Shown here one piece after another: positions 1 through 64,000 of a stretch of DNA of 64,000 nucleotides. Location: the NCBI GenBank assembly GCA_000004985.1, contig GG738853.1; one strand, given 5' to 3'. Source of the DNA: Naegleria gruberi (taxonomy: Eukaryota). The notes under the pieces are model-generated. The model made no database searches and was not told the DNA's origin. It saw nothing but the letters and a program-made list of their open reading frames with translations. Within the stretch, counting starts at the first letter, position 1. The number at the start of each line of letters is the position of its first letter. The position numbers and the translations under genes were made by a program.

Positions 1-11
1 ATTTTAGCAGT

Positions 12-3000
12 TTGGAAATTGTGGCATGTGGTGCAGAACCTATCAGAGCAGAAACTATGGAAAGTTTCAGTACACTCTTCTCTGAATTTGGATTGAAAAA
101 ACAAGCCATGTATCCATGTTATGGATTGGCTGAGAGTACTCTCTATGTCACTGGTGTAAACTATATGAAAGGTTTCGACTTTACCACAATTGACAACAAG
201 AACCAATACATTATCAAGAATGGAACAGTCGAACAAACACAAACTCATCAAAAATTCGTTAATTGTGGTGTCAACTATGATGAAAATCAATCCATTAAAA
301 TTGTCGATCCAGAATCTTCTACAGAAATGGAGAATGGAAAGGTTGGTGAAGTTTGGTTGTCAAGTCCAAGTGTCGCTCAAGGTTATTGGGAGAAACCAGA
401 ACTTTCTCAAGAGGTTTTCCATGCACGAGTGGTTGGAGATGATAGGGAGTATCTCAGAAGTGGAGATTTGGGTTTCATGTTGAATGGAAACTTGTACATT
501 ACTGGTCGTCGTAAGGATGTCATTATTTTGAATGGTGTGAATTATTATCCTCAAGATGTAGAATTGGCATGTTCTAAATGTCATGCACAGATTAGAACTG
601 GGTGTGTGGTGGCTGTTAATATTGCTGATCGTGATGGACAGGATCGATTGGTGATAATTGCTGAAACTAAAGTTGTTTCGAATAGTGAGACACAAGTATT
701 GGAGAGTATTGTACAATCCATACGATCTGCAATTGCCGAATCGATGGGAATTCCAATGTATAATGCCCTATCGACCATCCTTCTCATGACTAAAGGAGGC
801 ATTCTCAAGACCACAAGTGGTAAACTGAGACGTCAACCAACTAAACAAGCATTTCTCAATAACAAACTTCCTCCAAAACTAATCGTTCACAGATGGGATC
901 AGGAGAAACTCTCAGATAGCGCTTCTCAACCAAGTACTCCAACAGAGATTGGATTGGCTAAAATTTGGAAAGAATTAACAGGAATTGATCCATCACTTTC
1001 GAATAACTTTTTCCTTTTGGGAGGAAGCTCTATGAGTTTGATTCAGCTAAAATCTAGAATCCAACATGTTTTCAATGTAATTATAAGTTTGACTGATTTG
1101 GTAATGTCGCCAACATTGCAATTGATGGCTAAATTGGTCGATCAACACAGCAATCAATGTAATACTAGCTCTGTACAAATTTCAAAGAGAGAAAGGACAA
1201 GTGACACTTTAGAATTATCAAACTCACAAACGAGATTCTGGTTCTTACATCACTTGATCGATAATCCTGCCATTCACAATGTTTTTGCAGGTGTTCGTTT
1301 GAAAGGTGACTTGGATAAACAAGCTTTAGAAAATTCCATTACCAAACTTGTAGAACGTCATGAAAGTTTACGTACAAGCTTTCAAGAAACAGAGATGTCA
1401 CCAATGCAACACATTCATTCTGAAATTTCTCTCAAATTAAATTCAATTAGTTTGAAACATCTCACTAGTGAAGAAGAAAAGAATTTGGAATTGAACAAGT
1501 TTCTCTTTGATGAGGTGAACGCACCATTCAACTTGAATGAAGCTCCTCTTCTCAGAGCTAACTTGATCGAAATGTCAGAGTGTGATCATGTTTTGGCCAT
1601 GACTTTCCATCATATCATAATCGATGGATGGTCCATGAATTTACTTGTTGAAGAGCTAGTTCAATACTATCTGGCTTTTAAGAATCATCAATCGCCAATT
1701 CTTCCACAAGTTCTTCAATATGGTGATTACACACTGTGGAGCAATCAACAACAATCAATGAATGAAACTCAATTAAAATATTGGGAAGAAAAACTCTCCA
1801 ATTTACCAGAATCTATCAAATTGCCAACAGAAGGCGAAAACTTATCCAAATCATTTGATGGATCTCATTTCTGGTTTGCAATCCCAGAAACTCTCGTTAA
1901 CTCCTTAAGAAAGATCGTTCAATCAAGAGGAGCCACACTCTACATGGGCATGTTAACTCTATTCAATATTTTACTGTACAGATATTCTGAACAGAATGAT
2001 ATTGCAATTGGAACACCTGTTGTGAATAGACAGCAACATGTTGAGTTGGAAGCACTGATTGGACTCTTGGTAAATACTCTGGTGATTAGAAATAATGTGA
2101 ATCCAGAGCATAATTTCATTGAAACTTTGATGGAAATCAAGTCAACTGTAATTGAAGCTTTTGAAAATCAAGATGTTCCTTTCCAGAAAGTTGTAGAAAG
2201 ATTGAAAGATTCACGTAATTCAATGGAGAATCCACTTTTTCAAGTCATGATGGCCATGCACAACCCACAACGGAAAATTGTCATGGATAATCTTGAAACT
2301 GAGCTAGTTAGAGTTGACAATGGATCATCCATGTTTAATTTAACACTTGAATTACAAGAAATAGAGGATGGAAGTTTACAATGTTGTTTCGAATATAGAA
2401 CTGATCTTTTCAAGAAGGAAACTATTGAAAGAATGGCTGGAAATCTTATTGAACTATTGAAATCAGCCACAACTGAATCGGATAACAAATCAATAAGCAA
2501 GTTGTCTTTCCTATCGAATTCTGAAGTTGAAACTTTGAATAATTTTGGAAATATCACCAATAATGATCTCAGTTCTTCAGTTTCGAATAGATTATTACAC
2601 GAACTCATTGAAGAGCAAGCTATCAAAACACCAGACAATACCGCCGTCTACTTCCAAGGTAAATCCTTCTCCTACCAACTTCTCGATCAAAAATCAGACC
2701 AATTAGCAAGGAGATTACGAGATATGAATCACTCCAAAAATCCCTTCATTGCCATTAGCATTGACAGAAGCTTTGAATTGATTGTGAGTTTAGTTGCCAT
2801 TCTCAAAGCTGGATTTGCCTATCTCCCTCTCGATCCAAGCTATCCACAAGAACGATTACTCTACGTGCTTGATGATTCACAAGCAGGTCTGTTAATAACT
2901 CAATCTAATTATTCTGAAAAATTCAAAGACTATCAAGGGAAAGTGTTGTCTATTGATAGATTCGTTTGGTCAGCAAGTAGCACTTCCACATCCTCCATTA

Positions 3001-4433
3001 GTATTGAGAAACCATTGACATCACCAAATGATTTGGCCTATCTCATTTACACTTCTGGCAGCACTGGAAATCCAAAAGGTGTCATGCTTTCTCACAGAAA
3101 TGTAAACAATACTCTCAATGGTCTAATTAAATTGTACGAAATGAAGCAAGATGACAAGTTTATTCATTACAGCTCCTATAGCTTTGATGTTTCATTGGAA
3201 GAGATTTTCCTTCCACTAATTACAGGTGCTTCGATTATTGTGGCCAATCCAAATATTCAATATCAGTTGGAGGAGCTTGTTGACTTGGTTGAGCAAACGA
3301 AGGCAACAATCATTGGTGTCACTCCAAGTTTGTGGCATGGTATAAGGTACCATGTTTTGAGGAATCCAAAATCAACTGAATCTTTAAGAATTGTCACTAT
3401 TGGAAATGAACCTGTTGATTCGAATGCAGTCAAAGAAATCCAACAAATGTGTCCCAATGCAACAGTATTCAATGTATGTGGAGGAACAGAGACTTGCATT
3501 GATTGGTCTCTCTTCAAGGTTCCAAAAGATTATGCACCTTTACAACAAGTAGTTCCTATTGGAAAACCAATTCCTGGTGTCAAATTGTATGTTTTGGATT
3601 CGAATAGAGAGTTAGTTCCAATTGGAGTACCTGGAGAACTCTACGTTGGAGGAAATGGTGTTGGAAATGGATATTGGAAAAATAGTGAGCTAACCTCCAA
3701 GAGCTTTATTGAAAATCCATTCCAAACTAAAGACGAAAAACAGAACAATGTTAATGGAAAACTATTCAAAACAGGAGATTTGGTTAAATGGTTACCTGAT
3801 GGAAATATGGTATTCATCTCCAGATTGGATCATCAAGTGAAATTAAGAGGATTCAGAGTTGAATTGGGTGAAATTCAAAATGTCATGAGGAAGAGTGGTC
3901 TCGTCAGGGAGGCAATTGTGATTCTCCAAGATGATGAGAATGTCAGTAACAAACAACTTGTTGGATACATTGTGTGTAATGAGGGAGAAACTAGACCGCA
4001 CTCAATCATCATACAGCTAGTCAATTCCTACTTGGAGAAACATCTGCCATACTATATGATTCCATCTCATATCATTTGCATTGAAAAAGTTCCAACAACC
4101 AATAATGGAAAATTGGATCGTAGAGCTTTACCAAGAGCAGTTGACCACCAGCAAACTAAAAGACTAGAAGAAAATATGGGAGAGGTCGATCCAGCTGATA
4201 TTCCAGAGAGTCATTGCAAGCTAAGACAAATTTGGTCCAAAGTACTCAAGATGAAGGAGGATTGCATTGGGTTGAGTGATAACTTTTTTGCAATTGGTGG
4301 AAATTCCATTCTCATTGCCCAATTGAGAAGCATGGTTCGTACAGAGTTGGGTATTCAGTTAGAGTTGAAGACTTTCTTTGAAAAATTAACAATCCAATCT
4401 ATGGCTACCCACATTGAAACTGTTAGCCAATAA
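12..4433 (+). CDS. Nonribosomal peptide synthetase-like megasynthase, 3' part only (5' end lies outside the window). Domain order: [C-terminal half of a FAAL-type adenylation domain]-T-C-A-T.
   Basis: Uninterrupted 1473-codon frame running from the window edge to a TAA stop at 4431-4433. FAAL/A-domain C-half motifs: PCYGLAEST and ITGRRKDVIILNGVNYYPQDVE. Carrier domain 1: LGGSSMSL (GGxS, around nt 1025-1045). Condensation domain: HHIIIDGWS (HHxxxDG, around nt 1609-1635). Second adenylation domain: LAYLIYTSGSTGNPKGV (A3, around nt 3040-3085), NVCGGTE, GELYVGGNGVGNGY, FKTGDL...RLDHQVKLRGFRVELGEIQ (A8) and PTTNNGKLDR (A10). Carrier domain 2: IGGNSILIAQL (around nt 4290-4315). No thioesterase or reductase domain lies between carrier domain 2 and the stop. 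Confidence 0.85.
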   Translation: MEIVACGAEPIRAETMESFSTLFSEFGLKKQAMYPCYGLAESTLYVTGVNYMKGFDFTTIDNKNQYIIKNGTVEQTQTHQKFVNCGVNYDENQSIKIVDPESSTEMENGKVGEVWLSSPSVAQGYWEKPELSQEVFHARVVGDDREYLRSGDLGFMLNGNLYITGRRKDVIILNGVNYYPQDVELACSKCHAQIRTGCVVAVNIADRDGQDRLVIIAETKVVSNSETQVLESIVQSIRSAIAESMGIPMYNALSTILLMTKGGILKTTSGKLRRQPTKQAFLNNKLPPKLIVHRWDQEKLSDSASQPSTPTEIGLAKIWKELTGIDPSLSNNFFLLGGSSMSLIQLKSRIQHVFNVIISLTDLVMSPTLQLMAKLVDQHSNQCNTSSVQISKRERTSDTLELSNSQTRFWFLHHLIDNPAIHNVFAGVRLKGDLDKQALENSITKLVERHESLRTSFQETEMSPMQHIHSEISLKLNSISLKHLTSEEEKNLELNKFLFDEVNAPFNLNEAPLLRANLIEMSECDHVLAMTFHHIIIDGWSMNLLVEELVQYYLAFKNHQSPILPQVLQYGDYTLWSNQQQSMNETQLKYWEEKLSNLPESIKLPTEGENLSKSFDGSHFWFAIPETLVNSLRKIVQSRGATLYMGMLTLFNILLYRYSEQNDIAIGTPVVNRQQHVELEALIGLLVNTLVIRNNVNPEHNFIETLMEIKSTVIEAFENQDVPFQKVVERLKDSRNSMENPLFQVMMAMHNPQRKIVMDNLETELVRVDNGSSMFNLTLELQEIEDGSLQCCFEYRTDLFKKETIERMAGNLIELLKSATTESDNKSISKLSFLSNSEVETLNNFGNITNNDLSSSVSNRLLHELIEEQAIKTPDNTAVYFQGKSFSYQLLDQKSDQLARRLRDMNHSKNPFIAISIDRSFELIVSLVAILKAGFAYLPLDPSYPQERLLYVLDDSQAGLLITQSNYSEKFKDYQGKVLSIDRFVWSASSTSTSSISIEKPLTSPNDLAYLIYTSGSTGNPKGVMLSHRNVNNTLNGLIKLYEMKQDDKFIHYSSYSFDVSLEEIFLPLITGASIIVANPNIQYQLEELVDLVEQTKATIIGVTPSLWHGIRYHVLRNPKSTESLRIVTIGNEPVDSNAVKEIQQMCPNATVFNVCGGTETCIDWSLFKVPKDYAPLQQVVPIGKPIPGVKLYVLDSNRELVPIGVPGELYVGGNGVGNGYWKNSELTSKSFIENPFQTKDEKQNNVNGKLFKTGDLVKWLPDGNMVFISRLDHQVKLRGFRVELGEIQNVMRKSGLVREAIVILQDDENVSNKQLVGYIVCNEGETRPHSIIIQLVNSYLEKHLPYYMIPSHIICIEKVPTTNNGKLDRRALPRAVDHQQTKRLEENMGEVDPADIPESHCKLRQIWSKVLKMKEDCIGLSDNFFAIGGNSILIAQLRSMVRTELGIQLELKTFFEKLTIQSMATHIETVSQ

Positions 4434-4558
4434 ATCCTAAAAATGTAAAATATAAGTTGTAATATCTTAAAATATTTATTATAACGTCTCGTGTATCGTA
4501 AAGGTAATGTAAAATAGATATTTCATATTGGCCGTGAAAAGTTTAAAAAGGAAAACAA

Positions 4559-4631
4559 CTCCCCCTGGTGGGCTCGAACCACCGACCTGCAGATTAACAG
4601 TCTGACGCTCTACCGACTGAGCTAAGGGGGA
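4559..4631 (-). tRNA. tRNA-Asn (anticodon GUU)
   Basis: The reverse complement folds as a 73-nt cloverleaf. Acceptor stem TCCCCCT/AGGGGGA; D-arm GCTC-AGTCGGTA-GAGC; anticodon loop CTGTTAA, giving GTT; T-arm GGTGG-TTCGAGC-CCACC. The downstream flank has T-runs, as expected for a Pol III terminator. One mismatch at the outer pair of the anticodon stem. Confidence 0.8.
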
Positions 4632-4702
4632 TACATTAATAAAAGAAAATATTCCTTATTCACAATTAAGGCTTGTTTTTCTTGTTAAGATTTTGGCAAT
4701 CA

Positions 4703-4791
4703 CCAGTACAAAAGGCGACTGAGGGAATTGAACCCTCGACCCTCAGTTATCTCAGCATTTCTGCCTACAAGACTGATGCACTGCCACTGTG
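4703..4791 (-). tRNA. Intron-containing tRNA, most likely tRNA-Thr (anticodon UGU), with a ~17-nt intron after position 37
   Basis: The reverse complement gives acceptor GGCGGCT/AGTCGCC (one G-U pair); D-arm GCAC-AGTGGCA-GTGC; anticodon stem TCAGT...ACTGA, which pairs perfectly only if 17 nt (GGCAGAAATGCTGAGAT) are removed; loop CTTGTAA (anticodon TGT); T-arm GAGGG-TTCAATT-CCCTC. The isotype call depends on exactly where the intron is placed. Confidence 0.6.
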
Positions 4792-4873
4792 CTAAGCCGC
4801 CTTACACTTTATCATCAAATTTAAAATTTTCGAAAAACATGTGCAAGGACAAAGAATAATTCATTTGCAGAGT

Positions 4874-7066
4874 TTATTCAGAAATTGAAATGGTTTGTGA
4901 GGTGTGACTTCTTGTAGACTGTGTGTCATTAGCAATATAAGCTTCTAATGGAATGGTTCTGTGATGTGAAACACCATTTTGTTGGCTCTTATCTACACTC
5001 GAAATGTTCGAATTATTGTTATTCGAATTATGATTAAACTTTTCAAAAAGACCTTGGAAGCTTTCATTTACCTTTCTTCCAATAATGGATAATCTACCAC
5101 TTGCTCTCGATCTAAATGATGAAGGAGCTGTCTGTGAAATTTTTCCACCATGAACTGTTCCCCGTCTTGTTGAAGCTGAAGAAGCATTTCCCACGTACGA
5201 AACCATCGAAGCTGACGAAACAATTTCCTCCTCATTCGTAATATTTCCCAAATTGACAGATTTTCTATTACTATTTGCATGATCAAATTCTGAAAATCTC
5301 TTCTTCATAATATGACTATACATTAGTGAGATTCCCATATCGAAAATGTGTAACGTATTGAACATGTTCTTCCTATCACAACATCCGAGGAATGCCTTGA
5401 AAACATTCAATTCTTGAGCTCGTTCAGTTGCCTGAATATATGAAACAAAATTCATATCAGCAACAGTGATCGTTCTCCTTCGTCCAATCTTGAATTTGTA
5501 CTTTTCCCTCAGATAGTGATCGACCTCATCTCGCTTCAATCCAATCATGGCAACAATGGATTGAGGAAAGTGTGTATTTCTCGTCTCGATAAACTTTTTA
5601 AAATAGGAATTCTCTTTGGAAGGTAATGAATCCTGATTGGTCATATCAAAACAGTACAGGAATAGATCAACCTTCTTTTTAGCATTCTTGAGAATTTTGG
5701 AATTTTCAGATAGTTTTTCATTCATTGTCTTTTCACTTTTGGATGATTTGAAATGATCCGGAATATTGTGTGGAATATCATGAACAACCAGATCGATCCT
5801 TTCACCATTCAACAAGTAATATGGATGACAGTAGGTTTGCATTTGTTCGGTTGGAATGTATCCATGTTCCTTTCCAACTGGCATGGCATTTCCAAAGATG
5901 GATTCTATAAAGGTTGTCTTGCCAACATTCTCTTCACCTACAATGACAATTCTAAATATTTTCCTTCTGGTCTTTCTCTTCACATTGGTCATTAATTTGG
6001 TAAATTGACTAACGTTATTATCAACTTGAACTTGCAGAGGTTCAATACCACAAGCATGTTGACCATCCGATAATCCAACATTAATTGGTGGAGAAACCAG
6101 AGAATGTTCAGAATTTACCGATTGTGCACTCAAAACTGAACTTGTTGATGAATTATGTATTGTATGAGCATTTTGAGAAAGGATTGAATTATCCAAACTC
6201 GACGATTTCACATGGTGATTTCTTTTTTGAGGTGAAGCATTCAAAATATTATCATAACTTGCACTATTAATAATGATACTTCTTCTGGCTAGTGTAGCTG
6301 AAGTGAGTGGTGCATTATCAGTCAATCGCCAACTATTTCTACAACTCCTTAAATCAAAACTTCCAGTTGACCTTGTTGAAGCAAACGAATCATTCAATGA
6401 ATTTCTACTATTCATTGAACCAGTTGTCTGTATTGAGCCACTACTAGTATTATTTGCACTATTGGTATTACTACTCGAAAATTTCATCATTAAAATAGCC
6501 ATAACATGATCCATTTGATCTTCAATCATGGCATTTGACAGTAAATTTGGAAATCTCTTCAAGTGAATTTCATTAATAATCCTCAAACACGTCCAAGATA
6601 TCGAAAGTTGATTCTTTGAAGTCAATCCCAATGATAACAAATCACTAACATTAAGAAATGGAAGAATTCCCTTCTCCACAATTTCACTTTCCATATTTTT
6701 CAATAATTCCACAGCTTGTTTATCCATGAAACAATAATCAGAGTCGGAGAAACTGGCTCTCGAATCGAATGATGGTTTATCTGTTGCTGGACTTGAATGG
6801 CTGGTCCTTCCTGTTGAAGTTGATGGAGAAGAAAGCAAATGATTTTCATACGAAAGTTGACTAATTTCCACAGAAGGACTAGACAAGGAATTTGTCGAAT
6901 ATCTTCCACTATTACTTCCTGTAGGACTTGTTTTCTTATTACTTGTTGATGATGGAATGATGAGTCTGTCTTCTCTTCGTTTACGAAGAATTGCTAATTG
7001 ACGTTGTTGAGAAATTGTCAATTCGTCCTCGTCGAGAGATTCATTGATGGAATTAAAGATTGGCAT
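4874..7066 (-). CDS. Ser/Asn-rich protein containing a Ras-superfamily-like P-loop GTPase domain
   Basis: Long minus-strand ORF. The six-frame track opens it at a TTG at 7237. The first ATG, reading MPIFNSINESLDEDEL, is at 7066-7064. G1 Walker A motif IVIVGEENVGKTTFIESIF at roughly nt 5925-5990. Downstream DxxG/NKxD-like elements (FDMTNQDSL and IGLKRDE). The flanking regions are low-complexity S/N/T-rich. It is possible that 5' exons further upstream exist. Confidence 0.55.
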   Translation of the reverse strand: MPIFNSINESLDEDELTISQQRQLAILRKRREDRLIIPSSTSNKKTSPTGSNSGRYSTNSLSSPSVEISQLSYENHLLSSPSTSTGRTSHSSPATDKPSFDSRASFSDSDYCFMDKQAVELLKNMESEIVEKGILPFLNVSDLLSLGLTSKNQLSISWTCLRIINEIHLKRFPNLLSNAMIEDQMDHVMAILMMKFSSSNTNSANNTSSGSIQTTGSMNSRNSLNDSFASTRSTGSFDLRSCRNSWRLTDNAPLTSATLARRSIIINSASYDNILNASPQKRNHHVKSSSLDNSILSQNAHTIHNSSTSSVLSAQSVNSEHSLVSPPINVGLSDGQHACGIEPLQVQVDNNVSQFTKLMTNVKRKTRRKIFRIVIVGEENVGKTTFIESIFGNAMPVGKEHGYIPTEQMQTYCHPYYLLNGERIDLVVHDIPHNIPDHFKSSKSEKTMNEKLSENSKILKNAKKKVDLFLYCFDMTNQDSLPSKENSYFKKFIETRNTHFPQSIVAMIGLKRDEVDHYLREKYKFKIGRRRTITVADMNFVSYIQATERAQELNVFKAFLGCCDRKNMFNTLHIFDMGISLMYSHIMKKRFSEFDHANSNRKSVNLGNITNEEEIVSSASMVSYVGNASSASTRRGTVHGGKISQTAPSSFRSRASGRLSIIGRKVNESFQGLFEKFNHNSNNNNSNISSVDKSQQNGVSHHRTIPLEAYIANDTQSTRSHTSQTISISE

Positions 7067-7956
7067 GATTATAAAAAGAGGGTTATGTTGTGATGATGAT
7101 GAATTATCATGTGTGTCTGTTGAGTGAGTATCTAACGGTTTGATTTTTTTAATTTGTTGATTCGAATAAAATGTGAGAGGGACTACGAAAGGAAAGAATG
7201 AGTTGCTAATTGAGATAAAATCAATTAAATATGACAACTATTCTTGGCGAGTAAGAAGAAAAGGTGATAATTAGAGATGATAACAATTACAACTGTTTAG
7301 TTTCAATTTTTTCTTTCGTCTTCTACAAATCGAAAGGTACATAAACCTTTCAGATTGCTACTACACTTCATCAATTGCACTAACATTTTTCATCCGTTCC
7401 ATGTAAAGAAACTTTCACCCTATCACTTGTCTTTCAATAAATGTCACCCTCAATCCAAATTTCAAAAAACATGTCCACACATCGCGCAAAAAGTTCACTT
7501 GGATGGAAGTTGAAAATTACGCCATTAGTGAAAAGTTTAAAAAAACTTGGAAAAATATAAAACTTGGATCCTCAACAGGCCAAGATTATGAAATGAGGTC
7601 ATGTTGAAAAGTGTCTTCGATTGAGTTGAATAATGGGTCGTTTTTAAGATAAATTAAAGAAATGGATGGTGTTTACAATGGGAAAGATGGATGAGATGGA
7701 AATTTGTGAATTTCCTTATTGGAATTATAATTGTATCATATTCAATTGTTTTCAAGTGAATTTCGAATAAAATGATATTAAAAACTTAAGTGATAATTGT
7801 CAATAATGTTTGAAAAAGACAAGATTATTACAATGACATGGACTTTTGGTGTATTTCTTACTAATTTGGACTGGACGAAAGGAAGCATTTCGACTGATGA
7901 TTAATTGATTGCTGTTCAAGATACTTCCAATTCAAATTACACACAAAAATCAAAAA
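7067..7956. promoter_or_regulatory. Divergent AT-rich intergenic region shared by the minus-strand GTPase gene and the plus-strand 7TM-RGS gene (putative bidirectional promoter)
   Basis: About 0.9 kb lying between two start codons in head-to-head orientation. It contains A/T homopolymer runs and no ORF. The function is inferred from position only. Confidence 0.3.
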
Positions 7957-10050
7957 ATGCATCCCTCTTCTCTCTTCATACTCTTTCTTTTTCTTTCTGC
8001 CAGTTTCGTCTATTCTCTCACAACCAACCAAACTCGTTTCTTCAATGATCTAGATCCTAATTCCTCCATATCCTTCGTCAATGACTATTTATCTGCCATA
8101 ATCTACCACAATCCTTCTCAGCCCTTCAATATTACCTCTAAAAATCAACTCTTTTCACAAAATTTAAAAATTGTTTCAATTTTACCAGAAGAAAATCTAA
8201 TGAAATTGTGGAAAACACTTCCCTTGAATAGAAATCAAGTAATTTTGAATAATTTCGAGAAGGGAGCTTGTCAGATTTATCATCCTTTGGAAGAATTTGA
8301 TGTGATTATTACGAGTAGGAGTTTATTCTTGCAAAAGTTTCGAATATTTAGAAAGGGAATGGGAATTCGAAAGTTGGAAGGAGAATATTTTGAGACGAGT
8401 GATTTTATATTTGTTGATTTGCTTCCTTATACTGTTTTGCAAGTTAACTCGAATGATGAATTGATACGGTTCAATGTTTCGAATGAAAAACCTTCATGTA
8501 AGGAAGTATTGCAGAATTTCGAATATGAACAAAATGTATTGACAGCCTATTCAATTTTGACACAAAATAATTCATCATCTACTATTAACAATGAAGATTT
8601 ACAATTCCTCAAACTGTGGAATTCATTTAACATCAATCTCATGAGTGTCACCAATCAACAGCTATTTAGAACATATCTATCTCAACAATTTAATCTTTCC
8701 AGCAACTCAACTATCCAACAATTGAACTCCCTTCTCTTACCTTCCAACTGTTCAGTTTGCAAGAGTGACATGTGTCTCACTGATTTAGAATTTAAAGAAG
8801 TTGAATATTGGGTCATTCCACAAATTTGTTTTGTCATCATTTACATGATTTTCTTGATATGTAGTGGAGCATTGACACAACCTTCACTGAAAAGAAGATT
8901 ACTGACACCTTACTTGCCATTATTAATGTTGTATTTCATGTTTGCTTTGGCTGATGTCTTTACTCCATGGTGCAGAAGTGTTTTGTTTATTACAGTTGGA
9001 TTTTTCTTGACATTCTGTTCATTGGTTAATGTGTTTACCTATTTGAGATTGTACTATTTGAGAAATTTGTATAGATTATTCTCAAATTCTGAAAAGATTA
9101 ATTCAATTTTGAGTGGAATAGTTCCAGGATTGTTATTTACAGGACTTTTACCATTTCTAATGTCATTTTTTGTTTCGTCTCACTACATTTCAATTCCTTT
9201 CGTATTGGATCGTCCTCTGGTATTTGCACTGAATATTAATGTTGGAGTAACAATTGGAATTTGTTGTTTAATTGGTTTCATTGTCATTATATGTGATATA
9301 TTAATTAATAGAAAGAAGTGGAAAGATAAGGGATTGAGATACATGTTATTCTTTGACGATCCGTTCATGATTCGTATAGATATGATACTACTTTCGTTTA
9401 ATTTAGTGATCCTCATATTGATGACTGCCTTTTCGTTTAACAGACATGCTATTTACTTTCTGAGAACAATTCTCTTCTTTTCATTTATTCTGACCTGTGG
9501 AGGACAATGTATTATAAAGTATCTATTCGAAAAGCTGAGAAGAAACAAAACTGAACAAGAATCGAGCTTTGAGGAGTTTATGAAAAATGATGATTTTAGG
9601 AGAATTCAAAGAGAATATTGTGTTAAAGAACTTTCCTTGGAAAATTACAATTTTTTCGTATATCTTAATGAATTGAAAAGTAAGGCAATGAAAAATTTGA
9701 CACTTTCACAAATGATTGAAGTGGAAAAGGAATATTTGACTGGAGTGTTTGAAGTGAACGTATCTGGAAGTTCGAAACGTGCATTTTACAAACTGAAAAA
9801 GCAAGTGGAAGGATCAAGTGCAGAGGCAAATGTTTCGTCCAGCTCAGTTTCAATTTCTTCCATGACTGGTGTCGGTTCTGCATCCTCTTCCATAGCTGAA
9901 CACCAATTCAAGGTCCAAGAATTAATTTCAATATTTGAAATGGAAGTTTTAACCAATCTCAAAGATACCTTTTCAAGAATGGAAAAAACTCTCGAATTCT
10001 TAACTTGGCAAAAAGTATACAAAATCCAAAAACAAAATGATATTTGCTAG
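7957..10050 (+). CDS. Seven-transmembrane protein with a C-terminal RGS (regulator of G-protein signalling) domain
   Basis: ATG at 7957. Signal-peptide-like N-terminus MHPSSLFILFLFLSASFVYS. An N-terminal region of ~280 aa with many N-glycosylation sequons (NxS/T). Seven hydrophobic helices at about nt 8800-9540 (VIPQICFVIIYMIFLICSG ... AIYFLRTILFFSFILTCGG). Then SFEEFMKNDDFRRIQREYCVKELSLENYNFFVYLNELK...EVNVSGSS, which fits the RGS-box pattern (F..FL..E.S.EN..F; eiNld). Single exon. Confidence 0.65.
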   Translation: MHPSSLFILFLFLSASFVYSLTTNQTRFFNDLDPNSSISFVNDYLSAIIYHNPSQPFNITSKNQLFSQNLKIVSILPEENLMKLWKTLPLNRNQVILNNFEKGACQIYHPLEEFDVIITSRSLFLQKFRIFRKGMGIRKLEGEYFETSDFIFVDLLPYTVLQVNSNDELIRFNVSNEKPSCKEVLQNFEYEQNVLTAYSILTQNNSSSTINNEDLQFLKLWNSFNINLMSVTNQQLFRTYLSQQFNLSSNSTIQQLNSLLLPSNCSVCKSDMCLTDLEFKEVEYWVIPQICFVIIYMIFLICSGALTQPSLKRRLLTPYLPLLMLYFMFALADVFTPWCRSVLFITVGFFLTFCSLVNVFTYLRLYYLRNLYRLFSNSEKINSILSGIVPGLLFTGLLPFLMSFFVSSHYISIPFVLDRPLVFALNINVGVTIGICCLIGFIVIICDILINRKKWKDKGLRYMLFFDDPFMIRIDMILLSFNLVILILMTAFSFNRHAIYFLRTILFFSFILTCGGQCIIKYLFEKLRRNKTEQESSFEEFMKNDDFRRIQREYCVKELSLENYNFFVYLNELKSKAMKNLTLSQMIEVEKEYLTGVFEVNVSGSSKRAFYKLKKQVEGSSAEANVSSSSVSISSMTGVGSASSSIAEHQFKVQELISIFEMEVLTNLKDTFSRMEKTLEFLTWQKVYKIQKQNDIC

Positions 10051-10124
10051 CTCACTTTCTCATTCCCTTACAAAGTTCGTTTTCAAATGTGAACTTTGCA
10101 TAAAAAGTTCCAAGTTGTTTTACA

Positions 10125-10933
10125 ATGAAAAATTTAAAATTACAATTAAAAAAAATGTCTCAACAAGAAACAAGTTCACCATCAGCGGAATCAACTGAAA
10201 AACAAGTTGTTTTGATGAAGGAAAGTAGGAATTATATGGGTCACAAACCAACAAATAAAAAGAGGATGGTTGAGGTGAAGAGGCCAGTTTATGATTTTCC
10301 TCTTGATGATTTTTCGATTTTTGGAAAGGTTTCGGATGAGGATTTGAAGCTCAATTCGACCTATGCTTTGCATACAGCTTTGTGTTACATTCCACCAGAG
10401 TCTATATGGGATCCTGTTCAAGATATAAGACAGGAAATTGATAAGGTATGTTTGAATACTGCTATTTGGTTTCGAACAAATAATAGGGAATGGAAAGATG
10501 GCCTCCTCATGTGAACTTGTTATTTCCTTTTATTCCAGAAACATGTTTTGATTCGGCTTTGAAATTATTGACTCAAGAATTGCAAGATTTCAAACCTTTC
10601 GAATGCTCATTCGATTCAATTTCATATTTTGAAAAAGGATCTTCTGTCTTGTGGGTCAACCAAAACGAAACTGCAAGAAATAACTTTATAGAATTACAAA
10701 AACGAGTTGCTTCCCTCTTTCCTTATTGTGCTAAGAAGAAAAACGAAACTGGAGAATTCATTCCACACATGACTGTTGGTTATGCACCAAAAACAATTGT
10801 GGAAAAAGTTCACAAACAATTGAGTGAGGATTGGAAAACTCAAACTGTAACAGTTGGAGAAATTTGCATGATTTACAGACCTGATGTGGATACTTGTTTC
10901 AAAATTATTCACAAAGTACCACTTGGAAAGTAA
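10125..10933 (+). CDS. 2H phosphoesterase superfamily protein (LigT/CPDase-like, two H-x-T/N-x motifs)
   Basis: Two track ORFs in different frames. They are joined by a 41-nt intron, GTATGT...AATAG, at 10446..10486. Exons are 10125..10445 and 10487..10933. The spliced product reads ...ALHTALCYIPPESIWDPVQDIRQEIDK|GMERWPPHVNLLFPFIPE...FIPHMTVGYAPK. That gives the two catalytic H-x-[TN]-x motifs (HVNL and HMTV) at the spacing typical of 2H enzymes. Confidence 0.6.
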
Positions 10934-11436
10934 ATCAGATTAGCAAGAATAAATATGCAATGTTCATTGACGATTGTTATTTTGTAATCGATTTAGATTT
11001 GTTCAACTTAATAATTATGTGAATAAGGATATGAACATATTCATCAAACAGTATCTGTCACTATTATTCCTAATTTCCTAACCGTGCTCTGTCCACATTA
11101 AATAATTGAATCAACATTAAGCTGACCAACATGATAAACAATCCACTTAAATTATAAGATTTTTTGATAGTGTCACCACGAGGCAGCACACAGAGAGTAC
11201 TATCTAAAATACTCCTCCCTAGATTTAAATATCTCCTCTGTATTTTTTCATCAGCAGCATCTATCTATTATCAAGTTTATTTTTGGTTCTCATAACTATC
11301 CATGTGCTGATCTTTCATCATCACCCAACGCGATAAAAGCTTCATCAAGAACCTTCGCTCATTTAAAATTTTAAATTTTCAATCAAAAAAACAATTTTTA
11401 ATAATTTATTTTTTTTTAATACAACACACAAGAAAA

Positions 11437-13205
<1,769 letters not shown>

Positions 13206-13362
13206 ATTAAATAACTTTATTTATTTTGAAATTGAAAACACACATTTTATTTCTTACAATTTCATCTTTCAAGAAATTAAATAACTCATCTTCCTTTGTA
13301 GAAACTGCTTACAAAGGAAAAGCTGCAGCAGTTTCAAGAATATCTGTCAAGTGTGACACAGA

Positions 13363-14562
13363 TCAATAAACAAAATGGTAAATTTCAGGATAGAAACTAT
13401 TGGAAGGTAATGTAAAAACCAATCTACATAATGGAATCGAGTCAATTGTGTAAAATCCTGTATCTATTCTTCCTCCATAACTAGTTCCATGATCATAACC
13501 TCGTGTCCAATACATTTCAGAGACTAAAATATCTCCACAATAGTCCTTGGAATTGTATCTCAGTACATGAGGATATTTACGTTCACAGCACGGATCGTGT
13601 GGATAAATCACTGAGCTATTTGAAGAAACATTTGTTGTGATGCAATGAAGGAAATTTCCAATGCAGAATCTGTAAATTCCAACTTCTTTACAATCGTGTT
13701 TCAGATTTGGTTTGCCACTTTTGTAAATCCTTTCTTTGAATGGTTCTGGTGTAAAGTGTTGATAAATTTGATTAATTTTCTTTAAATGTCTGTTTTGCTT
13801 GAAGGTTTCAGTCATGTTTAGAATAAAACATGAATCAGTTCCATCAATTTTACCCATCAAAAAGTAACAAGATGGATTATTAGACCTCTTTTCAATAAAT
13901 GACTTCAATCGAATAAAAACATGCTTTCTTTCATAATCAACATCAAGAATTTCCACAAATCGTGACAAGATTTCTTCCTCAACGCTCATTAGACTATTTG
14001 TATTATCTAAACTCAAATATTTTACAACTTCTGAAAATGATTTAAATCTCAAACCAATATCTATTTTCATTCTATTACTCAATGATCGATCAACATTCAC
14101 CATCGATTCAAATACACTACAAGAAATATCAGGTAATCCTTCATAATAACCTTCATAATAATCTTCGTAATTTCTTTGAAAAGCTAATCTCGATTTGTTG
14201 GCAGCTTCCAAATGATTAAATAAACATTTAAATTTAATTCTAAACACTGCATTTCTATTATCCAAATAATCTTGCTTAATATTTTCACAATCCTCATCAT
14301 CAATCAACTCAATACTTTGATTAGATTGCATCAAATATTCAAATCTTTGAATCATCCCTTCCTCCATCCCCAAATAATTCAAACCAACCTCCAAACCAAT
14401 TCCGAAACCCTGCAAAATTCCAATAATTGATTCATCCTCATAAATAATCCTCCGATCTTTCTGTGATTTGAATTCTTTAAAGGGCATTTTAGAAGATCGT
14501 GATGAGGTTTTATTTTTATTTTCATTGTGTGCAGCAATTGTTTTACGATGTTGTGGCTTCAT
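13363..14562 (-). CDS. Hypothetical protein, 399 aa, with a Cys/His-rich C-terminal region
   Basis: Single uninterrupted minus-strand ORF with an ATG start (MKPQHRK...). Codon usage matches the neighbouring genes. No domain recognised by eye. Confidence 0.5.
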   Translation of the reverse strand: MKPQHRKTIAAHNENKNKTSSRSSKMPFKEFKSQKDRRIIYEDESIIGILQGFGIGLEVGLNYLGMEEGMIQRFEYLMQSNQSIELIDDEDCENIKQDYLDNRNAVFRIKFKCLFNHLEAANKSRLAFQRNYEDYYEGYYEGLPDISCSVFESMVNVDRSLSNRMKIDIGLRFKSFSEVVKYLSLDNTNSLMSVEEEILSRFVEILDVDYERKHVFIRLKSFIEKRSNNPSCYFLMGKIDGTDSCFILNMTETFKQNRHLKKINQIYQHFTPEPFKERIYKSGKPNLKHDCKEVGIYRFCIGNFLHCITTNVSSNSSVIYPHDPCCERKYPHVLRYNSKDYCGDILVSEMYWTRGYDHGTSYGGRIDTGFYTIDSIPLCRLVFTLPSNSFYPEIYHFVY

Positions 14563-14884
14563 TTTTTTTAAAGTTCATGTAAATGTCGACTTTGAAATTG
14601 CAAGTCAATATATTTAATTTTAAATTGTAATCTTGCAAAATTAATATTGAATTAAATGTTGAGAGTTTTGTTCGAAATGGAAGATCAAAAAGTTCTGTGC
14701 AGTGAATTCAAGGCCTTTCCAAAAATATCCGAAAGTTGTCAGTGATAGACCATTTTTTATTACAAACATGAAAATCGTTGATTGAGTTGGGACGAAAAAG
14801 ATCTTTATCACTGATTAATTTAAAATAAAACCAGATTCCACTTTAAAAAAAACTAATCTAAACTAATCAACTATTCTAAACGAA

Positions 14885-15868
14885 ATGGTCCTTCTCAAAT
14901 CAGACAAAATCAAACTCACCATTCTCTCAGCCAATAACCTTCGTTCCATGGATCGAAATGGATTCTCAGATCCATACACAAAGATTTTCATCATTCCTGA
15001 ACAAAATGTTGAATTTAAAACAAGGAAAATTAAGAAAACTTTAAATCCAGTTTGGAATGAACAATTTACATTTTCACCAACTGCTCATTATTGTCAGGTT
15101 TCTTGTTATTTATACGATTGGGATATGATTGGAAAGGATGATGTGTTGGGGATGGTCAATTTTGAAATTTCAGAAGAAAGGTTTCGGATAAATCAAGAAC
15201 ATACAATTACAAAGAATGTGGATGATCAGGAGGATGGAAAATATGGAACTGTCACTTTTAAATTTACCATTGAAAGATCCCAACAAGAAATTGACAAGTG
15301 GCACGATTTGAAACTTCCAGCCAATTACAAATTTGTAATGGATTCAGATCCAACTTTTAAAGCAGCAATTCCATACTATTTCGAATACATTCCAGACCAG
15401 CTCACAAGTGAGAAACTCAAAAATCTAGTTGGCTGCACCAAAATGGAGTTTAAATACATGGAAAATGTCTTTACAATTATGAGATCGCAACACAACAAGT
15501 CAATTGAGGAAATTCTACTCATGCACACAAGACCTTTCGAAAATTCGACCAAGTCAGACGAAATTATTTGTAGAAAGTGTGATCACTTTACCAAAGGTGA
15601 TATTTTGATGGGAAAATTCAAACAAGTTGTCATTGCTGATTATTATGTTGGATATGGAAAGGACACGAATGGACACGACGTGTTTTCATTGAGTTTCTTT
15701 ATGGTTGGAATGTTGGAAGAGGGTCTCTATGAAATTTATCATTATTGCAGGGAGGAGGGAAGTCATGAGAGTGAGGAGTTGAATATTGAGGAAGATGTCC
15801 TGATTAATAATGTGATACAATATACACAGATGAGGAAATTCATTTCCAAAAAGTCGTGTTTGCCTTAA
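14885..15868 (+). CDS. C2 domain protein (N-terminal Ca2+/lipid-binding C2 domain)
   Basis: ATG at 14885. KLTILSANNLRSMDRNGFSDPYTKIFIIP...KTRKIKKTLNPVWNEQFTF...YLYDWDMIGKDDVLG carries the classic C2 motifs (SDPY, NP.WNE, D.D..GKDD). Single exon, 327 aa. Confidence 0.8.
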   Translation: MVLLKSDKIKLTILSANNLRSMDRNGFSDPYTKIFIIPEQNVEFKTRKIKKTLNPVWNEQFTFSPTAHYCQVSCYLYDWDMIGKDDVLGMVNFEISEERFRINQEHTITKNVDDQEDGKYGTVTFKFTIERSQQEIDKWHDLKLPANYKFVMDSDPTFKAAIPYYFEYIPDQLTSEKLKNLVGCTKMEFKYMENVFTIMRSQHNKSIEEILLMHTRPFENSTKSDEIICRKCDHFTKGDILMGKFKQVVIADYYVGYGKDTNGHDVFSLSFFMVGMLEEGLYEIYHYCREEGSHESEELNIEEDVLINNVIQYTQMRKFISKKSCLP

Positions 15869-15943
15869 ATAAATATGAAATTGCATGAATTAATTAGTAC
15901 ATCAACAATCCGGCTAATAACTCTTTTCAACAAATATACGTAA

Positions 15944-16016
15944 GCGGCAGTAGATCAGTGGTTAGATCGTCCGCCTCACACGCGGAAGGTCGCGGGTTCG
16001 AACCCCGTTTGCCGTA
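15944..16016 (+). tRNA. tRNA-Val (anticodon CAC)
   Basis: 73 nt. Acceptor GCGGCAG/TTGCCGT; D-arm GATC-AGTGGTTA-GATC; anticodon stem-loop TCCGC-CTCACAC-GCGGA; variable loop AGGTC; T-arm GCGGG-TTCGAAC-CCCGT. Close to the eukaryotic tRNA-Val-CAC consensus as I recall it. A T-run lies downstream. Confidence 0.8.
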
Positions 16017-16405
16017 AACAAATTTTAATCTTTTAGTGCTTCTACGGTTCTTTTTCATACCATATGTTTATCTACGTTGTTTCCCAATCTTTATTCAAGA
16101 AACGATTGAGACGAGCTGTTCCTTAATATTATTTGCCAAAACTGAAATTTTTCAAATGCCTCACCATAATTAAATATTGGTTGGATAAAGTGTGTTAAGC
16201 ATGTTTTCCAGAAATTATGAAATATCTCATCAAGGTAAATATAGTTCAATGTTTGTTGGAATTGAATGGTTTCCTGAATAGGTGTTTTTGCTTTTGAAAA
16301 TGCAAAAAGTACCCAACACAAATAATGTTTGAAACAAAATATCATCTTTACTAAATATCAATAATTGTATTATTGAAAATCATTAATTCATGCCCTATAA
16401 AATTT

Positions 16406-16478
16406 TACGCAAGGCGGGGTTTGAACCCGCGACCTTCCGCGTGTGAGGCGGACGATCTAACCACTGATCTACTTGCGC
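16406..16478 (-). tRNA. tRNA-Val (anticodon CAC), inverted relative to the copy at 15944
   Basis: The reverse complement gives GCGCAAG-TA-GATCAGTGGTTAGATC-G-TCCGCCTCACACGCGGA-AGGTC-GCGGGTTCAAACCCCGC-CTTGCGT-A. It is identical to the first copy in the D and anticodon arms. It differs in acceptor pairs 4-69 and 5-68, where the changes are compensatory, and at one T-loop position. Confidence 0.8.
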
Positions 16479-16598
16479 TTACATTCAATATCTAAAAAGT
16501 TCTGTTGTGCGCTTAACAACCTTCTCATTAAGGGAGATAAAGGCATAGGGTTCTTTACAGAATATTACAACCCAAAAAAATTGATACAAAAGCTCATC

Positions 16599-17255
16599 AT
16601 GGGATTTGGATATCAACACAGATTGCACGTAACCATTGAGGCAGGTGTTGATCTTGTTGGCGCTGATAGAAATGGTCTCTCCGATCCAGTAAGTTTCATG
16701 ATATTCAATTATTAATTAAATGTTCCTAGTATTGTAAAATAATCGTTAATGGAGCTCTTCCTAGAAAAACAAAAACCATTAAAAAGACTTTGAATCCTGT
16801 ATGGAATGAAACTTTTAAATTCTATGCAATTTATACAACCGTAAAGTTGAAATTAAAATTTGAGGGTGAGTTTTAAATCATTACTACGAGTTATTGAATA
16901 ATATTATTATTAATATCAAATGATCTTAAAGTATTTGATTGGGATTTTATTCTTAAAGATGTAAGTAAACTTGTATATTTAATATTTATATTATTTAAAT
17001 ATATTGATCATCATTATATATTAGGATTTTATCGGAAGAGCTTCCCTTGATATTGATTCCAACGATATTCAACTCGATAAGGAATACACCCAAATATTAA
17101 AACTTCAAGATACAAACAGTGGAAGTATCAAAATTAAATATGTCATCATGGAAGGCTTGGATCCATCTGTAAAACATACCATTACTCGTTCTGTAACACC
17201 ATCTCCAAGACAACAAGTAAAACCAACCATGTTTGAACCAACGAACCAACTGTAA
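16599..17255 (+). CDS. C2 domain protein, paralog of the gene at 14885
   Basis: Four exons: 16599..16688, 16730..16865, 16932..16960 and 17025..17255. The introns are GTAAGT/GTGAGT...AG, 41-66 nt long, and the phases are consistent. The product reads MGFGYQHRLHVTIEAGVDLVGADRNGLSDP|YCKIIVNGALPRKTKTIKKTLNPVWNETFKF...KFE|VFDWDFILKD|DFIGRASLDIDS...TNQL*. It aligns motif-for-motif with the upstream C2 gene (RNG[FL]SDP, KTLNPVWNE, [YF]DWD). Confidence 0.7.
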
Positions 17256-17266
17256 ATGAAAAACCA

Positions 17267-18070
17267 ATGGTTGAGAAGGAAGCCACTCCAGTGGTTGTAG
17301 AAAAGGCCATTCCTATAGCAAGGAAAGTTCCTGAAACACCATCTCCAATTACAATTTCAACATTTATGGAACCACTTGAAGAATTTGAAGATGAGGAGAC
17401 AAAACCAATAGACGATTTTGAAGTTGAGATGGAGAAACGAGCTATCGAACTTATGGAACCACTTGAAGATATTAAAACTGAGGAGCAAGAACCAGTCGAA
17501 GTTGTTAATAAGGAAGTGGACGAGAGAAAGGCTGAGGAAAATATAGTGAATGATGGAATGATTTATTGGAATGAGCTCAATGAAAATTTTGCTCCATATT
17601 TACCTTCAGAATTCACCATGTTGAGTACTCATGCTTCAAATTCTGAATTATTGGCTGCATTCTCCAGTTTATCTGATAATGATATAATCTATGTTTCATA
17701 TAAGGACATTAGAGGGTATGATTTCCAAGATGCTCATCATGCTTACATGGAAACCTATATCACAGGATCAACTGCAGCTGCTGAAGAAGCTGGTGATGAA
17801 ATGGAAATTCTATACAGAGAGAAGGATATTACAGATATTTGTGAGGAAAAGTACACTCACCTCTATGAAACTCGTTGTCAAACAGCTAATAAGGAAAGTG
17901 GAAAGATTGTTCAACAAATTTGCATTTCTGGTCTTGCCAAGTGTGAAGTTATGGTAGGGTTTGAACTTATTACCTCTCAAATTGAATCTATTGATGACAA
18001 GTATTTGATTTTAATGAGAATTATTCAAAATACAAAGGTTTCCAATACTGTCGAAGGACATTCAGAGTAA
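17267..18070 (+). CDS. Acidic 267-aa ORF. It is either a separate gene or the frameshifted C-terminal part of the preceding C2 gene.
   Basis: An ATG-initiated ORF, MVEKEATPVVVEK...EPLEEFEDEETKPIDDFEVE..., begins 12 nt after the C2 gene's stop. Its frame is already open from nt 17237, overlapping the end of the C2 gene. The C2 paralog at 14885 has a long extension after its C2 domain, which is encoded this way here only if the two ORFs are fused. Confidence 0.4.
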   Translation: MVEKEATPVVVEKAIPIARKVPETPSPITISTFMEPLEEFEDEETKPIDDFEVEMEKRAIELMEPLEDIKTEEQEPVEVVNKEVDERKAEENIVNDGMIYWNELNENFAPYLPSEFTMLSTHASNSELLAAFSSLSDNDIIYVSYKDIRGYDFQDAHHAYMETYITGSTAAAEEAGDEMEILYREKDITDICEEKYTHLYETRCQTANKESGKIVQQICISGLAKCEVMVGFELITSQIESIDDKYLILMRIIQNTKVSNTVEGHSE

Positions 18071-18140
18071 ATTCAATAAATTCAAAGCTTAATATGTGTA
18101 TTTTATAACTTCAATAAAAGTACTTGCCTTAATGCCAACA

Positions 18141-18229
18141 GGGTGGTTAGCTCAGCGGTAGAGCACCGGATTGCAAAGATATTTGCAGCAGACATCCGAT
18201 GGTCACGTGTTCGATCCACGTACCACCCT
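18141..18229 (+). tRNA. Intron-containing tRNA-Cys (anticodon GCA)
   Basis: Acceptor GGGTGGT/ACCACCC; D-arm GCTC-AGCGGTA-GAGC; anticodon stem CCGGA, loop TTGCAA(A), anticodon GCA. A ~17-nt insertion (GATATTTGCAGCAGACA) sits before the 3' stem strand TCCGA. The intron contains TGC, complementary to the anticodon. T-arm ACGTG-TTCGATC-CACGT. A downstream T-run (TTTTGTTTTTT) follows. Confidence 0.65.
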
Positions 18230-18334
18230 TCCTTTTGTTTTTTACTCCTTTTTACTAAGGAAATAATATTAATCTGGATGATAACTAAGCTGTTAGTATT
18301 TGGTTTAATAAGTAAAGTTTGACTTCGTGTGACT

Positions 18335-20092
18335 TTAATAATGTAATTGTTCAATTGCCTCAACCCATGAATCTCTCTCCTCTGCACTGTCTACACAACA
18401 GTTCAAATTTCTCGCTCCCGATATTACCACAAATGTGAAACCCTTCTTTGATTCATCTTCCACATTTCTGGCTCTTGTCTTTGGATCAATTACTACAATG
18501 CCCTTTGGTTTTTCGTTTGGTGCATCCTTGGAGAAATAAAAGAGGAATTCCTTAAATAACAAACAGTACCTCTTCTTCCATGATTTAAAGTTTGAGCCTT
18601 GCTTCTCCATATAGCCTGCCTTGACAGGTCTCATGTGTTTCAGTGTTTGTACAGTTGGGTTAGAACCAAATCGCATCTCTGCTAATGCAGCTCCAGCATT
18701 TTCACCACTATTCTTGAGCAATGTTTGGACATCATTCTTTGATTTTTCATGTTGTTCTTTCAGTGTCAGTAAGGCAGAGGCAAGTTGAAGATTCTCCTTT
18801 CTAGATTCATCCAATTTTTCTTCCACTTCTTGTTTATCCTTTGTGTATTGCTCCGCCAAAGTTTGTCTTTCCTGTGCAAGTTTTTCTTCCATTTCTTGTC
18901 TTTCCTTTTCCAAAGTTTCAGCCATTTCTTGCTTTTCTTTTATCATGTTTTCTTCCATCTCTTTCTTTTCCTTCTCAAGCTTTTCTTTTTCCAAATTTAG
19001 AGATTTTCCCTCGGTAAATTGTTTCACCCTCTCAATTTCAATCGCCAATCGTTGTTTGAGGTCTTGAACCTGACTCTTGTAGGTATCCAACTCGGAGAGT
19101 GTACTATCGAGTTGAGATTTAGTTTCTTGTAATTGAGTTGTGGCTAAAATTTGAGATTGTTCCAAGTGGGAAACTCTTTCTTGAAGAGTGATGATCTTGG
19201 TTTGTTGATTTTCATTCTCTCGCTGCAACTTATCATTTGTAGTCAATAGTGAAGTGTTATCGCTTTCTAGTTTTTCAATTTGTTTCCTCATGTGAATTTC
19301 TAATTTTTTGTACATGTCAGTTGTTTCAAAGTTGGAAACATTCTTTATGAGCGCCAAGAATGCTTTCATTTCAGGTCTTGTATTTACATCAGGTATTTCC
19401 TTTCCTAGAATAGCAATAGAATTTTCAAATATTTCATTCTTGAGAGTGTCGAGTGTCTCTTCTGACTGTTCCAAAACCAAATCGGAATGGTCACAACTAT
19501 AAAAAATGGATGAAATCAGAGACATTATCAAGTGCTTCTCACCATAGAGAATATCTTCAGGCTCCAGCATGATACTCTTCTTGTTCAAATCCAATCTGTC
19601 TATTACTTCCAAAAGGGCTTGGATTTTATCACTATCTGTTGGAGCCTCAGAGATCATTGCCTCATCTTCATCTGTAAAACCCTTAGAGACTGTCTTTACA
19701 AGTTGGTGGAAGAGATAACCGTTTCTCCATTCCTCTCCAAGATTTGTTACCTTAATGTTTTTAGATTCCAACCTATTATTGACCCATCTGAGCAAGAGCG
19801 AGAGAGGTTGTTGATTCATAAATTCCACAACTGTTTCATCTGCCCTCTTCAATGCAATTGCATCAAAGAAGTGAACAATATTCAGTGATTTAGTCAAATC
19901 CTCTCTAATCAATTGCCACAAGATGGAATTTAATGCTGTTGGTCTCCCCTCGGCACAATCCTCTGGAGAAATGTTGACTACTACAATACCAAGACCCTTG
20001 GCATATCCTAGAACCATTGTATGATTCAAAACTCGTTTAATCTTGTTCAATTCTTGTTCCTTCTTTGGTTTACATATTTTACTCCATTCCAC
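18335..20092 (-). CDS. Calponin-homology-like N-terminal domain / central coiled-coil / C-terminal PH domain protein
   Basis: 585-codon minus-strand ORF. The N-terminal ~200 aa (GLGIVVVNISPEDCAEGRPTALNSILWQLIREDL) are CH-like. About 250 aa of heptad-rich E/K/Q sequence follow (LQERVSHLEQSQ...). C-terminal PH domain: KAGYMEKQGSNFKSWKKRYCLLFKEFLFYFSK...EERDSWVEAIEQL. The track start is a GTG, not an ATG. The real 5' end is unresolved. Confidence 0.6.
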   Translation of the reverse strand: MEWSKICKPKKEQELNKIKRVLNHTMVLGYAKGLGIVVVNISPEDCAEGRPTALNSILWQLIREDLTKSLNIVHFFDAIALKRADETVVEFMNQQPLSLLLRWVNNRLESKNIKVTNLGEEWRNGYLFHQLVKTVSKGFTDEDEAMISEAPTDSDKIQALLEVIDRLDLNKKSIMLEPEDILYGEKHLIMSLISSIFYSCDHSDLVLEQSEETLDTLKNEIFENSIAILGKEIPDVNTRPEMKAFLALIKNVSNFETTDMYKKLEIHMRKQIEKLESDNTSLLTTNDKLQRENENQQTKIITLQERVSHLEQSQILATTQLQETKSQLDSTLSELDTYKSQVQDLKQRLAIEIERVKQFTEGKSLNLEKEKLEKEKKEMEENMIKEKQEMAETLEKERQEMEEKLAQERQTLAEQYTKDKQEVEEKLDESRKENLQLASALLTLKEQHEKSKNDVQTLLKNSGENAGAALAEMRFGSNPTVQTLKHMRPVKAGYMEKQGSNFKSWKKRYCLLFKEFLFYFSKDAPNEKPKGIVVIDPKTRARNVEDESKKGFTFVVISGARNLNCCVDSAEERDSWVEAIEQLHY

Positions 20093-20841
20093 AACTCCTT
20101 CTATTAAATTATCGATGAGATGACTATTTTACATTCCATTCATTCGTTGTTATTGTTGTTTATCAAATTTCAGAAGAATGATTAGTGAAAACCTACATGA
20201 ATATTAAACCATCACTTAATCGACCATATAACTCATTTGAAGTTTCCAAATTATCAACACTAATTGGTTGCCACTCACCAATCGTTTCCTCCACTCGTTG
20301 TGGCATCTCTCTCAATCTCTTACTCATAACGGAATTAATAAACATGATAAAACACCTCTTCTCTCTCTTTGAAATCGTCGAGACCGAACCTGTTGCACTC
20401 ACCGATTTAATTAGTGGCTCGACACTCCTGAGTGAGGCTCCTCTTAACTTGATAGCCTCTTCACCTTCGAGCGTTGTTGTTTGTTGCTGCGAATTGTCGT
20501 TATTAAGGTTGCGAGATGACAACATTTTTTCTACAAGTAATAATTTTTTTAAAAATTCCTTAAATCCTTAACGTCTCCCTTCAACAGCCCAAAGATTTGG
20601 CGGGAGAAATCTTGCTCAATAATGCACTGTAAAATAATGATCCCCTTAATGGTTCTATTCGAAAGGAAAATTAGTTTATTTAAGTATTTAAAAGTTTTCA
20701 AGTTTTTTATAAAATGTTAAATTTTTGTATCTTTTAAAAAGAATTCATACTTTCAGTTTCAAAATACGAAATGAAGATAAACTTACTTAAAGAACATCAA
20801 GAAATTACAATTTATTTAATGAAAAATCAAAATGTAAAAAA

Positions 20842-22071
20842 ATGCAAAGACAACAACAGAGAGCATCCTCATCACAAAATGTTTCTCAACATCAGCAATC
20901 TCTTGAACAACAACAAAATTCTCAAGAAGAGGATGATTTAGAATCGGTCAGATTATCACAAGCTGACGAATTATCGCCACCATCATCACCCGAACCTGAA
21001 ACTCCTTTTCAAAATCGAAGAAGGAGAGAACGAGAACGTTCTTTATCATCTAATGATGAAGAAGAACAATCAGTAGTAGATGAACAAGACAATACTTCAG
21101 TAACTCCCAACATAAATGCTCATCAAAGTCCCTATGTAACATCAAATGCTCGGAGGAGAGATTTAATGTACTCTAATCGATACTCTCCACAAACACCAGG
21201 ACAAAAGAAGAAGGCTTTGGAAAATAAATTGAAAAGGGATTTTCCAGAAGACTTTAGAGAAATGAATAGAAGAGAGGAGGAACGAAAAAAGAAACGAGAA
21301 TTTTGTCCAGATAGCTGTGGCTCGATTGCTGGATTTCAATTTACAAATCCTGGTTTACTCATGTTGGGACAGTCAGCACTACATAGATCGGGAGCAATCA
21401 GTTCATTGAGTACGATTGATCCTGCCTTCCTGGCACTGCATAGTCCCGAGAAGAGAATTGAAATTTTGAATAGTGTGGTTGCAAAACCTCCTCCACTTCC
21501 TCCAAAGGAACCAAAAACAGAGGCCGATATACTGAGGGAGTTTCTTAAAAAGAAGAGAACTGAATTGGCAAAACAGGACAAGGTTCAACCTAGATTGATC
21601 ATGGCAGATGATACTATCGATCTGATTGTCATGTGTAGAGAATCAATGTGTATGGGACATGAACTAGTTGAGAAAATTAAGGAAAAACATCAACAGACGA
21701 TTGTTAATTATGTACGAGCATTTGTGAAAAAGAAACATCAACAGCATGAAACTGCAGATGATAATGTAAATAGCAACCATTTAGATTTGAATGTCAATTC
21801 CTCTCACTTGAATGAAACGAGTCAATCAGCATGTTTGGAAAATAGTAACAACAATAACACATTGAATGAGATTTCCCAACTGAATCATTCTATTGCATCT
21901 TCAACATCTTCTCAAACTGTTGTTACAGAGCCAGTTACTCCTGCCAAACAAAGTGTTTCCTTAAAAACTCCAACAGCAAGTAATTCAAAGAAAACACCAG
22001 TTCAAAAAGAGGTTATCGAACTTGATTCTAGTGATTCTGATGATGATGATGGAATTATCCAAATTGATTAA
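20842..22071 (+). CDS. Hypothetical low-complexity (Ser/Gln/Glu-rich, acidic C-terminus) protein
   Basis: ATG at 20842, 409 codons, no intron detected. It has KR-rich patches, so it may be nuclear. No domain recognised. Confidence 0.45.
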   Translation: MQRQQQRASSSQNVSQHQQSLEQQQNSQEEDDLESVRLSQADELSPPSSPEPETPFQNRRRRERERSLSSNDEEEQSVVDEQDNTSVTPNINAHQSPYVTSNARRRDLMYSNRYSPQTPGQKKKALENKLKRDFPEDFREMNRREEERKKKREFCPDSCGSIAGFQFTNPGLLMLGQSALHRSGAISSLSTIDPAFLALHSPEKRIEILNSVVAKPPPLPPKEPKTEADILREFLKKKRTELAKQDKVQPRLIMADDTIDLIVMCRESMCMGHELVEKIKEKHQQTIVNYVRAFVKKKHQQHETADDNVNSNHLDLNVNSSHLNETSQSACLENSNNNNTLNEISQLNHSIASSTSSQTVVTEPVTPAKQSVSLKTPTASNSKKTPVQKEVIELDSSDSDDDDGIIQID

Positions 22072-22205
22072 CAGAATCAATATTTTATTAAATAATAACA
22101 ATCTGATATCTTCTTAATAAGAACACCTCAATCATCAAATATTACTGATAACACCCTTCACATGTCAGCCATCACCTGTTGATCTTCCAAACCATCATAA
22201 AAAAA

Positions 22206-25094
22206 ATGTTTAAAAAAGTCTTTGGAAATAATGGCAGTAAAAAACCAGAGCCAAACAACAATGTCATTGTTGAATCAGCCTCCTCCGACCAACCACCTCC
22301 ATCATCACCAACCACTCCCTCTGACGAACAACCAAGAAAACGAACACCCGTTGCGCCACAAATTCAAGAAGTGAGCGCCAAAGTAAATAATCAATATGTT
22401 CCCACCAAAAAAAACACCGAAGAACAGTACAGTGAGAGTGATAAGGGAGTCTCTGAGAGAAATAAACAAGCATCGGATGTGGTTCGTGTTGAGAGAAATC
22501 AGGGTGATGAAGCGTTGAAGGCTGTTAGAGGATTGTCTGATGGTTTGGAAGATCAACAGGATGATGATTTGGATGGAAAGAAGAAGAAGAAAAAGAAGAA
22601 GGATAAAGAAAGTATTGTTGTTAATACAACAGCTGGAAAGGGAAAGAAATCAACAATTTTGGGTGATTTGATGGGAATTGCTGCTAGAAAGGGATATCTG
22701 AGTAAGAGAGGTGGTTCTATCAAGACTTGGCACAAGAGATTTTTCATTGTTGTTGGTCATCGTCTCTATTATTACAAAGACGATAGTTCAAAGAATGAAC
22801 CATTGGGTTCTGTTAAATGTAAAGGACCAGAAAGTGTTCAACCTGTTGCAGACACATCTCGTCCTAACTGTTTTAGAATTATCTCTGAAGAGAGAACATT
22901 ATACTGTCAAGCTGAAAATGAAAATGACATGAATTCTTGGATGAATTTTTTGAAGGAACACACTTCAAAATTGAATTTACGTAAAGTGAAAGAACTTTCC
23001 AATCTTCAAGGATACATGACATTGTTGGATAATCAAACAAAGAAAAAGAAACGTGATGTTTATTGTTTGTGTATGGATGGTAAATTTTACATTTTGAATA
23101 ATTTTGAGGATGTATTACCGGATAGAATTGTAGAATTGGCTGGTGCCAGTGTAAGCAAAGTTAGTATTTCAGGTACATCAACAAATAATTTATTGGAAAC
23201 ACCTGCAACTCCTTCAAGTCCTAGAAAGATCAACAATACTGAAATTCAAGATTTTGCATTCCAAATCACAGAAAGTTTGCAAGCCGGATACATCCCAGAA
23301 GATGTTGCACCAGAAAAGGAAAAGTCTGGTAGATCTTCACGTTCCAGCTCTACTTTCCGTCAATCTAAAATGTTCAGTAGAAAATCAATGAAGGTCAATG
23401 ATAGCAGTCAATCAGGAAGTGGACAAGGCGATACTACAGCTCGTTTGAGAAAGGGAACTCAATTTTTCCAAAACTTGATCACTAGTGTTGAAGGACTCAA
23501 TCAAGTTACACTAACATCAATTGATCCATTTTTGGCTGATGCTGAAATTTGGTGTGAAATGGTTCGTCACGAATCTGAATTGGCCTCAACCAGTTGGTAT
23601 GTTCGTAACTCTCAAATGCGTGGTTGGATCAAGATTTTAATGAACAACGATGAAGTCAACAAGGCCATTCTTCAAGATAAGAAGAAACCAGAATCATTAT
23701 ATTGGATTGAAAGATATGCCTGTCTTGTTCGTGGTACCTTGTTCTACTTTTCCGAAGAGAATTCTCCAACTCCAGATGGTAGTATTGTCCTCACTACAGG
23801 TTCTCGTCTCGTAACCTCAGCTGTTCGTGAATTGAACTGTCCATATGCATTCAAGATTTCTTCACTTTCATCCAATTTTTATGTTTGCGTAAATTCGGAT
23901 GATGAAAAGGATTGTTGGGTTGAAGAATTAAAGGAAGCAACCTACTCTCAAGCCAATCTCGACTATAACAAGTATGGTTGGTTGACCAAGCAAGGTGGTT
24001 CCTACAAGTCTTGGAAGGAACGTTTCTGTATCTTGAAGGGTACCAATTTGTACTATTTCTCTGATCCAAATGACTCTGAACCTAAGGGTAAAGTCAATCT
24101 TAAGGGTCAAATGATTCGTCACCTTACTCCAGTCGAGGCCTACAATGAAGTTCAAAAGGATAACGTTATCAAGATTTACACTAGTCAACGTACTTGGTAT
24201 TTCTTTGCAGATACCATGCAAGAAGCTGTCGAATGGTCTATTGTATTGAGAAAGGCAGCCCTTCTCTATCGTGGTAGAACTTGGATTGTTGATGACAAGT
24301 TGGATGGCATGGATGCAAAGAATTCCTTGAGATGTAAGAGTATTTCCCAAGCTGTTGCCAAAGCAGCAGAATTGGATCGTATCATTGTCTATTCTGGTGT
24401 ATATTCTGAAACTGTAGTTGTAAACAAATCTGTAATTATAGAATGTGTAGGTGATGTGGTATTAAAGAAGGATTCTGGAGCTCCACTCATTGTGGATTGT
24501 ATTGGTGCCGTAAAGGTCACTGGTATGGAATTAAGACAAGAAGGAGCTCCTAAAGAGCTCAGAGGTGACAAACATGCAGCTGAAGTTAAACGTGGTAACA
24601 TTATGTTTGAACATTGTCAAATTACCAGCAGAGATGGTAATGGTGTTGTCATTACCGAAGAAGGTGGTGTCACTATGAGCAAGTGTCGTGTATTCGACTG
24701 CAACCACTATGGCGTTTGGTTGAACGGAAGAGCTAGTGCCATTTTGGAAAATGTGGAAATTTGTGGATGTCAATGGGATGGTGTCATGCTCATGGCTAAT
24801 ACTGACTGTATCATTCGTCAATCTGATATTTTCAACAATTCTTACAATGGTATTGCCGTCTCTTCAAAGGGTCGTCTCAATGTAGAAAATTGTAGAATAA
24901 GTGGAAACTTGTGGGATGGTATCTCTATCAATACTGACAAGGGTGCTGCCAGATTATTCGATAACTTTATTTTTGACAACCAAGGATTTGGTATTTATTA
25001 TGCTAAAGATAATGTCAGTGGTATCAACGTTGACAATGAAGTGTATTCCAATAAGAAGGGTCAAATCTACACTCTCAGTGGTAGACTTGAATAA
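22206..25094 (+). CDS. Multi-PH-domain protein with a C-terminal right-handed parallel beta-helix (PbH1-repeat) region
   Basis: ATG at 22206; the track ORF opens earlier at a TTG. Four PH-like modules: KGYLSKRGGSIKTWHKRFFIV...NSWMNFLK; LQGYMTLLDNQTKKKKRDVYCL...; LYWIERYACLVRGTLFYFSEE...CWVEELK; and KYGWLTKQGGSYKSWKERFCILKGTNLYYF...AVEWSIVLRKA. The C-terminal ~250 aa have periodic N..GI/W.DG beta-helix repeats (CQITSRDGNGVVI..., NHYGVWLNG..., QWDGVMLMAN..., SYNGIAVSS..., LWDGISINTD..., QGFGIYYA). Confidence 0.65.
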   Translation: MFKKVFGNNGSKKPEPNNNVIVESASSDQPPPSSPTTPSDEQPRKRTPVAPQIQEVSAKVNNQYVPTKKNTEEQYSESDKGVSERNKQASDVVRVERNQGDEALKAVRGLSDGLEDQQDDDLDGKKKKKKKKDKESIVVNTTAGKGKKSTILGDLMGIAARKGYLSKRGGSIKTWHKRFFIVVGHRLYYYKDDSSKNEPLGSVKCKGPESVQPVADTSRPNCFRIISEERTLYCQAENENDMNSWMNFLKEHTSKLNLRKVKELSNLQGYMTLLDNQTKKKKRDVYCLCMDGKFYILNNFEDVLPDRIVELAGASVSKVSISGTSTNNLLETPATPSSPRKINNTEIQDFAFQITESLQAGYIPEDVAPEKEKSGRSSRSSSTFRQSKMFSRKSMKVNDSSQSGSGQGDTTARLRKGTQFFQNLITSVEGLNQVTLTSIDPFLADAEIWCEMVRHESELASTSWYVRNSQMRGWIKILMNNDEVNKAILQDKKKPESLYWIERYACLVRGTLFYFSEENSPTPDGSIVLTTGSRLVTSAVRELNCPYAFKISSLSSNFYVCVNSDDEKDCWVEELKEATYSQANLDYNKYGWLTKQGGSYKSWKERFCILKGTNLYYFSDPNDSEPKGKVNLKGQMIRHLTPVEAYNEVQKDNVIKIYTSQRTWYFFADTMQEAVEWSIVLRKAALLYRGRTWIVDDKLDGMDAKNSLRCKSISQAVAKAAELDRIIVYSGVYSETVVVNKSVIIECVGDVVLKKDSGAPLIVDCIGAVKVTGMELRQEGAPKELRGDKHAAEVKRGNIMFEHCQITSRDGNGVVITEEGGVTMSKCRVFDCNHYGVWLNGRASAILENVEICGCQWDGVMLMANTDCIIRQSDIFNNSYNGIAVSSKGRLNVENCRISGNLWDGISINTDKGAARLFDNFIFDNQGFGIYYAKDNVSGINVDNEVYSNKKGQIYTLSGRLE

Positions 25095-25220
25095 ATTTAA
25101 CAGCCCAAACATTTGCAAAAATCAAAAATTCAAAAATTCTTATTATGCAGATGTAAACGCAACAATAGAAAAGATTATTGAGGGATGTCTGTATTGCAGC
25201 TGAATGCCATATTTATTTTG

Positions 25221-26953
25221 TTACAAATAAAGGAAGGACAAGATGATCAAAACTAAAACAATTAAAACGTTTGGAAGACGAACCAATTGAGCATCATTGA
25301 CATTTCTTGAAATATTAGCATCAGGAGTAGCAGTGGAATTTGTGTTGGAGTTTGAATTAGAATTGGAAGAAACTGCTGGTTTTGGTGAAGAAGTAACTGC
25401 GCTAGGTACTTCAACCTTTAACATTTGAACTGAAACAGTTGATTCCTGATTGACTCCACTAATTGCTGAAATACTTCCCCAACATGAAGAAGATGGCCAA
25501 GTAAATACGAAACTTTGTCCATTATTCAAATTTCCACTATCAATATTTGAAAGATTCCTACAAGCCAAATTCAAAAACAATCTAAACTGTCCTCCTCCAG
25601 TAGTAAGAGCTGTAACATTATACAATTGACCAGCAACTGTTTTAGCCCATGAAACTGGTGAATATCCATTTCCATTTGCATTATTCTGAACTGTTTTCAC
25701 AGTTCTACTGGAAAAGATTACTGCTTGTCTCCATGTATCGAAATATCCAGCAGGTCCTCCAGAACTTACAGTCCAAAGACCTCTCATGGAAAGTAAATTT
25801 TGATTTCTATTAAAATCAATCACCTTATCCTCACCATTCAAATATCCTGAACAAGATTTGAGAGGTCTGAGAGCAGCTCTAATGAGTTGCAATTCATATG
25901 CTGCTTGATTACTCCAACCACCTGGATGCAATGTGTAATTACTGCCAATTTCAACGAAAATGCCATAAGGTGTACCAGTATTACGATCAGTGACATAACC
26001 TCCATAAGTTTTCAAAGTTTCTGCAACTTTTCTCAATTTTGGAATGGTAAGTTGAGCAGTGACATTGAAAGTGGAAGGAAGCATCAATAAACTACCTTCA
26101 GGAATAGTTCCATAATTGCTCTGATAATCAGTATCAGATGCAGTGGCTGGCCAAACATATGGTGGATTATTAGACAAACCATTGTGAGTCATGGATACAG
26201 TCAATGCATGTCTATATTGAGTATCGCCATCATCTACTTCATGTTTTCTAATCAATCCTGCAGAACTCACAACTCCTGTGGCTCTGGCTCCTTGATAGAA
26301 TTGAGCTGGATTTCCCCATCCAGAACCATCGAGAGCTGTCCATGAATAGAGAGTAGTACACCAGGTGCCATTAATTTTGACCATTTGCCAGAATGAGTGA
26401 ATAACATTTGAGATTGGATCATAAATTTCACAGTGACCTATTTTCCAAAAATATCAAATTTTGACACACATGTCATTTTAAAAAACTAATTACATTGACA
26501 AGTATGCAAACAAACTTACCATCACTTCCACTAGCTGGTAAAGTATTAGCTGGCCATCTTGGAATTGTAATATTTGGAGCAAATCCACCAATATCTGGCA
26601 CGCCAATTCCCTTACTAGATGAACCATAAACTGTGAGTGGAGAATCAGTTTTTGAGGCAACGAAAACTCCAGTAGAATAAATTCCTTCACCAACTGTTGG
26701 ATAAAAGTTCATTGTTGATAGTGGAATAGTTTTGGTATCGTCTAAAACTGGGTTGACTGGACGACAATTCCAAGGAGAGCTTGCAGAGAATGGTCTGTAA
26801 ATGCTTCCAAAGGGATAATCAGATTGGAGGCATGTTACATGTTGAGAAAACATGTCTGTTAAAAACAATGTCAATTGTCAAAGTGCATGAAAACTTACAA
26901 ATTACTGACAGCAAAAGCATGACAGATAATTTAACTGTGAATAGGTTATTCAT
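25221..26953 (-). CDS. Secreted Ser/Thr-rich cell-surface protein, probably GPI-anchored
   Basis: Three exons on the minus strand: 26953..26899, 26855..26520 and 26437..25221. The introns are GTAAGT...AG, 43 nt and 82 nt long, with consistent phase (1 then 1). Signal peptide MNNLFTVKLSVMLLLSVI. The C-terminus is an S/N/T-rich linker followed by a hydrophobic tail, VRLPNVLIVLVLIILSFLYL, typical of a GPI-attachment signal. The central domain is unassigned. Confidence 0.55.
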
Positions 26954-27468
26954 AGTTTTATGTTTGTTTTTTTGGATGATGTTTTTTAGTGGAGGTAAAA
27001 TGCTGTCAAATATCGTTTGCTTACTGGACGAATCTTGACTATGCATGGTTACACTGTTACGTGCACTTCTCGCGAATTTCTTTTGTTGTTTTTCGAATAG
27101 GTCATTTAACAAGATTATGTGTAACACAGTTGTGATGAATTTGTTGAAGGAAATACAAGTTTAGTTTGTTGAGGTTTCGGATAGGATATACCACGATGAA
27201 TTGAGGGTTCCAACTGGAAGAAAGAACTGAACTGGAATGGGCAGCAATCGTTTGATCACATAATTTGAAGTTTCGAATAGTAAGTTTCTAATCATGCCAA
27301 TCAAAAATCAACAAAAATCTTTAATACATTGTAATCAGCAACATATCTCTTGTTTCAATATGTTGAATTTTAATAATTTACAGTTTTTCGAAAGGTTTAC
27401 AATAAAGTTATTTGAAATGTAATGAAAGGCACTTTTCAAAATATTTCAGCAACAAAAAGTTGTAAAAA

Positions 27469-28734
27469 ATGTTCAAACTGAAAGTACCAGTTTCGGTTTT
27501 GTTTTTGCTGTTGTGTGTTGTATGTTTGGGAGGAGATTTTGCTCATTCTACAACAAAAACTAAAGTTTCGTCATTATGGAAAGTTCCAAAATCTGTATCC
27601 GAAACTCAACAAACTTTTATCAAATCTTTTAAAATAGTTAAGGAACGTCAATTAGTGAGCAAAGCATTTAAGAAATTGAATGGAATGGCTCACAAAATGA
27701 ATCTTCATACCAACAAACCACCCATCAAATCAGCACTTTCTAATAAGAAAGTAAATACGAAAGGAATCAAGAAGAAATTAGAAGGTCCTTTCTTTAAGGG
27801 TGCTCAATCTCAATGGATGAAATATTCTTTTAGAAAAATTAAGAACAAACCGTTGAATTCTCTTCTCATTCCTGGAACTCATAATTCCTTTGCAAAATCG
27901 TTGAAAAGTGAAAAATCACCAAAAAAAGCAAAAATCAACAAAATTTTCAAAGGTTATCCGAAAAAATTGATTCGTTTGATACTTTCTCAATGGAAAGAAA
28001 CACAAACGAATGGACCAGTTGAACAATTGATGGATGGCGTTAGATATTTTGATTTGAAAATTTGTCAGGACTCTTCAGAATTTTCCAAAATTAGAAAATT
28101 GAAGATTTGTAATTCACTTTATGCTGGAATTTTGGAAAAATCTTTACAAGGTTTGGCAAATTTTGTAAAATTTGTTGGAAAGAAGGAAGTTCTAATAATT
28201 AATTTTAGAGAATTTACCTCAGTTGATGAAAAGAGTCATCAGTACTTGTTCAATACTTTACAATCCAAGTTTGGAAAGTTATTAGCAGATTCCAACAAAC
28301 TTTCACCAAAATCCAAATTCAAAGATTTCATTCGTTTGAATCAGAGAGTGATTATCTTGTATGGAAACTCTGATACGGTATCCAATTCAAAGGGTTTATT
28401 ATGGTCGAGTGATGTAATTCGCTCACCATCTTTCAAAGTTCAAGATTCCATTTCACTTTATTCGAAAATCAAAGCTCAACTCGCAGAAAGATCTAAAACT
28501 GATGAAAAACTATTCATCACTCCAGCATTTATCACTCCAAACATTCAAATGATAATCAAGGGATTACTATCTCAACCAACTTGTCTCCAACAACAATCCT
28601 CACAAGTCAACCCAACCATAGTCAACTGGATCAGTTCCAACAACTTGCCAATATCGAAAATGAACGTCATCTTGCTCAATCATGAAAGTAAACACCTCCT
28701 CTCTGCACTAATTGTAAAAAATCTGGAACACTAA
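27469..28734 (+). CDS. Secreted PI-PLC X-domain-like (PLC-like phosphodiesterase TIM-barrel) protein
   Basis: ATG at 27469, signal peptide MFKLKVPVSVLFLLLCVVCLGG. LLIPGTHNSFA (catalytic His motif of the PI-PLC X-box) and GVRYFDLKI (G.R.[FL]D[LI][RK]) sit at the spacing seen in PLCXD and bacterial PI-PLC proteins. 421 aa, single exon. Confidence 0.55.
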   Translation: MFKLKVPVSVLFLLLCVVCLGGDFAHSTTKTKVSSLWKVPKSVSETQQTFIKSFKIVKERQLVSKAFKKLNGMAHKMNLHTNKPPIKSALSNKKVNTKGIKKKLEGPFFKGAQSQWMKYSFRKIKNKPLNSLLIPGTHNSFAKSLKSEKSPKKAKINKIFKGYPKKLIRLILSQWKETQTNGPVEQLMDGVRYFDLKICQDSSEFSKIRKLKICNSLYAGILEKSLQGLANFVKFVGKKEVLIINFREFTSVDEKSHQYLFNTLQSKFGKLLADSNKLSPKSKFKDFIRLNQRVIILYGNSDTVSNSKGLLWSSDVIRSPSFKVQDSISLYSKIKAQLAERSKTDEKLFITPAFITPNIQMIIKGLLSQPTCLQQQSSQVNPTIVNWISSNNLPISKMNVILLNHESKHLLSALIVKNLEH

Positions 28735-29465
28735 CTGTAAAGCGAACTTCAAATAAAGCAATTTGTGTACCACATCCGAACTTTGTAAAATCCATTCCAA
28801 ATACGGTCAAGAGATAGGACACAATAAGCGAATATCCCAAGTATTTCTTCTTGTGGATGTTTCCAACAACAGATCTTGGTTCTAATCTGTTCTTTCATGT
28901 ATTATCTATAAAATTAAAACAATGTTAATTAAATTAATTGCCAATAACTATTGAGTGATTCGGAAAGTAAAAATTCGGAATAAAGCAACGACCATCTATT
29001 GTAATTTTCCCATCATCCTGATGATGATGATTACTAACTGAATAGATGAAAAAAGTCTCATAGGCATTAAAGGTTAAAAGCAAATTAATGGTGAGGATGA
29101 AGGGCAAACAATTTAATATTTTAAAATTCAAAAAAAAAAAAGTTTTTTCCAATTTCAAAAAAAAATATCAAACTCTGCTCGCTTGCGATTGCTATTAAAA
29201 TAATCGTAACGGTTTTATATATTGTTGTTAGTGTTTTTATTATAATCATCACCATCATCACTGCTACTCTGTAGAAAGGAAGAAAAGCAACACCCTATTA
29301 TACGCTCAGTAGTGTATTATCATCATCATTGTACAATTTTTCTTCTTGCGATTTTAACCTCCTTTTTATTTGCACTAAATCAGATTTTCATACTAGACAC
29401 AATACGTATTGGAAATCTACACTATCTTCATCATCTAAACAACAATCAAACAAAATATATAGAAA

Positions 29466-30794
29466 ATGCATCCCTTTGAAGGTTACGCAAAATTATGTGG
29501 GCAAGATGTTGAATATTACTTACAAAAGCTAAATGTCTCTCTCGGAAGAACACGGGTGCCTGATCCACAAGTTATAGATCCTAAATCTTTGGCAGAAGAA
29601 CAGACAGTTGATGCTAATCAAAGTTTAAATTCCACATTATCTACTACAGGTCATTTACAACCTTCTATTGAAACACTTCAAAGAGTGCTCTGGGAACAAG
29701 ATGTAGATATTCCTCTAGGTACCAACAAGAATATTTCACGTCTCCATGCCAAAATAATTTATAATGCTATAACAAAATTCTTTGAATTACACGTGATATC
29801 AAAGAATGGTGTAAAAGTTAATGGAATTTACTATCCTCCACAACCACACTCTCAACCAATCCCACTTCATAACGGTTATGAATTACAATTAGGTGATTGT
29901 TTCTTGACCTTTATGCTTCCAATTAAAAAGATAACCCAAAGCGAAATGTATCAAATGGTAAACCTGAAAAAGAGAGATATGCAAAATGCAGATAGAGCTG
30001 ACAGAGACAATTCTTCAACAAATGATCAAGATAGACAAGGAAATGATATGATGATGACTGACGAGAGTCACACAAGTACTATGAATGATGAAGTTTCTGA
30101 TGCTCTTTCAAAAAACTTTCTTAGAGAAATTGAACCAATGGACGACCCCAATGGAGAGTATGGTTCTTTTTTTCTAAATGAAGGAAAGAAGAATATTTTT
30201 TTTAGGAACCTCGGAAATGGTCTAGCTGGGGGAACACCAATTAGTAGTGAACAAGCAAATGTACTTGCAAGATCATTGACAACAAGTATTGGCCCTTCTC
30301 TCACTGCAGCAGTAACACAAACTTTATCTGGAATTTATTTAGAAAATCACTCTGATTTTATCAAATCATTTCTTTCTAAATCAAATGCACCAAGTCCTCA
30401 TACGGAAATGGTTCTGGAGTATCTTTACAACTCTCCTGATATTGAAAATGCAGAATCACCTGAGGCAGTTAGTATGTTAGCGCGATTAATGACAGATATG
30501 GATAATAATATCGGATCAAACTTTTCCAACATGTCCAAGAATACTAAAAAGCTGTTGCATATAGTACTGAATGCTGCTTTGGCAACAGAACAACAAGAGT
30601 TAGCCTCTCTACTTTTCAAGACAAAGCAAGAAAACGAAATTACTGTAAGAAATGGTATTGCTACTTTTGTGCTTGATTGGAACGAAAAGAAGCAGAAACA
30701 ACAAGATATGGAAGCTGCTGTAAATACAAGTGCTACAACACCTCTTGTAGATCCACAAGCCTCCTCTCTTTCATCTCATCCAACAGTGAGATAG
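29466..30794 (+). CDS. FHA-domain protein. This is the likely 5' portion of a FoxK/Fkh1-type FHA-forkhead transcription factor gene.
   Basis: ATG at 29466. AKLCGQDVEYYLQKLNVSLGRT...ISRLHAKIIYNAITKFFELHVISKNGVKVNGIYY...LQLGDCFLTFMLP matches the FoxK/Fkh FHA pattern (AKLEG.EFEY...GR......SR.H....f.l...GKNGV.V.G). The stop is a TAG at 30792. The forkhead ORF starts 98 nt downstream on the same strand. Confidence 0.6.
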   Translation: MHPFEGYAKLCGQDVEYYLQKLNVSLGRTRVPDPQVIDPKSLAEEQTVDANQSLNSTLSTTGHLQPSIETLQRVLWEQDVDIPLGTNKNISRLHAKIIYNAITKFFELHVISKNGVKVNGIYYPPQPHSQPIPLHNGYELQLGDCFLTFMLPIKKITQSEMYQMVNLKKRDMQNADRADRDNSSTNDQDRQGNDMMMTDESHTSTMNDEVSDALSKNFLREIEPMDDPNGEYGSFFLNEGKKNIFFRNLGNGLAGGTPISSEQANVLARSLTTSIGPSLTAAVTQTLSGIYLENHSDFIKSFLSKSNAPSPHTEMVLEYLYNSPDIENAESPEAVSMLARLMTDMDNNIGSNFSNMSKNTKKLLHIVLNAALATEQQELASLLFKTKQENEITVRNGIATFVLDWNEKKQKQQDMEAAVNTSATTPLVDPQASSLSSHPTVR

Positions 30795-30891
30795 TATCTT
30801 TTCATCACGAGTTAATCTTCCTTCAATTGATTCACAACCTCCACCAGCCAACAATTTTACTGCAATTACCTCATCTTCACAACCTCTACAA

Positions 30892-33087
30892 ATGGCCACC
30901 ACAACATCATCATTAACTTCTCTAATTCCTCCTCCAATATTATCATCCTCTCAACAACAACAAACACAATTGACGGATGTACCTCCATCATCGCAGAGTA
31001 CAACACAATTACCACCCGATGATGATTTGGATGCTTTGGACGAATTTGATGAATTGATGGCTTTCGTCAATGCTCCTATGGATACAAATTCTGAACAATG
31101 GCGTTTATTGAATCAAAATTCAAATGTTCCACCAGTGACAACAACAACTTCCTCTATTCCTCCTAATGATACAACAGTAAACAGTAGTGCTACTACATCA
31201 AATGTAACTGCACCAACTACTGAAAAGAAGAAAAAGACTACAAAAAAGAAGAAGGATGAAAAGGAAACCACCACTAAAAAGAAGGAAACAAAGAAGAAGA
31301 AGGATGATAAAAAAGAGGACAAGAAGGAAGATAAAAAGGAAGAAAAGAAAGAAGAAAAGGAAAAGAAGAAGAAAAAGAAGAAGGAGGAGCCATCTACTCC
31401 AAAGGATACTGTCAAACAAGAAGAGCCTGCTGTTTCCACACCAAAAGATCCCAATCTTAAGAAACCTGATATTTCATATTCTACAATGATTGCTCATGCA
31501 CTCATGTCAGCAGCTAATAACATGATGCCTCTCAAATCAATTTATTCTTGGATTTCCACAACTTATCCATTCTACGATCTTGCAGAGACTGGTTGGAAGA
31601 GTAGTGTGAGACATAATTTGAGCACAAATTCTAAATATTTCCGAAGAGTATCACCTGAAGAATGGAGACAATTAACTGGAGAAGAGAAAAAGTCAAAATC
31701 TAAAAAACAAGGCTCCTCAGATAAGAAGATGGCATTCTCTGTCTATGCACTTGTGACTGAGCATTGTGATGAAGTTTTGGGAACAAAGAAAGCCAAATCA
31801 GACAAGAAGGCATCCTCTTCTACTTCTTCTTTAACAACGCTTAGTAATGCTACTACAGCACCAGTTAGTTCATCATCTACATTACCTGCCAATAGTACTC
31901 TTTCTTCTTCTACTAATGCAACCACTGACCAAACAGCAATAACCTCAGAAGTGAAAGAAGTTAAGGAAAAAGAAACCAAGAAGAAGAAATCATCCACCAG
32001 TAGTGCAACAAAGAAGAGAAGTAGAAAAAAGTCCGAATCTACAGACTTGGATTTAAATGATGGCTTGTTGAACTTTGATGAAATTGCACCATCAATGAGT
32101 TTGGATAAACCAGAAAAGAAAAAGAAGAAGAAGACTTCTAAAAAATCAGAAACTCCTACAGCTAGTACAACTCCAGCTGCTGAATCTTCAACACCTGTGA
32201 CTCAAACCAATAACAACAATAATACCAATGTAACTACTCCCCAATTGTCACATTCCAGTTCCAATCAAAACTTCCAACACAGTACTCCAACTAATCAAAT
32301 TTCTATCACCCAAAATATTATGCCAAATACATCTCAACCATTGGCTCCAAAACAACCATTCCCTTTGTCAAATCAAATTCCTAATCAAATTCCACCAAAC
32401 CAAATGCCAAATCAAATGCCAAACCAAATGCCAAATCAGATGCCAAATCAAATACCTAATCAAATCCCTCGTCAAAGTACTAATAACTTGTTGGAAATGT
32501 TTGTTCAGAATGGAATGCTAAATGCCCAAGAACCTTCTTTTCTTAAAATTTTATTGGATGGAAATGGAGATTCATCAGCCAACAATCCATTATCAGCGCT
32601 CATGGGTCAAGGAGGTCAGAATATGAATCCAAACCAAGGACTCAATACAGCACCACTTGGTAATATGGTTGATTCACAGGGAAAGCAAATTGACCTTATT
32701 AATTTACTTTCAATGGTAACTGGAATGCCTCAACAACAAAACATGTCTCAATCTGGTATGTCTCAACCACCAATGCACCAAAACTTTTTAGATCCAAATA
32801 ACAGACTTGTTACACAAGGAAGACCTCCTAATTGGCCACCTGGTGCAGGCTTACCAAATCAACTTCAAGGAGGAAGGCCTTCTATGGGATCAGTTGTTGG
32901 TATGCAAAATCCTGGTCAATTCCCTGTACAAAATCCAAATATGAATCCATTAGGTCATCCAGGATTTAATCAATTCCCATTTCCCATGATGAACTACTCT
33001 CAAACACTTCTCAACTTTGATCCATCATCAATACTGCAGCAACAAGGTAATGGTGGTATTCCTCCCAATAATAACAATAATAAATAG
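30892..33087 (+). CDS. Forkhead (winged-helix) DNA-binding domain protein. This is the likely 3' portion of the same FHA-forkhead gene.
   Basis: Forkhead box at about nt 31462-31640: KPDISYSTMIAHALMSAANNMMPLKSIYSWISTTYPFYDLAETGWKSSVRHNLSTNSKYFRRV. It carries the invariant features KP..SY..LI..AI, F.YY, GW.NS[IV]RHNLS. The flanks are a K/E-rich block and Q/N/P-rich tandem repeats (NQMP)n. The reading frame is open upstream to nt 30790, overlapping the end of the FHA ORF. Confidence 0.7.
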   Translation: MATTTSSLTSLIPPPILSSSQQQQTQLTDVPPSSQSTTQLPPDDDLDALDEFDELMAFVNAPMDTNSEQWRLLNQNSNVPPVTTTTSSIPPNDTTVNSSATTSNVTAPTTEKKKKTTKKKKDEKETTTKKKETKKKKDDKKEDKKEDKKEEKKEEKEKKKKKKKEEPSTPKDTVKQEEPAVSTPKDPNLKKPDISYSTMIAHALMSAANNMMPLKSIYSWISTTYPFYDLAETGWKSSVRHNLSTNSKYFRRVSPEEWRQLTGEEKKSKSKKQGSSDKKMAFSVYALVTEHCDEVLGTKKAKSDKKASSSTSSLTTLSNATTAPVSSSSTLPANSTLSSSTNATTDQTAITSEVKEVKEKETKKKKSSTSSATKKRSRKKSESTDLDLNDGLLNFDEIAPSMSLDKPEKKKKKKTSKKSETPTASTTPAAESSTPVTQTNNNNNTNVTTPQLSHSSSNQNFQHSTPTNQISITQNIMPNTSQPLAPKQPFPLSNQIPNQIPPNQMPNQMPNQMPNQMPNQIPNQIPRQSTNNLLEMFVQNGMLNAQEPSFLKILLDGNGDSSANNPLSALMGQGGQNMNPNQGLNTAPLGNMVDSQGKQIDLINLLSMVTGMPQQQNMSQSGMSQPPMHQNFLDPNNRLVTQGRPPNWPPGAGLPNQLQGGRPSMGSVVGMQNPGQFPVQNPNMNPLGHPGFNQFPFPMMNYSQTLLNFDPSSILQQQGNGGIPPNNNNNK

Positions 33088-33280
33088 TATGCCACTATTT
33101 TGACTTCCACTTGAAAATCAAAGATGTAGATTTGCAATTTGATTTTGGAATCAAATTAGAAGTAACAAAGAACACAACGTGCTTTTCAATCTTTTTTAAT
33201 TTTTAAAAATTAATTAAAAAATTGCTCCAACAACAAATCTTCGTCGCTACTAGCCTACTTTTAGTGTTTTGAATATTAAA

Positions 33281-34430
33281 ATGAGCAACAATAGCAACAA
33301 TAATTCAGATGATGCTTCAATCAGGAAGCAACTGTGGGAAGGTTCAATACCAAGTGTAATCAACATTAAATCTGAACACATAACGTCTTTTCAACAGCCT
33401 TTCCCATATTTTGTAAGTGTTTTCATTCCGATCATTAATTGTTTGGGGCAATAATTATCTAGACAATGATTCCTAGACATTCATATTTATCTTTACTGAT
33501 CGATAAAGTCAAATCGCATTATTCTGAATTTTCAGGATTTGATAGTGATCAATTATGGTTTAGTTTCAATACTATTGCTATGCAATGGCACGTACCAGCT
33601 GGAGTTTTATATGATTTGATGTATATCTTGGATCCGAATAGTATGTATTTGATTGGAAATAATAATAACAATAATTATATAACTAATAATTTGATGATGG
33701 TGAAATTATAATATTTAAATAATATAACAACAATGATATGTTGTGCATTTACTAAATGTTGATTGATCAAATTATATTAATATAATTTTAATAATATTTA
33801 ACAAAACATGAAAACTAAATAGCACTTAAATTACCTTGGTCATTAACAGCAAATTTTGGAGCTTTTCCAGCAGATACTGTCATTCGTTGTAGTAATGAAG
33901 AGGATGCTCAGTGGAATTATCTCAACAATATTAAAGAGTGCATGTATATTCGTTTCAACTCTACATCAGCCATGATGACTTTTAGTAATGAGGATCAAAA
34001 GGAATTATGGTCAGCTGTAAAGAGTCAAAACGAACAAGTATTTTGCAAACTTTTCGAAAAGATTAAACTTGGAGCTAAAATTGCTTCCATTGATGATATG
34101 GTTTATGCCATTAGAATTTACACACCACTCAAAAAGGATTCTAATAGCTCTGTAAATTTAACAGATGATTCAAAGAAGAAGGATGTATTAAAATATAAGA
34201 AGAATATGATATGTTTAAAGAGAGACCAAGCTAAACAACTTGATTTACAAACATTCTTAAACAATCATGTTATTCCTCAATTAACCAAAGGTGGATATTT
34301 TGGAGATTGTGAAACCAAGATTGACCGAGTTGTCATTCAAGGTGTCGAACCTTCCAAGGAAACTGAAATGTTATGGCTCTTTGAAAATTGTGCTCATCCA
34401 GATGGTTTCTTATACATGTGTTGTAAATAA
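33281..34430 (+). CDS. atg5: Autophagy protein 5 (ATG5)
   Basis: Exons 33281..33412, 33463..33640 and 33850..34430. Intron 1 is GTAAGT...CTAG, 50 nt. Intron 2 is GTATGT...AACAG, 209 nt and AT-rich; its acceptor is the only one that fits the phase. The product reads MSNNSNNNSDDASIRKQLWEGSIPSVINIKSEHITSFQQPFPYF|TMIPRHSYLSLLIDKVKSHY...QLWFSFNTIAMQWHVPAGVLYDL...|TNFGAFPADTVIRC...ELWSAV...VVIQGVEPSKETEMLWL...FLYMCCK. These parallel the conserved ATG5 blocks (VWFGRIP, PRVSYLTLVTDKVKKHF, EIWFEY..LKWHYPIGLLFDL, IHGIEP). Confidence 0.8.
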
Positions 34431-34751
34431 AAATGTAACAATTATTTTGTAAAAACTATTTTCCATATACAGCAACATACCCAAATATTTAATTTCAAAA
34501 ATTTCTAAAATTTAAAATGATAAGCAAAATCCAAAGGTCGCTCCTTTAGATCATCATTACAACCCAATTTTTGAGTCAAAAATTATATCACACCTTTGCA
34601 TCTTTGCATCTTTCTAATTGAAAAAAACAATCCAACCACCACCGACACAGTTGTGTGTGAACCATTCATCATTTTAGCATTATCTGGACATCGAATTGAT
34701 AACTTTCAATTTTCATCATCCACAGTTTTACAACAATAAGAAGAAAAAAAA

Positions 34752-37073
34752 ATGTCAACATCCTTGTTATTGTTGGTGGATCAATTGACAACATTTTACG
34801 GAAAGAAACTTTTAAACGATCATTATGCTCTCACCTATTTAGATAATAATTACTATTCATTGGCTTTCATTGGAGTCATGTTATGTTTGGTGTGGGGAGT
34901 TTTAATTACTGCGCCAATTCATATCATTTCTTGGGTTTTGTATTTTGTGGGTGCTAGGAAATCATCATCATTAAATTCATCATCTTTTGGAATTGATGAT
35001 GATGATGAGGAGGATGTTGTTGGAAGTTCTGGTTTTGGTGGTCAGAAACAACCTTCCCTAAAGAAACAAATTGAAAAGAGTAGAAAATTCGGAAAGGTTT
35101 TTAATGTCTTGACAAGTGTTTCATCATTTGTTTGGTGTTTGTTTGCTTCTTACTTTTTGGTGCTTGTTTCTACATTTTCTAGAGCTCATTATATTTTGAC
35201 AGCTTTGGTGATTACTATTATGTGGTCTGTTTGGTTGATTAATAGTTTTGTTTTGGATTTAAAGTGGATTATTGTTATGATTTATTATAGACTTGTCAAG
35301 AAGGTTGATTTGACAAGTGTCAGCACATCATCTAGTCAAATGATTCAAGAATCACAAGAATTGGCTGATGATGGTGAAGCACTTTTGGAAGATAACTCTT
35401 CTGGTTTACAAAGAAGACCACAATCTTCATCAAAATTAGATCCAAAGAAAGCAGTTACTGTTACTCGTTCCTTGCTTTTGGATTCATCAAAACCATACAT
35501 TTCTAGAAAGCCAATTCTTGCTGTCATTTTGATTGTTATTGCTACTACAATTATTCTCATTGTTTCTGTCATGACAACTTTCATCTTTGCTGATATTTGT
35601 ATTGCCTATGATCCTATTGAAATTTCTACACATTTCACTCGTACTGTCTTGTCAAATGGCAAGTGTGAAAGAGATACTGTCTGTTATTCTTATTTGACAG
35701 TTCCAGAAAAGATGGATCATCAAATGATTGTCAATTTCCAACTCTATACTTATGAATTCTATAAGGGCTTTGTTGAATATAAGAGATTCGATCCAGCTGA
35801 TGAAGATTTTGATCCAAAAGATGTTGAATTCAATGAATATCATCAAGCCAGTTGCTTTAAATTGGATAATATTGAAGAAGAAAGCAGATATCAATGTTTT
35901 GCTGAATTGACTGATTTGAAACCTGGTTCTTCTTATATTCTTCGTGCTGGTTATTCTGCATCTGAAAGTACTGATGCTCATGATTTCCACTACGATAATG
36001 AATATCTCAAATTTAGAACAATTCCATCAGAGGATGATTCCTCCAAGATTGTTTCATTCATTAATGGAGGTGATTTGGCATGGAGAGGACCAACCTATGC
36101 TCTCTCCAAAGCTGTCAATACTTTGGGATATGGAAATGTAGATAATGCTCCATATTTCGCTATTGTTGGTGGTGATATTGCCTATGAAAATGGATGTGCC
36201 TACTGTTATAGAAGATGGGACGATTGGTTCTTGAATTGGAATAAGTTTATGAAGACAACTGTTCAATACGATTCTGATAATTCTACCATTCATCAATATA
36301 CACTTCCAATTTTGACAACTGTTGGTAATCATGAAGGTGGTAATTTCAAGAGACCTAGATCAGATGATGCATTCTATATTAGATTATTCCCAATGTCAAT
36401 TAGTGGAGCAACTGAAAAGATTGTTTCTGATCCACAAACTACAAGAAAATTGCAACACGTCCACTATCTCTCCAAGCATACCATGATTGTTGCATTGGAC
36501 AGTTGGGTTCACGAATCTCCACAAGACCAAATTGAATACTTGACCAATCTCTTTGAAAAATCAGTCACTGCAGGAACCTACAAGAATCGTTTCATTATTA
36601 TTCACCATCCAATGTATACTTCAGGTAGTGTTGGAGACATTGATAAGGAAATGATTGCCAAATGGGAATCCCTCTTCCAAAAGTATGGTATTACAGCAGT
36701 TTTTGAAAATCACGTTCATACCTACAAGCAAACTTATCCAATTCGTGATGGTAAGGTTGTAACAAAGACCAGTGAACAAACTGATTCAACATCTGTTGCA
36801 TTCAGTTACAAGAGAGAATCTGCTGACAATAGCAAGGACGGAATTATGTATTTCGGAGATGGAAGTTGGGGAGTTACCTATTGGAATGCTTCCTTGAGAA
36901 AGAGCAGTGGACTCTTCAGACAAATTGGAGTTTTGAGTCATGTCTATCATGTCAAATGTAGATCATTATCGAATGCTATTTCATTCACTGAATTGTATGC
37001 TCTTGGATATAATTCTACAACTGGAGCTGTTTCTGAATTTGGTAAATCTCGTGTCAGAATTGAAGTTCACTAA
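34752..37073 (+). CDS. Membrane-anchored purple-acid-phosphatase-like metallophosphoesterase
   Basis: ATG at 34752. Several N-terminal hydrophobic helices (nt ~34830-35620). An FN3-like segment follows (QCFAELTDLKPGSSYILRAGYSA). Then the calcineurin-like motif set: INGGDLAW, GGDIAYENG (GDxxY), TTVGNHEGG (GNHE), IIIHHPMYTS and FENHVHTYKQ (GHxH). 773 aa, single exon. Confidence 0.7.
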   Translation: MSTSLLLLVDQLTTFYGKKLLNDHYALTYLDNNYYSLAFIGVMLCLVWGVLITAPIHIISWVLYFVGARKSSSLNSSSFGIDDDDEEDVVGSSGFGGQKQPSLKKQIEKSRKFGKVFNVLTSVSSFVWCLFASYFLVLVSTFSRAHYILTALVITIMWSVWLINSFVLDLKWIIVMIYYRLVKKVDLTSVSTSSSQMIQESQELADDGEALLEDNSSGLQRRPQSSSKLDPKKAVTVTRSLLLDSSKPYISRKPILAVILIVIATTIILIVSVMTTFIFADICIAYDPIEISTHFTRTVLSNGKCERDTVCYSYLTVPEKMDHQMIVNFQLYTYEFYKGFVEYKRFDPADEDFDPKDVEFNEYHQASCFKLDNIEEESRYQCFAELTDLKPGSSYILRAGYSASESTDAHDFHYDNEYLKFRTIPSEDDSSKIVSFINGGDLAWRGPTYALSKAVNTLGYGNVDNAPYFAIVGGDIAYENGCAYCYRRWDDWFLNWNKFMKTTVQYDSDNSTIHQYTLPILTTVGNHEGGNFKRPRSDDAFYIRLFPMSISGATEKIVSDPQTTRKLQHVHYLSKHTMIVALDSWVHESPQDQIEYLTNLFEKSVTAGTYKNRFIIIHHPMYTSGSVGDIDKEMIAKWESLFQKYGITAVFENHVHTYKQTYPIRDGKVVTKTSEQTDSTSVAFSYKRESADNSKDGIMYFGDGSWGVTYWNASLRKSSGLFRQIGVLSHVYHVKCRSLSNAISFTELYALGYNSTTGAVSEFGKSRVRIEVH

Positions 37074-37290
37074 ACATAATCTGAATTGTACATATTATTT
37101 AATTATACAATTATTATTAATTAATACAATTAATACACACATTATTTATTAGAATTGTTTCACATTGGATATTTTTGTAAATTGGATAAATTTGGTAATT
37201 GGAAAATTTTTAATTTTTGGAAAATTACTCGATTAAATAATTCACTCTGGAAGAATCTGATTCGTTTCCATCTCTTTCCAATATTAAAAA

Positions 37291-37776
37291 ATGTTATCAA
37301 GATCTTCATTAATCCATCAAATTAAACCTTTCAACAAGTTTCGTTTCTTCTCTTTGAAACTAAATCAAACTCTTCAACAAGACGAAGTTGATTCTCCACT
37401 CAAAAAACCAGGTTCAACTAATGCTAGACCTGCTGGGGATGCTCTCAAATATGGAAATGTTCATACCTTCTCAGATACGAATGATAAACCGAATCCTCCC
37501 GAAAACAAAGCAGATCCAAAAATTTCATTCTTTCATGTGGATGGAAAGGAGAAAACTCGAGATCAAGTTAAGGCTCAACAAGTAAACGAGTTTCCATTCG
37601 AAAAAGAACATCTTTCTGTGAATCCTTTCGAAGAAGAAAGAAAACTAATTCATGAAATTGAAGAAGGAGCAGATGAAGGCGTTATTGAGGGAAAGACAAA
37701 AGGAGAAAAGCAAACTCTTGGACAACACTTGGAACAGAAAGGTTATCATCCAAAAGATTCACCTTGGGCTGAATAA
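37291..37776 (+). CDS. Hypothetical small protein (161 aa) with an N-terminal presequence-like region
   Basis: ATG ORF MLSRSSLIHQIKPFNKFRFFSLKLNQTL. The rest is charged, with an E/K-rich C-terminus. No domain recognised. Confidence 0.35.
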   Translation: MLSRSSLIHQIKPFNKFRFFSLKLNQTLQQDEVDSPLKKPGSTNARPAGDALKYGNVHTFSDTNDKPNPPENKADPKISFFHVDGKEKTRDQVKAQQVNEFPFEKEHLSVNPFEEERKLIHEIEEGADEGVIEGKTKGEKQTLGQHLEQKGYHPKDSPWAE

Positions 37777-37826
37777 ACTTGCACACCTTCGTCTACATTC
37801 TCAATAACATTATTTTACTTTCTTCT

Positions 37827-38765
37827 TTACAAAATTGAATAAATAATCAAAATACAAATCAACAATCCATAACTCAACACTCCAATCGATTCAACTCCAC
37901 TAGTAGCTGGCATTTTCTTTGTAAAAATCGAAACTGGCAATGGATCACCAAAAACTTTCATATAACAATTCACACATTCCTTATGATCATTCATCCAACT
38001 GTACACATCAATAGCATCGAATAGAATAGCATGTACTTGTTTAGTTTCTGCAAATGAAAACATTGCATTCATTGTAGAGCCAGGATATTTCTGGACTAAA
38101 GATAAACTGTTGTTCATGACTTGATCGAATAAAGTTCCTTTCCACCAAGCAACTTTGACATCTGCTCTGTTGAGTTGATCTAAAGTGGTAATTCCAGTTA
38201 TGGTTGTGTTATCGAGGTCAGTTCTCATGAATGTGAAATAGGTAGTTCCATAAGAGCATGTAGTAAACGAAACTTGTTCACTTCTGGCAGTTGACAAGGC
38301 AGTATCAGAAACTACAATATCACATGCACCAGAATTAATCCCACCCAACAAGGAAGGAAAATATCCACTGGTTGTATTAATCGAAAGATATTCGATTCCT
38401 AACGAAAGTGAATACTTCTTATTTAGATTAGCAACTAAACCCTTTGCAACCAATTTATAAACAGTCAACCACAAATTAGTTGAACTTGTTTGAAGCTCTG
38501 AACAAATCGTTAATTTCGTGATATTAGAAGGTAAAGGATTTTTCGTTGGATAATTTGCAGTTTCTTTACAATATGGAACGACGAAAGGAACACCCAATGA
38601 TGTAACTTGTTTCTGGAAGGTTGTATCTTGTGCTAATTCTGTCATGGCTGCGTCTACTGCGCTAGTCCAAGCAGCAGAAGCAACTGATGGGTCTGAAGTG
38701 ACAACTGTCAGGTGGCAGATAATACAAATGACAAGGAAAATGAGGGTTGATTTGAGTTCTGGCAT
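37827..38765 (-). CDS. Secreted solute-binding-protein family 3 (SBP_bac_3, iGluR ligand-binding-like) domain protein with a C-terminal hydrophobic (GPI-type) tail
   Basis: Probable start MPELKSTLIFLVICIICHLTVVTS, with the ATG at 38765. The track ORF begins further upstream. GACDIVVSDTALSTARSEQVSFTTCSYGTTYF matches the SBP_bac_3 signature (G.aDia.agltiT.eR...vdFs.pY). C-terminal tail GVLSYGLLICILIIYSIL. Confidence 0.55.
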   Translation of the reverse strand: MPELKSTLIFLVICIICHLTVVTSDPSVASAAWTSAVDAAMTELAQDTTFQKQVTSLGVPFVVPYCKETANYPTKNPLPSNITKLTICSELQTSSTNLWLTVYKLVAKGLVANLNKKYSLSLGIEYLSINTTSGYFPSLLGGINSGACDIVVSDTALSTARSEQVSFTTCSYGTTYFTFMRTDLDNTTITGITTLDQLNRADVKVAWWKGTLFDQVMNNSLSLVQKYPGSTMNAMFSFAETKQVHAILFDAIDVYSWMNDHKECVNCYMKVFGDPLPVSIFTKKMPATSGVESIGVLSYGLLICILIIYSIL

Positions 38766-39450
38766 TTTTTTTTGTATGGTGTTTATTTTTGGTGATACCA
38801 TGAAGTGAATTATTTCAACTCTATTCATCCCTGTCAAACATCAAAATTTAGAAATAGAAAAGCAGGTCTATCAATGGTACTGATTAACAAACACAATTAC
38901 CAATATCTTTCCATATTTTATACAAATCTCTTGTCCTTTCCTTGAAATCTGAAATAAGAATGTGTTATTGTGGGTCGAGTGGCCTTTGTTCGTTTATTCG
39001 AAACTTACCTATACCTGCATTTCAAGAACTGTCTTTCCACTAATGTCAAGATGCAATCTCTCTTGATTGTGTTAAGTCTATTGTATATCGAAGAGATCAA
39101 CAGTTTCTAATAATTTCAATTAGGAAATAAGGATAATAGCTGCCATGAAATTCTAATTATTCTAAATGCACTATTAGCATGAAATATACGGCGAAATCTT
39201 TTTGTCATCATTCAATTTAAGTGAGAACTCATTCGAGTTTACAAACTTTTACAACTTTGTTTTTTACAATTTTCTTGTTGATGAAAAAAGAAAAACCAAA
39301 ACTTTATTTCAATATCATTGTGAGTTTGAATTTTGAATGAAACTCTGGAAACTCTATAATATCTTTCAAGCCAAAACACATAATAATGAACAACTTTAGA
39401 TAATAATAAATATGTGGTGTGATAATTTTATATTAATACACACGCACATA

Positions 39451-40995
39451 TTAAACTTGCATGATGGGAGGAGTAGACGAATCTTCCATTGTTGATTTTA
39501 ATTCTTTTGAATCCAAATTCGAATCAGAAACATTCAATTCAGAAATTTGATTTTCCAATTCCTTAATTGCATTAGTTTGTTCCTTCATACAGCTTTCTAA
39601 TTGCAAGAGTTGATGCTTTGATTGAGTTAATTCATTGATTAGTCTAGTTTCCTTCTCAACATAAACTTTCTGAAATTCGAATTGTTCCAAATCCAATATG
39701 TTTTTCAATTCTTCCACTTGTTTTCTGTATTGTTCCAACTCTAAATCCTGAACTAGCTCTTCTGTCTGAATGTCAATATTTTTTCTTGACACTTCTCTTG
39801 ATCGAATAAAATTCAATAAACCAAAGAAGAGTTTCTTCTGAATTCTAATAGTCTTGTTCAATTCTTCTTGTTTCACTCTAAATTCAACAGTATTTTGTTT
39901 CATCTTACTTTCCACATTCGAAACTAAATTTTGCATATCACTGTACATTTTCGTACTTTCTCTTTCCATTCTATTCTTCAAATCTTCCTTCTCATCCATC
40001 AATTCTTTAATCTTTTCGTTTAATTCGTCCACTTTCTCGTTATACTTTTTAAGGAAGGCATCACGACACTTAATTTGTACAGATGCGCATTTCTCTTCGA
40101 ATTCCTTCATGCACAATTCTATTTTTTCAGTCTTTTCTTGATCCATCTTTTCGTAATGTTTCTTCATCATTCGTTCTCTTTCTTTAAACTCCCTTCTTGT
40201 GTTGGCATACTTGTGCATGATATCTTCTACTTGACGTTTCACATAGTCCATTCTCACATAGACAATTCCACCTACTACCATTGTATATTTCGAATCATCC
40301 CATTGTTGTGTATTTGCCTCTAATTGACTAGTTGGTGATGGAATTAATTGTTGTGAATCTTGAACTGTTGCAAGGAATGAACTAATTTTGGAGGTGGATG
40401 ATAATGGAGAAATACCTGCAAACAATGGAGAACTGGTAGTAGTAGGTGTGCTTGGAGTGGAAATATTAATTAAAGGTGATTGAATACTAATAGTTTCAGT
40501 ATTATTATTATTCCTTTCTGGTGAATTTTGTGGAGAAATTGGAGGTGAAATTGATATGGAAGTGGAAGGAGTGGATGGATCATTGATAGTAGGAAGAATG
40601 GAGAGAGTTGGAATTGGAATAGTAGTAGTAGCAGAGGTATTAGTAGCAGAAGCAGCAGAAATTGAAGTTGGTGGAGCATAAACTAGAGCAGAAGCTGATT
40701 GTACTTTTTGCAATCTTCTTCTCCTCATGGATAAACTCGAGACTTTTTCTCTCATTTGGTCCATGCTCATGGCACTCAATGTTCTACCACGAGGTGATGT
40801 TGTTGTTTGTTGATTCTCATCACCACATGTTGATGAATTTGAGAGTGAGGATGGTGAAGGTGGAAGGAGTAAGGATGTTGAACGTGTTGGTGCATATTCC
40901 TTAACAGAGAGATGAGGATCCGAACTCGATTCGAAGGAAGCAATGGTGGACGAGGTATTCTGATCGTGAGAGAGCAATGCTTCAAGTTTGTTCAT
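39451..40995 (-). CDS. Coiled-coil protein with a Ser/Thr/Pro-rich N-terminal half
   Basis: ATG at 40995, 514 codons. The C-terminal ~250 aa are heptad-rich E/K/L sequence (ELNEKIKELMDEKEDLKNRMERE...). No catalytic motif. Confidence 0.5.
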   Translation of the reverse strand: MNKLEALLSHDQNTSSTIASFESSSDPHLSVKEYAPTRSTSLLLPPSPSSLSNSSTCGDENQQTTTSPRGRTLSAMSMDQMREKVSSLSMRRRRLQKVQSASALVYAPPTSISAASATNTSATTTIPIPTLSILPTINDPSTPSTSISISPPISPQNSPERNNNNTETISIQSPLINISTPSTPTTTSSPLFAGISPLSSTSKISSFLATVQDSQQLIPSPTSQLEANTQQWDDSKYTMVVGGIVYVRMDYVKRQVEDIMHKYANTRREFKERERMMKKHYEKMDQEKTEKIELCMKEFEEKCASVQIKCRDAFLKKYNEKVDELNEKIKELMDEKEDLKNRMERESTKMYSDMQNLVSNVESKMKQNTVEFRVKQEELNKTIRIQKKLFFGLLNFIRSREVSRKNIDIQTEELVQDLELEQYRKQVEELKNILDLEQFEFQKVYVEKETRLINELTQSKHQLLQLESCMKEQTNAIKELENQISELNVSDSNLDSKELKSTMEDSSTPPIMQV

Positions 40996-41384
40996 ATTCT
41001 ATAATATATATCAACTATTATATGATGAGTGTGTATTACTACAATTTTTTGATGTTAGTGATGATATTAAGGCAGATGCAACAAGCCTAAGAATGGTCGA
41101 ATATGGATTGATGGTAATGATGATTGTTGAATCTCGTGAGTGGGGTTATGATGTTGAGGCTCTTTTTGATTAATCTCTTCGTTCCCATTTACAATACTTG
41201 AAGTGGCACTATTTTGTCCATAATTGGTTCATCTTCCAAATTGGTTTCAAGGAATAAATCTGAAAACATCAGTTGGGTTCAGTTAGAATAGAACCAAATT
41301 CCGTGGTTAATTTGAAGGATCTACAACATTACTCATACAGTTTTCCATATATTCCAAAATAATTCAAATTGGGTGGGGTAGTAG

Positions 41385-43944
41385 TTAGTTATTTTTCTCA
41401 TCATTGGGTGGAGTGCTCAATTCTACTGGAATATTGGATTCAAGGGAAGATTTGGACATGTGCATTCGTGGTGAGTTTGAGCCAACTGGTGATTGACCAC
41501 TGTTTGATTGAGGAGATCCAACACTGCTTGTATTGGATTGACTAGTTGATGGCATGAAAGTTCTAGCTCTCTTTTTAGTTTGTTGATAATATTGAGAGGA
41601 GCTTCCAGTGTCCAATCTTCCAAAGGTTACTTGTTCCAAATTGGGTTCTTCCTGTTGTTGTTGTAATTGTTGATGATGAATGATGGTGTTGAATGCTGAA
41701 TTGTACGGAGTTGGTCTCATGGTTCCGGATCGGAGTTTGCTTGTGGAGGAGCTATTGGTATTCAAACTCTTATTGAGATAATCTCTTGGGGAAGGTGTTG
41801 ATTCATTTGGAGAGGAATATGCTTGGTCAACCAGAGAAGATGTAGAGTTTGATTGCTTAATAACACTTCCAGATCTCAATTGATTGTAATGTTCGTGAGC
41901 TAGTAAATTATCAGTGGATGGTTCTACAATGAGTGCTTGGAAATTTCTGTAATTATTTGGATCATCCATTAATAGAGATTGAGATAATTGTTGATTCTTG
42001 AATTGATCAATCCTCTTCTTATAACAGCAATATCCGCAACAAATGATATACTTTACAAAGGATCTAATTTCAGAAGATCCCAATAAGAATGCAACTGTTC
42101 CAATTCAATTCATTAAAATGTTTAAATATTGTAATACTATTAATTACATACTTCCAAAGAAAAATCCTCTCAAAGGAACGAGTCCATTAAAAAAGAAATT
42201 GTAAAATACCAAAATAAAAGTATCATCCTCAGAATTAGTTAACATGGCTATTATATTGTAATACCAATAAGCAACTTCAAATACGCCACAAATGACATAT
42301 GGCAGAATTAAGAGAGAAAGTCGCAATATTACAGAAATTTGCCTTCTTTTGGTTTCCTTCTTGGGAATGACTTGAAGTTGAGTGGAATTTAAATATTTTC
42401 CAACATATCTCCAAATAATTATTAATAATATAAAGTTTACAATGACAGTCTTTTGATATTTCAAAAAATTATTTTAAAATTCGTTCACATTAGTTAAAAT
42501 TTTCATAAAACTCCTTCAAAACTAAACCTACCAAAGTAAAATAAATATTCCATGAAATGTAAATTGCTGTAACAAATCCAGTTTTGACAGTTTTCGAAGT
42601 ATCCACCAAAGTAGTAATAAATCTGAATATGAACAACAATAAAAACACAAATAATCCAACTCCCCAAGCAACCACATGGAATGAAATTTCATATCTCATG
42701 AATGGTGACATTTTCTTCAACTTGTTCATATTTTCACTGAACATGGAATTTCTTTTTGGAGCAGTACTATCCAAATCCATCGATTGATCCAATAATCTTC
42801 TTTGATCATTTCTAAAACTAGAAATATCATGGAAATTATGTTGATGCAATTGACTAGTTTGAATAACAGCCGATTGATTACTTTGTCTCAAATCAATCGA
42901 AACTAAATGTTCACTCATTGTTGAAGATTCTTGATTATTTTCATTCATTTCACTATTTTCAGTTGTGCAATCATTGTCAATTTCCTTAAAATTTGAATTT
43001 GTGAATGAATTTTTTGAAGTATTATTCGAATTGGGCGGAGAAATTTCAGAAAGTTGTTTTTCCATCCATTTCACATTGGTAGTTGTTGCATAAATGGCAA
43101 ATGCTACAACGACACACCAAGTGGCAGTTGCTAATGATGCTGAAAAGTTGATGTGTGCAAAAAGTCGATTAATGATTGTGGCACCTGCTTTGAGTTCATA
43201 TCTAGCGATCCAAGTTGTAATATTTGAGCTATTGTCAGTTGTCAAATTTTGATCTATTGACATTATGAGGAATGGTAGTGGAATTGAGTCAATTTGAATT
43301 GGATTGAAAGAATCAATTTGAAATCCAACACGATTTTGAGCCAAGTTCATTCCAATACTTGAAGTGACATTTGGTGTGACAGCTGGTACCAAATTCCTAC
43401 TAAACATAACATCTGGAGCAACTCTAGAACACACCCACCACCACAAAATAAACAAAATTCTCGAAACTGATGAAATCAAGTCAGCAATCAACAAAGCCAA
43501 CATGCATCTCCTAATAAATTGACGTTTCTTCTTATTCACAACTTGTCTCTTCTGCTGCACACGATTTCCAACTTGTAAAACTGAAAAATTTGAAAAAATT
43601 TCTTTTTTTGTTTTTGAAATTAATTTAATTTCATTTCCAAAAACCCAAGATTGCTCCAAATAGAAAATTATTAAAATGGTAAAAGTTGAAAAAACAGAAA
43701 GTGTGGAAAAGATGAGGGCGATGATATCACTGGCGAAATCTGCATCTTGGTCATGAACACCATTGTCAATTATTTTGATTGTGGAATTGACATTTTGATT
43801 GCTGACTGATGGTGTCAATAAGAGATTTGTTTGATCCGATGTTGTTTTTTGATATGTAGTGAGATGTATTCTAGCTGTCACCAGAGTAATTTGAAAAAGT
43901 ACTATCAAAATCACAGAAGAGAAGCAAATTGTGGCGTTTGACAT
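41385..43944 (-). CDS. Polytopic (7TM-receptor-like) membrane protein, three exons
   Basis: Minus-strand exons 43944..42532, 42449..42152 and 42094..41385. The introns are GTAGGT...AAAAG (82 nt) and GTATGT...AACAG (57 nt). The phases fit and link the three track ORFs. Signal/TM N-terminus MSNATICFSSVILIVLFQITLV. At least seven hydrophobic helices. A long Asn/Ser-rich loop. A Ser-rich cytoplasmic tail in exon 3. The acceptor of intron 1 was chosen from several in-frame candidates. Confidence 0.45.
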
Positions 43945-44270
43945 TTTTTTCTAGATGGAAAAGTCGTCAATTCAAAGTGTCTTCTCATGAGTTCAGATCT
44001 AATATGACAATAATTTTCCTTTCTACCATTCTACCGAAATGTTGTTGTAATCGAACATTTAAATATTAAATACATGTTGTAAAAATGGAAATTAAAATTG
44101 TGGTCAAAAAGTTGCGACTTTGTGTGGACACACATGGATATTGAGCGATTATAATGATAATAGCGGAACGAATCTGAAGATTTTTCATGTTACATTCATC
44201 TCTAAACATTATCCGAAAGCAAACTAAAAAAAATCCGAAACTGATGACCTAGTTTCTTCTTATCATCATC

Positions 44271-47200
44271 ATGAAATTAATTTATTATATACTATTCCTA
44301 CTTTTTCTACTAACTTTCTCTAATTGTTCTTCTTCCTTCGACTTTCGAATATTTTCTCTTCCGAAAATTCAAAAGTATAATACCAAAGATATCCAACAAC
44401 AAGTAACGAATACAACAAGACGAATAGATAATCTAGCTTCGGAACTATTCGAATACTGTCCATTTCCTTTCGGGACGAATACTTTAGGTTGTTCGATGGT
44501 TCAGAAGAAATTTATTCTAAACTCTTCAATGACACTTCCCGAAATTTTAGCAAATATTACGAAAACTATTAATGAAACGATTAGTTTTCCATTAGTTTCG
44601 GATATTATCTTCCTTGTGGATGTTCATATTGAAAGAAATATTTCTCGTTCGGACTGTGCTTCGTTTCTGCAAGTTGAATTATTCGAAAGTAAGAATAATT
44701 TGCAATATTTGCAATTGTATTTAAGATTTATTGGAAACGGCAATGGAATTGATTGTGATAACCAAGGATTCTTTGCATTTACTATTAATTCATCAAAAGT
44801 TACAAGATTAGTCCAATTTCAAAATGTCACCTTTCAATCGGTTCAATTATTTGGTGAATTACTTATATTTAGAGATGTTAACTTTGATGGTGGAGTTACT
44901 GTTTATGAAAATGCAATAGTTATGTGGAAAGTAAATGGTGAACTACCTATTGGAAAGATTTCAATAGAAGAAAGTCGATGGAGATCAATTCTATTGGTGG
45001 ATTCGAATTTTGCAGTCGAATCTTTGAATTATTTGGAGAAGGTAACTTCATTGTGGATTATTAGAGTGGCATTTAAATTGAATAACGTATTCCAATTGGT
45101 GAATATTGATGATTTGATATTGGAACATGTTAAATTCATGCCAGAAATTTATGATAATCGAATTTACAAATCTCCATTTGTATCCTTACGATTTATCAAA
45201 TATGTAGTATTATTTAGAACTGAAATTGATGGATTTTCATATCAAACTGCTTTGAGTATTGAATATTCTGTTAATGTATTGATTTCATACTCATCCTTTT
45301 CGAATAATCATGTAAATTCCAAAGATTCCAATACGAATATACTCCTAGCAAAGGGACTCAATCAATTACATGTTCTCTATTGTAACTTTTTCAATAATAT
45401 TGCAGAGTATGGTTCTGTTTTTGAAATTACTGGAATAAGTTCTCTATTAATTAGTATGAATTCATTTCACAATAATACTATTGCTAATAGTGCTTTATAT
45501 TTGGGAAGATATGTCGATACGCATTATAGCTATGTGAGGATTCAGAATTCGATATTTACCGATAACAAAAGTTATTCGAAGGGAGGTGCTCTAACCATTG
45601 ACAAGTTATCCTCAGAACCTAATTTAAGCATTGAAGTTTATGGATGTTCCTTTTCTGAAAATAGTGGTGAATTTGGTGGTGCTATTCATTCATTTTCCAA
45701 ATTATTGGTCACTGGAGGAATGTTTTATTCCAATACAGCAGTTCAACAGGGAGGTGCTATCTTTGCCAAGGATGGCCTCTCTCTTAGAAGCACATATTTT
45801 ATTAATAATTCAGTAATTGATACAAGTCTAACCTATTGTACAGATAATAATTGTATTGGTAGTGGAGGAGCTGTTTCGTTTCTCGTTGAAAATGGATCAG
45901 ATTCATCCCTAGTGATATTCAGAAGCTCTTTCGATGGTAATACAGCCACTAGAGGAGGTGGTATTAGTATTAGCAGACCCGATGAGTTGAGTATTGAAGG
46001 TAATACTTTTAAAGATTGCAAAGCTGATTTTGCTGGAGGAGCACTTTTCATTAGCTCAATACTTAATCAAACATTTTCTAGCTCGCTAATTGAAAGTAAC
46101 GAATTTTCAAATAATCAAGGATTGACTTATGGGGATGATATGAGTTCAATAGTTTACACAGTCAATTGGAAATACTCAATTGATGGAAAACAGTATAATT
46201 ATTTAGATTCGAATGGAATCAAAATTTATCCTGGGCAGGTATTCTCACTTTTTCCTGAAGCTTTTGACATTTTTGACCAATACATTCCAGTATTGAAGGA
46301 AACAAGTGAATTAGGCATCAAAAATAGTGATAAATTCCAATTAGAAAGACAAGGTTATTCATTCGGTAACATATTCATTTCCGTTATCAATCAAACAGAT
46401 TTTGACTCAACAAAATTGACATTGGTGAGCGCGTTTAGTGTTACCATTTCTGAAATTCCAATTATTGTTGAACCATGCCCTTCTGATACAAGTTTAAAAC
46501 CAGCCAATTATGGAAAATCTTATGATTTCATTTGTCAGCAAAAGCCATCCTATGATTATGTTATTGCTGTGGCTGTAACTCTAACCGTACTCACATTATC
46601 ATTCTCTGTGGGAATGGTAGCAGTTTGTACCTATTTATGTGTTAAAATAACTCGAAAAGTTAATTATTGGGTTAAAAGAGATAAAGCAGAAAAGGACATT
46701 GAGAAGAGATTGTTGGAAAACGAAATAACCTACATGGAGGATCATTCTCTACAAACTGTCAACAGTACAGGATCTGGTAAGAGACAACAAGTGTCCTTCA
46801 TCATTAGTATCGATCAGATATTTCCAGAAAAGAAGATTGGAGAAGGTGGATCAGGAGTTGTCTATTTGGGAAAGTGGCATCACCATCCTGTTGCTATCAA
46901 ATGTTTGAAAATTGAAGACACTGCCAATTCTGATGAAATTGAAAAGGAAGCTGCAATGTTATGTCGATTGAGACATCCTAATATTGTGCTATTTTATGGT
47001 GTTTCACTAACACAACACAAGCAATACCTCGTAGTTGAATATTTGGAAAGAGGAAGCTTGGAAAAGTATATTCAAGATATGAAACGTCAAGAAATATCAG
47101 TAACCTTCTCTGAAAAGTTGAAACTCTTAATTGACATTGCATGTGGAATGGTTTATTTACACAGTTTGAAAATAATTCATAGGTAAGTGTGTTCATATTA

Positions 47201-47961
47201 AGAATATTAGAATTTTACCAATGAAAATTAGAGATTTGAAACCTGCCAATATTTTGATGGATGCCAACTGGACTGCCAAAGTTTGTGATTTTGGAATTTC
47301 AAAAATTATGGAAAGCACTGCTCATACGACAACTCTCTATGCAGGAACACTCTTCTACTTGGCTCCTGAATTATTACAATCGGAACATGATGAAAAAAAC
47401 AAAATTACAATCTCTGTGGATGTTTTCAGTTTTAGTATTATAATGTGGCAATTATTCTTTGAGGATAGTCCTTATATTAATACGAAATCTCCCAAACTTC
47501 ATCTATTTCAATCGGTCAACTTGAATGAAAATGGTCAACAAAAGAAAACTTCTGAACATTTGACACCATTTTCAGTATTGGCAAGAGTTTTGAAAGGTGA
47601 AAGACCTTACATTCCATGGCAAGGATTTAACAATGAAGCAGATTCTGAAATCATGATGGAATGGCTCGAAGAATACATGCCAGAATTTTCAAACTATTAT
47701 CCTCATCAAAAAGAACATGTTGTCAGTCTCGTATCAGATTATATGGAGCTAATGAAAGCTTGCTGGTGTGAAAACTATCAAAACAGACCAAATTTTGAAA
47801 CCATTCTCGGTTGTCTAATGATTTTGAAACAACACATTGATAGTTTACAGACTAATAATGTAAACAGCCCACAACATGATGGCTCCACTCCATCCAGTGA
47901 TAGGATTTTACTCCAATCAAGCACAGATATCCAACAAATCCTATCTACTAGTAGAAAATAA
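44271..47961 (+). CDS. Receptor-like TKL-type protein kinase with an extracellular Pmp-like (GGA[IL]/FxxN) beta-helix repeat domain
   Basis: Exons 44271..47182 and 47232..47961. The intron is a 49-nt GTAAGT...TTAG that splits the catalytic loop: IIHR|DLKPANIL. Signal peptide MKLIYYILFLLFLLTFSNCSS. At least six GGA[IL]/GGG motifs are each preceded by FxxN (FSENSGEFGGAIHSF, FYSNTAVQQGGAIFA, FDGNTATRGGGISI, FKDCKADFAGGALFI, ...). TM helix VIAVAVTLTVLTLSFSVGMVAVCTYLCV. Kinase motifs IGEGGSGVVYLGKW, VAIK, HRDLKPAN, CDFGISK. Confidence 0.75.
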
Positions 47962-48625
47962 CGTTGCAACCATCAATTCCGCCAAAACCTGACAGTCTTA
48001 TTCATGATTCACAAAAGGACATTTCAACAATTTATGAAATTTTCAAGGAAAATAGTTTTGAATCAGATGAATGGCTATACGAATTGGAACAACAAAAGAA
48101 GAATTTGAAATATAAGGACTTTGAAAGATCTTTCCAAGTATTTGACTGGGTAAGAGAAAGCAAAATTGACCAATCAGAAGTTATGGAAAAATTGTTAGAG
48201 TATATGAACATGTTGAACTAATCCAGAAGATAGTTTAATCATTTGTTGCAAGTTTTTGATTGTTTCACAAGGGAAGGAAGTTCAGAATATGATACATTCC
48301 AAATGATTCTCAATTATCACACAACAGTCAATCAGAATATTAGATCATTTGCAACAGATTTTGAGATTAGCAATATTGCATTACAAAATTATTAAACTAA
48401 TTCTTTTATCAAGAAGTTCAACAAACGAGGAGCTTTGTTGTATCTCATCTTTATTTGTCATTTATTGATTTTACTAATGGTTAAGCTGTTCCATTCTATC
48501 TCTGATATTATCATTGGTTATCGTAAACGATTTGATTGAGATAGACAAATTTGGACAGGTGTTGATTGAAGAGATCAAACAAGTTTCTAATGATTATTAA
48601 ATTGGCAAATGAAACAAACAGAAAA

Positions 48626-49787
48626 ATGTCTCAACCAACAACACTTATTGACCTGGGTATGCCAGGATTACTGACAGTGCAAGCGATAGATTACTCAAAT
48701 ATGACTGCTGCCAACATAACTTCTAAATATCTTCCTACCTTCATTACCAACTCGACATCGGTTGCCAATTCCGCCTTCTTTCTGGTTTACCTGTCATTTG
48801 TCCTTGTCTATTCCATCATACAAATGATAAGAGCAAGAAAACAATTGGTTAGGAATCAAGCAATTCTTTACATCTTACTTTCCCTATTTATCTTGATGTA
48901 TTTGTTCGCTTTGGTATTCAGACTAATTTATAATGGTATAGGATTGTATGCGAATTTGAATAGCAACAAAATTGATAAGGCATCCATTTTAGTGTATCAA
49001 CAAGTAATGTGGGCTAGTGGATTCATTGAGAATTTTATCTCCTTCTTTCAAATGATTCCTTTTGGAATATTTGTAATGGGTTTCATTCAATATGTATTGT
49101 AAGTTGAATTATCAATCTATTTTCCTCAATGAGATGATGAACAGCTTGTCAACTGTTCGAAAGGCAAGAGCAATGAATCAAATTGTCTATCGAGTTGTTC
49201 TTGGATTCGTTATTGGAGCTACCATTATTTCATTTGTAATTTGTACGGGATTGTGTATCTCTAATGCGCTGGTCAATCTACTCAAAAAGACAGGCGATCT
49301 CAAATTCGATGTTACTCCAATCTATGCCTCATTATTTATCGTTTACATTTCCATTTCCATATTTCAAGTTGTAATATTCACATCTAGTGGCATTCGTCTA
49401 ATCCAAACAATCAAAAAGAACAAAATCAAGGCCAACAATACCTCCTCTCAATCATTCATTCAATTAATGAATAGTCCATACACTAAAATCCTGCTACTCG
49501 TCACTGGAATCCTCCTCTGTATGGGAATTTTAATGTTATCAGTTGCCATGTCCATCGTGACTTCTCTCTATTTACCAAATTATCATATTATTGATTATTT
49601 CCTTCATGGCTTTGGAGTATCTGTATTTGCTGGTATTGTACTCTTTACATATAGTCCCATTTGGGCTAACAAGGCTAATTCTTGTAGAAGACAATCGATG
49701 GTTTCAGCTGTTTCTCCACTAGACTTTCCTACTACCGATGATTTTACATCTCCTACAACACCAACAACAGATTTATCTAGATTGTAA
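48626..49787 (+). CDS. Multi-pass (7-8 TM) membrane protein with an N-glycosylated extracellular N-terminus
   Basis: Exons 48626..49098 and 49145..49787. The intron is a 46-nt GTAAGT...AACAG. With phase 2 it yields ...FIQYV-F-LSTVRK..., and it is the only acceptor with the correct phase. The first ATG, MSQPTTLIDLG, is at 48626; the track ORF opens at a TTG. Helices include AFFLVYLSFVLVYSIIQMI, AILYILLSLFILMYLFALVF, IVYRVVLGFVIGATIISFVICTGLCI and ILLLVTGILLCMGILMLSVAMSIV. Confidence 0.5.
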
Positions 49788-50109
49788 ATGTTAGAGTGTT
49801 CTCTAGGAAAATGAATATTTCTTTTCTTTCCTTGCACAGTGATGATGAGAATTGCTACATTGATGAAGATTTTGCTTTTGATGATAAAGGAAGATGTGAT
49901 ATTGATTTATTTTTTTATTTTAAACCCTAATGACGGAAATAAGTGGTAGTTTGCAAAAAATCGAGGGGTAAAATCAGGTACCACTATCTGAACAGTGGTT
50001 TTTATCAAATCCAGACCTGGCTTTTTGAAAAAGTGAGGGGTTGATTTGCAATAAATTGAGGACTTGAATTTTTTACAATCATAACCTAAACTTTTATTAA
50101 GAGTCAACT

Positions 50110-50950
50110 TAGCAGAATGGAATGGTTGGAAAAATGACCAAGACCAAATGAATCAACAAATGAAAATGCGAGGTCTTTGAGGTTAGTAATTGGCTCCGTG
50201 AAAGTGTGAGTAAATTTCCCATCCACGTAATTATCCAAAATAGCAGATACAGTATTGTTCTTCTCAATAAAACTTGTGATTATTACACGTCTAAAATATT
50301 AGTTGCAATTTAGTTATGAAACCACTTACTTTCCACTGCTAGTAAAAGCATATTGAGATTGATTTAAGTGAAAAATCCATTGATTTGACACTAACAATGT
50401 TCCCTGAAACAGTCTTGACCACCAAATCTGAAAGGGATGTATTAATACGGAAATCCTAAAGATATCAATAAATTAATTAATTTAAATACTTACATGATTC
50501 TTATCGATTAGTCGTAGAATTAAATACCTTTGCCATTTTGCCAAAGTTGAGCACATATTTCAACAGAGCATCTTTAGTTTTACATAATAAATGATCTTTG
50601 GGAAGCAATTCTCCTAATAATTTCAATAACAATCCAATCTTTGATGTTGCAATCTCGAAAAATACAATAATAAAGAGAATAATTGTTATTGCTGTAACAA
50701 CATTCACCGCTTACCCCTTATACAATGATTCGTCAACAATACTACTACTATTGTCATTTAAATCAAATCCTCCCAATTCTCCAAAACTGAAACTCTCTTG
50801 CTCATGAAAAATTACTTCTTGTTGTCCAGATTTCAAATTTGATTCATCTATTTCCAATTTCAAATTTCCAGTTAATAATTGTTCCTTTGTTACATTTTTG
50901 CTAATATCTTCATAGTCTCTTTTACAACCTTCTTGATACGTTTTCGTTCT
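50110..50950 (-). other. Probable multi-intron minus-strand gene encoding a small TM protein. Its structure is unresolved.
   Basis: At least three minus-strand GTAAG donors are read on the plus strand as cttac, at ~50323, ~50489 and ~50710. Coding-like exon pieces include ...AITIILFIIVFFEIATSKIGLLLKLLGELLPKDHLLCKTKDALLKYVLNFGKMAK and ...GELGGFDLNDNSSSIVDESLYKG. No initiator ATG found and no homology recognised. Confidence 0.3.
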
Positions 50951-52595
50951 CTGTATGTTTTTGTGTATTGAATGTTTTTCTTCTTAACGCTTTTTGATTC
51001 ATTTTTAATGTTTCATAAATGATAGACTTCTTAATTTAGAAATTCTTCTTTCCAATAAAAGTGCTTTCTGTAGATGGTGTTGGAGCCAAGATTAGATTTG
51101 AAGAGGTTGTTATTTCAGATAAAATCAATGAAGGAGAACACCTTGACATTCAGTTGGTAGAGGATATTTGCTTGACTTTTCAAAATGAGTGTCTCTTCAG
51201 TGAAATCAAGGACAAGATCAAAGACTATTTGAGTTCAGCTTTGAAAAAGAGAAGTCGAATTGAAGTTGAATAGTGTTTGTGACTTGTAAATTGGTGTGAT
51301 GAGTGTGATGTGACAATTCTAAAAATTGAATAAACCAAATTTGTGTGCTATGGTGTGTTAGCCATTTAGGAATTGAATTTTGGTGGTCTGTTGTTTTTCG
51401 GAATGAGGTAGTTGTTTTTCAAAAGTAGCCGCCCTCTATTCTTTTTTCGAAAAATCAACTCCCGAATTTAATAAAACTTAATAGTTAAATACAGGGTACA
51501 ATTTATGAAAAACACCAACCCTGTTGTTTAGCTGTGTGATTCTGATGAAATGTGGTTTTTTGCGGTTCAGGGGTAAATCCCGTCATTAGGGAAATATTTT
51601 TTAATTTTTATTATGTCGATGAAGGACAGAAGAAGCAATGTAAGAGATGAAGTCATGAAAGTGGATGGAGAGGTAGACGGTATGATAGAGTTGTGTTTAT
51701 TGTTGTTGTTGGGAGGAATGACAAAGCAGATGAAGAATAGCTATGGTTCGGATGACAGTGATAAAAATTACAAGTAACCTACCACTTCGATATTTGAAAC
51801 ATGGAAAGTGGTAAAACAATATTAAGCCACATGATGATTGTCAACCACTTGGTGTTGTTGGGTGGTACTCAACTTGTTGTTAGTGATCCCGAAAATATTA
51901 AAATTAATATTTTGATGAAAATTAAGTTTACTTGCATCTTCTCCAACTTTGTAAGTGGTTGAAGGCAGGTTTAATAACTTTCTGGCGTTATGTTAGTGAT
52001 GAATTAGAACAAGGCTATGGTGTTCTACTTGTTCTACATGTTGAGCATCATGATGAAATATTAACAATTTGATAGAAACAATCTTGAATTAAAACATTCG
52101 CACACATTACATTGTTAACCTATGGTTGATGTCAACAAGTAATACGTATTACTTTTAGTTCTTCAATTCATCAATTGTTTTTTGAAAATTAACACTTGCC
52201 TTCTAAAATCCGTAACTGTCAATAAATTTTCTCCAAAATAATTGTGTGTAGTTCCCATAGTCCTATCCTGTTGTACATTGAATGGTTTTTAATATGATGA
52301 AGAATTGTCGAAAACAATTAGATAAGAACATGTTGATGAAAAACTGGAGTATTTTTTTATTCAAAATTATTGAAAATAGGAAAATCCAGTCGTCACAGAA
52401 AAATATTTTGCTATTCGATCCACATCTAAAATCCACTGAAGACCGTTTGTAGAAAATATTTTTTTTCACCTGATAACAAAATATCGCCATTTCCGTACAA
52501 TTAGATGATTAAGGACTCTTCCCAACACAAATAAAGGTTTTCAGTGTCGCCTAATCTGGAGGTTTGCTTGTCCTAATAGAAACAGTCCTTAAAAA

Positions 52596-54805
52596 ATGTC
52601 CAATACGCAAACAGCTGCTGCTGTGGCGTTGCCTTCCAAGGCATCACACGCTACCAGTACTCTTACAAGTCCACAAACAACAATAGAATCTTCTTCAACA
52701 TCATCATCACAAAAACAAATCGGAGAAGAACACCATCACTTTAAAGAGGAATTATCATCAACCATGTTCAAACCACCTACATCACCTGCTAAAGGTACTT
52801 CCCATTTCACCCAAACTAGCACCACCACAAACCCTAAAAGTACCTCCTCCTCCGATGAATTTAATTTAGATGCCAGGTTGAGAGAGAGATGTAATAATAA
52901 TTTAGAAAAAGTAATGTTGTTCATTGTTGCCAATAGAATCAACGTGATGGTCGTCTTTTTAACTACCTATATTCTAGCAATACTGTATGGTCGATTACAT
53001 ATTTCATGGCAGGGAAATTTGCTTAATATAAGTGTAATGCTATTACAAATATTAATCAATAGGAAAAACATTAATTCTGCAATGTCGTATGGAGATTCTT
53101 TTGCCAGTAGTGACGGTTATGAAAAGGTGAGAATGATCTTGTCCTTTACAATATTCACTGTTAGGTTTTTCCTTCATCCAACTCACAAAATTATTTTCAT
53201 TCCTCTTACTTTTATGTGGTTTACTGGCTCGAATAATGTTTACTTGAAATCAACTTTTTGGGGATTGTTTCCAACTTATTATATGACTGCTCTGTTTGTT
53301 GGGAGTTTGGGATACTTTGGTGTGATTGAATTTATTAATAATGGATTTTCGCCCGAGTTGGTAAACATGTTAATTGAATACTTGGGAATTACTTGTTGTG
53401 TTTGGATATTTTCATATTATATGGTAAATGTGACTGGCTATCTAAAATATAAGGTGGATAAATTACAGGAAACTAGGCTGGCACTGGAACATGCCTTAGA
53501 GGCAAGAAGTCGTTTCATGGCCCACATTTCACACGAGTTCAGATGTCCTATCATGTCCAGTATTGGATGTTTAGAATTGTTGAAAGAAACACCACTGAAT
53601 GAAAAGCAGAATGACTTAGTCGATACCATTGTTTCATCAAATAGTGTCTTGTTACTTTTAATAGAAGATATTTTACAAATTGTAAAAATTGAGCATGAAA
53701 TTGCTGAGGTGCCAAATTCTCAAAATGTGAGAAGTTTTAATCTCTATGAGTCACTCTTATCAATGAGAGGAATAATTTCTGGATATGCATCAATTTTCAA
53801 AGTCAAGTTAACATTTCAACTTGACGAACAAATTAAGAATAAGCTTGTATTGTCAAACGCTTCAAAGCTTCATCAAATACTTTCGAATCTCCTCACAAAT
53901 GCAGTGAAAGCATCAAAACCGGATGGAGAGGTGGTATTGTCATGTCAAGTTATTAACAGAAAGGATGACAATCTATTAGTGAGATTTAACTGTATTGATC
54001 ATGGAAATGGTATTCCACCACACTTAATTGAATCAATATTTGAACCATTTGTTCAACTTCAAAATAACCTTCAATCAAAAGTACCAAGGTAAGTGAAAAC
54101 CATTTCAAATAATCATTTACTAACTCTCTCAGTTCTGGATTGGGTTTAACAACCGTTTCTCATCTTGTCAAATCTATGGAAGGAAGGATTGACGTCTTTT
54201 CTGAAGTTGGAAAGGGTAGTAATTTCGTAATTGATTTACCGTTTAAATTGTCAGATAATCAACTGATCAATGAAGTTGACTCAATTATGGAAGCAGAAAA
54301 TAAGAGAATTGAAATGCATCTCAATGTTCACCAAAATTATCTTTCCTTAATGTCAAATCTTGAACAACGAGAAAAGACAGTTGAAGAGTCTCAATTCAGT
54401 TCAGAGATTATTATTGCAGAGGATAATCCAATTAATAGAAAGGTTATTGTAAAAATGATTAATGGTCTAGGATACAAAACTGATTTCGTTGCAGATGGAG
54501 CTGAATTGGTTAAGAGTTTTAACCCTAAAACGCACAAAGTAGTAATAACAGATATGGTATGTAATTTCAAAGTTCAATAATTAATTTAATATTCTACGTA
54601 GAATATGCCAAATATGAATGGGTTGGAAGCTGCAAAAGAGCTACGACAAAAATATGGTTCAGACTTTAGTATTTATCTTCTTACAGGAAATGTAACTATT
54701 TCCTTATCAAAAATTGATGATATTGGTTTAATTGATGGTATTCTAACCAAGCCATGTTCTAAAAGAGATTTGGAAAAATATATTTCATTAAGGTGTACTA
54801 AATAA
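52596..54805 (+). CDS. Membrane-bound hybrid sensor histidine kinase (HisKA + HATPase_c + receiver)
   Basis: Exons 52596..54088, 54133..54556 and 54602..54805. The introns are GTAAGT...CTCAG (44 nt) and GTATGT...CGTAG (45 nt). Their phases restore the G2 box (KVPS|SGLGL) and the receiver motif (VITDM|NMPNMNGLEA). An S/T-rich N-terminus is followed by about 6 TM helices. H-box SRFMAHISHEFRCP; N-box LLTNAVKAS; G1 DHGNGI; receiver aspartate in IIIAEDNPINRKV...DM. Confidence 0.8.
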
Positions 54806-55010
54806 GTGGACGTAGAGGATTGGAATTAAAATATTTTTTACATGGAAGACAACTTTCACATTTAAGGAACCTAGCAATGTAATACTTATTTTTTAAGCAC
54901 AATTGCCACTGCTCCAATATTTATGGAAAAGAAAGGATCAGTATAACAGAAATGAACCATATTGACATTAATAATGATTGGTAATTCTACATTTATTTGA
55001 GAATCATTCA

Positions 55011-57515
55011 CTAATTTTCTAAAGCATTTATATTCTTAAAGGGTGGTGTAGTAGCCAATTTTGAAACATTTTGAAATAAAAATCCCTTGTAGTATGGCAA
55101 CAAGTTGCAAGGAAAGTACTCTTCACTTGCAACATCTTGATGACTTATTAAAATAACCTTGTCATAATGTTTGTGTTGTTCCAATTTCTTCATTTCTTCA
55201 TCATGTATTCTAGTTGTTGTAATCATGACGAAATATACTTCAACATTCTCGAACTCTTTGAGTGCAACATCTGAAAACTGATTCTTATCCAACCACTGTA
55301 CAATACTCAAATTAGATTCCAGTGAATAATTTTTGTAATGGATGAGGAATAGAGATTCTTTAGGTTTACAAATATTTAACCAAAAATGTGCATCAACGCA
55401 GGGATGCGTATCAGAAGTGTATGAATAAATTTCTGAGGGATTGTTCATACATTTGGAGCTGTCAATTTTAACAATATTATTCTCTTTGTCTTTAGAAATG
55501 AACGTGACATGAGATACAATCTTGTACTCATTTTCATCCAATTCAAATAACTTGTTAGAATCATCACCAGTCTTACAGGATGGAAACAATTCCTTAATAG
55601 TGATAAGAGGTTTTGTGAGTTGTCTAAGAATTCCAATCCTATAACAAATACATTTCAAATCAATTCTCTCAAAATCTCTGGGATGAATTTCTTGTTCTTT
55701 TAGTATCTTACTTGAAATGTAAGGATCTTTCTTGACTAGTTGTCTAAAGTATCGTGGTGCTATATACAGGCGACCTGTTGGAGTTTTATAAATCAATCCT
55801 TTCAAGAAGAGATCCTTTTCTTCTCTTGTCAGTGAAACATTCAATCCACACAATAAACGTGGTAATAATTCGGATTGAACTGATGGGTCGTTGAATGATT
55901 CTTGCTTAACAAGATACCCTTTAATTACTTTATCGATATTCTTTTTCAATTCTGGAAATAGAACATCAGACTGATTTTTCCATTCTTGAAATGTCACCTT
56001 TGTTAAAAAGGACGCAATTCCTCTCAAAGTAAGGTTCAACACTTCAGGTATTATTAAGGCCTCAAATAGCAAAACTCCCATTCTTCGTATAGTTACATTG
56101 TTGGTAATGCTCATCATATTAATCATTGTAGTTGAACATTTAAAATAACTATTACTTAAATATTCCTTTAAAATTGTACCCAATTGTGATGGGCAAAGAG
56201 GTGGTAATGTTAATTCTTGATATCCAAACTCTGTTTCATCAAATCGTAGATCAGAGATGTGGTCAAGACCTGATAGAATTGGAATCAAACAAACTCTACT
56301 TAAATTTAAATTGACAGTGTCAGTGTTCACCATATAATATCCAATGGCGTATAAAGGACGTTGCCATGGAGTAAGTGTTGAATCATCCTTAATAGTTCCA
56401 AACATTTGGTATAGGAATTGAACCTCATCCAGAGAAATGGTCATGAGTAAAATTTCATCGTTGTTAATAAATTGTTCCAATTTTCTTGTAATGTTTTGTA
56501 ATGTGAAGAAATTGGTGGTATAATAAAGAGTTTTAAAGTAAGGATTTAGCAATTCCACTAAATAACTGACTGGACACCCCATTAATCTTGCTAAAATTCG
56601 TAATCCAAACATTTTCCCTTCAGTTTCTTGTTTGGAATAACCGTTAATCTCATCACTTGTTAAGGTGTTTCCAGTGTCTAAGGAAAGATTACAATGTAAT
56701 TTTCTATATTTATGTTCAGAATCCATGTTCATTGTAAGAACAATGTTTCGAATTTCCTTACAAGCTCTTGACTTTCCACTACCTGTACCATTGGATAGAA
56801 TTCCATACTTAAAATATCCTTTTCTTTCAATTGGTTTCGTTTTGTTTGTATGAAAAATGTTCAAATCATGTCGCACTAATTCTTCCACATCATGGGCAAA
56901 TGTCTCTCGATTATAAAATCCTTGAATTGTTCCTTCCTCAGGAGTGTAGGATTTATCGACATTATTAAGGAAACATTCTTTCAAGTTAACCTTAACAAGA
57001 GATTCGAACCAATCAAATGGAGAATCATCAAATTCTTTCGGGAGTTTTAAACTGTCTGAAACAATGTTTGTCTTCAATGTTTCCATCTCAATTAACCAAT
57101 TAGCAATTGTTCGGGCAATATCTTTTGATGGAATTTTATCATCTTCCATCAAATCTTCAACCATTAATCGTTTGGCTTCTTCTGGTGTTTTCTTGGATTC
57201 GATGGCTGTTTTATATTGTTCAATAGCCAAGATTAAATGACTTCCACAAAGAGCATTCAATGGAATTTTATCATTTACTTTTTCCTTCTTCAAAACATCA
57301 ATTTCATCTTGGTCGAGTGATAACAAAAGATCTTCACTAACAAGTTTCAATACTTCCGAATGTGATAAATGCTTAAATGAATTATAATAATTTGGTTTTG
57401 CTCTTTTTGAAGAAGAGTTATCATCAAATAAGGAATATTTATATTTTCTTTTTAATTCTTCGGTTGGTTCTGCTTCTAGTTGTGGTGGTGAAGTGATGGT
57501 AGGTGGATGGTACAT
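55011..57515 (-). CDS. Large (834 aa) single-exon protein with a Walker A P-loop (GTGSGKS). Function unknown.
   Basis: ATG at 57515 (MYHPPTITSPPQ). GILSNGTGSGKSRACKEIRNIV lies about 235 aa from the N-terminus. No clear Walker B motif or other signature found by eye. It is convergent with the histidine kinase gene. It is the last long ORF before the gene-poor terminal region. Confidence 0.5.
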   Translation of the reverse strand: MYHPPTITSPPQLEAEPTEELKRKYKYSLFDDNSSSKRAKPNYYNSFKHLSHSEVLKLVSEDLLLSLDQDEIDVLKKEKVNDKIPLNALCGSHLILAIEQYKTAIESKKTPEEAKRLMVEDLMEDDKIPSKDIARTIANWLIEMETLKTNIVSDSLKLPKEFDDSPFDWFESLVKVNLKECFLNNVDKSYTPEEGTIQGFYNRETFAHDVEELVRHDLNIFHTNKTKPIERKGYFKYGILSNGTGSGKSRACKEIRNIVLTMNMDSEHKYRKLHCNLSLDTGNTLTSDEINGYSKQETEGKMFGLRILARLMGCPVSYLVELLNPYFKTLYYTTNFFTLQNITRKLEQFINNDEILLMTISLDEVQFLYQMFGTIKDDSTLTPWQRPLYAIGYYMVNTDTVNLNLSRVCLIPILSGLDHISDLRFDETEFGYQELTLPPLCPSQLGTILKEYLSNSYFKCSTTMINMMSITNNVTIRRMGVLLFEALIIPEVLNLTLRGIASFLTKVTFQEWKNQSDVLFPELKKNIDKVIKGYLVKQESFNDPSVQSELLPRLLCGLNVSLTREEKDLFLKGLIYKTPTGRLYIAPRYFRQLVKKDPYISSKILKEQEIHPRDFERIDLKCICYRIGILRQLTKPLITIKELFPSCKTGDDSNKLFELDENEYKIVSHVTFISKDKENNIVKIDSSKCMNNPSEIYSYTSDTHPCVDAHFWLNICKPKESLFLIHYKNYSLESNLSIVQWLDKNQFSDVALKEFENVEVYFVMITTTRIHDEEMKKLEQHKHYDKVILISHQDVASEEYFPCNLLPYYKGFLFQNVSKLATTPPFKNINALEN

Positions 57516-59697
57516 TTTTTTTGATTTATATAAACAAAAAGTAATAAGGCAATTAAATTCGAATAAAATTCATCCAATACTATGCCTCTGTGGGAATGAT
57601 GAATTACTTGTAGAAGAGAAAATTGGTTGTTGGCATTATTCACTTTGGCAATCACTGACTTCTGGAAATCTAAATATTTTTAACTAAGGTTGTACACGTT
57701 TTTCTTAAAGACATTATCTGGAAAATTAATTTAAGGCAATTATATTCGCAATTTAGGCGAGAGATTATTCACATCATTATTTTCAGTTTTGACAGATTTT
57801 CTAATTTGTGCACCAGAAGAAGAACCAGCAGTCTTAGGTTGGAATACCAATATACCTATTTAGCAGGGTGATGAAATCAATGAAATGGTTAGACACTGTG
57901 TTGATAAATGTGTTGAAGAACCAAAAGGAGACAAGTTAGATGATGTTGAAAAGGCTTGCACAATATGCGTGTTACGGAACGATTCCAAGCTGGTATTTTG
58001 GTGACTTTAGTAATGGTTGGCGTGGAAGGAAGCAAAGGGAGAACTCTCCTCATGGAATGGACCTTCATTAAAATTGGAATGCTTCATTAAGATCTGTCCT
58101 TTCCAAAAGTACTTTTTCTTCTGCTTCTTGACGAAGCCTCTGTAATCAAAACAGTTACTATCAATAACAATAGAACTCGATAAATTCCAATTTATTCCTT
58201 TCAGAATGTACTGCCTCTCATCGATAAAGACGTTGTTTTTCAACAAACTAATCGAAAGGTTGTGGACTAACAATTTGGATATAAGAGCGTGGAGGACACC
58301 TAACAGGACCGTGACCTTCGACACCCAAACGAACATGAGCACCATGTTTTGTGTATTCTTGTGTGGTCTGGTCAACGAAATAGACTGTAGCATTCACGGT
58401 ACGCAAAACTGGAGGATTTGAGTGAATTGTTTGCACTATTTCAATACAGCTTCCATTGTCGAAAAAAGTGTGTGCATATTCCCCACTAATTCTGTAGGGT
58501 TTGGTTAGGATTCAGAGTTGATTTATTTGGGTTATTTAAGAGATTACTTAGTGAAGATTCATATCATTGATTATATTTCTTATCATCTATTAATGATGTA
58601 AATTTGATTGTTTCATTTCTTGTATTGATAGATATTTAAAGGTCAGGTCAGAACTAACTTTTGTATTATGGACTTTGAGAAGTCAAATGTTTGGGACGTG
58701 AATATACTCATTGGGTTTGGATCCCATGTCAACCCCTATTTATTAAGCTTTTCTCCTTAAATACATTAACAATATATATCACAAATGATGTCAAAAGATG
58801 GTGATTGTAATGGGGCACAATATTCGGCTGATGTGAAATTGTTAAATATTTATATATATCAAGTTATGATGGTGGCTAGTGGCAATAAAATCACTTGATC
58901 AAAATTATTTTTGCCGCTTGATCAAACCGAAAAACGCGCGGAAAAGTTAAAAATAGATTCAAGTTGATGTGAAAATGGCTCAGAATCGAAAGGATTAACA
59001 AAGCTTACTACTATATTGGAAGTGAATGTGCCATTTGGCACTCACTTCCATCAACTTTATCATAGAAATCACTCTTGAAACATGAATTGTACTATAATGT
59101 GTGAGTAACATACTGGTGTTGGAATTGATCAATAACTCTTTGAAATGATTGAGATGGAATGTAAACTATATTCTAAGGTATATTGGTTGACTGTAAGATA
59201 CAGAGCCATCAATGTGAAACTTTGTCAGATTGTTCTCCTTATCAAGAGGAGTGTATTCATATTTGATACTTGTATGATATTTTGTAAAATGAATGAGATG
59301 GAGTATATTCTATATGTTGAAATCTGACAATTTGACAGATTGATATTATTATCATACTGAATTCAATTCTAAAACATTAAAATTGATTCCAGATGTATAT
59401 CAGTGTGATTAAATGTATCTGGTAAAGTTACATGACGGTTGGATGTACTTTCGCTGAGATAGAGTGTACACTTGGATATAATCACTATTGACATTGAACA
59501 TTTACTGATTGACTGAATGTAAGTTTTATGAATTGTTTCAAAACGTATATAGATGTATATAAATGATGTATAGAATGTGTGTAATCAATTCTAGACTAGT
59601 TTCATATAAAATAAGTGATTTGGAGCATAATCCTTGATTTTATGTCAAAGTTCTATAGTAAAATGATAGAGTGACAACTCAATATCTAATGAGCCAA

Positions 59698-59747
59698 NNN
59701 NNNNNNNNNNNNNNNNNNNNNNNNNNNNNNNNNNNNNNNNNNNNNNN
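59698..59747. other. Assembly gap (50 N)
   Basis: Run of N characters. Confidence 1.
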
Positions 59748-60391
59748 AGTCAACATTTACATTCCCATGGTACCATTTCTGATTACTAGGACATGAAATT
59801 AAATTCTATATCATTATAGATCATCTACATTATGATGGTAAAGTTTCAATAGGTGGTCCTTTTTCCAGATTTCCACATATTCATACAAGTTCATACAAGT
59901 TGACCCTATGATGGTTGAGGGAAGAAATCTTTAAATATGAAAGTTAAAATAAATTTGATATTCGATGTTTACTCATCAAATGGAACATTTTCATGTCAGG
60001 ATTCAATATGTTTTCATGAGAAACTCAAAAGTTATTGTTGACCTATTGTACCTCACAACTTCCCTTTTCACTTGATACTTTTATACCTACAGACATGAAC
60101 TTTTGAAATTTTATATGAAAGTGATTATGAATGTTGTTAATGATGATATAGACTATATAATCTCATTAAAGGATTTTGAAACTATCATCCTTCCTATGGT
60201 TTCATTTTACAATTTTTAATCTGACATTATTTACAAGGTTGATATTTTATAAATTGAAAAACTAAATATACCACATTGTTCTACTCATCATTTACAATCG
60301 AATGATATAAAATTTAATGATATTTGAATAAGTTTATATATTTGGGCTAGGGTTTGAACGTTGGGTTTAGAAGAATTCTATTTTTAGAATT

Positions 60392-60808
60392 GGGTTTGGG
60401 TTTGGGTTTGGGTTTGGGTTTGGGTTTGGGTTTGGGTTTGGGTTTGGGTTTGGGTTTGGGTTTGGGTTTGGGTTTGGGTTTGGGTTTGGGTTTGGGTTTG
60501 GGTTTGGGTTTGGGTTTGGGTTTGGGTTTGGGTTTGGGTTTGGGTTTGGGTTTGGGTTTGGGTTTGGGTTTGGGTTTGGGTTTGGGTTTGGGTTTGGGTT
60601 TGGGTTTGGGTTTGGGTTTGGGTTTGGGTTTGGGTTTGGGTTTGGGTTTGGGTTTGGGTTTGGGTTTGGGTTTGGGTTTGGGTTTGGGTTTGGGTTTGGG
60701 TTTGGGTTTGGGTTTGGGTTTGGGTTTGGGTTTGGGTTTGGGTTTGGGTTTGGGTTTGGGTTTGGGTTTGGGTTTGGGTTTGGGTTTGGGTTTGGGTTTG
60801 GGTTTGGG
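60392..60808 (+). repeat. (GGGTTT)n telomere-like hexamer array, about 70 units. It is preceded by degenerate variants and truncated by a 50-N gap at 60809-60858.
   Basis: Perfect 6-nt periodicity can be read directly. The lead-in at 60340-60391 carries degenerate copies (GGGCTAGGGTTTGAACGTTGGGTTTAG...). Confidence 0.95.
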
Positions 60809-60984
60809 NNNNNNNNNNNNNNNNNNNNNNNNNNNNNNNNNNNNNNNNNNNNNNNNNNTCTCATTGATACATGTCTAATTATCATGTTTTATGATATATA
60901 ATTGAAATAATTGAAATTTATCATATATATAGGGAGATAACCAATTAGGATGAGAGAAGGGGAAGTTACGCTCACAATTTACCA

Positions 60985-62986
60985 NNNNNNNNNNNNNNNN
61001 NNNNNNNNNNNNNNNNNNNNNNNNNNNNNNNNNNNNNNNNNNNNNNNNNNNNNNNNNNNNNNNNNNNNNNNNNNNNNNNNNNNNNNNNNNNNNNNNNNNN
61101 NNNNNNNNNNNNNNNNNNNNNNNNNNNNNNNNNNNNNNNNNNNNNNNNNNNNNNNNNNNNNNNNNNNNNNNNNNNNNNNNNNNNNNNNNNNNNNNNNNNN
61201 NNNNNNNNNNNNNNNNNNNNNNNNNNNNNNNNNNNNNNNNNNNNNNNNNNNNNNNNNNNNNNNNNNNNNNNNNNNNNNNNNNNNNNNNNNNNNNNNNNNN
61301 NNNNNNNNNNNNNNNNNNNNNNNNNNNNNNNNNNNNNNNNNNNNNNNNNNNNNNNNNNNNNNNNNNNNNNNNNNNNNNNNNNNNNNNNNNNNNNNNNNNN
61401 NNNNNNNNNNNNNNNNNNNNNNNNNNNNNNNNNNNNNNNNNNNNNNNNNNNNNNNNNNNNNNNNNNNNNNNNNNNNNNNNNNNNNNNNNNNNNNNNNNNN
61501 NNNNNNNNNNNNNNNNNNNNNNNNNNNNNNNNNNNNNNNNNNNNNNNNNNNNNNNNNNNNNNNNNNNNNNNNNNNNNNNNNNNNNNNNNNNNNNNNNNNN
61601 NNNNNNNNNNNNNNNNNNNNNNNNNNNNNNNNNNNNNNNNNNNNNNNNNNNNNNNNNNNNNNNNNNNNNNNNNNNNNNNNNNNNNNNNNNNNNNNNNNNN
61701 NNNNNNNNNNNNNNNNNNNNNNNNNNNNNNNNNNNNNNNNNNNNNNNNNNNNNNNNNNNNNNNNNNNNNNNNNNNNNNNNNNNNNNNNNNNNNNNNNNNN
61801 NNNNNNNNNNNNNNNNNNNNNNNNNNNNNNNNNNNNNNNNNNNNNNNNNNNNNNNNNNNNNNNNNNNNNNNNNNNNNNNNNNNNNNNNNNNNNNNNNNNN
61901 NNNNNNNNNNNNNNNNNNNNNNNNNNNNNNNNNNNNNNNNNNNNNNNNNNNNNNNNNNNNNNNNNNNNNNNNNNNNNNNNNNNNNNNNNNNNNNNNNNNN
62001 NNNNNNNNNNNNNNNNNNNNNNNNNNNNNNNNNNNNNNNNNNNNNNNNNNNNNNNNNNNNNNNNNNNNNNNNNNNNNNNNNNNNNNNNNNNNNNNNNNNN
62101 NNNNNNNNNNNNNNNNNNNNNNNNNNNNNNNNNNNNNNNNNNNNNNNNNNNNNNNNNNNNNNNNNNNNNNNNNNNNNNNNNNNNNNNNNNNNNNNNNNNN
62201 NNNNNNNNNNNNNNNNNNNNNNNNNNNNNNNNNNNNNNNNNNNNNNNNNNNNNNNNNNNNNNNNNNNNNNNNNNNNNNNNNNNNNNNNNNNNNNNNNNNN
62301 NNNNNNNNNNNNNNNNNNNNNNNNNNNNNNNNNNNNNNNNNNNNNNNNNNNNNNNNNNNNNNNNNNNNNNNNNNNNNNNNNNNNNNNNNNNNNNNNNNNN
62401 NNNNNNNNNNNNNNNNNNNNNNNNNNNNNNNNNNNNNNNNNNNNNNNNNNNNNNNNNNNNNNNNNNNNNNNNNNNNNNNNNNNNNNNNNNNNNNNNNNNN
62501 NNNNNNNNNNNNNNNNNNNNNNNNNNNNNNNNNNNNNNNNNNNNNNNNNNNNNNNNNNNNNNNNNNNNNNNNNNNNNNNNNNNNNNNNNNNNNNNNNNNN
62601 NNNNNNNNNNNNNNNNNNNNNNNNNNNNNNNNNNNNNNNNNNNNNNNNNNNNNNNNNNNNNNNNNNNNNNNNNNNNNNNNNNNNNNNNNNNNNNNNNNNN
62701 NNNNNNNNNNNNNNNNNNNNNNNNNNNNNNNNNNNNNNNNNNNNNNNNNNNNNNNNNNNNNNNNNNNNNNNNNNNNNNNNNNNNNNNNNNNNNNNNNNNN
62801 NNNNNNNNNNNNNNNNNNNNNNNNNNNNNNNNNNNNNNNNNNNNNNNNNNNNNNNNNNNNNNNNNNNNNNNNNNNNNNNNNNNNNNNNNNNNNNNNNNNN
62901 NNNNNNNNNNNNNNNNNNNNNNNNNNNNNNNNNNNNNNNNNNNNNNNNNNNNNNNNNNNNNNNNNNNNNNNNNNNNNNNNNNNNNN
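60985..62986. other. Assembly gap (2002 N)
   Basis: Run of N characters. The six-frame ORFs crossing it are artefacts. Confidence 1.
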
Positions 62987-63572
62987 CTGACATGTTGAAT
63001 GATTTCAAATTGTCATGAAACTGATACAGTGGTGTTTATTCACCATTAGTAAGGTACTGTATCAATTTCATAATGATCTGTATAGTAGATGTCATTGTCA
63101 CATCCCTGTAGGTATCAAGTGCATCAGCCATGTACCATGTATGATATGGATGAATGTCAAAGTGATATTAATGTATTTAATTATCATGTACAGATGTATT
63201 GGAAGTGCATTGAAGTGGAACAGAATTCTCTCTTCAATGTTAGAATAGGTCAGTTGACAAGTTGAATAGTTAATTTCCTGAAATGATACCAAAGTATTTG
63301 AAATTGATATATATTGTTATTAACATGATATATAAGGTGATATATTGATTTGAATTGAATTTGAAATGTTTTCATTGATATTCTAATTGTCTAATCTATT
63401 ATATGAAATTAACTTATATAAATCATTATAATGATGTAATATTATGTTATATTGTGATTATATATTCAATTTGGAGTATATTGATATATAATATATTGAT
63501 TTATAATGAGTATTTATTGAGATAATCAATTAAGATGAATAAAAGTCAAAATATTGGGTCTGGCTTTGGCGT

Positions 63573-64000
63573 GGGTTTGGGTTTGGGTTTGGGTTTGGGT
63601 TTGGGTTTGGGTTTGGGTTTGGGTTTGGGTTTGGGTTTGGGTTTGGGTTTGGGTTTGGGTTTGGGTTTGGGTTTGGGTTTGGGTTTGGGTTTGGGTTTGG
63701 GTTTGGGTTTGGGTTTGGGTTTGGGTTTGGGTTTGGGTTTGGGTTTGGGTTTGGGTTTGGGTTTGGGTTTGGGTTTGGGTTTGGGTTTGGGTTTGGGTTT
63801 GGGTTTGGGTTTGGGTTTGGGTTTGGGTTTGGGTTTGGGTTTGGGTTTGGGTTTGGGTTTGGGTTTGGGTTTGGGTTTGGGTTTGGGTTTGGGTTTGGGT
63901 TTGGGTTTGGGTTTGGGTTTGGGTTTGGGTTTGGGTTTGGGTTTGGGTTTGGGTTTGGGTTTGGGTTTGGGTTTGGGTTTGGGTTTGGGTTTGGGTTTGA
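63573..64000 (+). repeat. (GGGTTT)n telomere-like array, about 71 units, running to the window end with the G-rich strand 5'->3' toward the terminus
   Basis: Perfect hexamer repeat from 63573 to the last base. A degenerate lead-in GGGTCTGGCTTTGGCGTGGGTTT lies at 63556-63572. The repeat has the same orientation as the block at 60392. Confidence 0.9.

Follow-up and report, generated by a model that had tools for sequence, protein, structure and literature searches.

Whether a gene of a free-living amoeba encodes a bacterial-type binding protein displayed on the cell surface, and what such a protein would do there, is the question raised by this locus in Naegleria gruberi. Family-3 solute-binding domains gave rise to the ligand-binding domains (LBDs) of glutamate receptors and to many engineered biosensors. 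A sequence-only reading of the window, that is, of the whole 64,000-nucleotide stretch of DNA analysed here, had proposed a secreted protein with this fold and a GPI-type tail.

Gene structure and genomic context

The open reading frame (ORF) was located where that reading had placed it, at 37827-38765 on the minus strand, running from ATG to TAA and encoding 312 amino acids plus the stop codon (ORF list, translation). Its translation matched exactly that of N. gruberi XP_002680664.1 / EFC47920.1 (NAEGRDRAFT_78753), which lies on a 695-kb scaffold and is annotated as "predicted protein"; the host organism is therefore a eukaryote, as had been supposed.

37827..38765, minus strand: complete intronless coding sequence of NAEGRDRAFT_78753, 312 codons plus TAA at 37827-37829 (ORF list, translation, exact match)

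The gene is flanked by eukaryotic genes (Forkhead, FHA and kinases) and has the same GC content as its flanks. A telomere-like repeat is located about 22 kb away. An apparent low-GC "island" at 60-64 kb of the window was discarded as an artefact of N runs and telomere-like repeat. Neither further copies of the gene nor transporter genes were found in the 64-kb window, gene neighbourhood being uninformative in eukaryotes, and no synteny with N. lovaniensis was detected within 10 kb. Literature searches with the accessions, and for Naegleria solute-binding or periplasmic binding proteins and GPI transamidase, returned nothing relevant.

A family-3 solute-binding fold

The single domain of NAEGRDRAFT_78753 is a family-3 (class F, type II) solute-binding "Venus flytrap", homologous to the bacterial polar-amino-acid binding proteins and sharing their fold. 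In its native order, a profile of the protein family matched 63 PDB sequences at E<=0.01, including AncCDT-1 at E=2.1e-20 and Glu, Gln, Arg and Cys binding proteins at 1e-14 to 1e-8. Cyclohexadienyl dehydratases, both modern enzymes and reconstructed ancestors, were among the top sequence and fold matches. The AlphaFold2 model obtained with a 25-sequence alignment reached a pLDDT of 90 and a pTM of 0.80 and was taken for all structural readings, a run with 5 sequences having given a pLDDT of 54.7. It consists of two alpha/beta lobes with a two-strand hinge between them, a feature of class F type II proteins.

38250..38516, minus strand: lobe 1 core, residues 84-172, holding the signature at 38250-38330 (model secondary structure; PF00497 match 113-182)
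Within 38250..38516, minus strand: lobe 1 elements in the model, namely strand 1 (Cys88, Glu90), helix 98-118, strand 123-129, helix 135-144, strand 150-156 and the Arg161 helix
37971..38249, minus strand: hinge strand and lobe 2, residues 173-265, with Gly210-Thr211, His245, Asp250 and Cys264 of the Cys264-x-x-Cys267 pair (profile alignments to lobe 2 of AncCDT-1 and GlnBP; conservation table; cysteine covariation)
37911..37970, minus strand: return beta-hairpin, residues 266-285, the last folded element, after which the canonical C-terminal helices are absent (model strand 268-283)

The PDB profile matches, the model and the fold matches agree with the two-lobed fold of the solute-binding or iGluR-LBD type that had been read from the sequence, and the signature quoted for it, GACDIVVSDTALSTARSEQVSFTTCSY, is present at residues 146-172 (window 38250-38330). 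The expected Pfam assignment held in part: native NAEGRDRAFT_78753 matched PF00497 over residues 113-182 only, and its score of 21.6 bits was below the gathering cut-off of 26.4. PF10613 (Lig_chan-Glu_bd), the other model proposed, gave no match at E<=10. Across the family, 14 of 25 members matched PF00497 at E<=0.01, the best at 9.8e-8.

Circular permutation of the domain

In the canonical order, strand 1 is N-terminal and the two helices that close lobe 1 are C-terminal. NAEGRDRAFT_78753 departs from this order, its helices lying at residues 28-60 and nothing being folded past residue 285. Judged from sequence, covariation and confidence scores, the N-terminal helices probably take the canonical C-terminal position; on this evidence the domain is a circular permutant in which the two closing helices come first, ahead of a 23-residue linker.

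38586..38684, minus strand: two N-terminal helices forming the permuted element, residues 28-60, VASAAWTSAVDAAMTELAQDTTFQKQVTSLGVP (helices 31-45 and 48-56, pLDDT ~97; match to the canonical SBP_bac_3 C-terminal helices)
38517..38585, minus strand: linker loop from the old C-terminus to the old N-terminus, residues 61-83, with Cys66 and a conserved YP motif (coil, pLDDT >89)

Within the linker loop, C66 and P73 are conserved in the family. When segment 28-60 was shifted to the C-terminus, alignments extended to the C-terminal end of solved solute-binding proteins and of PF00497, and with reversed or shuffled control segments they did not. The de-permuted profile aligned with residues 62-234 of 235 in 5tuj, 55-221 of 226 in GlnBP and 57-231 of 238 in HisJ, pairing strand 268-283 with the strand just ahead of the C-terminal helices of the solved proteins; native-order core alignments ended near chain residues 165-210. 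At E<=1e-3, 190 PDB sequences were matched by the de-permuted profile versus 119 by the native-order core. A set of 33 multi-domain proteins from bacteria gave 124 domain alignments, of which 42 reached the end of the de-permuted profile with a gain of 256 bits, whereas none of 122 did so when the segments were reversed or column-shuffled. Against PF00497, the core from the window scored 20.2 bits and the reversed control 20.6 bits; the de-permuted sequence reached 26.6 bits (profile positions 26-124 of 132). In the relative P0106, native residues 41-71 matched PF00497 profile positions 98-129 directly.

We attribute the partial, sub-threshold Pfam match of NAEGRDRAFT_78753 to this permutation, which also accounts for the under-detection of the family by standard domain models; to date the N. 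gruberi entries carry the label "predicted protein". In a limited literature search for natural circular permutants of family-3 binding proteins, only engineered sensors or generic remarks were found. The sequence-only reading had contained neither the permutation nor the three family-specific disulfides and the heterolobosean multigene family described below.

Cysteine pairs and a probable ligand clamp

The best conserved non-cysteine positions of the family are those of the ligand clamp: R161 never varies among the 25 aligned members, and most of them retain G210-T211 and D250. We aligned these positions with a GlnBP sequence, which was checked for internal consistency and against the PDB profile alignment ranges only; R161 presumably corresponds to R75, G210-T211 to G117-T118 and D250 to D157. 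We infer that Arg161, Gly210-Thr211 and Asp250 align with the GlnBP-type residues that grip the ligand at its alpha-carboxylate and alpha-ammonium groups. The cleft of NAEGRDRAFT_78753 would therefore most likely close on an amino acid in free form or on a close analogue of one. Its side-chain pocket is unlike that of GlnBP (W208, F249, A156), and so the proposal goes no further than this class of ligand. Position 250 varies in the family, being E, S or P in some members, so amino-acid binding is not required of every member.

Cysteines in the family vary in pairs. C88 and C148 occurred together in 71 sequences, were jointly missing from 11 and were split in none; the corresponding counts were 65, 3 and 4 for C66 and C170, and 72, 3 and 1 for C264 and C267. 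From sequence, this covariation and the model confidence scores we infer the geometry of three family-specific disulfides, C66-C170, C88-C148 and C264-C267.

Predicted secretion and membrane attachment

Hydropathy analysis revealed hydrophobic segments at residues 1-29 and 288-312 only. Given the absence of an internal membrane segment, the proposal of a stand-alone binding domain holds, and an integral channel was rejected.

38694..38765, minus strand: predicted N-terminal signal peptide, approximately residues 1-24, MPELKSTLIFLVICIICHLTVVTS (Kyte-Doolittle 19-residue windows >1.6 over residues 1-29)
37830..37910, minus strand: predicted GPI-attachment signal, residues 286-312, PATSGVESIGVLSYGLLICILIIYSIL, with candidate omega sites A287 and S289 (hydropathy, rule-based)

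The tail begins with A287-T-S-G290, continues with VES and then runs through 19 hydrophobic residues to the last residue, leaving no cytosolic tail. Among 31 near-full-length family representatives, 22 likewise have an N-terminal hydrophobic segment and 26 end in a hydrophobic tail without cytosolic residues. A linker rich in Ser, Gly, Ala and Asn, followed by a terminal hydrophobic stretch of about 20 residues, was seen in nearly all of 67 family tails examined. Hydropathy is therefore in line with the signal peptide and the GPI-type C-terminal signal of the sequence-only reading, and the pattern is kept across about 60 family representatives. NAEGRDRAFT_78753 also carries four N-glycosylation sequons, and it is most likely an extracellular, GPI-anchored and N-glycosylated protein, the anchor being predicted from rule-based features. 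"Evidence of GPI-anchored proteins" is mentioned in passing in the Naegleria pangenome paper (PMC9928731).

We consider it unlikely that the C-terminal stretch is a permanent transmembrane anchor of a type I protein without a cytosolic tail rather than a cleaved GPI signal. A short spacer of 4-6 residues separates the candidate omega site from the hydrophobic tail, the GPI call is rule-based, and in a few relatives (P0137 and P0125) a true transmembrane anchor precedes a basic tail or a kinase. However, the stretch in NAEGRDRAFT_78753 reaches the last residue and has no stop-transfer charges, the small-residue-rich linker ahead of it in nearly all members is the classical layout of a GPI signal, and the peptide to be removed would have a typical length of 22-25 residues.

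A multigene family of heterolobosean amoebae

Every named family member, in a taxonomic range drawn from 30 cluster look-ups, is heterolobosean: N. gruberi, N. fowleri, N. lovaniensis, Willaertia magna and Heterolobosea sp. BB2. A word-indexed homologue search with the family alignments, full and then core-trimmed, gave 5-6 matches and no further named organisms. The family comprises many divergent paralogues with 20-35% identity, including FDP41_000021 and FDP41_012477 in N. fowleri and tandem gene clusters in N. lovaniensis. NAEGRDRAFT_78753 is under purifying selection, with a dN/dS of 0.14-0.15 against its 99%- and 67%-identical homologues. Two metagenomic relatives have larger architectures: P0125 joins a signal peptide and a permuted ectodomain through one transmembrane helix to a Pkinase domain, and in P0128 the permuted domain occurs together with NIDO and EGF repeats. 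Relatives with a kinase fusion belong to metagenomic organisms rather than to N. gruberi. Together the members form a previously undescribed gene family of heterolobosean amoebae, whose products may serve as surface ligand receptors.

Comparison with known systems

Compared with SBP_bac_3 proteins (GlnBP, HisJ/LAO, ArtJ, ArgBP and AncCDT-1/AncQR), the Naegleria chain order is circularly permuted and the family has three probable disulfides of its own. Position 245 is a conserved His in the Naegleria family and Asp in the bacterial proteins, and NAEGRDRAFT_78753 has a predicted eukaryotic signal peptide and GPI-type tail and no candidate partner ABC transporter gene in the 64-kb window. The best-scoring bacterial sequences in a search of 1.84 billion proteins were permease-fused tandem domains of the GlnPQ type (PDB 6h30). 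Domains arranged head to tail, as in these proteins, are what a permutation by duplication requires as starting material; unlike the Naegleria protein, they are bacterial, have the canonical domain order and are fused to a BPD_transp_1 permease. The LBDs of ionotropic glutamate receptors (GluR0, AvGluR1, GluN1 and plant GLR3.4) differ in that the Naegleria protein has no channel domain or S1/S2 split, has a permuted chain and is closer in sequence to bacterial solute-binding proteins. Among flytrap sensor kinases (BvgS/EvgS) and signalling systems that depend on solute-binding proteins, the bacterial examples are histidine kinases with canonical domain order, whereas NAEGRDRAFT_78753 lacks a kinase of its own and would depend on a partner. 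The family profile detected no sequence similarity at E<=0.01 to PfVFT1 (Plasmodium falciparum PF3D7_0606800, PDB 5jkq), for which no identifiable anchor, and probably no GPI, has been reported (PMC13199436).

Possible functions at the cell surface

NAEGRDRAFT_78753 is most likely a surface amino-acid receptor. The whole explanation, in which a GPI-anchored, permuted flytrap protein binds an amino acid and acts as a surface co-receptor, is in our judgement reasonably probable. As the protein has no cytosolic part, a signal would need a membrane-spanning partner, through which the co-receptor would relay ligand occupancy. This arrangement would fit the metagenomic relatives, in which the permuted ectodomain is joined via one transmembrane helix to a protein kinase. 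The sequence-only reading had left the choice between a sensor and a scavenger, and either role is plausible.

A scavenger would enrich a scarce amino acid, or a nutrient related to one, on the cell surface and pass it on by endocytosis or to a transporter, with no signalling, much as GPI-anchored folate receptors or trypanosome nutrient receptors do. Phagocytosis and pinocytosis are the feeding modes of Naegleria, the fold descends from bacterial proteins of transport, and the top-scoring bacterial matches are permease-fused binding domains; the retained clamp, the GPI-type tail and the absence of a cytosolic domain suit nutrient capture as well as the co-receptor. We nevertheless regard nutrient capture as rather improbable, since importers dependent on solute-binding proteins are not known in eukaryotes, carriers normally account for the uptake of free amino acids, the kinase fusion of the same ectodomain in relatives points to sensing, and many divergent paralogues resemble a receptor repertoire more. 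The same divergence (20-35% identity), together with the GPI-type tails, the four sequons, the tandem clusters of N. lovaniensis and the position about 22 kb from a telomere-like repeat, would also suit a surface coat or adhesion protein, in which the flytrap fold serves as a stable scaffold of a variable, glycosylated, GPI-anchored multigene family and small-ligand binding has been lost. Such a protein would hardly be expected to keep R161 unchanged in all 25 aligned members, with G210-T211 and D250 largely intact, and the dN/dS of about 0.15 gives no sign of diversifying selection, making this a quite unlikely reading. An enzyme derived from a binding protein, with for example a cyclohexadienyl-dehydratase-like activity, is highly improbable. 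Cyclohexadienyl dehydratases and their reconstructed ancestors do rank among the top sequence and fold matches, but AncCDT-1, which ranks first, binds amino acids and has no catalytic activity. Ancestral sequences, being consensus-like, score high on general grounds; conservation here falls on residues of the binding clamp, and an extracellular GPI-anchored dehydratase would have no obvious substrate.

Evolutionary origin and significance

The nearest sequences outside the family are bacterial amino-acid solute-binding proteins with about 20-25% identity, which are closer than the LBDs of ionotropic glutamate receptors. Horizontal acquisition of the domain from bacteria, as the sequence-only reading had suggested, is plausible; no identifiable bacterial donor was present among the nearest sequences. 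A recent bacterial transfer or assembly contamination could be argued from the typically bacterial fold and from the many laterally acquired genes reported in Naegleria genomes (PMC9928731). Contamination was rejected on the eukaryotic gene context and the conservation in other heterolobosean genomes, and either version is scarcely credible given the Forkhead, FHA and kinase neighbours on a 695-kb scaffold, the GC content shared with the flanks, the eukaryotic targeting signals and the homologues in N. fowleri, N. lovaniensis, Willaertia magna and Heterolobosea sp. BB2. The best bacterial domains match the family at only about E=1e-10, and a motif-based scan of 185,579 prokaryotic species genomes, a weak negative, found no relatives.

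Tandem binding domains like those of GlnP, the best bacterial matches of the family, probably gave rise to the permutation through the duplication route; no intermediate form between tandem-domain proteins and the permuted family was found. More tentatively, a natural permutant derived from tandem domains after an ancient bacterial transfer might have expanded in heterolobosean amoebae into surface chemoreceptors, comprising GPI-anchored co-receptors and single-pass receptor kinases; we hold this full scenario to be possible but doubtful.

The permutation is a rare event for a fold that has been studied intensively. If kept by selection, the permuted, disulfide-stapled and membrane-tethered form would show that evolution took the route of the engineers. 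Among free-living amoebae, the family members are candidate amino-acid surface receptors; these amoebae include N. fowleri, a human pathogen for which, to our knowledge, no chemosensory receptors are known. If this view is correct, they would represent an independent eukaryotic co-option of the flytrap fold, beside glutamate-receptor channels and class C GPCRs, and may be what lets Naegleria sense amino acids that prey or host tissue release. In sister species, the fold assignment was already visible to automatic annotation, and the function is the part proposed here.

Identity and topology of the target protein

The gene and the motif on which the sequence-only reading was based are located as follows.

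37827-38765, minus strand: target CDS, ATG to TAA, encoding 312 residues
38250-38330, minus strand: motif quoted in the sequence-only reading, residues 146-172 of NAEGRDRAFT_78753

By exact sequence look-up, the product is NAEGRDRAFT_78753 (XP_002680664.1 / EFC47920.1 / D2V693), whose sole name is "predicted protein", and neither it nor its named relatives were mentioned in the literature that we searched. Kyte-Doolittle analysis detected just two hydrophobic segments, at 1-29 and 288-312, the second of which reaches the protein end, and the sequence contains four N-glycosylation sequons. The tail consists of P-A-T-S-G-V-E-S followed by 19 hydrophobic residues, with candidate omega sites at A287 or S289 that would lead to the removal of 23-25 residues. 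Among 31 near-full-length family representatives, 26 had a hydrophobic end tail, 22 had an N-terminal signal, and none had a true membrane segment within the chain; a single one was flagged (47-67), and it resembles a signal peptide preceded by a mis-called start. In almost all of 67 tails, some 20 hydrophobic residues follow a linker 8-20 residues long that is rich in Ser, Gly, Ala, and Asn. A small-residue linker before a terminal hydrophobic stretch is the classical layout of a GPI signal, and by this rule the target tail is predicted to be a GPI-type signal; alternatively, the C-terminal stretch would be a transmembrane anchor without a cytosolic tail. These patterns agree with the earlier proposal of a secreted, stand-alone domain with a signal peptide and a GPI-type tail, rather than an integral channel.

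Assignment to the family-3 solute-binding fold

Searched as a single sequence, the target matched PF00497 only partially and below the cut-off (residues 113-182, E = 1.9e-4, 21.6 bits against 26.4), and the Pfam search gave no match to Lig_chan-Glu_bd. An iGluR was excluded, given this missing match and the lack of an internal membrane segment. NCBIfam gave E = 0.017 at best. A word-indexed search found five relatives, of which the only named one, from N. lovaniensis, was 34% identical, and the profile built from them, run against 1.84 billion cluster representatives, retrieved 248 proteins at E<=1e-3, of which 34 reached E<=1e-30.

The profile of the 25-sequence family alignment (A2) matched AncCDT-1 in the PDB at E = 2.1e-20, and Glu, Gln, Arg, Cys, and D-Ala binders at 1e-14 to 1e-8. 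It also matched bacterial GluR0 (5e-6) and the ligand-binding domain of GluN1 (8e-4), and 14 of the 25 A2 members matched PF00497 individually. AlphaFold2 with A2 gave a model with pLDDT 90.0 and pTM 0.80, while five sequences alone gave a useless one (pLDDT 54.7). In a Foldseek search of the model against the PDB, Trp-, Arg-, Cys-, Gln-, and Glu-binding proteins led (E = 2e-13, 213-220 columns). The family-3 solute-binding fold of the target is therefore secure, and the original reading was correct overall, the protein being somewhat richer than it stated.

Circular permutation of the domain

That reading did not see that the domain is circularly permuted. The model has no folded element beyond a beta-hairpin at 268-283 and places two confident helices, 31-45 and 48-56, ahead of strand 1. 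In sequence, these resemble the C-terminal helices of canonical proteins (target, AAWTSAVDAAMTELAQDTTFQKQVTSLG; relatives, LRTAISAALKEVMANSEWDTIYYKWF or ELYSILNLALGTIKSNGKLESILNRF; compared with a 28-residue GlnBP segment).

We rearranged the alignment into residues 78-285 followed by 28-60 (de-permuted, A4) and compared it with the native-order core (A3). A4 alignments to PDB entries ran on to the chain C-termini (5tuj, 62-234/235; GlnBP, 55-221/226; HisJ, 57-231/238; and both domains of GlnP 6h30), whereas those of A3 ended near chain residues ~165-210. PDB sequences at E<=1e-3 numbered 190 for A4 versus 119 for A3, and scores rose from 43.1 to 52.5 bits for GlnBP and from 71.8 to 91.4 bits for 6h30. 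As a control, the appended segment was used in its true, reversed, or column-shuffled (five times) form against a local set of 33 bacterial multi-domain proteins. The true segment reached the profile end in 42 of 124 domain alignments and added 256 bits in total over the truncated profile; reversed or shuffled segments did so in 0 of 122, with no gain.

PF00497 behaved in the same manner: the target core scored 20.2 bits (profile 26-93), the de-permuted target 26.6 bits (profile 26-124/132), which is above the cut-off, and the reversed-segment control 20.6 bits. Among the representatives, native P0106 matched PF00497 positions 98-129 directly with its N-terminal residues 41-71, P0079 changed from two stretches (64.5 bits) to a single stretch at 11-131 (69.6 bits) upon de-permutation, and P0046 rose from 27.7 to 32.8 bits. 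Taken together, the A4 matches, the segment control, and the PF00497 tests indicate, at the level of sequence, that the family carries SBP_bac_3 in circularly permuted form, and this permutation accounts for the partial PF00497 match of the target. The N-terminal helices would then be spatially equivalent to the canonical C-terminal helices. As for membership of PF00497, profile homology, fold, and ligand clamp are all present; the native order scores below the curated threshold, and the chain order is not canonical.

In the top bacterial matches, a BPD_transp_1 permease is fused to a tandem series of 3-6 SBP_bac_3 domains. Tandem domains are a classical substrate of permutation by duplication, and we hypothesize that the permutation arose in this way from tandem SBP_bac_3 domains.

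Probable disulfides, ligand clamp, and proposed function

Six cysteines are nearly invariant in the family. Across about 75-80 aligned sequences, C88/C148 occurred together in 71, were jointly missing from 11, and were split in none; the corresponding counts were 65, 3, and 4 for C66/C170 and 72, 3, and 1 for C264/C267, and other pairings were frequently split. This covariation suggests three disulfides, C66-C170, C88-C148, and C264-C267, the first of which would staple C66, in the new linker, to C170, in the hinge region.

In the family-HMM alignment to E. coli GlnBP, R161, T211, and D250 correspond to R75, T118, and D157. The GlnBP sequence used carries the expected residue at 11 of 11 literature positions. 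In structures of GlnBP, HisJ, and iGluRs, residues of this type bind the alpha-carboxylate and alpha-ammonium groups of the ligand. The side-chain pocket differs from that of GlnBP (K115 to W208, H156 to F249, T70 to A156), so specificity is not readable from the sequence, and a conserved His245 replaces the Asp usual in bacteria. Comparison with an environmental allele (99% identical) gave a dN/dS of 0.14, and comparison with a homologue of 67% identity gave 0.15, with dS near saturation in the latter. The allele, in an environmental metagenome (loci L002 and L003; ENA ERZ929261 / Logan ERR1078381), differs by two amino-acid and four synonymous changes and is followed by the same neighbour gene downstream, indicating that the sample contained a close strain of N. 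gruberi.

Most likely, the target sits on the cell surface as a GPI-anchored flytrap, where it would close around a free amino acid or an analogue and convey its occupancy via a membrane-spanning partner. Its mode of action would match those of bacterial polar-amino-acid binding proteins and iGluR ligand-binding domains. A sensing role for the domain is supported by relatives in which the domain is fused to a kinase; the main rival is endocytic nutrient capture. A coat protein without ligand binding is less likely; across the A2 members R161 never varies, and most of them keep G210-T211 and D250. A permanent transmembrane anchor and an enzyme are also less likely, as is contamination: five of ten window ORFs looked up exactly were N. 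gruberi proteins, all on one 695,587-bp scaffold, the surrounding genes are of ordinary eukaryotic kind (Forkhead, FHA, protein kinases), and the GC content of the target region (0.33-0.34) is the same as in the remaining window. The function is deduced, and automatic annotation already recognizes the fold in sister species.

Distribution, architectures, and origin

In 30 look-ups of family members, all named ones were heterolobosean, and the sister-species entries were automatically named [quoted passage not shown].

Named family members by species
N. gruberi: target and NAEGRDRAFT_68554 (two tandem domains)
N. fowleri: FDP41_000021, FDP41_012477
N. lovaniensis: C9374_005968, C9374_002535, C9374_008685
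Willaertia magna: three genes
Heterolobosea sp. BB2: family member present

The two domains of NAEGRDRAFT_68554 (P0007), which lies outside the window, are nearly identical and are followed by a GPI-type tail; the first is apparently truncated at both ends, possibly a gene-model effect. The N. gruberi window contains a single copy of the family, whereas an N. lovaniensis locus (L001, PYSW02000026.1) is a tandem cluster of three family genes within 21 kb. Its middle gene is entered in the annotation as two short ones, probably a split model.

10001-11002, plus strand: family gene
19004-20040, minus strand: family gene
20398-21002, minus strand: family gene

Metagenomic relatives showed further architectures.

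Architectures of metagenomic relatives
P0125 (L006, 1431-3263; JGI metagenome 3300050213): signal peptide, permuted ectodomain, transmembrane helix, and Ser/Thr/Tyr-type kinase (single-pass receptor kinase)
P0128 (L007, 651-3692; Logan SRR22388309): permuted ectodomain with NIDO and teneurin-like EGF repeats; adjoins a 1470-aa EGF/VWD gene
P0137: permuted ectodomain, transmembrane helix, and basic tail

A rough neighbour-joining tree without support values set the eukaryotic family apart from bacterial domains and grouped the target with two metagenomic sequences, then with P0004, C9374_005968, and FDP41_000021. No relatives turned up in a motif scan of 185,579 prokaryotic species genomes. Since the family is closer to bacterial solute-binding proteins than to iGluR domains and lacks the S1/S2 split, a bacterial origin is plausible from these comparisons and, if true, would be old, predating the Naegleria-Willaertia-BB2 split.

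Other features of the window

The neighbouring NAEGRDRAFT_78752 (34752-37073, plus strand, 773 aa) has several hydrophobic segments at its N-terminus and, by eye, metallophosphoesterase motifs in its C-terminal half (GDLAW, GGDIAY, GNHE, HHPMY, ENHVH). Its only Pfam match was a weak one to Pur_ac_phosph_N (E = 0.0025), and the protein could be a membrane-bound, divergent purple acid phosphatase. At 60390-60808 and 63554-63999, near-perfect (TTGGGT)n arrays of ~70 and ~74 copies flank N runs (assembly gaps), and together these explain the apparent 17% GC and extreme GC skew at 60-64 kb. The repeat looks telomeric, in which case the target gene would lie ~22 kb from what is probably the end of a chromosome or a scaffold join.

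At 29466-30794 (plus strand) there is an FHA-domain ORF, and a Forkhead-domain ORF (30892-33087, E = 1e-21) begins ~100 nt further along the same strand; if the two form a single gene with a small intron, its domain layout would be akin to that of fungal Fkh1/2 or animal FOXK. Two further plus-strand ORFs, 44271-47186 and 47221-47961, each encode half of one protein kinase domain (N-terminal and C-terminal, respectively), and the spacer between them starts with GTAAGT and has AG just before the second ORF; they are probably a single gene with a small intron of ~35 nt.

Follow-up and report, generated by a model that had tools for sequence, protein, structure and literature searches.

A probable receptor-like kinase of Naegleria gruberi with a predicted Pmp-type beta-helix ectodomain

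The locus at 44271-47961 of a Naegleria gruberi contig (GG738853.1, assembly GCA_000004985.1) raises the question whether repeats of the chlamydial Pmp type can serve as the sensing part of a eukaryotic kinase. All positions refer to the window, the whole stretch of 64,000 nucleotides that was analyzed. A first-pass annotation, made from the letters alone, had reported a receptor-like TKL kinase with such repeats here, and the observation holds at these coordinates. Based on the analysis described below, the product of the gene is probably a receptor-like Ser/Thr kinase with type I orientation (N-out, C-in), which belongs to a small Naegleria-specific family and carries a beta-helix ectodomain on an Ig-like stalk.

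Structure and integrity of the gene

The locus is a real gene on the plus strand. It consists of two exons with a CDS of 3642 nt and encodes 1213 amino acids (Table 1). The reading frame 44271-47186 is uninterrupted across 971 codons and terminates with IIHR*. A 49-nt intron had been proposed within the HRD catalytic loop, and removal of 47183-47231 indeed restored HRDLKPAN in frame. In a related gene on a metagenome contig (L001), an intron of 44 nt (GTATGT..ACAG) was found at the identical position. The product was 100% identical to N. gruberi XP_002668634/NAEGRDRAFT_76450. This public model has 754 aa, is named "predicted protein" and is truncated at both ends; it is corrected by the 1213-aa gene structure. 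The downstream ORF 47964-48221 was considered as a C-terminal extension and rejected, because a plausible splice donor is missing and the relatives stop shortly after the kinase.

Table 1. Features of the gene and its predicted product
Feature	Position	Strand	Remarks
Exon 1	44271..47182	+	aa 1-970 and positions 1-2 of the Arg971 codon; ORF opens at first start codon after a stop; GTAAGT donor from 47183
Intron, 49 nt, phase 2	47183..47231	+	GTAAGT...TTAG; splits the HRD Arg codon; excision restores HRDLKPAN and frame
Exon 2	47232..47961	+	aa 971-1213 and TAA stop
Predicted signal peptide, aa 1-19	44271..44327	+	MKLIYYILFLLFLLTFSNC; heuristic: N-terminal hydropathy peak, small residues at -3/-1
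N-terminal ectodomain region, aa 20-176	44328..44798	+	Poorly modelled (AF2 pLDDT mostly 33-68); alignable with paralogs, with Cys positions conserved
Right-handed parallel beta-helix, aa ~177-625	44799..46145	+	About 15 rungs; predicted structure (AF2)
Six canonical Pmp-type rungs, aa 420-603	45528..46079	+	Paired FxxN and GG[AG][ILV]; sub-threshold PF02415/TIGR01376 matches fall inside
Membrane-proximal Ig-like beta-sandwich, aa 626-760	46146..46550	+	Family-invariant W633, PGQ654-656, F658, D666, C736-P737, C755
Single transmembrane helix, aa 763-791	46557..46643	+	Top Kyte-Doolittle window of the protein (2.16); KITRK directly after
Juxtamembrane segment, aa 792-852	46644..46826	+	Family motif YWxxRDKAEKDIEKRLLE; invariant W800, R803, E807, K808, E811, R813, L814, E816 (family alignment)
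Protein kinase domain, aa 853-1163	46827..47808	+	Intron-interrupted; inserts between APE and the C-terminal CW..RP motif; Pfam Pkinase
C-terminal tail, aa 1164-1213, and stop codon	47809..47961	+	Paralogs likewise end soon after the kinase

Such a gene might be an artefact: a Pmp-like gene from bacteria could have been joined to a eukaryotic kinase during assembly or annotation, the DNA could be bacterial contamination, or the locus could be a pseudogene in decay. The closest repeat-only relatives are prokaryotic, the public gene model is fragmentary, and the window contains scaffold gaps, though all of them are distant from the gene. In contrast, ectodomain, transmembrane helix and kinase N-lobe lie together in one unbroken ORF. 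The GC content of the gene (0.327) is close to that of the remainder of the window, the intron is spliceosomal and every catalytic residue is intact. Furthermore, N. gruberi has two more genes of this architecture, N. fowleri has one, and another lies on an independent metagenome contig, where the intron site is identical. An artefact is thus refuted for practical purposes, and we assign it a negligible probability.

Repeats and predicted fold of the ectodomain

At least six FxxN...GGA[IL] units had been described in the first-pass annotation, and this count was reproduced. The protein contains six GG[AG][ILV] motifs (aa 438, 469, 494, 532, 562 and 589) and ten FxxN-type motifs within aa 335-625, which share a single register of ~25-30 aa. 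When the ectodomain was shuffled 20,000 times, these counts were never reached. For GG[AG][ILVM], six motifs were observed compared to a maximum of 2 and a mean of 0.07 in the shuffles; for pairs of FxxN followed by GGA, four were observed compared to a maximum of 2 and a mean of 0.009. When all six frames of the window were scanned for canonical GGA[ILV], the only cluster comprised five motifs in 45582-46035, and three isolated motifs were found elsewhere.

The repeat models of the databases were used for comparison. The protein scored 16.1 bits with PF02415 (Chlam_PMP), where the Pfam gathering cut-off is 20.6, and 14.2 with TIGR01376, where the cut-off is 15. It therefore stays below the Chlam_PMP threshold itself, whereas its full-length relatives scored 24.8, 34.0, 35.4 and 41.2 bits, each above the gathering cut-off. 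An exhaustive phmmer search of cluster representatives yielded 1652 matches at E<=1e-3, with best E-values to 1e-36. Sampled matches carried Chlam_PMP at 4.5e-37 to 4.5e-48, and most matches to Chlam_PMP proteins aligned to aa 420-603. A profile built from the family matched PF02415/PF13229 proteins, including autotransporters, with E-values down to 6e-60. Together, single-sequence and profile searches reached hundreds of Chlam_PMP/Beta_helix proteins. A word-indexed homology search with the ectodomain returned only five matches, and with an alignment as query it missed the known paralogs.

[quoted passage not shown] For repeat proteins, AF2 can predict beta-solenoids with too much confidence (bioRxiv 10.1101/2024.10.30.621056); the homology seen in the phmmer and profile searches does not depend on AF2. 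A sequence search of the PDB with the ectodomain profile gave no match at E<=1. FxxN and GGA motifs are known as buried rung elements, with exposed loops projecting from the rungs (PMC10715098). Repeat-model support at the level of the family and a predicted beta-helix were both obtained, in line with the initial reading of the ectodomain.

A beta-helix could also belong to a surface-displayed enzyme, such as a polysaccharide lyase or glycosidase, with the kinase reporting or regulating its activity. We consider this very improbable. Similarity in beta-helix fold alone does not imply catalysis, and sequence identity to polysaccharide lyases and glycosidases is only 9-14%. The ectodomain profile found no PDB sequence and no Pfam enzyme family was detected; by sequence, the protein is related to surface proteins with Pmp repeats and not to CAZymes.

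The repeats had been introduced as modules of bacterial autotransporters. They do occur there, but not exclusively, since Pmp-type repeats are distributed over bacteria, archaea and eukaryotes, among them single-pass membrane proteins of trichomonads (PMC10715098, PMC6701047, PMC11166332). Searches of the protein gave no Pfam match at E<=1 to the Pmp middle domain (PF07548) and no Pfam match to the autotransporter beta-barrel (PF03797); the C-terminus is occupied by the transmembrane helix and the kinase. Therefore, the protein is not a Pmp autotransporter.

Independently of this gene, the window holds a second, unrelated beta-helix gene at 22206-25091, which had also been noticed before. It encodes three PH domains and PF13229 Beta_helix (4e-29).

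Membrane topology and kinase domain

The single transmembrane helix that had been noted earlier was recovered as the one strong hydrophobic segment of the protein. Heuristic predictions, namely the signal peptide, the hydropathy of this segment, the positive-inside KITRK and the distribution of NxS/T sequons (15 outside vs 2 inside), fit a type I single-pass protein with the N-terminus outside and the C-terminus inside.

The kinase domain was readily detected with Pfam Pkinase (7.9e-51; 173.4 bits, cut-off 31.7) and PK_Tyr_Ser-Thr (3.3e-50; 171 bits). All catalytic motifs are intact, including GEGGSG (aa 857), VAIK (aa 874-877), HRDLKPAN (aa 970-977), DFG (aa 990) and APE (aa 1015). Judged by these motifs, the domain is a catalytically complete Ser/Thr kinase with predicted activity. 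Its best match in the PDB was CTR1 (TKL; 8.9e-40, 140 bits), followed by ABL (TK, ~119 bits) and then by DLK, ZAK and RAF (TKL, 104-108 bits). In view of its HRDLKPAN loop, the domain is unlikely to be a conventional tyrosine kinase. The kinase is probably TKL-like and seems closest to CTR1/Raf/MLK, an assignment based on best hits and the type of catalytic loop and not on a formal kinome classifier or a phylogeny. The complete kinase of the first-pass annotation was thus confirmed, and its TKL-like character is probable. None of the 60 best PDB matches (weakest 103.7 bits) was an RLK, IRAK or Pelle structure, which is a weak test made without a tree. The apparent proximity to CTR1/Raf/MLK, and not to RLK/Pelle-IRAK, points to an independent fusion.

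Family, proposed function and comparison with known systems

In the exhaustive search, Naegleria-type proteins were the only ones of the 150 top-ranking cluster representatives in which the beta-helix ectodomain is combined with a kinase. Relatives of the same architecture are NAEGRDRAFT_80827 (D2VPY1, 1213 aa) and NAEGRDRAFT_70310 (D2VMY8) of N. gruberi, FDP41_011595 of N. fowleri, and the proteins P0029 and P0033 from two metagenome contigs. The combination seems to be confined to a small family of Naegleria, so the earlier suggestion of a possibly lineage-specific architecture holds. When JGI metagenome contigs were scanned with the juxtamembrane pattern of the family, 600 pattern matches were obtained, and none of these was a relative. 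A full-length search at E<=1e-45 returned only the protein itself, a cut-off too strict for a database of 5.8 billion sequences.

A literature search on Naegleria Pmp proteins, receptor kinases and the kinome revealed no description of proteins with a Pmp-type ectodomain and a kinase. Searched by locus tag and accession, NAEGRDRAFT_80827, NAEGRDRAFT_70310 and FDP41_011595 were not mentioned in any paper, and the main text of a survey of protist TMKs contains no mention of Naegleria or Pmp. Mostly group-specific ectodomains are an established feature of protist transmembrane kinases (PMC10463195); the finding opens no long-standing question. The Pmp-kinase fusion fits the general rule that protists join lineage-specific sensor domains to conserved kinases. 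It adds a Pmp-type beta-helix to the known ectodomain repertoire of eukaryotic receptor kinases, and the Naegleria family offers a clean case of a lineage-specific sensor-kinase fusion beyond plants, animals and amoebozoans. One family member, FDP41_011595, comes from the pathogen N. fowleri, whose surface-exposed kinases might merit attention as drug targets or for a role in adhesion or sensing.

Most likely, the protein functions as a receptor or adhesion kinase with an extracellular polymer or surface as putative ligand. The extracellular part would form a rigid right-handed beta-helix, with rungs held by buried FxxN and GGA[ILV] and seated on the Ig-like stalk; this rung design is also that of many surface proteins of prokaryotes, chlamydial Pmps among them. 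Exposed faces or loops of the helix may bind the polymer or surface, most plausibly a glycan, a bacterial or a cell-surface component. By analogy with other receptor kinases, where dimerization is the corresponding step, binding could cluster or reorient the receptors, and the conserved helical juxtamembrane segment might relay this change. As the next step, the RD-type kinase would phosphorylate its own activation segment, which is rich in Ser/Thr (DFGISKIMESTAHTTTLYAGT), and pass a signal on to the cytoplasm, possibly in the control of feeding, adhesion or motility.

A related view, which differs only in ligand and output and otherwise overlaps with this proposal, is that of a candidate receptor primarily for adhesion or phagocytosis and not for soluble ligands. 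Prey bacteria, the substrate or other cells would adhere to the beta-helix, and the kinase would couple contact to uptake. Chlamydial and trichomonad Pmps are adhesive and coupling to uptake is reported for some Entamoeba transmembrane kinases; against these parallels, both endocytic tail motifs of the trichomonad proteins, NPx[YF] and ATPITK, are absent from the protein. We hold this narrower role to be a tentative option with somewhat less than even chances.

For the origin of the receptor kinase proposed here, an unlikely scenario is that an adhesin module of the Pmp type was acquired by Naegleria from prokaryotes, perhaps from members of the PVC group or from other bacteria that it eats or harbours, and became fused to a Raf/CTR1-like kinase. 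If true, Discoba would have independently invented a class of receptor kinases for pattern recognition or adhesion, with which they recognize bacteria as prey, endosymbionts or, in the case of N. fowleri, the surfaces of the host.

Compared with known systems, the protein resembles chlamydial Pmps, which are type V autotransporters, in the paired FxxN/GGA[ILV] motifs at ~25-30-aa spacing, in the right-handed beta-helix rungs and in surface exposure, which is predicted here. In contrast to them, it has a predicted eukaryotic signal peptide, a single transmembrane anchor and a cytoplasmic kinase, and only about six canonical rungs, and it scores below the PF02415 cut-off. Pmp-like proteins of trichomonads (such as T. 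vaginalis TvPmp; PMC6701047) are likewise eukaryotic type I proteins with N-terminal FxxN/GGA repeats and a single transmembrane helix. However, these belong to Metamonada and end in short cytoplasmic tails with the endocytic motifs, whereas the Discoba protein continues with ~420 aa of juxtamembrane segment and kinase. The trypanosomatid DGF-1 beta-helix family was dropped as a relative, since N. gruberi has no match according to the authors who described the family.

True family members are NAEGRDRAFT_80827, NAEGRDRAFT_70310 and FDP41_011595, with 31-34% identity from end to end. Ig-like stalk, juxtamembrane motif and kinase inserts are common to all of them and the window's gene. Unlike the latter, they exceed the Chlam_PMP cut-off, and they are annotated only as 'uncharacterized' or 'protein kinase domain-containing protein'. 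Entamoeba TMKs, oomycete LRR-TMKs and plant RLKs (PMC10463195, PMC2880585) have the same overall plan of signal peptide, lineage-specific ectodomain, one transmembrane helix and cytoplasmic TKL-like kinase, and presumably the same activation logic. The Pmp-type beta-helix on its Ig-like stalk, however, lies outside the ectodomain types described for protist and plant transmembrane kinases.

Gene structure, public gene model and membrane topology

The receptor-kinase gene is genuine, intact and intron-containing. It encodes a type I membrane protein that combines an ectodomain of Pmp-type beta-helix and Ig-like stalk with an active-looking TKL-like kinase. The first ORF on the plus strand opens with an ATG at 44271 and closes with a stop codon at 47184-47186 (C-terminal end LKIIHR), and a second ORF in another frame extends from 47221 to 47961. 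A 49-nt intron starts with GTAAGT at 47183 and ends with TTAG at 47231. Its excision joins CAT AG/A GAT TTG AAA CCT GCC AAT, translated as HRDLKPAN, so that the Arg codon of HRD is interrupted by a phase 2 intron. Thus, the first-pass annotation had placed the gene correctly at 44271-47961, matching the CDS exactly from start to stop, and was also right about an intron splitting the HRD loop. The spliced CDS has 3642 nt and codes for 1213 aa. The GC content of the gene is 0.327, similar to the remaining window (about 0.31-0.37). The single ORF, the presence of an intron, the composition and the existence of paralogs together exclude a chimera or a contaminant. An 85-aa ORF (47964-48221, plus strand) starts 3 nt past the stop codon and codes for a charged, helical-looking peptide. 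Joining it to the kinase gene was rejected: no convincing splice donor was seen and the relatives finish soon after the kinase.

The ectodomain query was 100% identical to a 754-aa N. gruberi "predicted protein" (XP_002668634.1, EFC35890.1, NAEGRDRAFT_76450, UniProt D2W4W2), which is carried by a 7,485-nt scaffold in its assembly; the window evidently stems from an assembly of higher contiguity. This model begins at the internal Met218 and terminates at IIHR in the unspliced 49-nt intron. It therefore lacks the N-terminal 217 aa, with the signal peptide, and the entire kinase C-lobe.

Topology was assessed by several heuristics. The top hydrophobic window was aa 763-791 (Kyte-Doolittle 2.16), directly followed by KITRK, and the runner-up was the N-terminus, MKLIYYILFLLFLLTFSNC. 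NxS/T sequons numbered 15 on the N-terminal side of the TM helix and 2 on its C-terminal side. Hydropathy, KITRK and sequons agree on a predicted type I, N-out orientation. The juxtamembrane stretch YWVKRDKAEKDIEKRLLENE showed the highest conservation of any non-kinase segment in the Naegleria family.

Repeats, homology and fold of the ectodomain

Six GG[AG][ILV] motifs (aa 438, 469, 494, 532, 562 and 589) and ten FxxN-type motifs were found, the latter in a single register of about 25-30 aa within aa 335-625. The three rungs that precede the canonical six retain FxxN and have degenerate GGA positions; a Cys-containing insertion (TYCTDNNC) is present in one rung. When the ectodomain was shuffled 20,000 times with its composition preserved, GG[AG][ILVM] occurred 0.07 times on average (maximum 2; 6 observed), and coupled FxxN-then-GGA pairs 0.009 times (maximum 2; 4 observed). 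Across all six frames of the window, canonical GGA[ILV] was clustered in this gene only.

Searched alone, the protein gave suggestive, sub-threshold scores with Pfam Chlam_PMP (16.1 bits, cut-off 20.6) and TIGR01376 (14.2, cut-off 15). An exhaustive phmmer search with aa 1-765 against 1.84 billion cluster representatives resulted in 1652 matches at E<=1e-3, of which 155 reached E<=1e-10; nearly all matches aligned over aa ~330-630 in several stretches. Sampled matches were strong Chlam_PMP/Beta_helix proteins (E 4.5e-37, 4.5e-48 and 2.4e-24). The phmmer matches included one protein of 3511 aa from a bacterial genome assembly, one from Thermoguttaceae and others from the algae Bryopsis and Scytosiphon. 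A profile of the Naegleria-family ectodomain matched PF02415/PF13229 proteins with E as low as 6e-60, among them autotransporter-domain proteins and Methanobrevibacter surface proteins. The Chlam_PMP assignment proposed earlier stayed below the cut-off on the protein itself and was supported by its homologues and the family profile. Therefore, judged by sequence comparison, the repeat region is a homologue of the widespread Pmp-type beta-helix repeat, already recorded in bacteria, archaea and Trichomonas (PMC10715098, PMC11166332, PMC6701047).

AlphaFold2 was run with a six-sequence family alignment (mean pLDDT 74.4, pTM 0.71). The model points to a beta-helix, as the first-pass annotation had anticipated: across aa ~177-625 the strands recur with the period usual for three-stranded rungs of this fold, with pLDDT 85-95 over aa ~260-620. 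The N-terminal 175 aa were of low confidence. AF2 is known to predict solenoids with too much confidence when given repeats (bioRxiv 10.1101/2024.10.30.621056); homology to Beta_helix/Chlam_PMP proteins at the sequence level, which is independent of the model, speaks for a sound beta-helix call. The ectodomain is unlikely to be an enzyme, with identity to enzymes of just 9-14% and no enzyme-family matches. The Ig-like stalk, a membrane-proximal beta-sandwich (aa 626-760), holds most of the family-invariant ectodomain residues (W633, PGQ654-656, F658, D666, C736-P737 and C755). Among the best 150 phmmer matches it aligned only in Naegleria-type proteins.

Kinase domain, family and other features of the window

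Pfam recognized the kinase domain as Pkinase (7.9e-51) and PK_Tyr_Ser-Thr (3.3e-50). All motifs are intact: GEGGSG (aa 857), VAIK (aa 874), HRDLKPAN (aa 970), DFG (aa 990), APE (aa 1015) and CW..RP (aa 1148). These motifs predict an active Ser/Thr kinase of the RD type. The nearest solved relative was Arabidopsis CTR1 (8.9e-40), followed by ABL-type tyrosine kinases and then DLK, ZAK and RAF; RLK/Pelle/IRAK kinases were absent from the best 60 solved-structure matches. The earlier label "TKL-like" is therefore reasonable as a reading of best matches, short of a formal classification. Its receptor layout seems to be the product of a fusion separate from that of plant RLKs. Between APE and the final CW..RP helix, the C-lobe (aa 1040-1145, window ~47440-47755) contains family-conserved inserts, for example PFSVLARVLKGERPYIPW with some 40 additional residues after it. 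CTR1 and ABL lack these inserts, and their alignments end near residue 217-221 of the kinase query, which has 341 aa.

The protein belongs to a small Naegleria family. Full-length ectodomain relatives are NAEGRDRAFT_80827 (1213 aa) and NAEGRDRAFT_70310 (1103 aa) of N. gruberi, FDP41_011595 (1272 aa) of N. fowleri, and P0033 and P0029 from ENA metagenome contigs (ERZ929261 and ERZ27315067). Domain order is identical in all five, and overall identity in the family alignment is 31-43%. In the P0033 gene, exactly this HR/D site holds an intron of 44 nt (GTATGT..ACAG). P0029 has HQD in place of HRD and no intron there; its gene seems to contain another intron after GTLFYM. When 160 retrieved proteins were searched by phmmer with the kinase domain, kinases were confined to these Naegleria-type proteins. 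Scanning JGI metagenome contigs with a juxtamembrane motif pattern yielded no further relatives, and a literature search found no paper on family members or the beta-helix/kinase architecture.

Other features of the window
Feature	Position	Strand	Remarks
Large ORFs	7909-10047, 34752-37070, 39451-40992, 42490-43941, 55011-57512		no Pfam match
CH plus PH domain protein	18335-20089	-	
Second beta-helix gene	22206-25091	+	three PH domains (2.3e-51); C-terminal PF13229 Beta_helix/NosD-like region (4e-29)
Forkhead-domain protein	30892-33084	+	1.1e-21
Histidine kinase gene	52596-54089	+	HisKA + HATPase_c; about 5 kb downstream of the receptor kinase
N runs	59698-59747, 60809-60858, 60985-62986		scaffold gaps
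Perfect (TTGGGT)n arrays	60390-60808, 63554-63999		about 70 and 75 copies

The second beta-helix gene noticed at first pass was confirmed, as one with both PH domains and PF13229, and is unrelated to the Pmp-type ectodomain. Its product is probably cytosolic, because the N-terminus is charged, of low complexity and not signal-like. The two (TTGGGT)n arrays adjoin scaffold gaps near the window end and look like telomere-type repeats inside the scaffold; they could mark the end of a chromosome or a place where scaffolding has joined two ends.

Possible function and comparison with known systems

The FxxN/GGA motifs of Pmps are buried and serve as scaffold, and interactions are made by the exposed loops (PMC10715098). 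Therefore, the motifs indicate a rigid display scaffold and no specific ligand. We infer a role as receptor or adhesion kinase. Most likely, by analogy with beta-helix adhesins/lyases and other single-pass kinases, a polymeric or surface ligand would bind the ectodomain, receptors would cluster, and the Ser/Thr-rich activation segment would be trans-autophosphorylated. We regard the finding as real and tidy; it helps re-annotation and N. fowleri biology and is not paradigm-changing.

With neither a Pmp middle domain nor an autotransporter barrel among its Pfam matches, the protein is not a chlamydial Pmp. It shares the ectodomain-plus-TM design with trichomonad Pmp-like proteins, with a kinase in place of their short endocytic tail (PMC6701047). 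Protist transmembrane kinases in general carry a conserved kinase domain and an ectodomain particular to their group, and about 40% of these ectodomains are beyond Pfam annotation; the Naegleria receptor kinase follows this pattern (PMC10463195).

Follow-up and report, generated by a model that had tools for sequence, protein, structure and literature searches.

Two same-orientation TTTGGG arrays at a probable chromosome end of Naegleria gruberi

The window, i.e. the whole 64,000-nt stretch of DNA analyzed, comes from a scaffold of 695,587 bp of N. gruberi NEG-M in the JGI Sanger draft assembly and probably forms its end; two of its open reading frames (ORFs) exactly match the NEG-M proteins EFC47923 and EFC47796. 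A large gene-bearing contig (contig A) is followed by three small contigs (B, C, and D), which are separated by runs of N. The TTTGGG repeats (arrays 1 and 2) are found in contigs B and D. The features toward the right end of the window are as follows.

to 59697, contig A, large and gene-bearing, on the 5′ side of both arrays
55011–57515, minus strand, last long gene before the end, 834 aa, exact match of EFC47923 / XP_002680667, Naegleria-specific
57516–59697, no strand, distal non-coding tail of contig A without an ORF of at least 150 aa, GC 32.7%, chance-level repeats only
59698–59747, gap 1, 50 N
59748–60808, contig B, 1061 bp, about 0.6 kb of unique sequence and array 1
59748–60341, plus strand, unique part of contig B, AT-rich subtelomeric sequence, GC 26.7%
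60342–60391, plus strand, junction 1, TTTGGG-CTA-GGGTTT-GAACGT-TGGGTTT followed by a 23-nt non-telomeric spacer, AGAAGAATTCTATTTTTAGAATT
60392–60808, plus strand, array 1, perfect (GGGTTT)69 to 60805, then GGG, cut off by gap 2
60809–60858, gap 2, 50 N
60859–60984, contig C, 126-bp AT-rich fragment with a non-telomeric start
60985–62986, gap 3, 2002 N
62987–64000, contig D, 1014 bp, unique part and array 2
62987–63553, plus strand, unique part of contig D, AT-rich subtelomeric sequence, 567 bp, GC 25.4%
63554–63572, plus strand, junction 2, degenerate TGGGTC TGGCTT TGGCGT (63555–63572) abutting array 2
63573–64000, plus strand, array 2, perfect (GGGTTT)71 at 63573–63998, then GA

The three gaps, of 50, 50, and 2002 nt, are present as an earlier note on this DNA had stated. 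The last 4.3 kb of the 64-kb window contains all the gaps of the window, a distribution that would fit thin, one-directional read coverage at a physical end. The length of gap 3 probably represents a size estimate from mate pairs. Unique sequence makes up about 0.6 kb of each of contigs B and D, and repeat the remaining 0.42–0.45 kb or so.

The 834-aa protein belongs to no Pfam family and gave no matches in a word-index search; phmmer returned 24 relatives, all from Naegleria or environmental contigs. Membership of its gene in a subtelomeric family was considered and rejected, since no TTTGGG array adjoins any of the five homologue loci checked (L121, L125, L126, L127, and the fragment homologue locus L122). 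Synteny with N. lovaniensis was considered as a sign of an ancestral chromosome end. The counterpart in that species is located in the interior of a 716-kb contig, 59 kb from its end, and has non-syntenic neighbors; the histidine-kinase relatives fetched are paralogues, either internal or on a small contig that lacks repeats. Neither observation speaks for or against an ancestral end. P0002, encoded on a 2.1-kb scaffold, shares 97% identity with a portion of the 834-aa ORF. Nine substitutions, most of which put A at the first codon position, are found within 58 aa and are followed by 250 identical residues. These differences look like the tail of a low-quality read. Nothing else hints at a second copy of the terminal region, and the hint from P0002 is weak.

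The position of this gene should be noted, since the 6 kb before array 1 had been described as gene-poor and very AT-rich. The annotated 834-aa gene ends only 2.9 kb before array 1, and the GC content of the tail behind it (32.7%) compares with 31% in non-ORF sequence elsewhere in the window, so that this description does not hold. AT content is higher only in the unique parts of the small contigs, with that of contig C at 27.8% GC. The AT-rich unit before array 2, put at about 0.7 kb in the earlier note, measures 567 bp. Comparison of the unique parts of contigs B, C, and D with one another and with contig A and the rest of the window (blastn, word size 7) gave chance-level similarity only, the best match covering 64 nt of AT-rich sequence with an E value of 5e-4, and a repeat search of the window found only short chance repeats. 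A repeated subtelomeric unit or module is thus ruled out in the window, where the three unique parts are mutually unrelated, and contigs B and D cannot be alleles of one sequence because there is no similarity between them. No Pfam family exceeded the cut-off in ORFs of the small contigs, including contig D, and an Rfam search of the whole window detected only five tRNAs, far from the end.

Both arrays are highly regular. Tandem Repeats Finder (TRF) reports array 1 as 69.8 copies with 100% matches (60390–60808) and array 2 as 74.5 copies with 97% matches (63554–63999), the lower identity of the latter resulting from inclusion of the degenerate lead-in. The perfect units number 71 in array 2, as previously counted, and 69 rather than 70 in array 1. 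When an 18-mer of three units was searched with up to two mismatches, 136 matches were obtained in the window, all on the plus strand and all within the two arrays, against a shuffle expectation of 0.00; CCCAAACCC is absent from the window. The unit is rich in G and T (TnAmGo type). The G-rich strand of both arrays runs 5′ to 3′ toward the window end, in full agreement with the orientation initially noted. Such an orientation is expected of telomerase-added repeats, and the arrays were presumably added to a chromosome 3′ end by telomerase.

The proximal junctions differ in form. At junction 2, degenerate units directly abut the array. At junction 1, three isolated telomere-like units (60342–60368) precede the spacer, and array 1 begins beyond it. 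Entry through degenerate variants, which the earlier note had proposed for both arrays, therefore applies fully to array 2 and only with the interposed 23 nt to array 1. A 28-mer from junction 2 had no match in the metagenome contigs. On the distal side, a junction from array to unique sequence is found nowhere in the window, as contigs C and D both start without repeats. Array 1 accordingly has a non-telomeric flank on the proximal side and 50 N on the other, rather than the two flanks of an interstitial array. Interstitial telomeric sequences are typically, though not by strict definition, short or degenerate, while array 1 extends over 417 bp with 100% matches and is as perfect as array 2.

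Judging from these features, we regard both arrays as genuine TTTGGG telomere tracts. The core of this finding, a TTTGGG telomere in N. gruberi, is already published: TTTGGG was put forward as the candidate telomere repeat of the species from its terminal position and orientation in the same assembly (Fulneckova et al. 2013, Genome Biol Evol 5:468, PMC3622300), where experimental confirmation is stated to be still needed. The survey shares with our analysis the organism, the assembly, the unit, and the criterion of terminal repeats with an outward G-rich strand, and the window is one scaffold end that a survey of this type would have scored. The main text of the survey contains no locus-level description, double arrays, or junctions (PMC3622300), which the window provides. 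Besides this survey, nothing on Naegleria telomeres or TERT was found in the papers searched; telomeres go unmentioned in two of these, Liechti 2019 and Dereeper 2023, and no Bal31, terminal restriction fragment, or telomerase assays on Naegleria were found in the same papers.

The arrays can be compared with characterized telomeres. The units are TTGGGG in Tetrahymena, a mixture of TTGGGG and TTTGGG in Paramecium, TTTAGGG in Arabidopsis, and TTAGGG in trypanosomatids, the other Discoba with characterized telomeres. These telomeres share with the window a short, G-rich, perfect unit repeated head to tail with the G-rich strand outward, and with array 2 the degenerate units at the proximal junction. 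The unit of the window differs from all of them in being a pure G3T3 hexamer.

The same repeat is found in the metagenomic contigs JAESGV01, which appear to derive from a heterolobosean related to Acrasis, as indicated by the best named match, Acrasis kona, and by PPR-DYW genes. All 21 TTTGGG arrays in this set are located at contig ends with the G-rich strand outward, and none faces inward. This observation lends independent support, at the sequence level, to TTTGGG being terminal in the group. It further suggests that TTTGGG is common to heteroloboseans and not peculiar to Naegleria, in contrast to the TTAGGG of trypanosomatids. The published repeat, the G-rich strand running to the window end, and the 21 outward ends in JAESGV01 together support a probable chromosome end on this side of the window, as the earlier note had proposed. 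The window closes with GGGTTTGA, in which base 64000 is an off-register A, so that array 2 stops 2 nt before the window end. It is very unlikely that a randomly placed window boundary would come so close to the end of a 446-bp array, and the scaffold itself probably ends there.

The occurrence of two arrays in a row calls for a separate explanation. We lean slightly toward the view that two alternative ends were stacked by mate-pair scaffolding of the Sanger draft, a proposal that is drawn from the contig sizes and the missing junctions. Contigs B and D, each of about one Sanger read, would consist of clone-end reads that start in the telomere and run inward, and the mates of these reads would fall in contig A. 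The scaffolder, forced to produce one line, would have placed the alternative ends one after the other, so that the first would end about 1.1 kb past contig A and the second about 4.3 kb past it. The alternative ends may belong to the two homologues of a heterozygous strain, or one may be a paralogous end with cross-linking mates. N. gruberi has been reported to be heterozygous and diploid (Fritz-Laylin 2010, according to a citing paper). Because contigs B and D are about 1 kb in length, it is probably a technical effect of read length that makes the two counts nearly equal at about 70 units; they should be taken as lower bounds on tract length that say little about telomere structure. However, the scaffolder's order, with contig B followed by contigs C and D and the 2002-nt gap, represents at face value one molecule with an internal array.

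If this order is taken literally, the end would be a modular subtelomere, in which a distal element of about 2.7 kb, made up of contigs C and D and the gap between them, separates an interstitial (TTTGGG)n tract of at least 70 units from the true telomere. Such an end would resemble the X - TG(1-3) - Y′ arrangement of yeast, or a healed break later given a further end by recombination. The order and the estimated size of the 2002-nt gap do put contig D distal to contig B, both arrays have the same orientation that such modules require, and a repeated distal element might account for the unassembled 2 kb or so. Likewise, two same-orientation tracts with a few kilobases of subtelomeric DNA between them are known from yeast subtelomeres, where the internal TG(1-3) tracts measure only tens of bp up to about 130 bp and Y′ is present in many copies. 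In the window, by contrast, a perfect inner tract covers at least 417 bp, three gaps interrupt the sequence, and neither contig C nor contig D has a match elsewhere in the window. Internal telomeric blocks usually decay, but the 69 units of the inner array include no variant. The repeat-to-unique junction that this arrangement implies is absent, contigs C and D starting with non-telomeric sequence, and the inner array would have to be longer than Sanger reads can bridge. Among the 21 contig-end arrays in JAESGV01, none has the inward orientation expected of the distal side of an internal block, and the unit before array 2 is unlike that before array 1. The interstitial option raised in the earlier note thus has evidence of the window against it (no distal junction and no degeneracy) and is kept as a rival that we consider rather unlikely; stacking of alternative ends is favored over a true internal block plus a terminus.

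Two further readings have less in their favor. Contig D, and perhaps contig C, may have been joined by mistake from another chromosome through chimeric clones or links between telomere repeats, which are identical at all ends and can generate false links. The lack of any sequence relation between contig D and contigs A or B would agree with this. Such an error is improbable, as high-copy repeats are normally masked during scaffolding and a join requires several links that agree, and the idea overlaps with that of stacked ends in treating the two arrays as separate true termini. A single long telomere interrupted by subtelomeric units, as the earlier note had also suggested, or a non-telomeric TTTGGG satellite is recommended only by the visual impression of repeat, unit, and repeat. 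The units before and between the arrays share no similarity, and the other 60 kb is free of the repeat, which is confined to one strand at the sequence end. It is also terminal and outward at all 21 ends in JAESGV01 and in the 2013 survey as far as its main text goes (PMC3622300), which makes an interrupted telomere or a satellite highly improbable. Considered as a whole, a TTTGGG chromosome end with two stacked alternative ends is, with moderate confidence, the best explanation of the locus.

The JAESGV01 ends are also relevant to chromosome healing, i.e. truncation followed by de novo telomere addition. In these contigs, related subtelomeric sequences are capped by TTTGGG at staggered points with abrupt junctions, as would be left by healing, and array 1 likewise begins abruptly after non-telomeric sequence. 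The window locus differs in that an untruncated homologue of the contig B sequence is not visible in the window, and healing at this locus is regarded simply as a possibility.

The significance beyond bookkeeping is small, the result from the Acrasis-like organism being a modest addition of new support. The window serves as a clean locus-level example of the proposed TTTGGG telomere, in which both subtelomere–telomere junctions can be read. It also cautions that "double telomeres" closing old mate-pair scaffolds should not be taken for internal telomeric blocks. If the two ends are allelic, the locus would offer a handle on chromosome-end dynamics in N. gruberi, whose ploidy and sexuality are still debated. 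It is conceivable, though we would not expect it, that the layout is real, either as a long, perfect internal TTTGGG tract with a second telomere beyond a transferable distal element of about 2.7 kb, or as homologues of the heterozygous strain that are each capped de novo at different points, about 1.1 and about 4.3 kb past the last sequence they share. In either form, together with the staggered caps in JAESGV01, this would point to frequent terminal breakage and healing, or end-to-end recombination, as normal at heterolobosean chromosome ends.

The two (GGGTTT)n arrays described in the earlier note are confirmed, far beyond chance. Allowing up to two mismatches, a probe of three repeat units has 136 matches in the window, all on the plus strand and within these arrays, while it has none on shuffled sequence. 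The same-orientation arrangement with gaps between the arrays and the gap sizes in the note (50, 50, and 2002 nt) also hold. The 4.3 kb at the window's end contain every N gap of the 64 kb, and the pieces between the gaps are called contigs A–D from proximal to distal.

Gaps, contigs, and arrays at the window end
up to 59697: contig A, large
59698-59747: N gap 1, 50 nt
59748-60808: contig B, 1061 bp
60392-60808, plus strand: array 1, perfect (GGGTTT)69 then GGG, at the end of contig B
60809-60858: N gap 2, 50 nt
60859-60984: contig C, 126 bp
60985-62986: N gap 3, 2002 nt
62987-64000: contig D, 1014 bp
63573-63998, plus strand: array 2, perfect (GGGTTT)71, then GA, at the end of contig D

Tandem Repeats Finder gives 69.8 copies with 100% identity for array 1, and 74.5 copies with 97% identity for array 2, the call for array 2 taking in the degenerate lead-in. 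At 63999-64000, the window ends in ...GGGTTTGA, with the final A out of repeat register. Possible sources of this A are an error at the read end, a remnant of the cloning site, or a variant unit.

The window has 34% GC and long uninterrupted ORFs in the standard code. Two of these ORFs exactly match N. gruberi proteins encoded on one 695,587-bp scaffold (EFC47923 and EFC47796), which places the window in the JGI Sanger draft of NEG-M. We infer that the scaffold ends at the window boundary, because it would otherwise be a very unlikely coincidence that array 2 stops 2 nt short of it. TTTGGG is already known as a telomere repeat in kind and organism, as an in silico candidate, since a survey of TnAmGo repeats with terminal position and correct orientation in 143 genome assemblies named it as an unexpected candidate for N. 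gruberi, with experiments still required (Fulneckova et al. 2013, PMC3622300). The feature is real, and the right end of the window is most likely a chromosome end, as the earlier note proposed. Our literature search found no Naegleria telomere paper after that survey; telomeres go unmentioned in both the Nanopore paper on N. fowleri and the pangenome paper on Naegleria. For N. gruberi, there is a Nanopore/Flye assembly (PMC12695648). The repeat type, perfection, and orientation suggest that, as at all characterised TnAmGo telomeres, telomerase would extend the G-rich strand at its 3′ end with these tracts, which would bind capping proteins and offset end-replication loss. No report of a Naegleria telomerase gene, template RNA, or assay was found in the literature searched.

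The two array junctions differ. Array 2 has a lead-in of three degenerate units (TGGGTC TGGCTT TGGCGT), in agreement with the earlier note. The same was claimed for array 1, but that array starts abruptly, with 23 nt of unrelated sequence between it and three isolated telomere-like units at 60342-60368. Contrary to the earlier description, the 6-kb stretch before array 1 is neither gene-poor nor very AT-rich. It contains an annotated 834-aa protein (55011-57515, minus strand), and its GC content is 32-33%, compared with 31% in non-ORF sequence and 35% in ORFs elsewhere in the window. AT-richer sequence is confined to the unique parts of the small contigs (25-28% GC).

Contigs B and D each consist of approximately 0.6 kb of unique sequence and 0.42-0.45 kb of repeat, about the size of one Sanger read. 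Judging from these sizes, the near-equal counts of approximately 70 units are most simply explained by read length and give minimum values for the length of the tracts. Every link between contigs A–D is an N run, so continuity is not demonstrable within the window. Near a physical end, only inward-pointing clone-end reads would be available, giving thin coverage and read-sized contigs. Mates would tie each of these to the main contig, and the scaffolder, forced to order all linked contigs in one line, would stack two alternative ends. Such ends may be homologues of a heterozygous diploid, as N. gruberi is described in a passage of the Naegleria pangenome paper citing Fritz-Laylin 2010, or one of them may be a paralogous end. 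We therefore lean toward two alternative ends placed in series by scaffolding, and draft scaffold construction is a likelier source of the inner array than biology.

A genuine internal tract, followed by a distal element and then the terminus, is rather unlikely. The repeat-to-unique junction that defines an internal block is absent, since array 1 meets a gap and neither contig C nor contig D begins with repeats; moreover, array 1 is no less perfect than array 2, an unusual state for an internal block. That the layout reflects either such an internal tract or haplotype-specific healed ends is possible though doubtful, and would be of moderate interest if true. A mis-join of an unrelated chromosome end is improbable. 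Sequence comparison and a repeat search detected no similarity among the unique parts of contigs B, C, and D or to contig A, and no repeated subtelomeric module in the window. One long telomere split by subtelomeric units, an option left in the earlier note, is rejected because these unique parts are mutually unrelated.

The 834-aa protein, encoded by the last gene before the telomere, has no Pfam domain and belongs to a small family found by phmmer only in Naegleria and environmental contigs. Exhaustive phmmer gave a 97%-identical cluster representative and 23 more relatives, and a word-index protein search gave none. No telomere array adjoins the homologues at the loci examined, which gives no support to a subtelomeric gene family. 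The N. lovaniensis counterpart (L121 9301-11335, where the annotation has two neighbouring genes, C9374_001841 and C9374_001842) lies 59 kb from its contig start with non-syntenic neighbours; this comparison shows no conserved synteny to an end. At another locus, L122, a 118-aa fragment homologue adjoins a PiggyBac-type transposase gene. A further N. gruberi scaffold of 2118 bp carries EFC35388 (344 aa), which shares 97% identity with residues 358-695 of the 834-aa protein. All nine differences fall inside 58 residues, with 250 identical residues after them, and most of them turn a first codon position into A. Clustered in this way, they resemble a poor read tail more than a second haplotype, and this redundant scaffold looks more like an unmerged low-quality read than a true second copy.

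A metagenome contig (L124; ENA ERZ929261, k127_262086) is 98.75% identical over 3.9 kb to window 52408-56315, the histidine-kinase/834-aa region, so that, judging from this match, the sample contains a very close relative of NEG-M. Three residues, 421-423, are missing from this relative's version of the 834-aa protein. In the hybrid histidine kinase (52596-54580, plus strand; HisKA, HATPase_c, and receiver domains), a gap of approximately 47 nt, probably a short intron, splits the ATPase domain between two ORFs. Several N. gruberi paralogues show 57-58% identity, and remoter ones occur in N. fowleri, N. lovaniensis, and Willaertia magna. Five tRNA genes lie in two loose groups. The 89-nt length of two of these genes points to a probable intron or long variable arm.

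tRNA genes in the window
4559-4631
4713-4801
15944-16016
16406-16478
18141-18229

Scanning metagenome contigs for (GGGTTT)8 gave at least 120 loci; the arrays among the matches listed are 42 terminal outward, 10 terminal inward, and 81 internal. In the JAESGV01 contig set, all 21 loci among the matches listed (L003, L011, L012, L018, L023, L037-L040, L049, L056, L058, L062, L068, L078, L083, L086, L087, L091, L099, and L106) carry their array at a genuine contig end, and the G strand points outward, never inward (chance under random orientation, ~5e-7). For a SET1-type protein on one contig, the best named relative is from Acrasis kona (49% identity, E 3e-227), and two contigs encode intronless PPR-DYW proteins, which beyond land plants are known mainly in heteroloboseans. 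On the basis of these predicted proteins, the JAESGV01 genome is assigned to a heterolobosean. The junctions are mostly abrupt, and subtelomeric relatives with 76-91% identity are capped at staggered positions (L049 < L038 < L058; offsets of 664 and 417 bp), which suggests nested terminal truncations healed by telomere addition. Since all 21 listed arrays are terminal and outward, TTTGGG seems to be the chromosome-end repeat of a second heterolobosean lineage.
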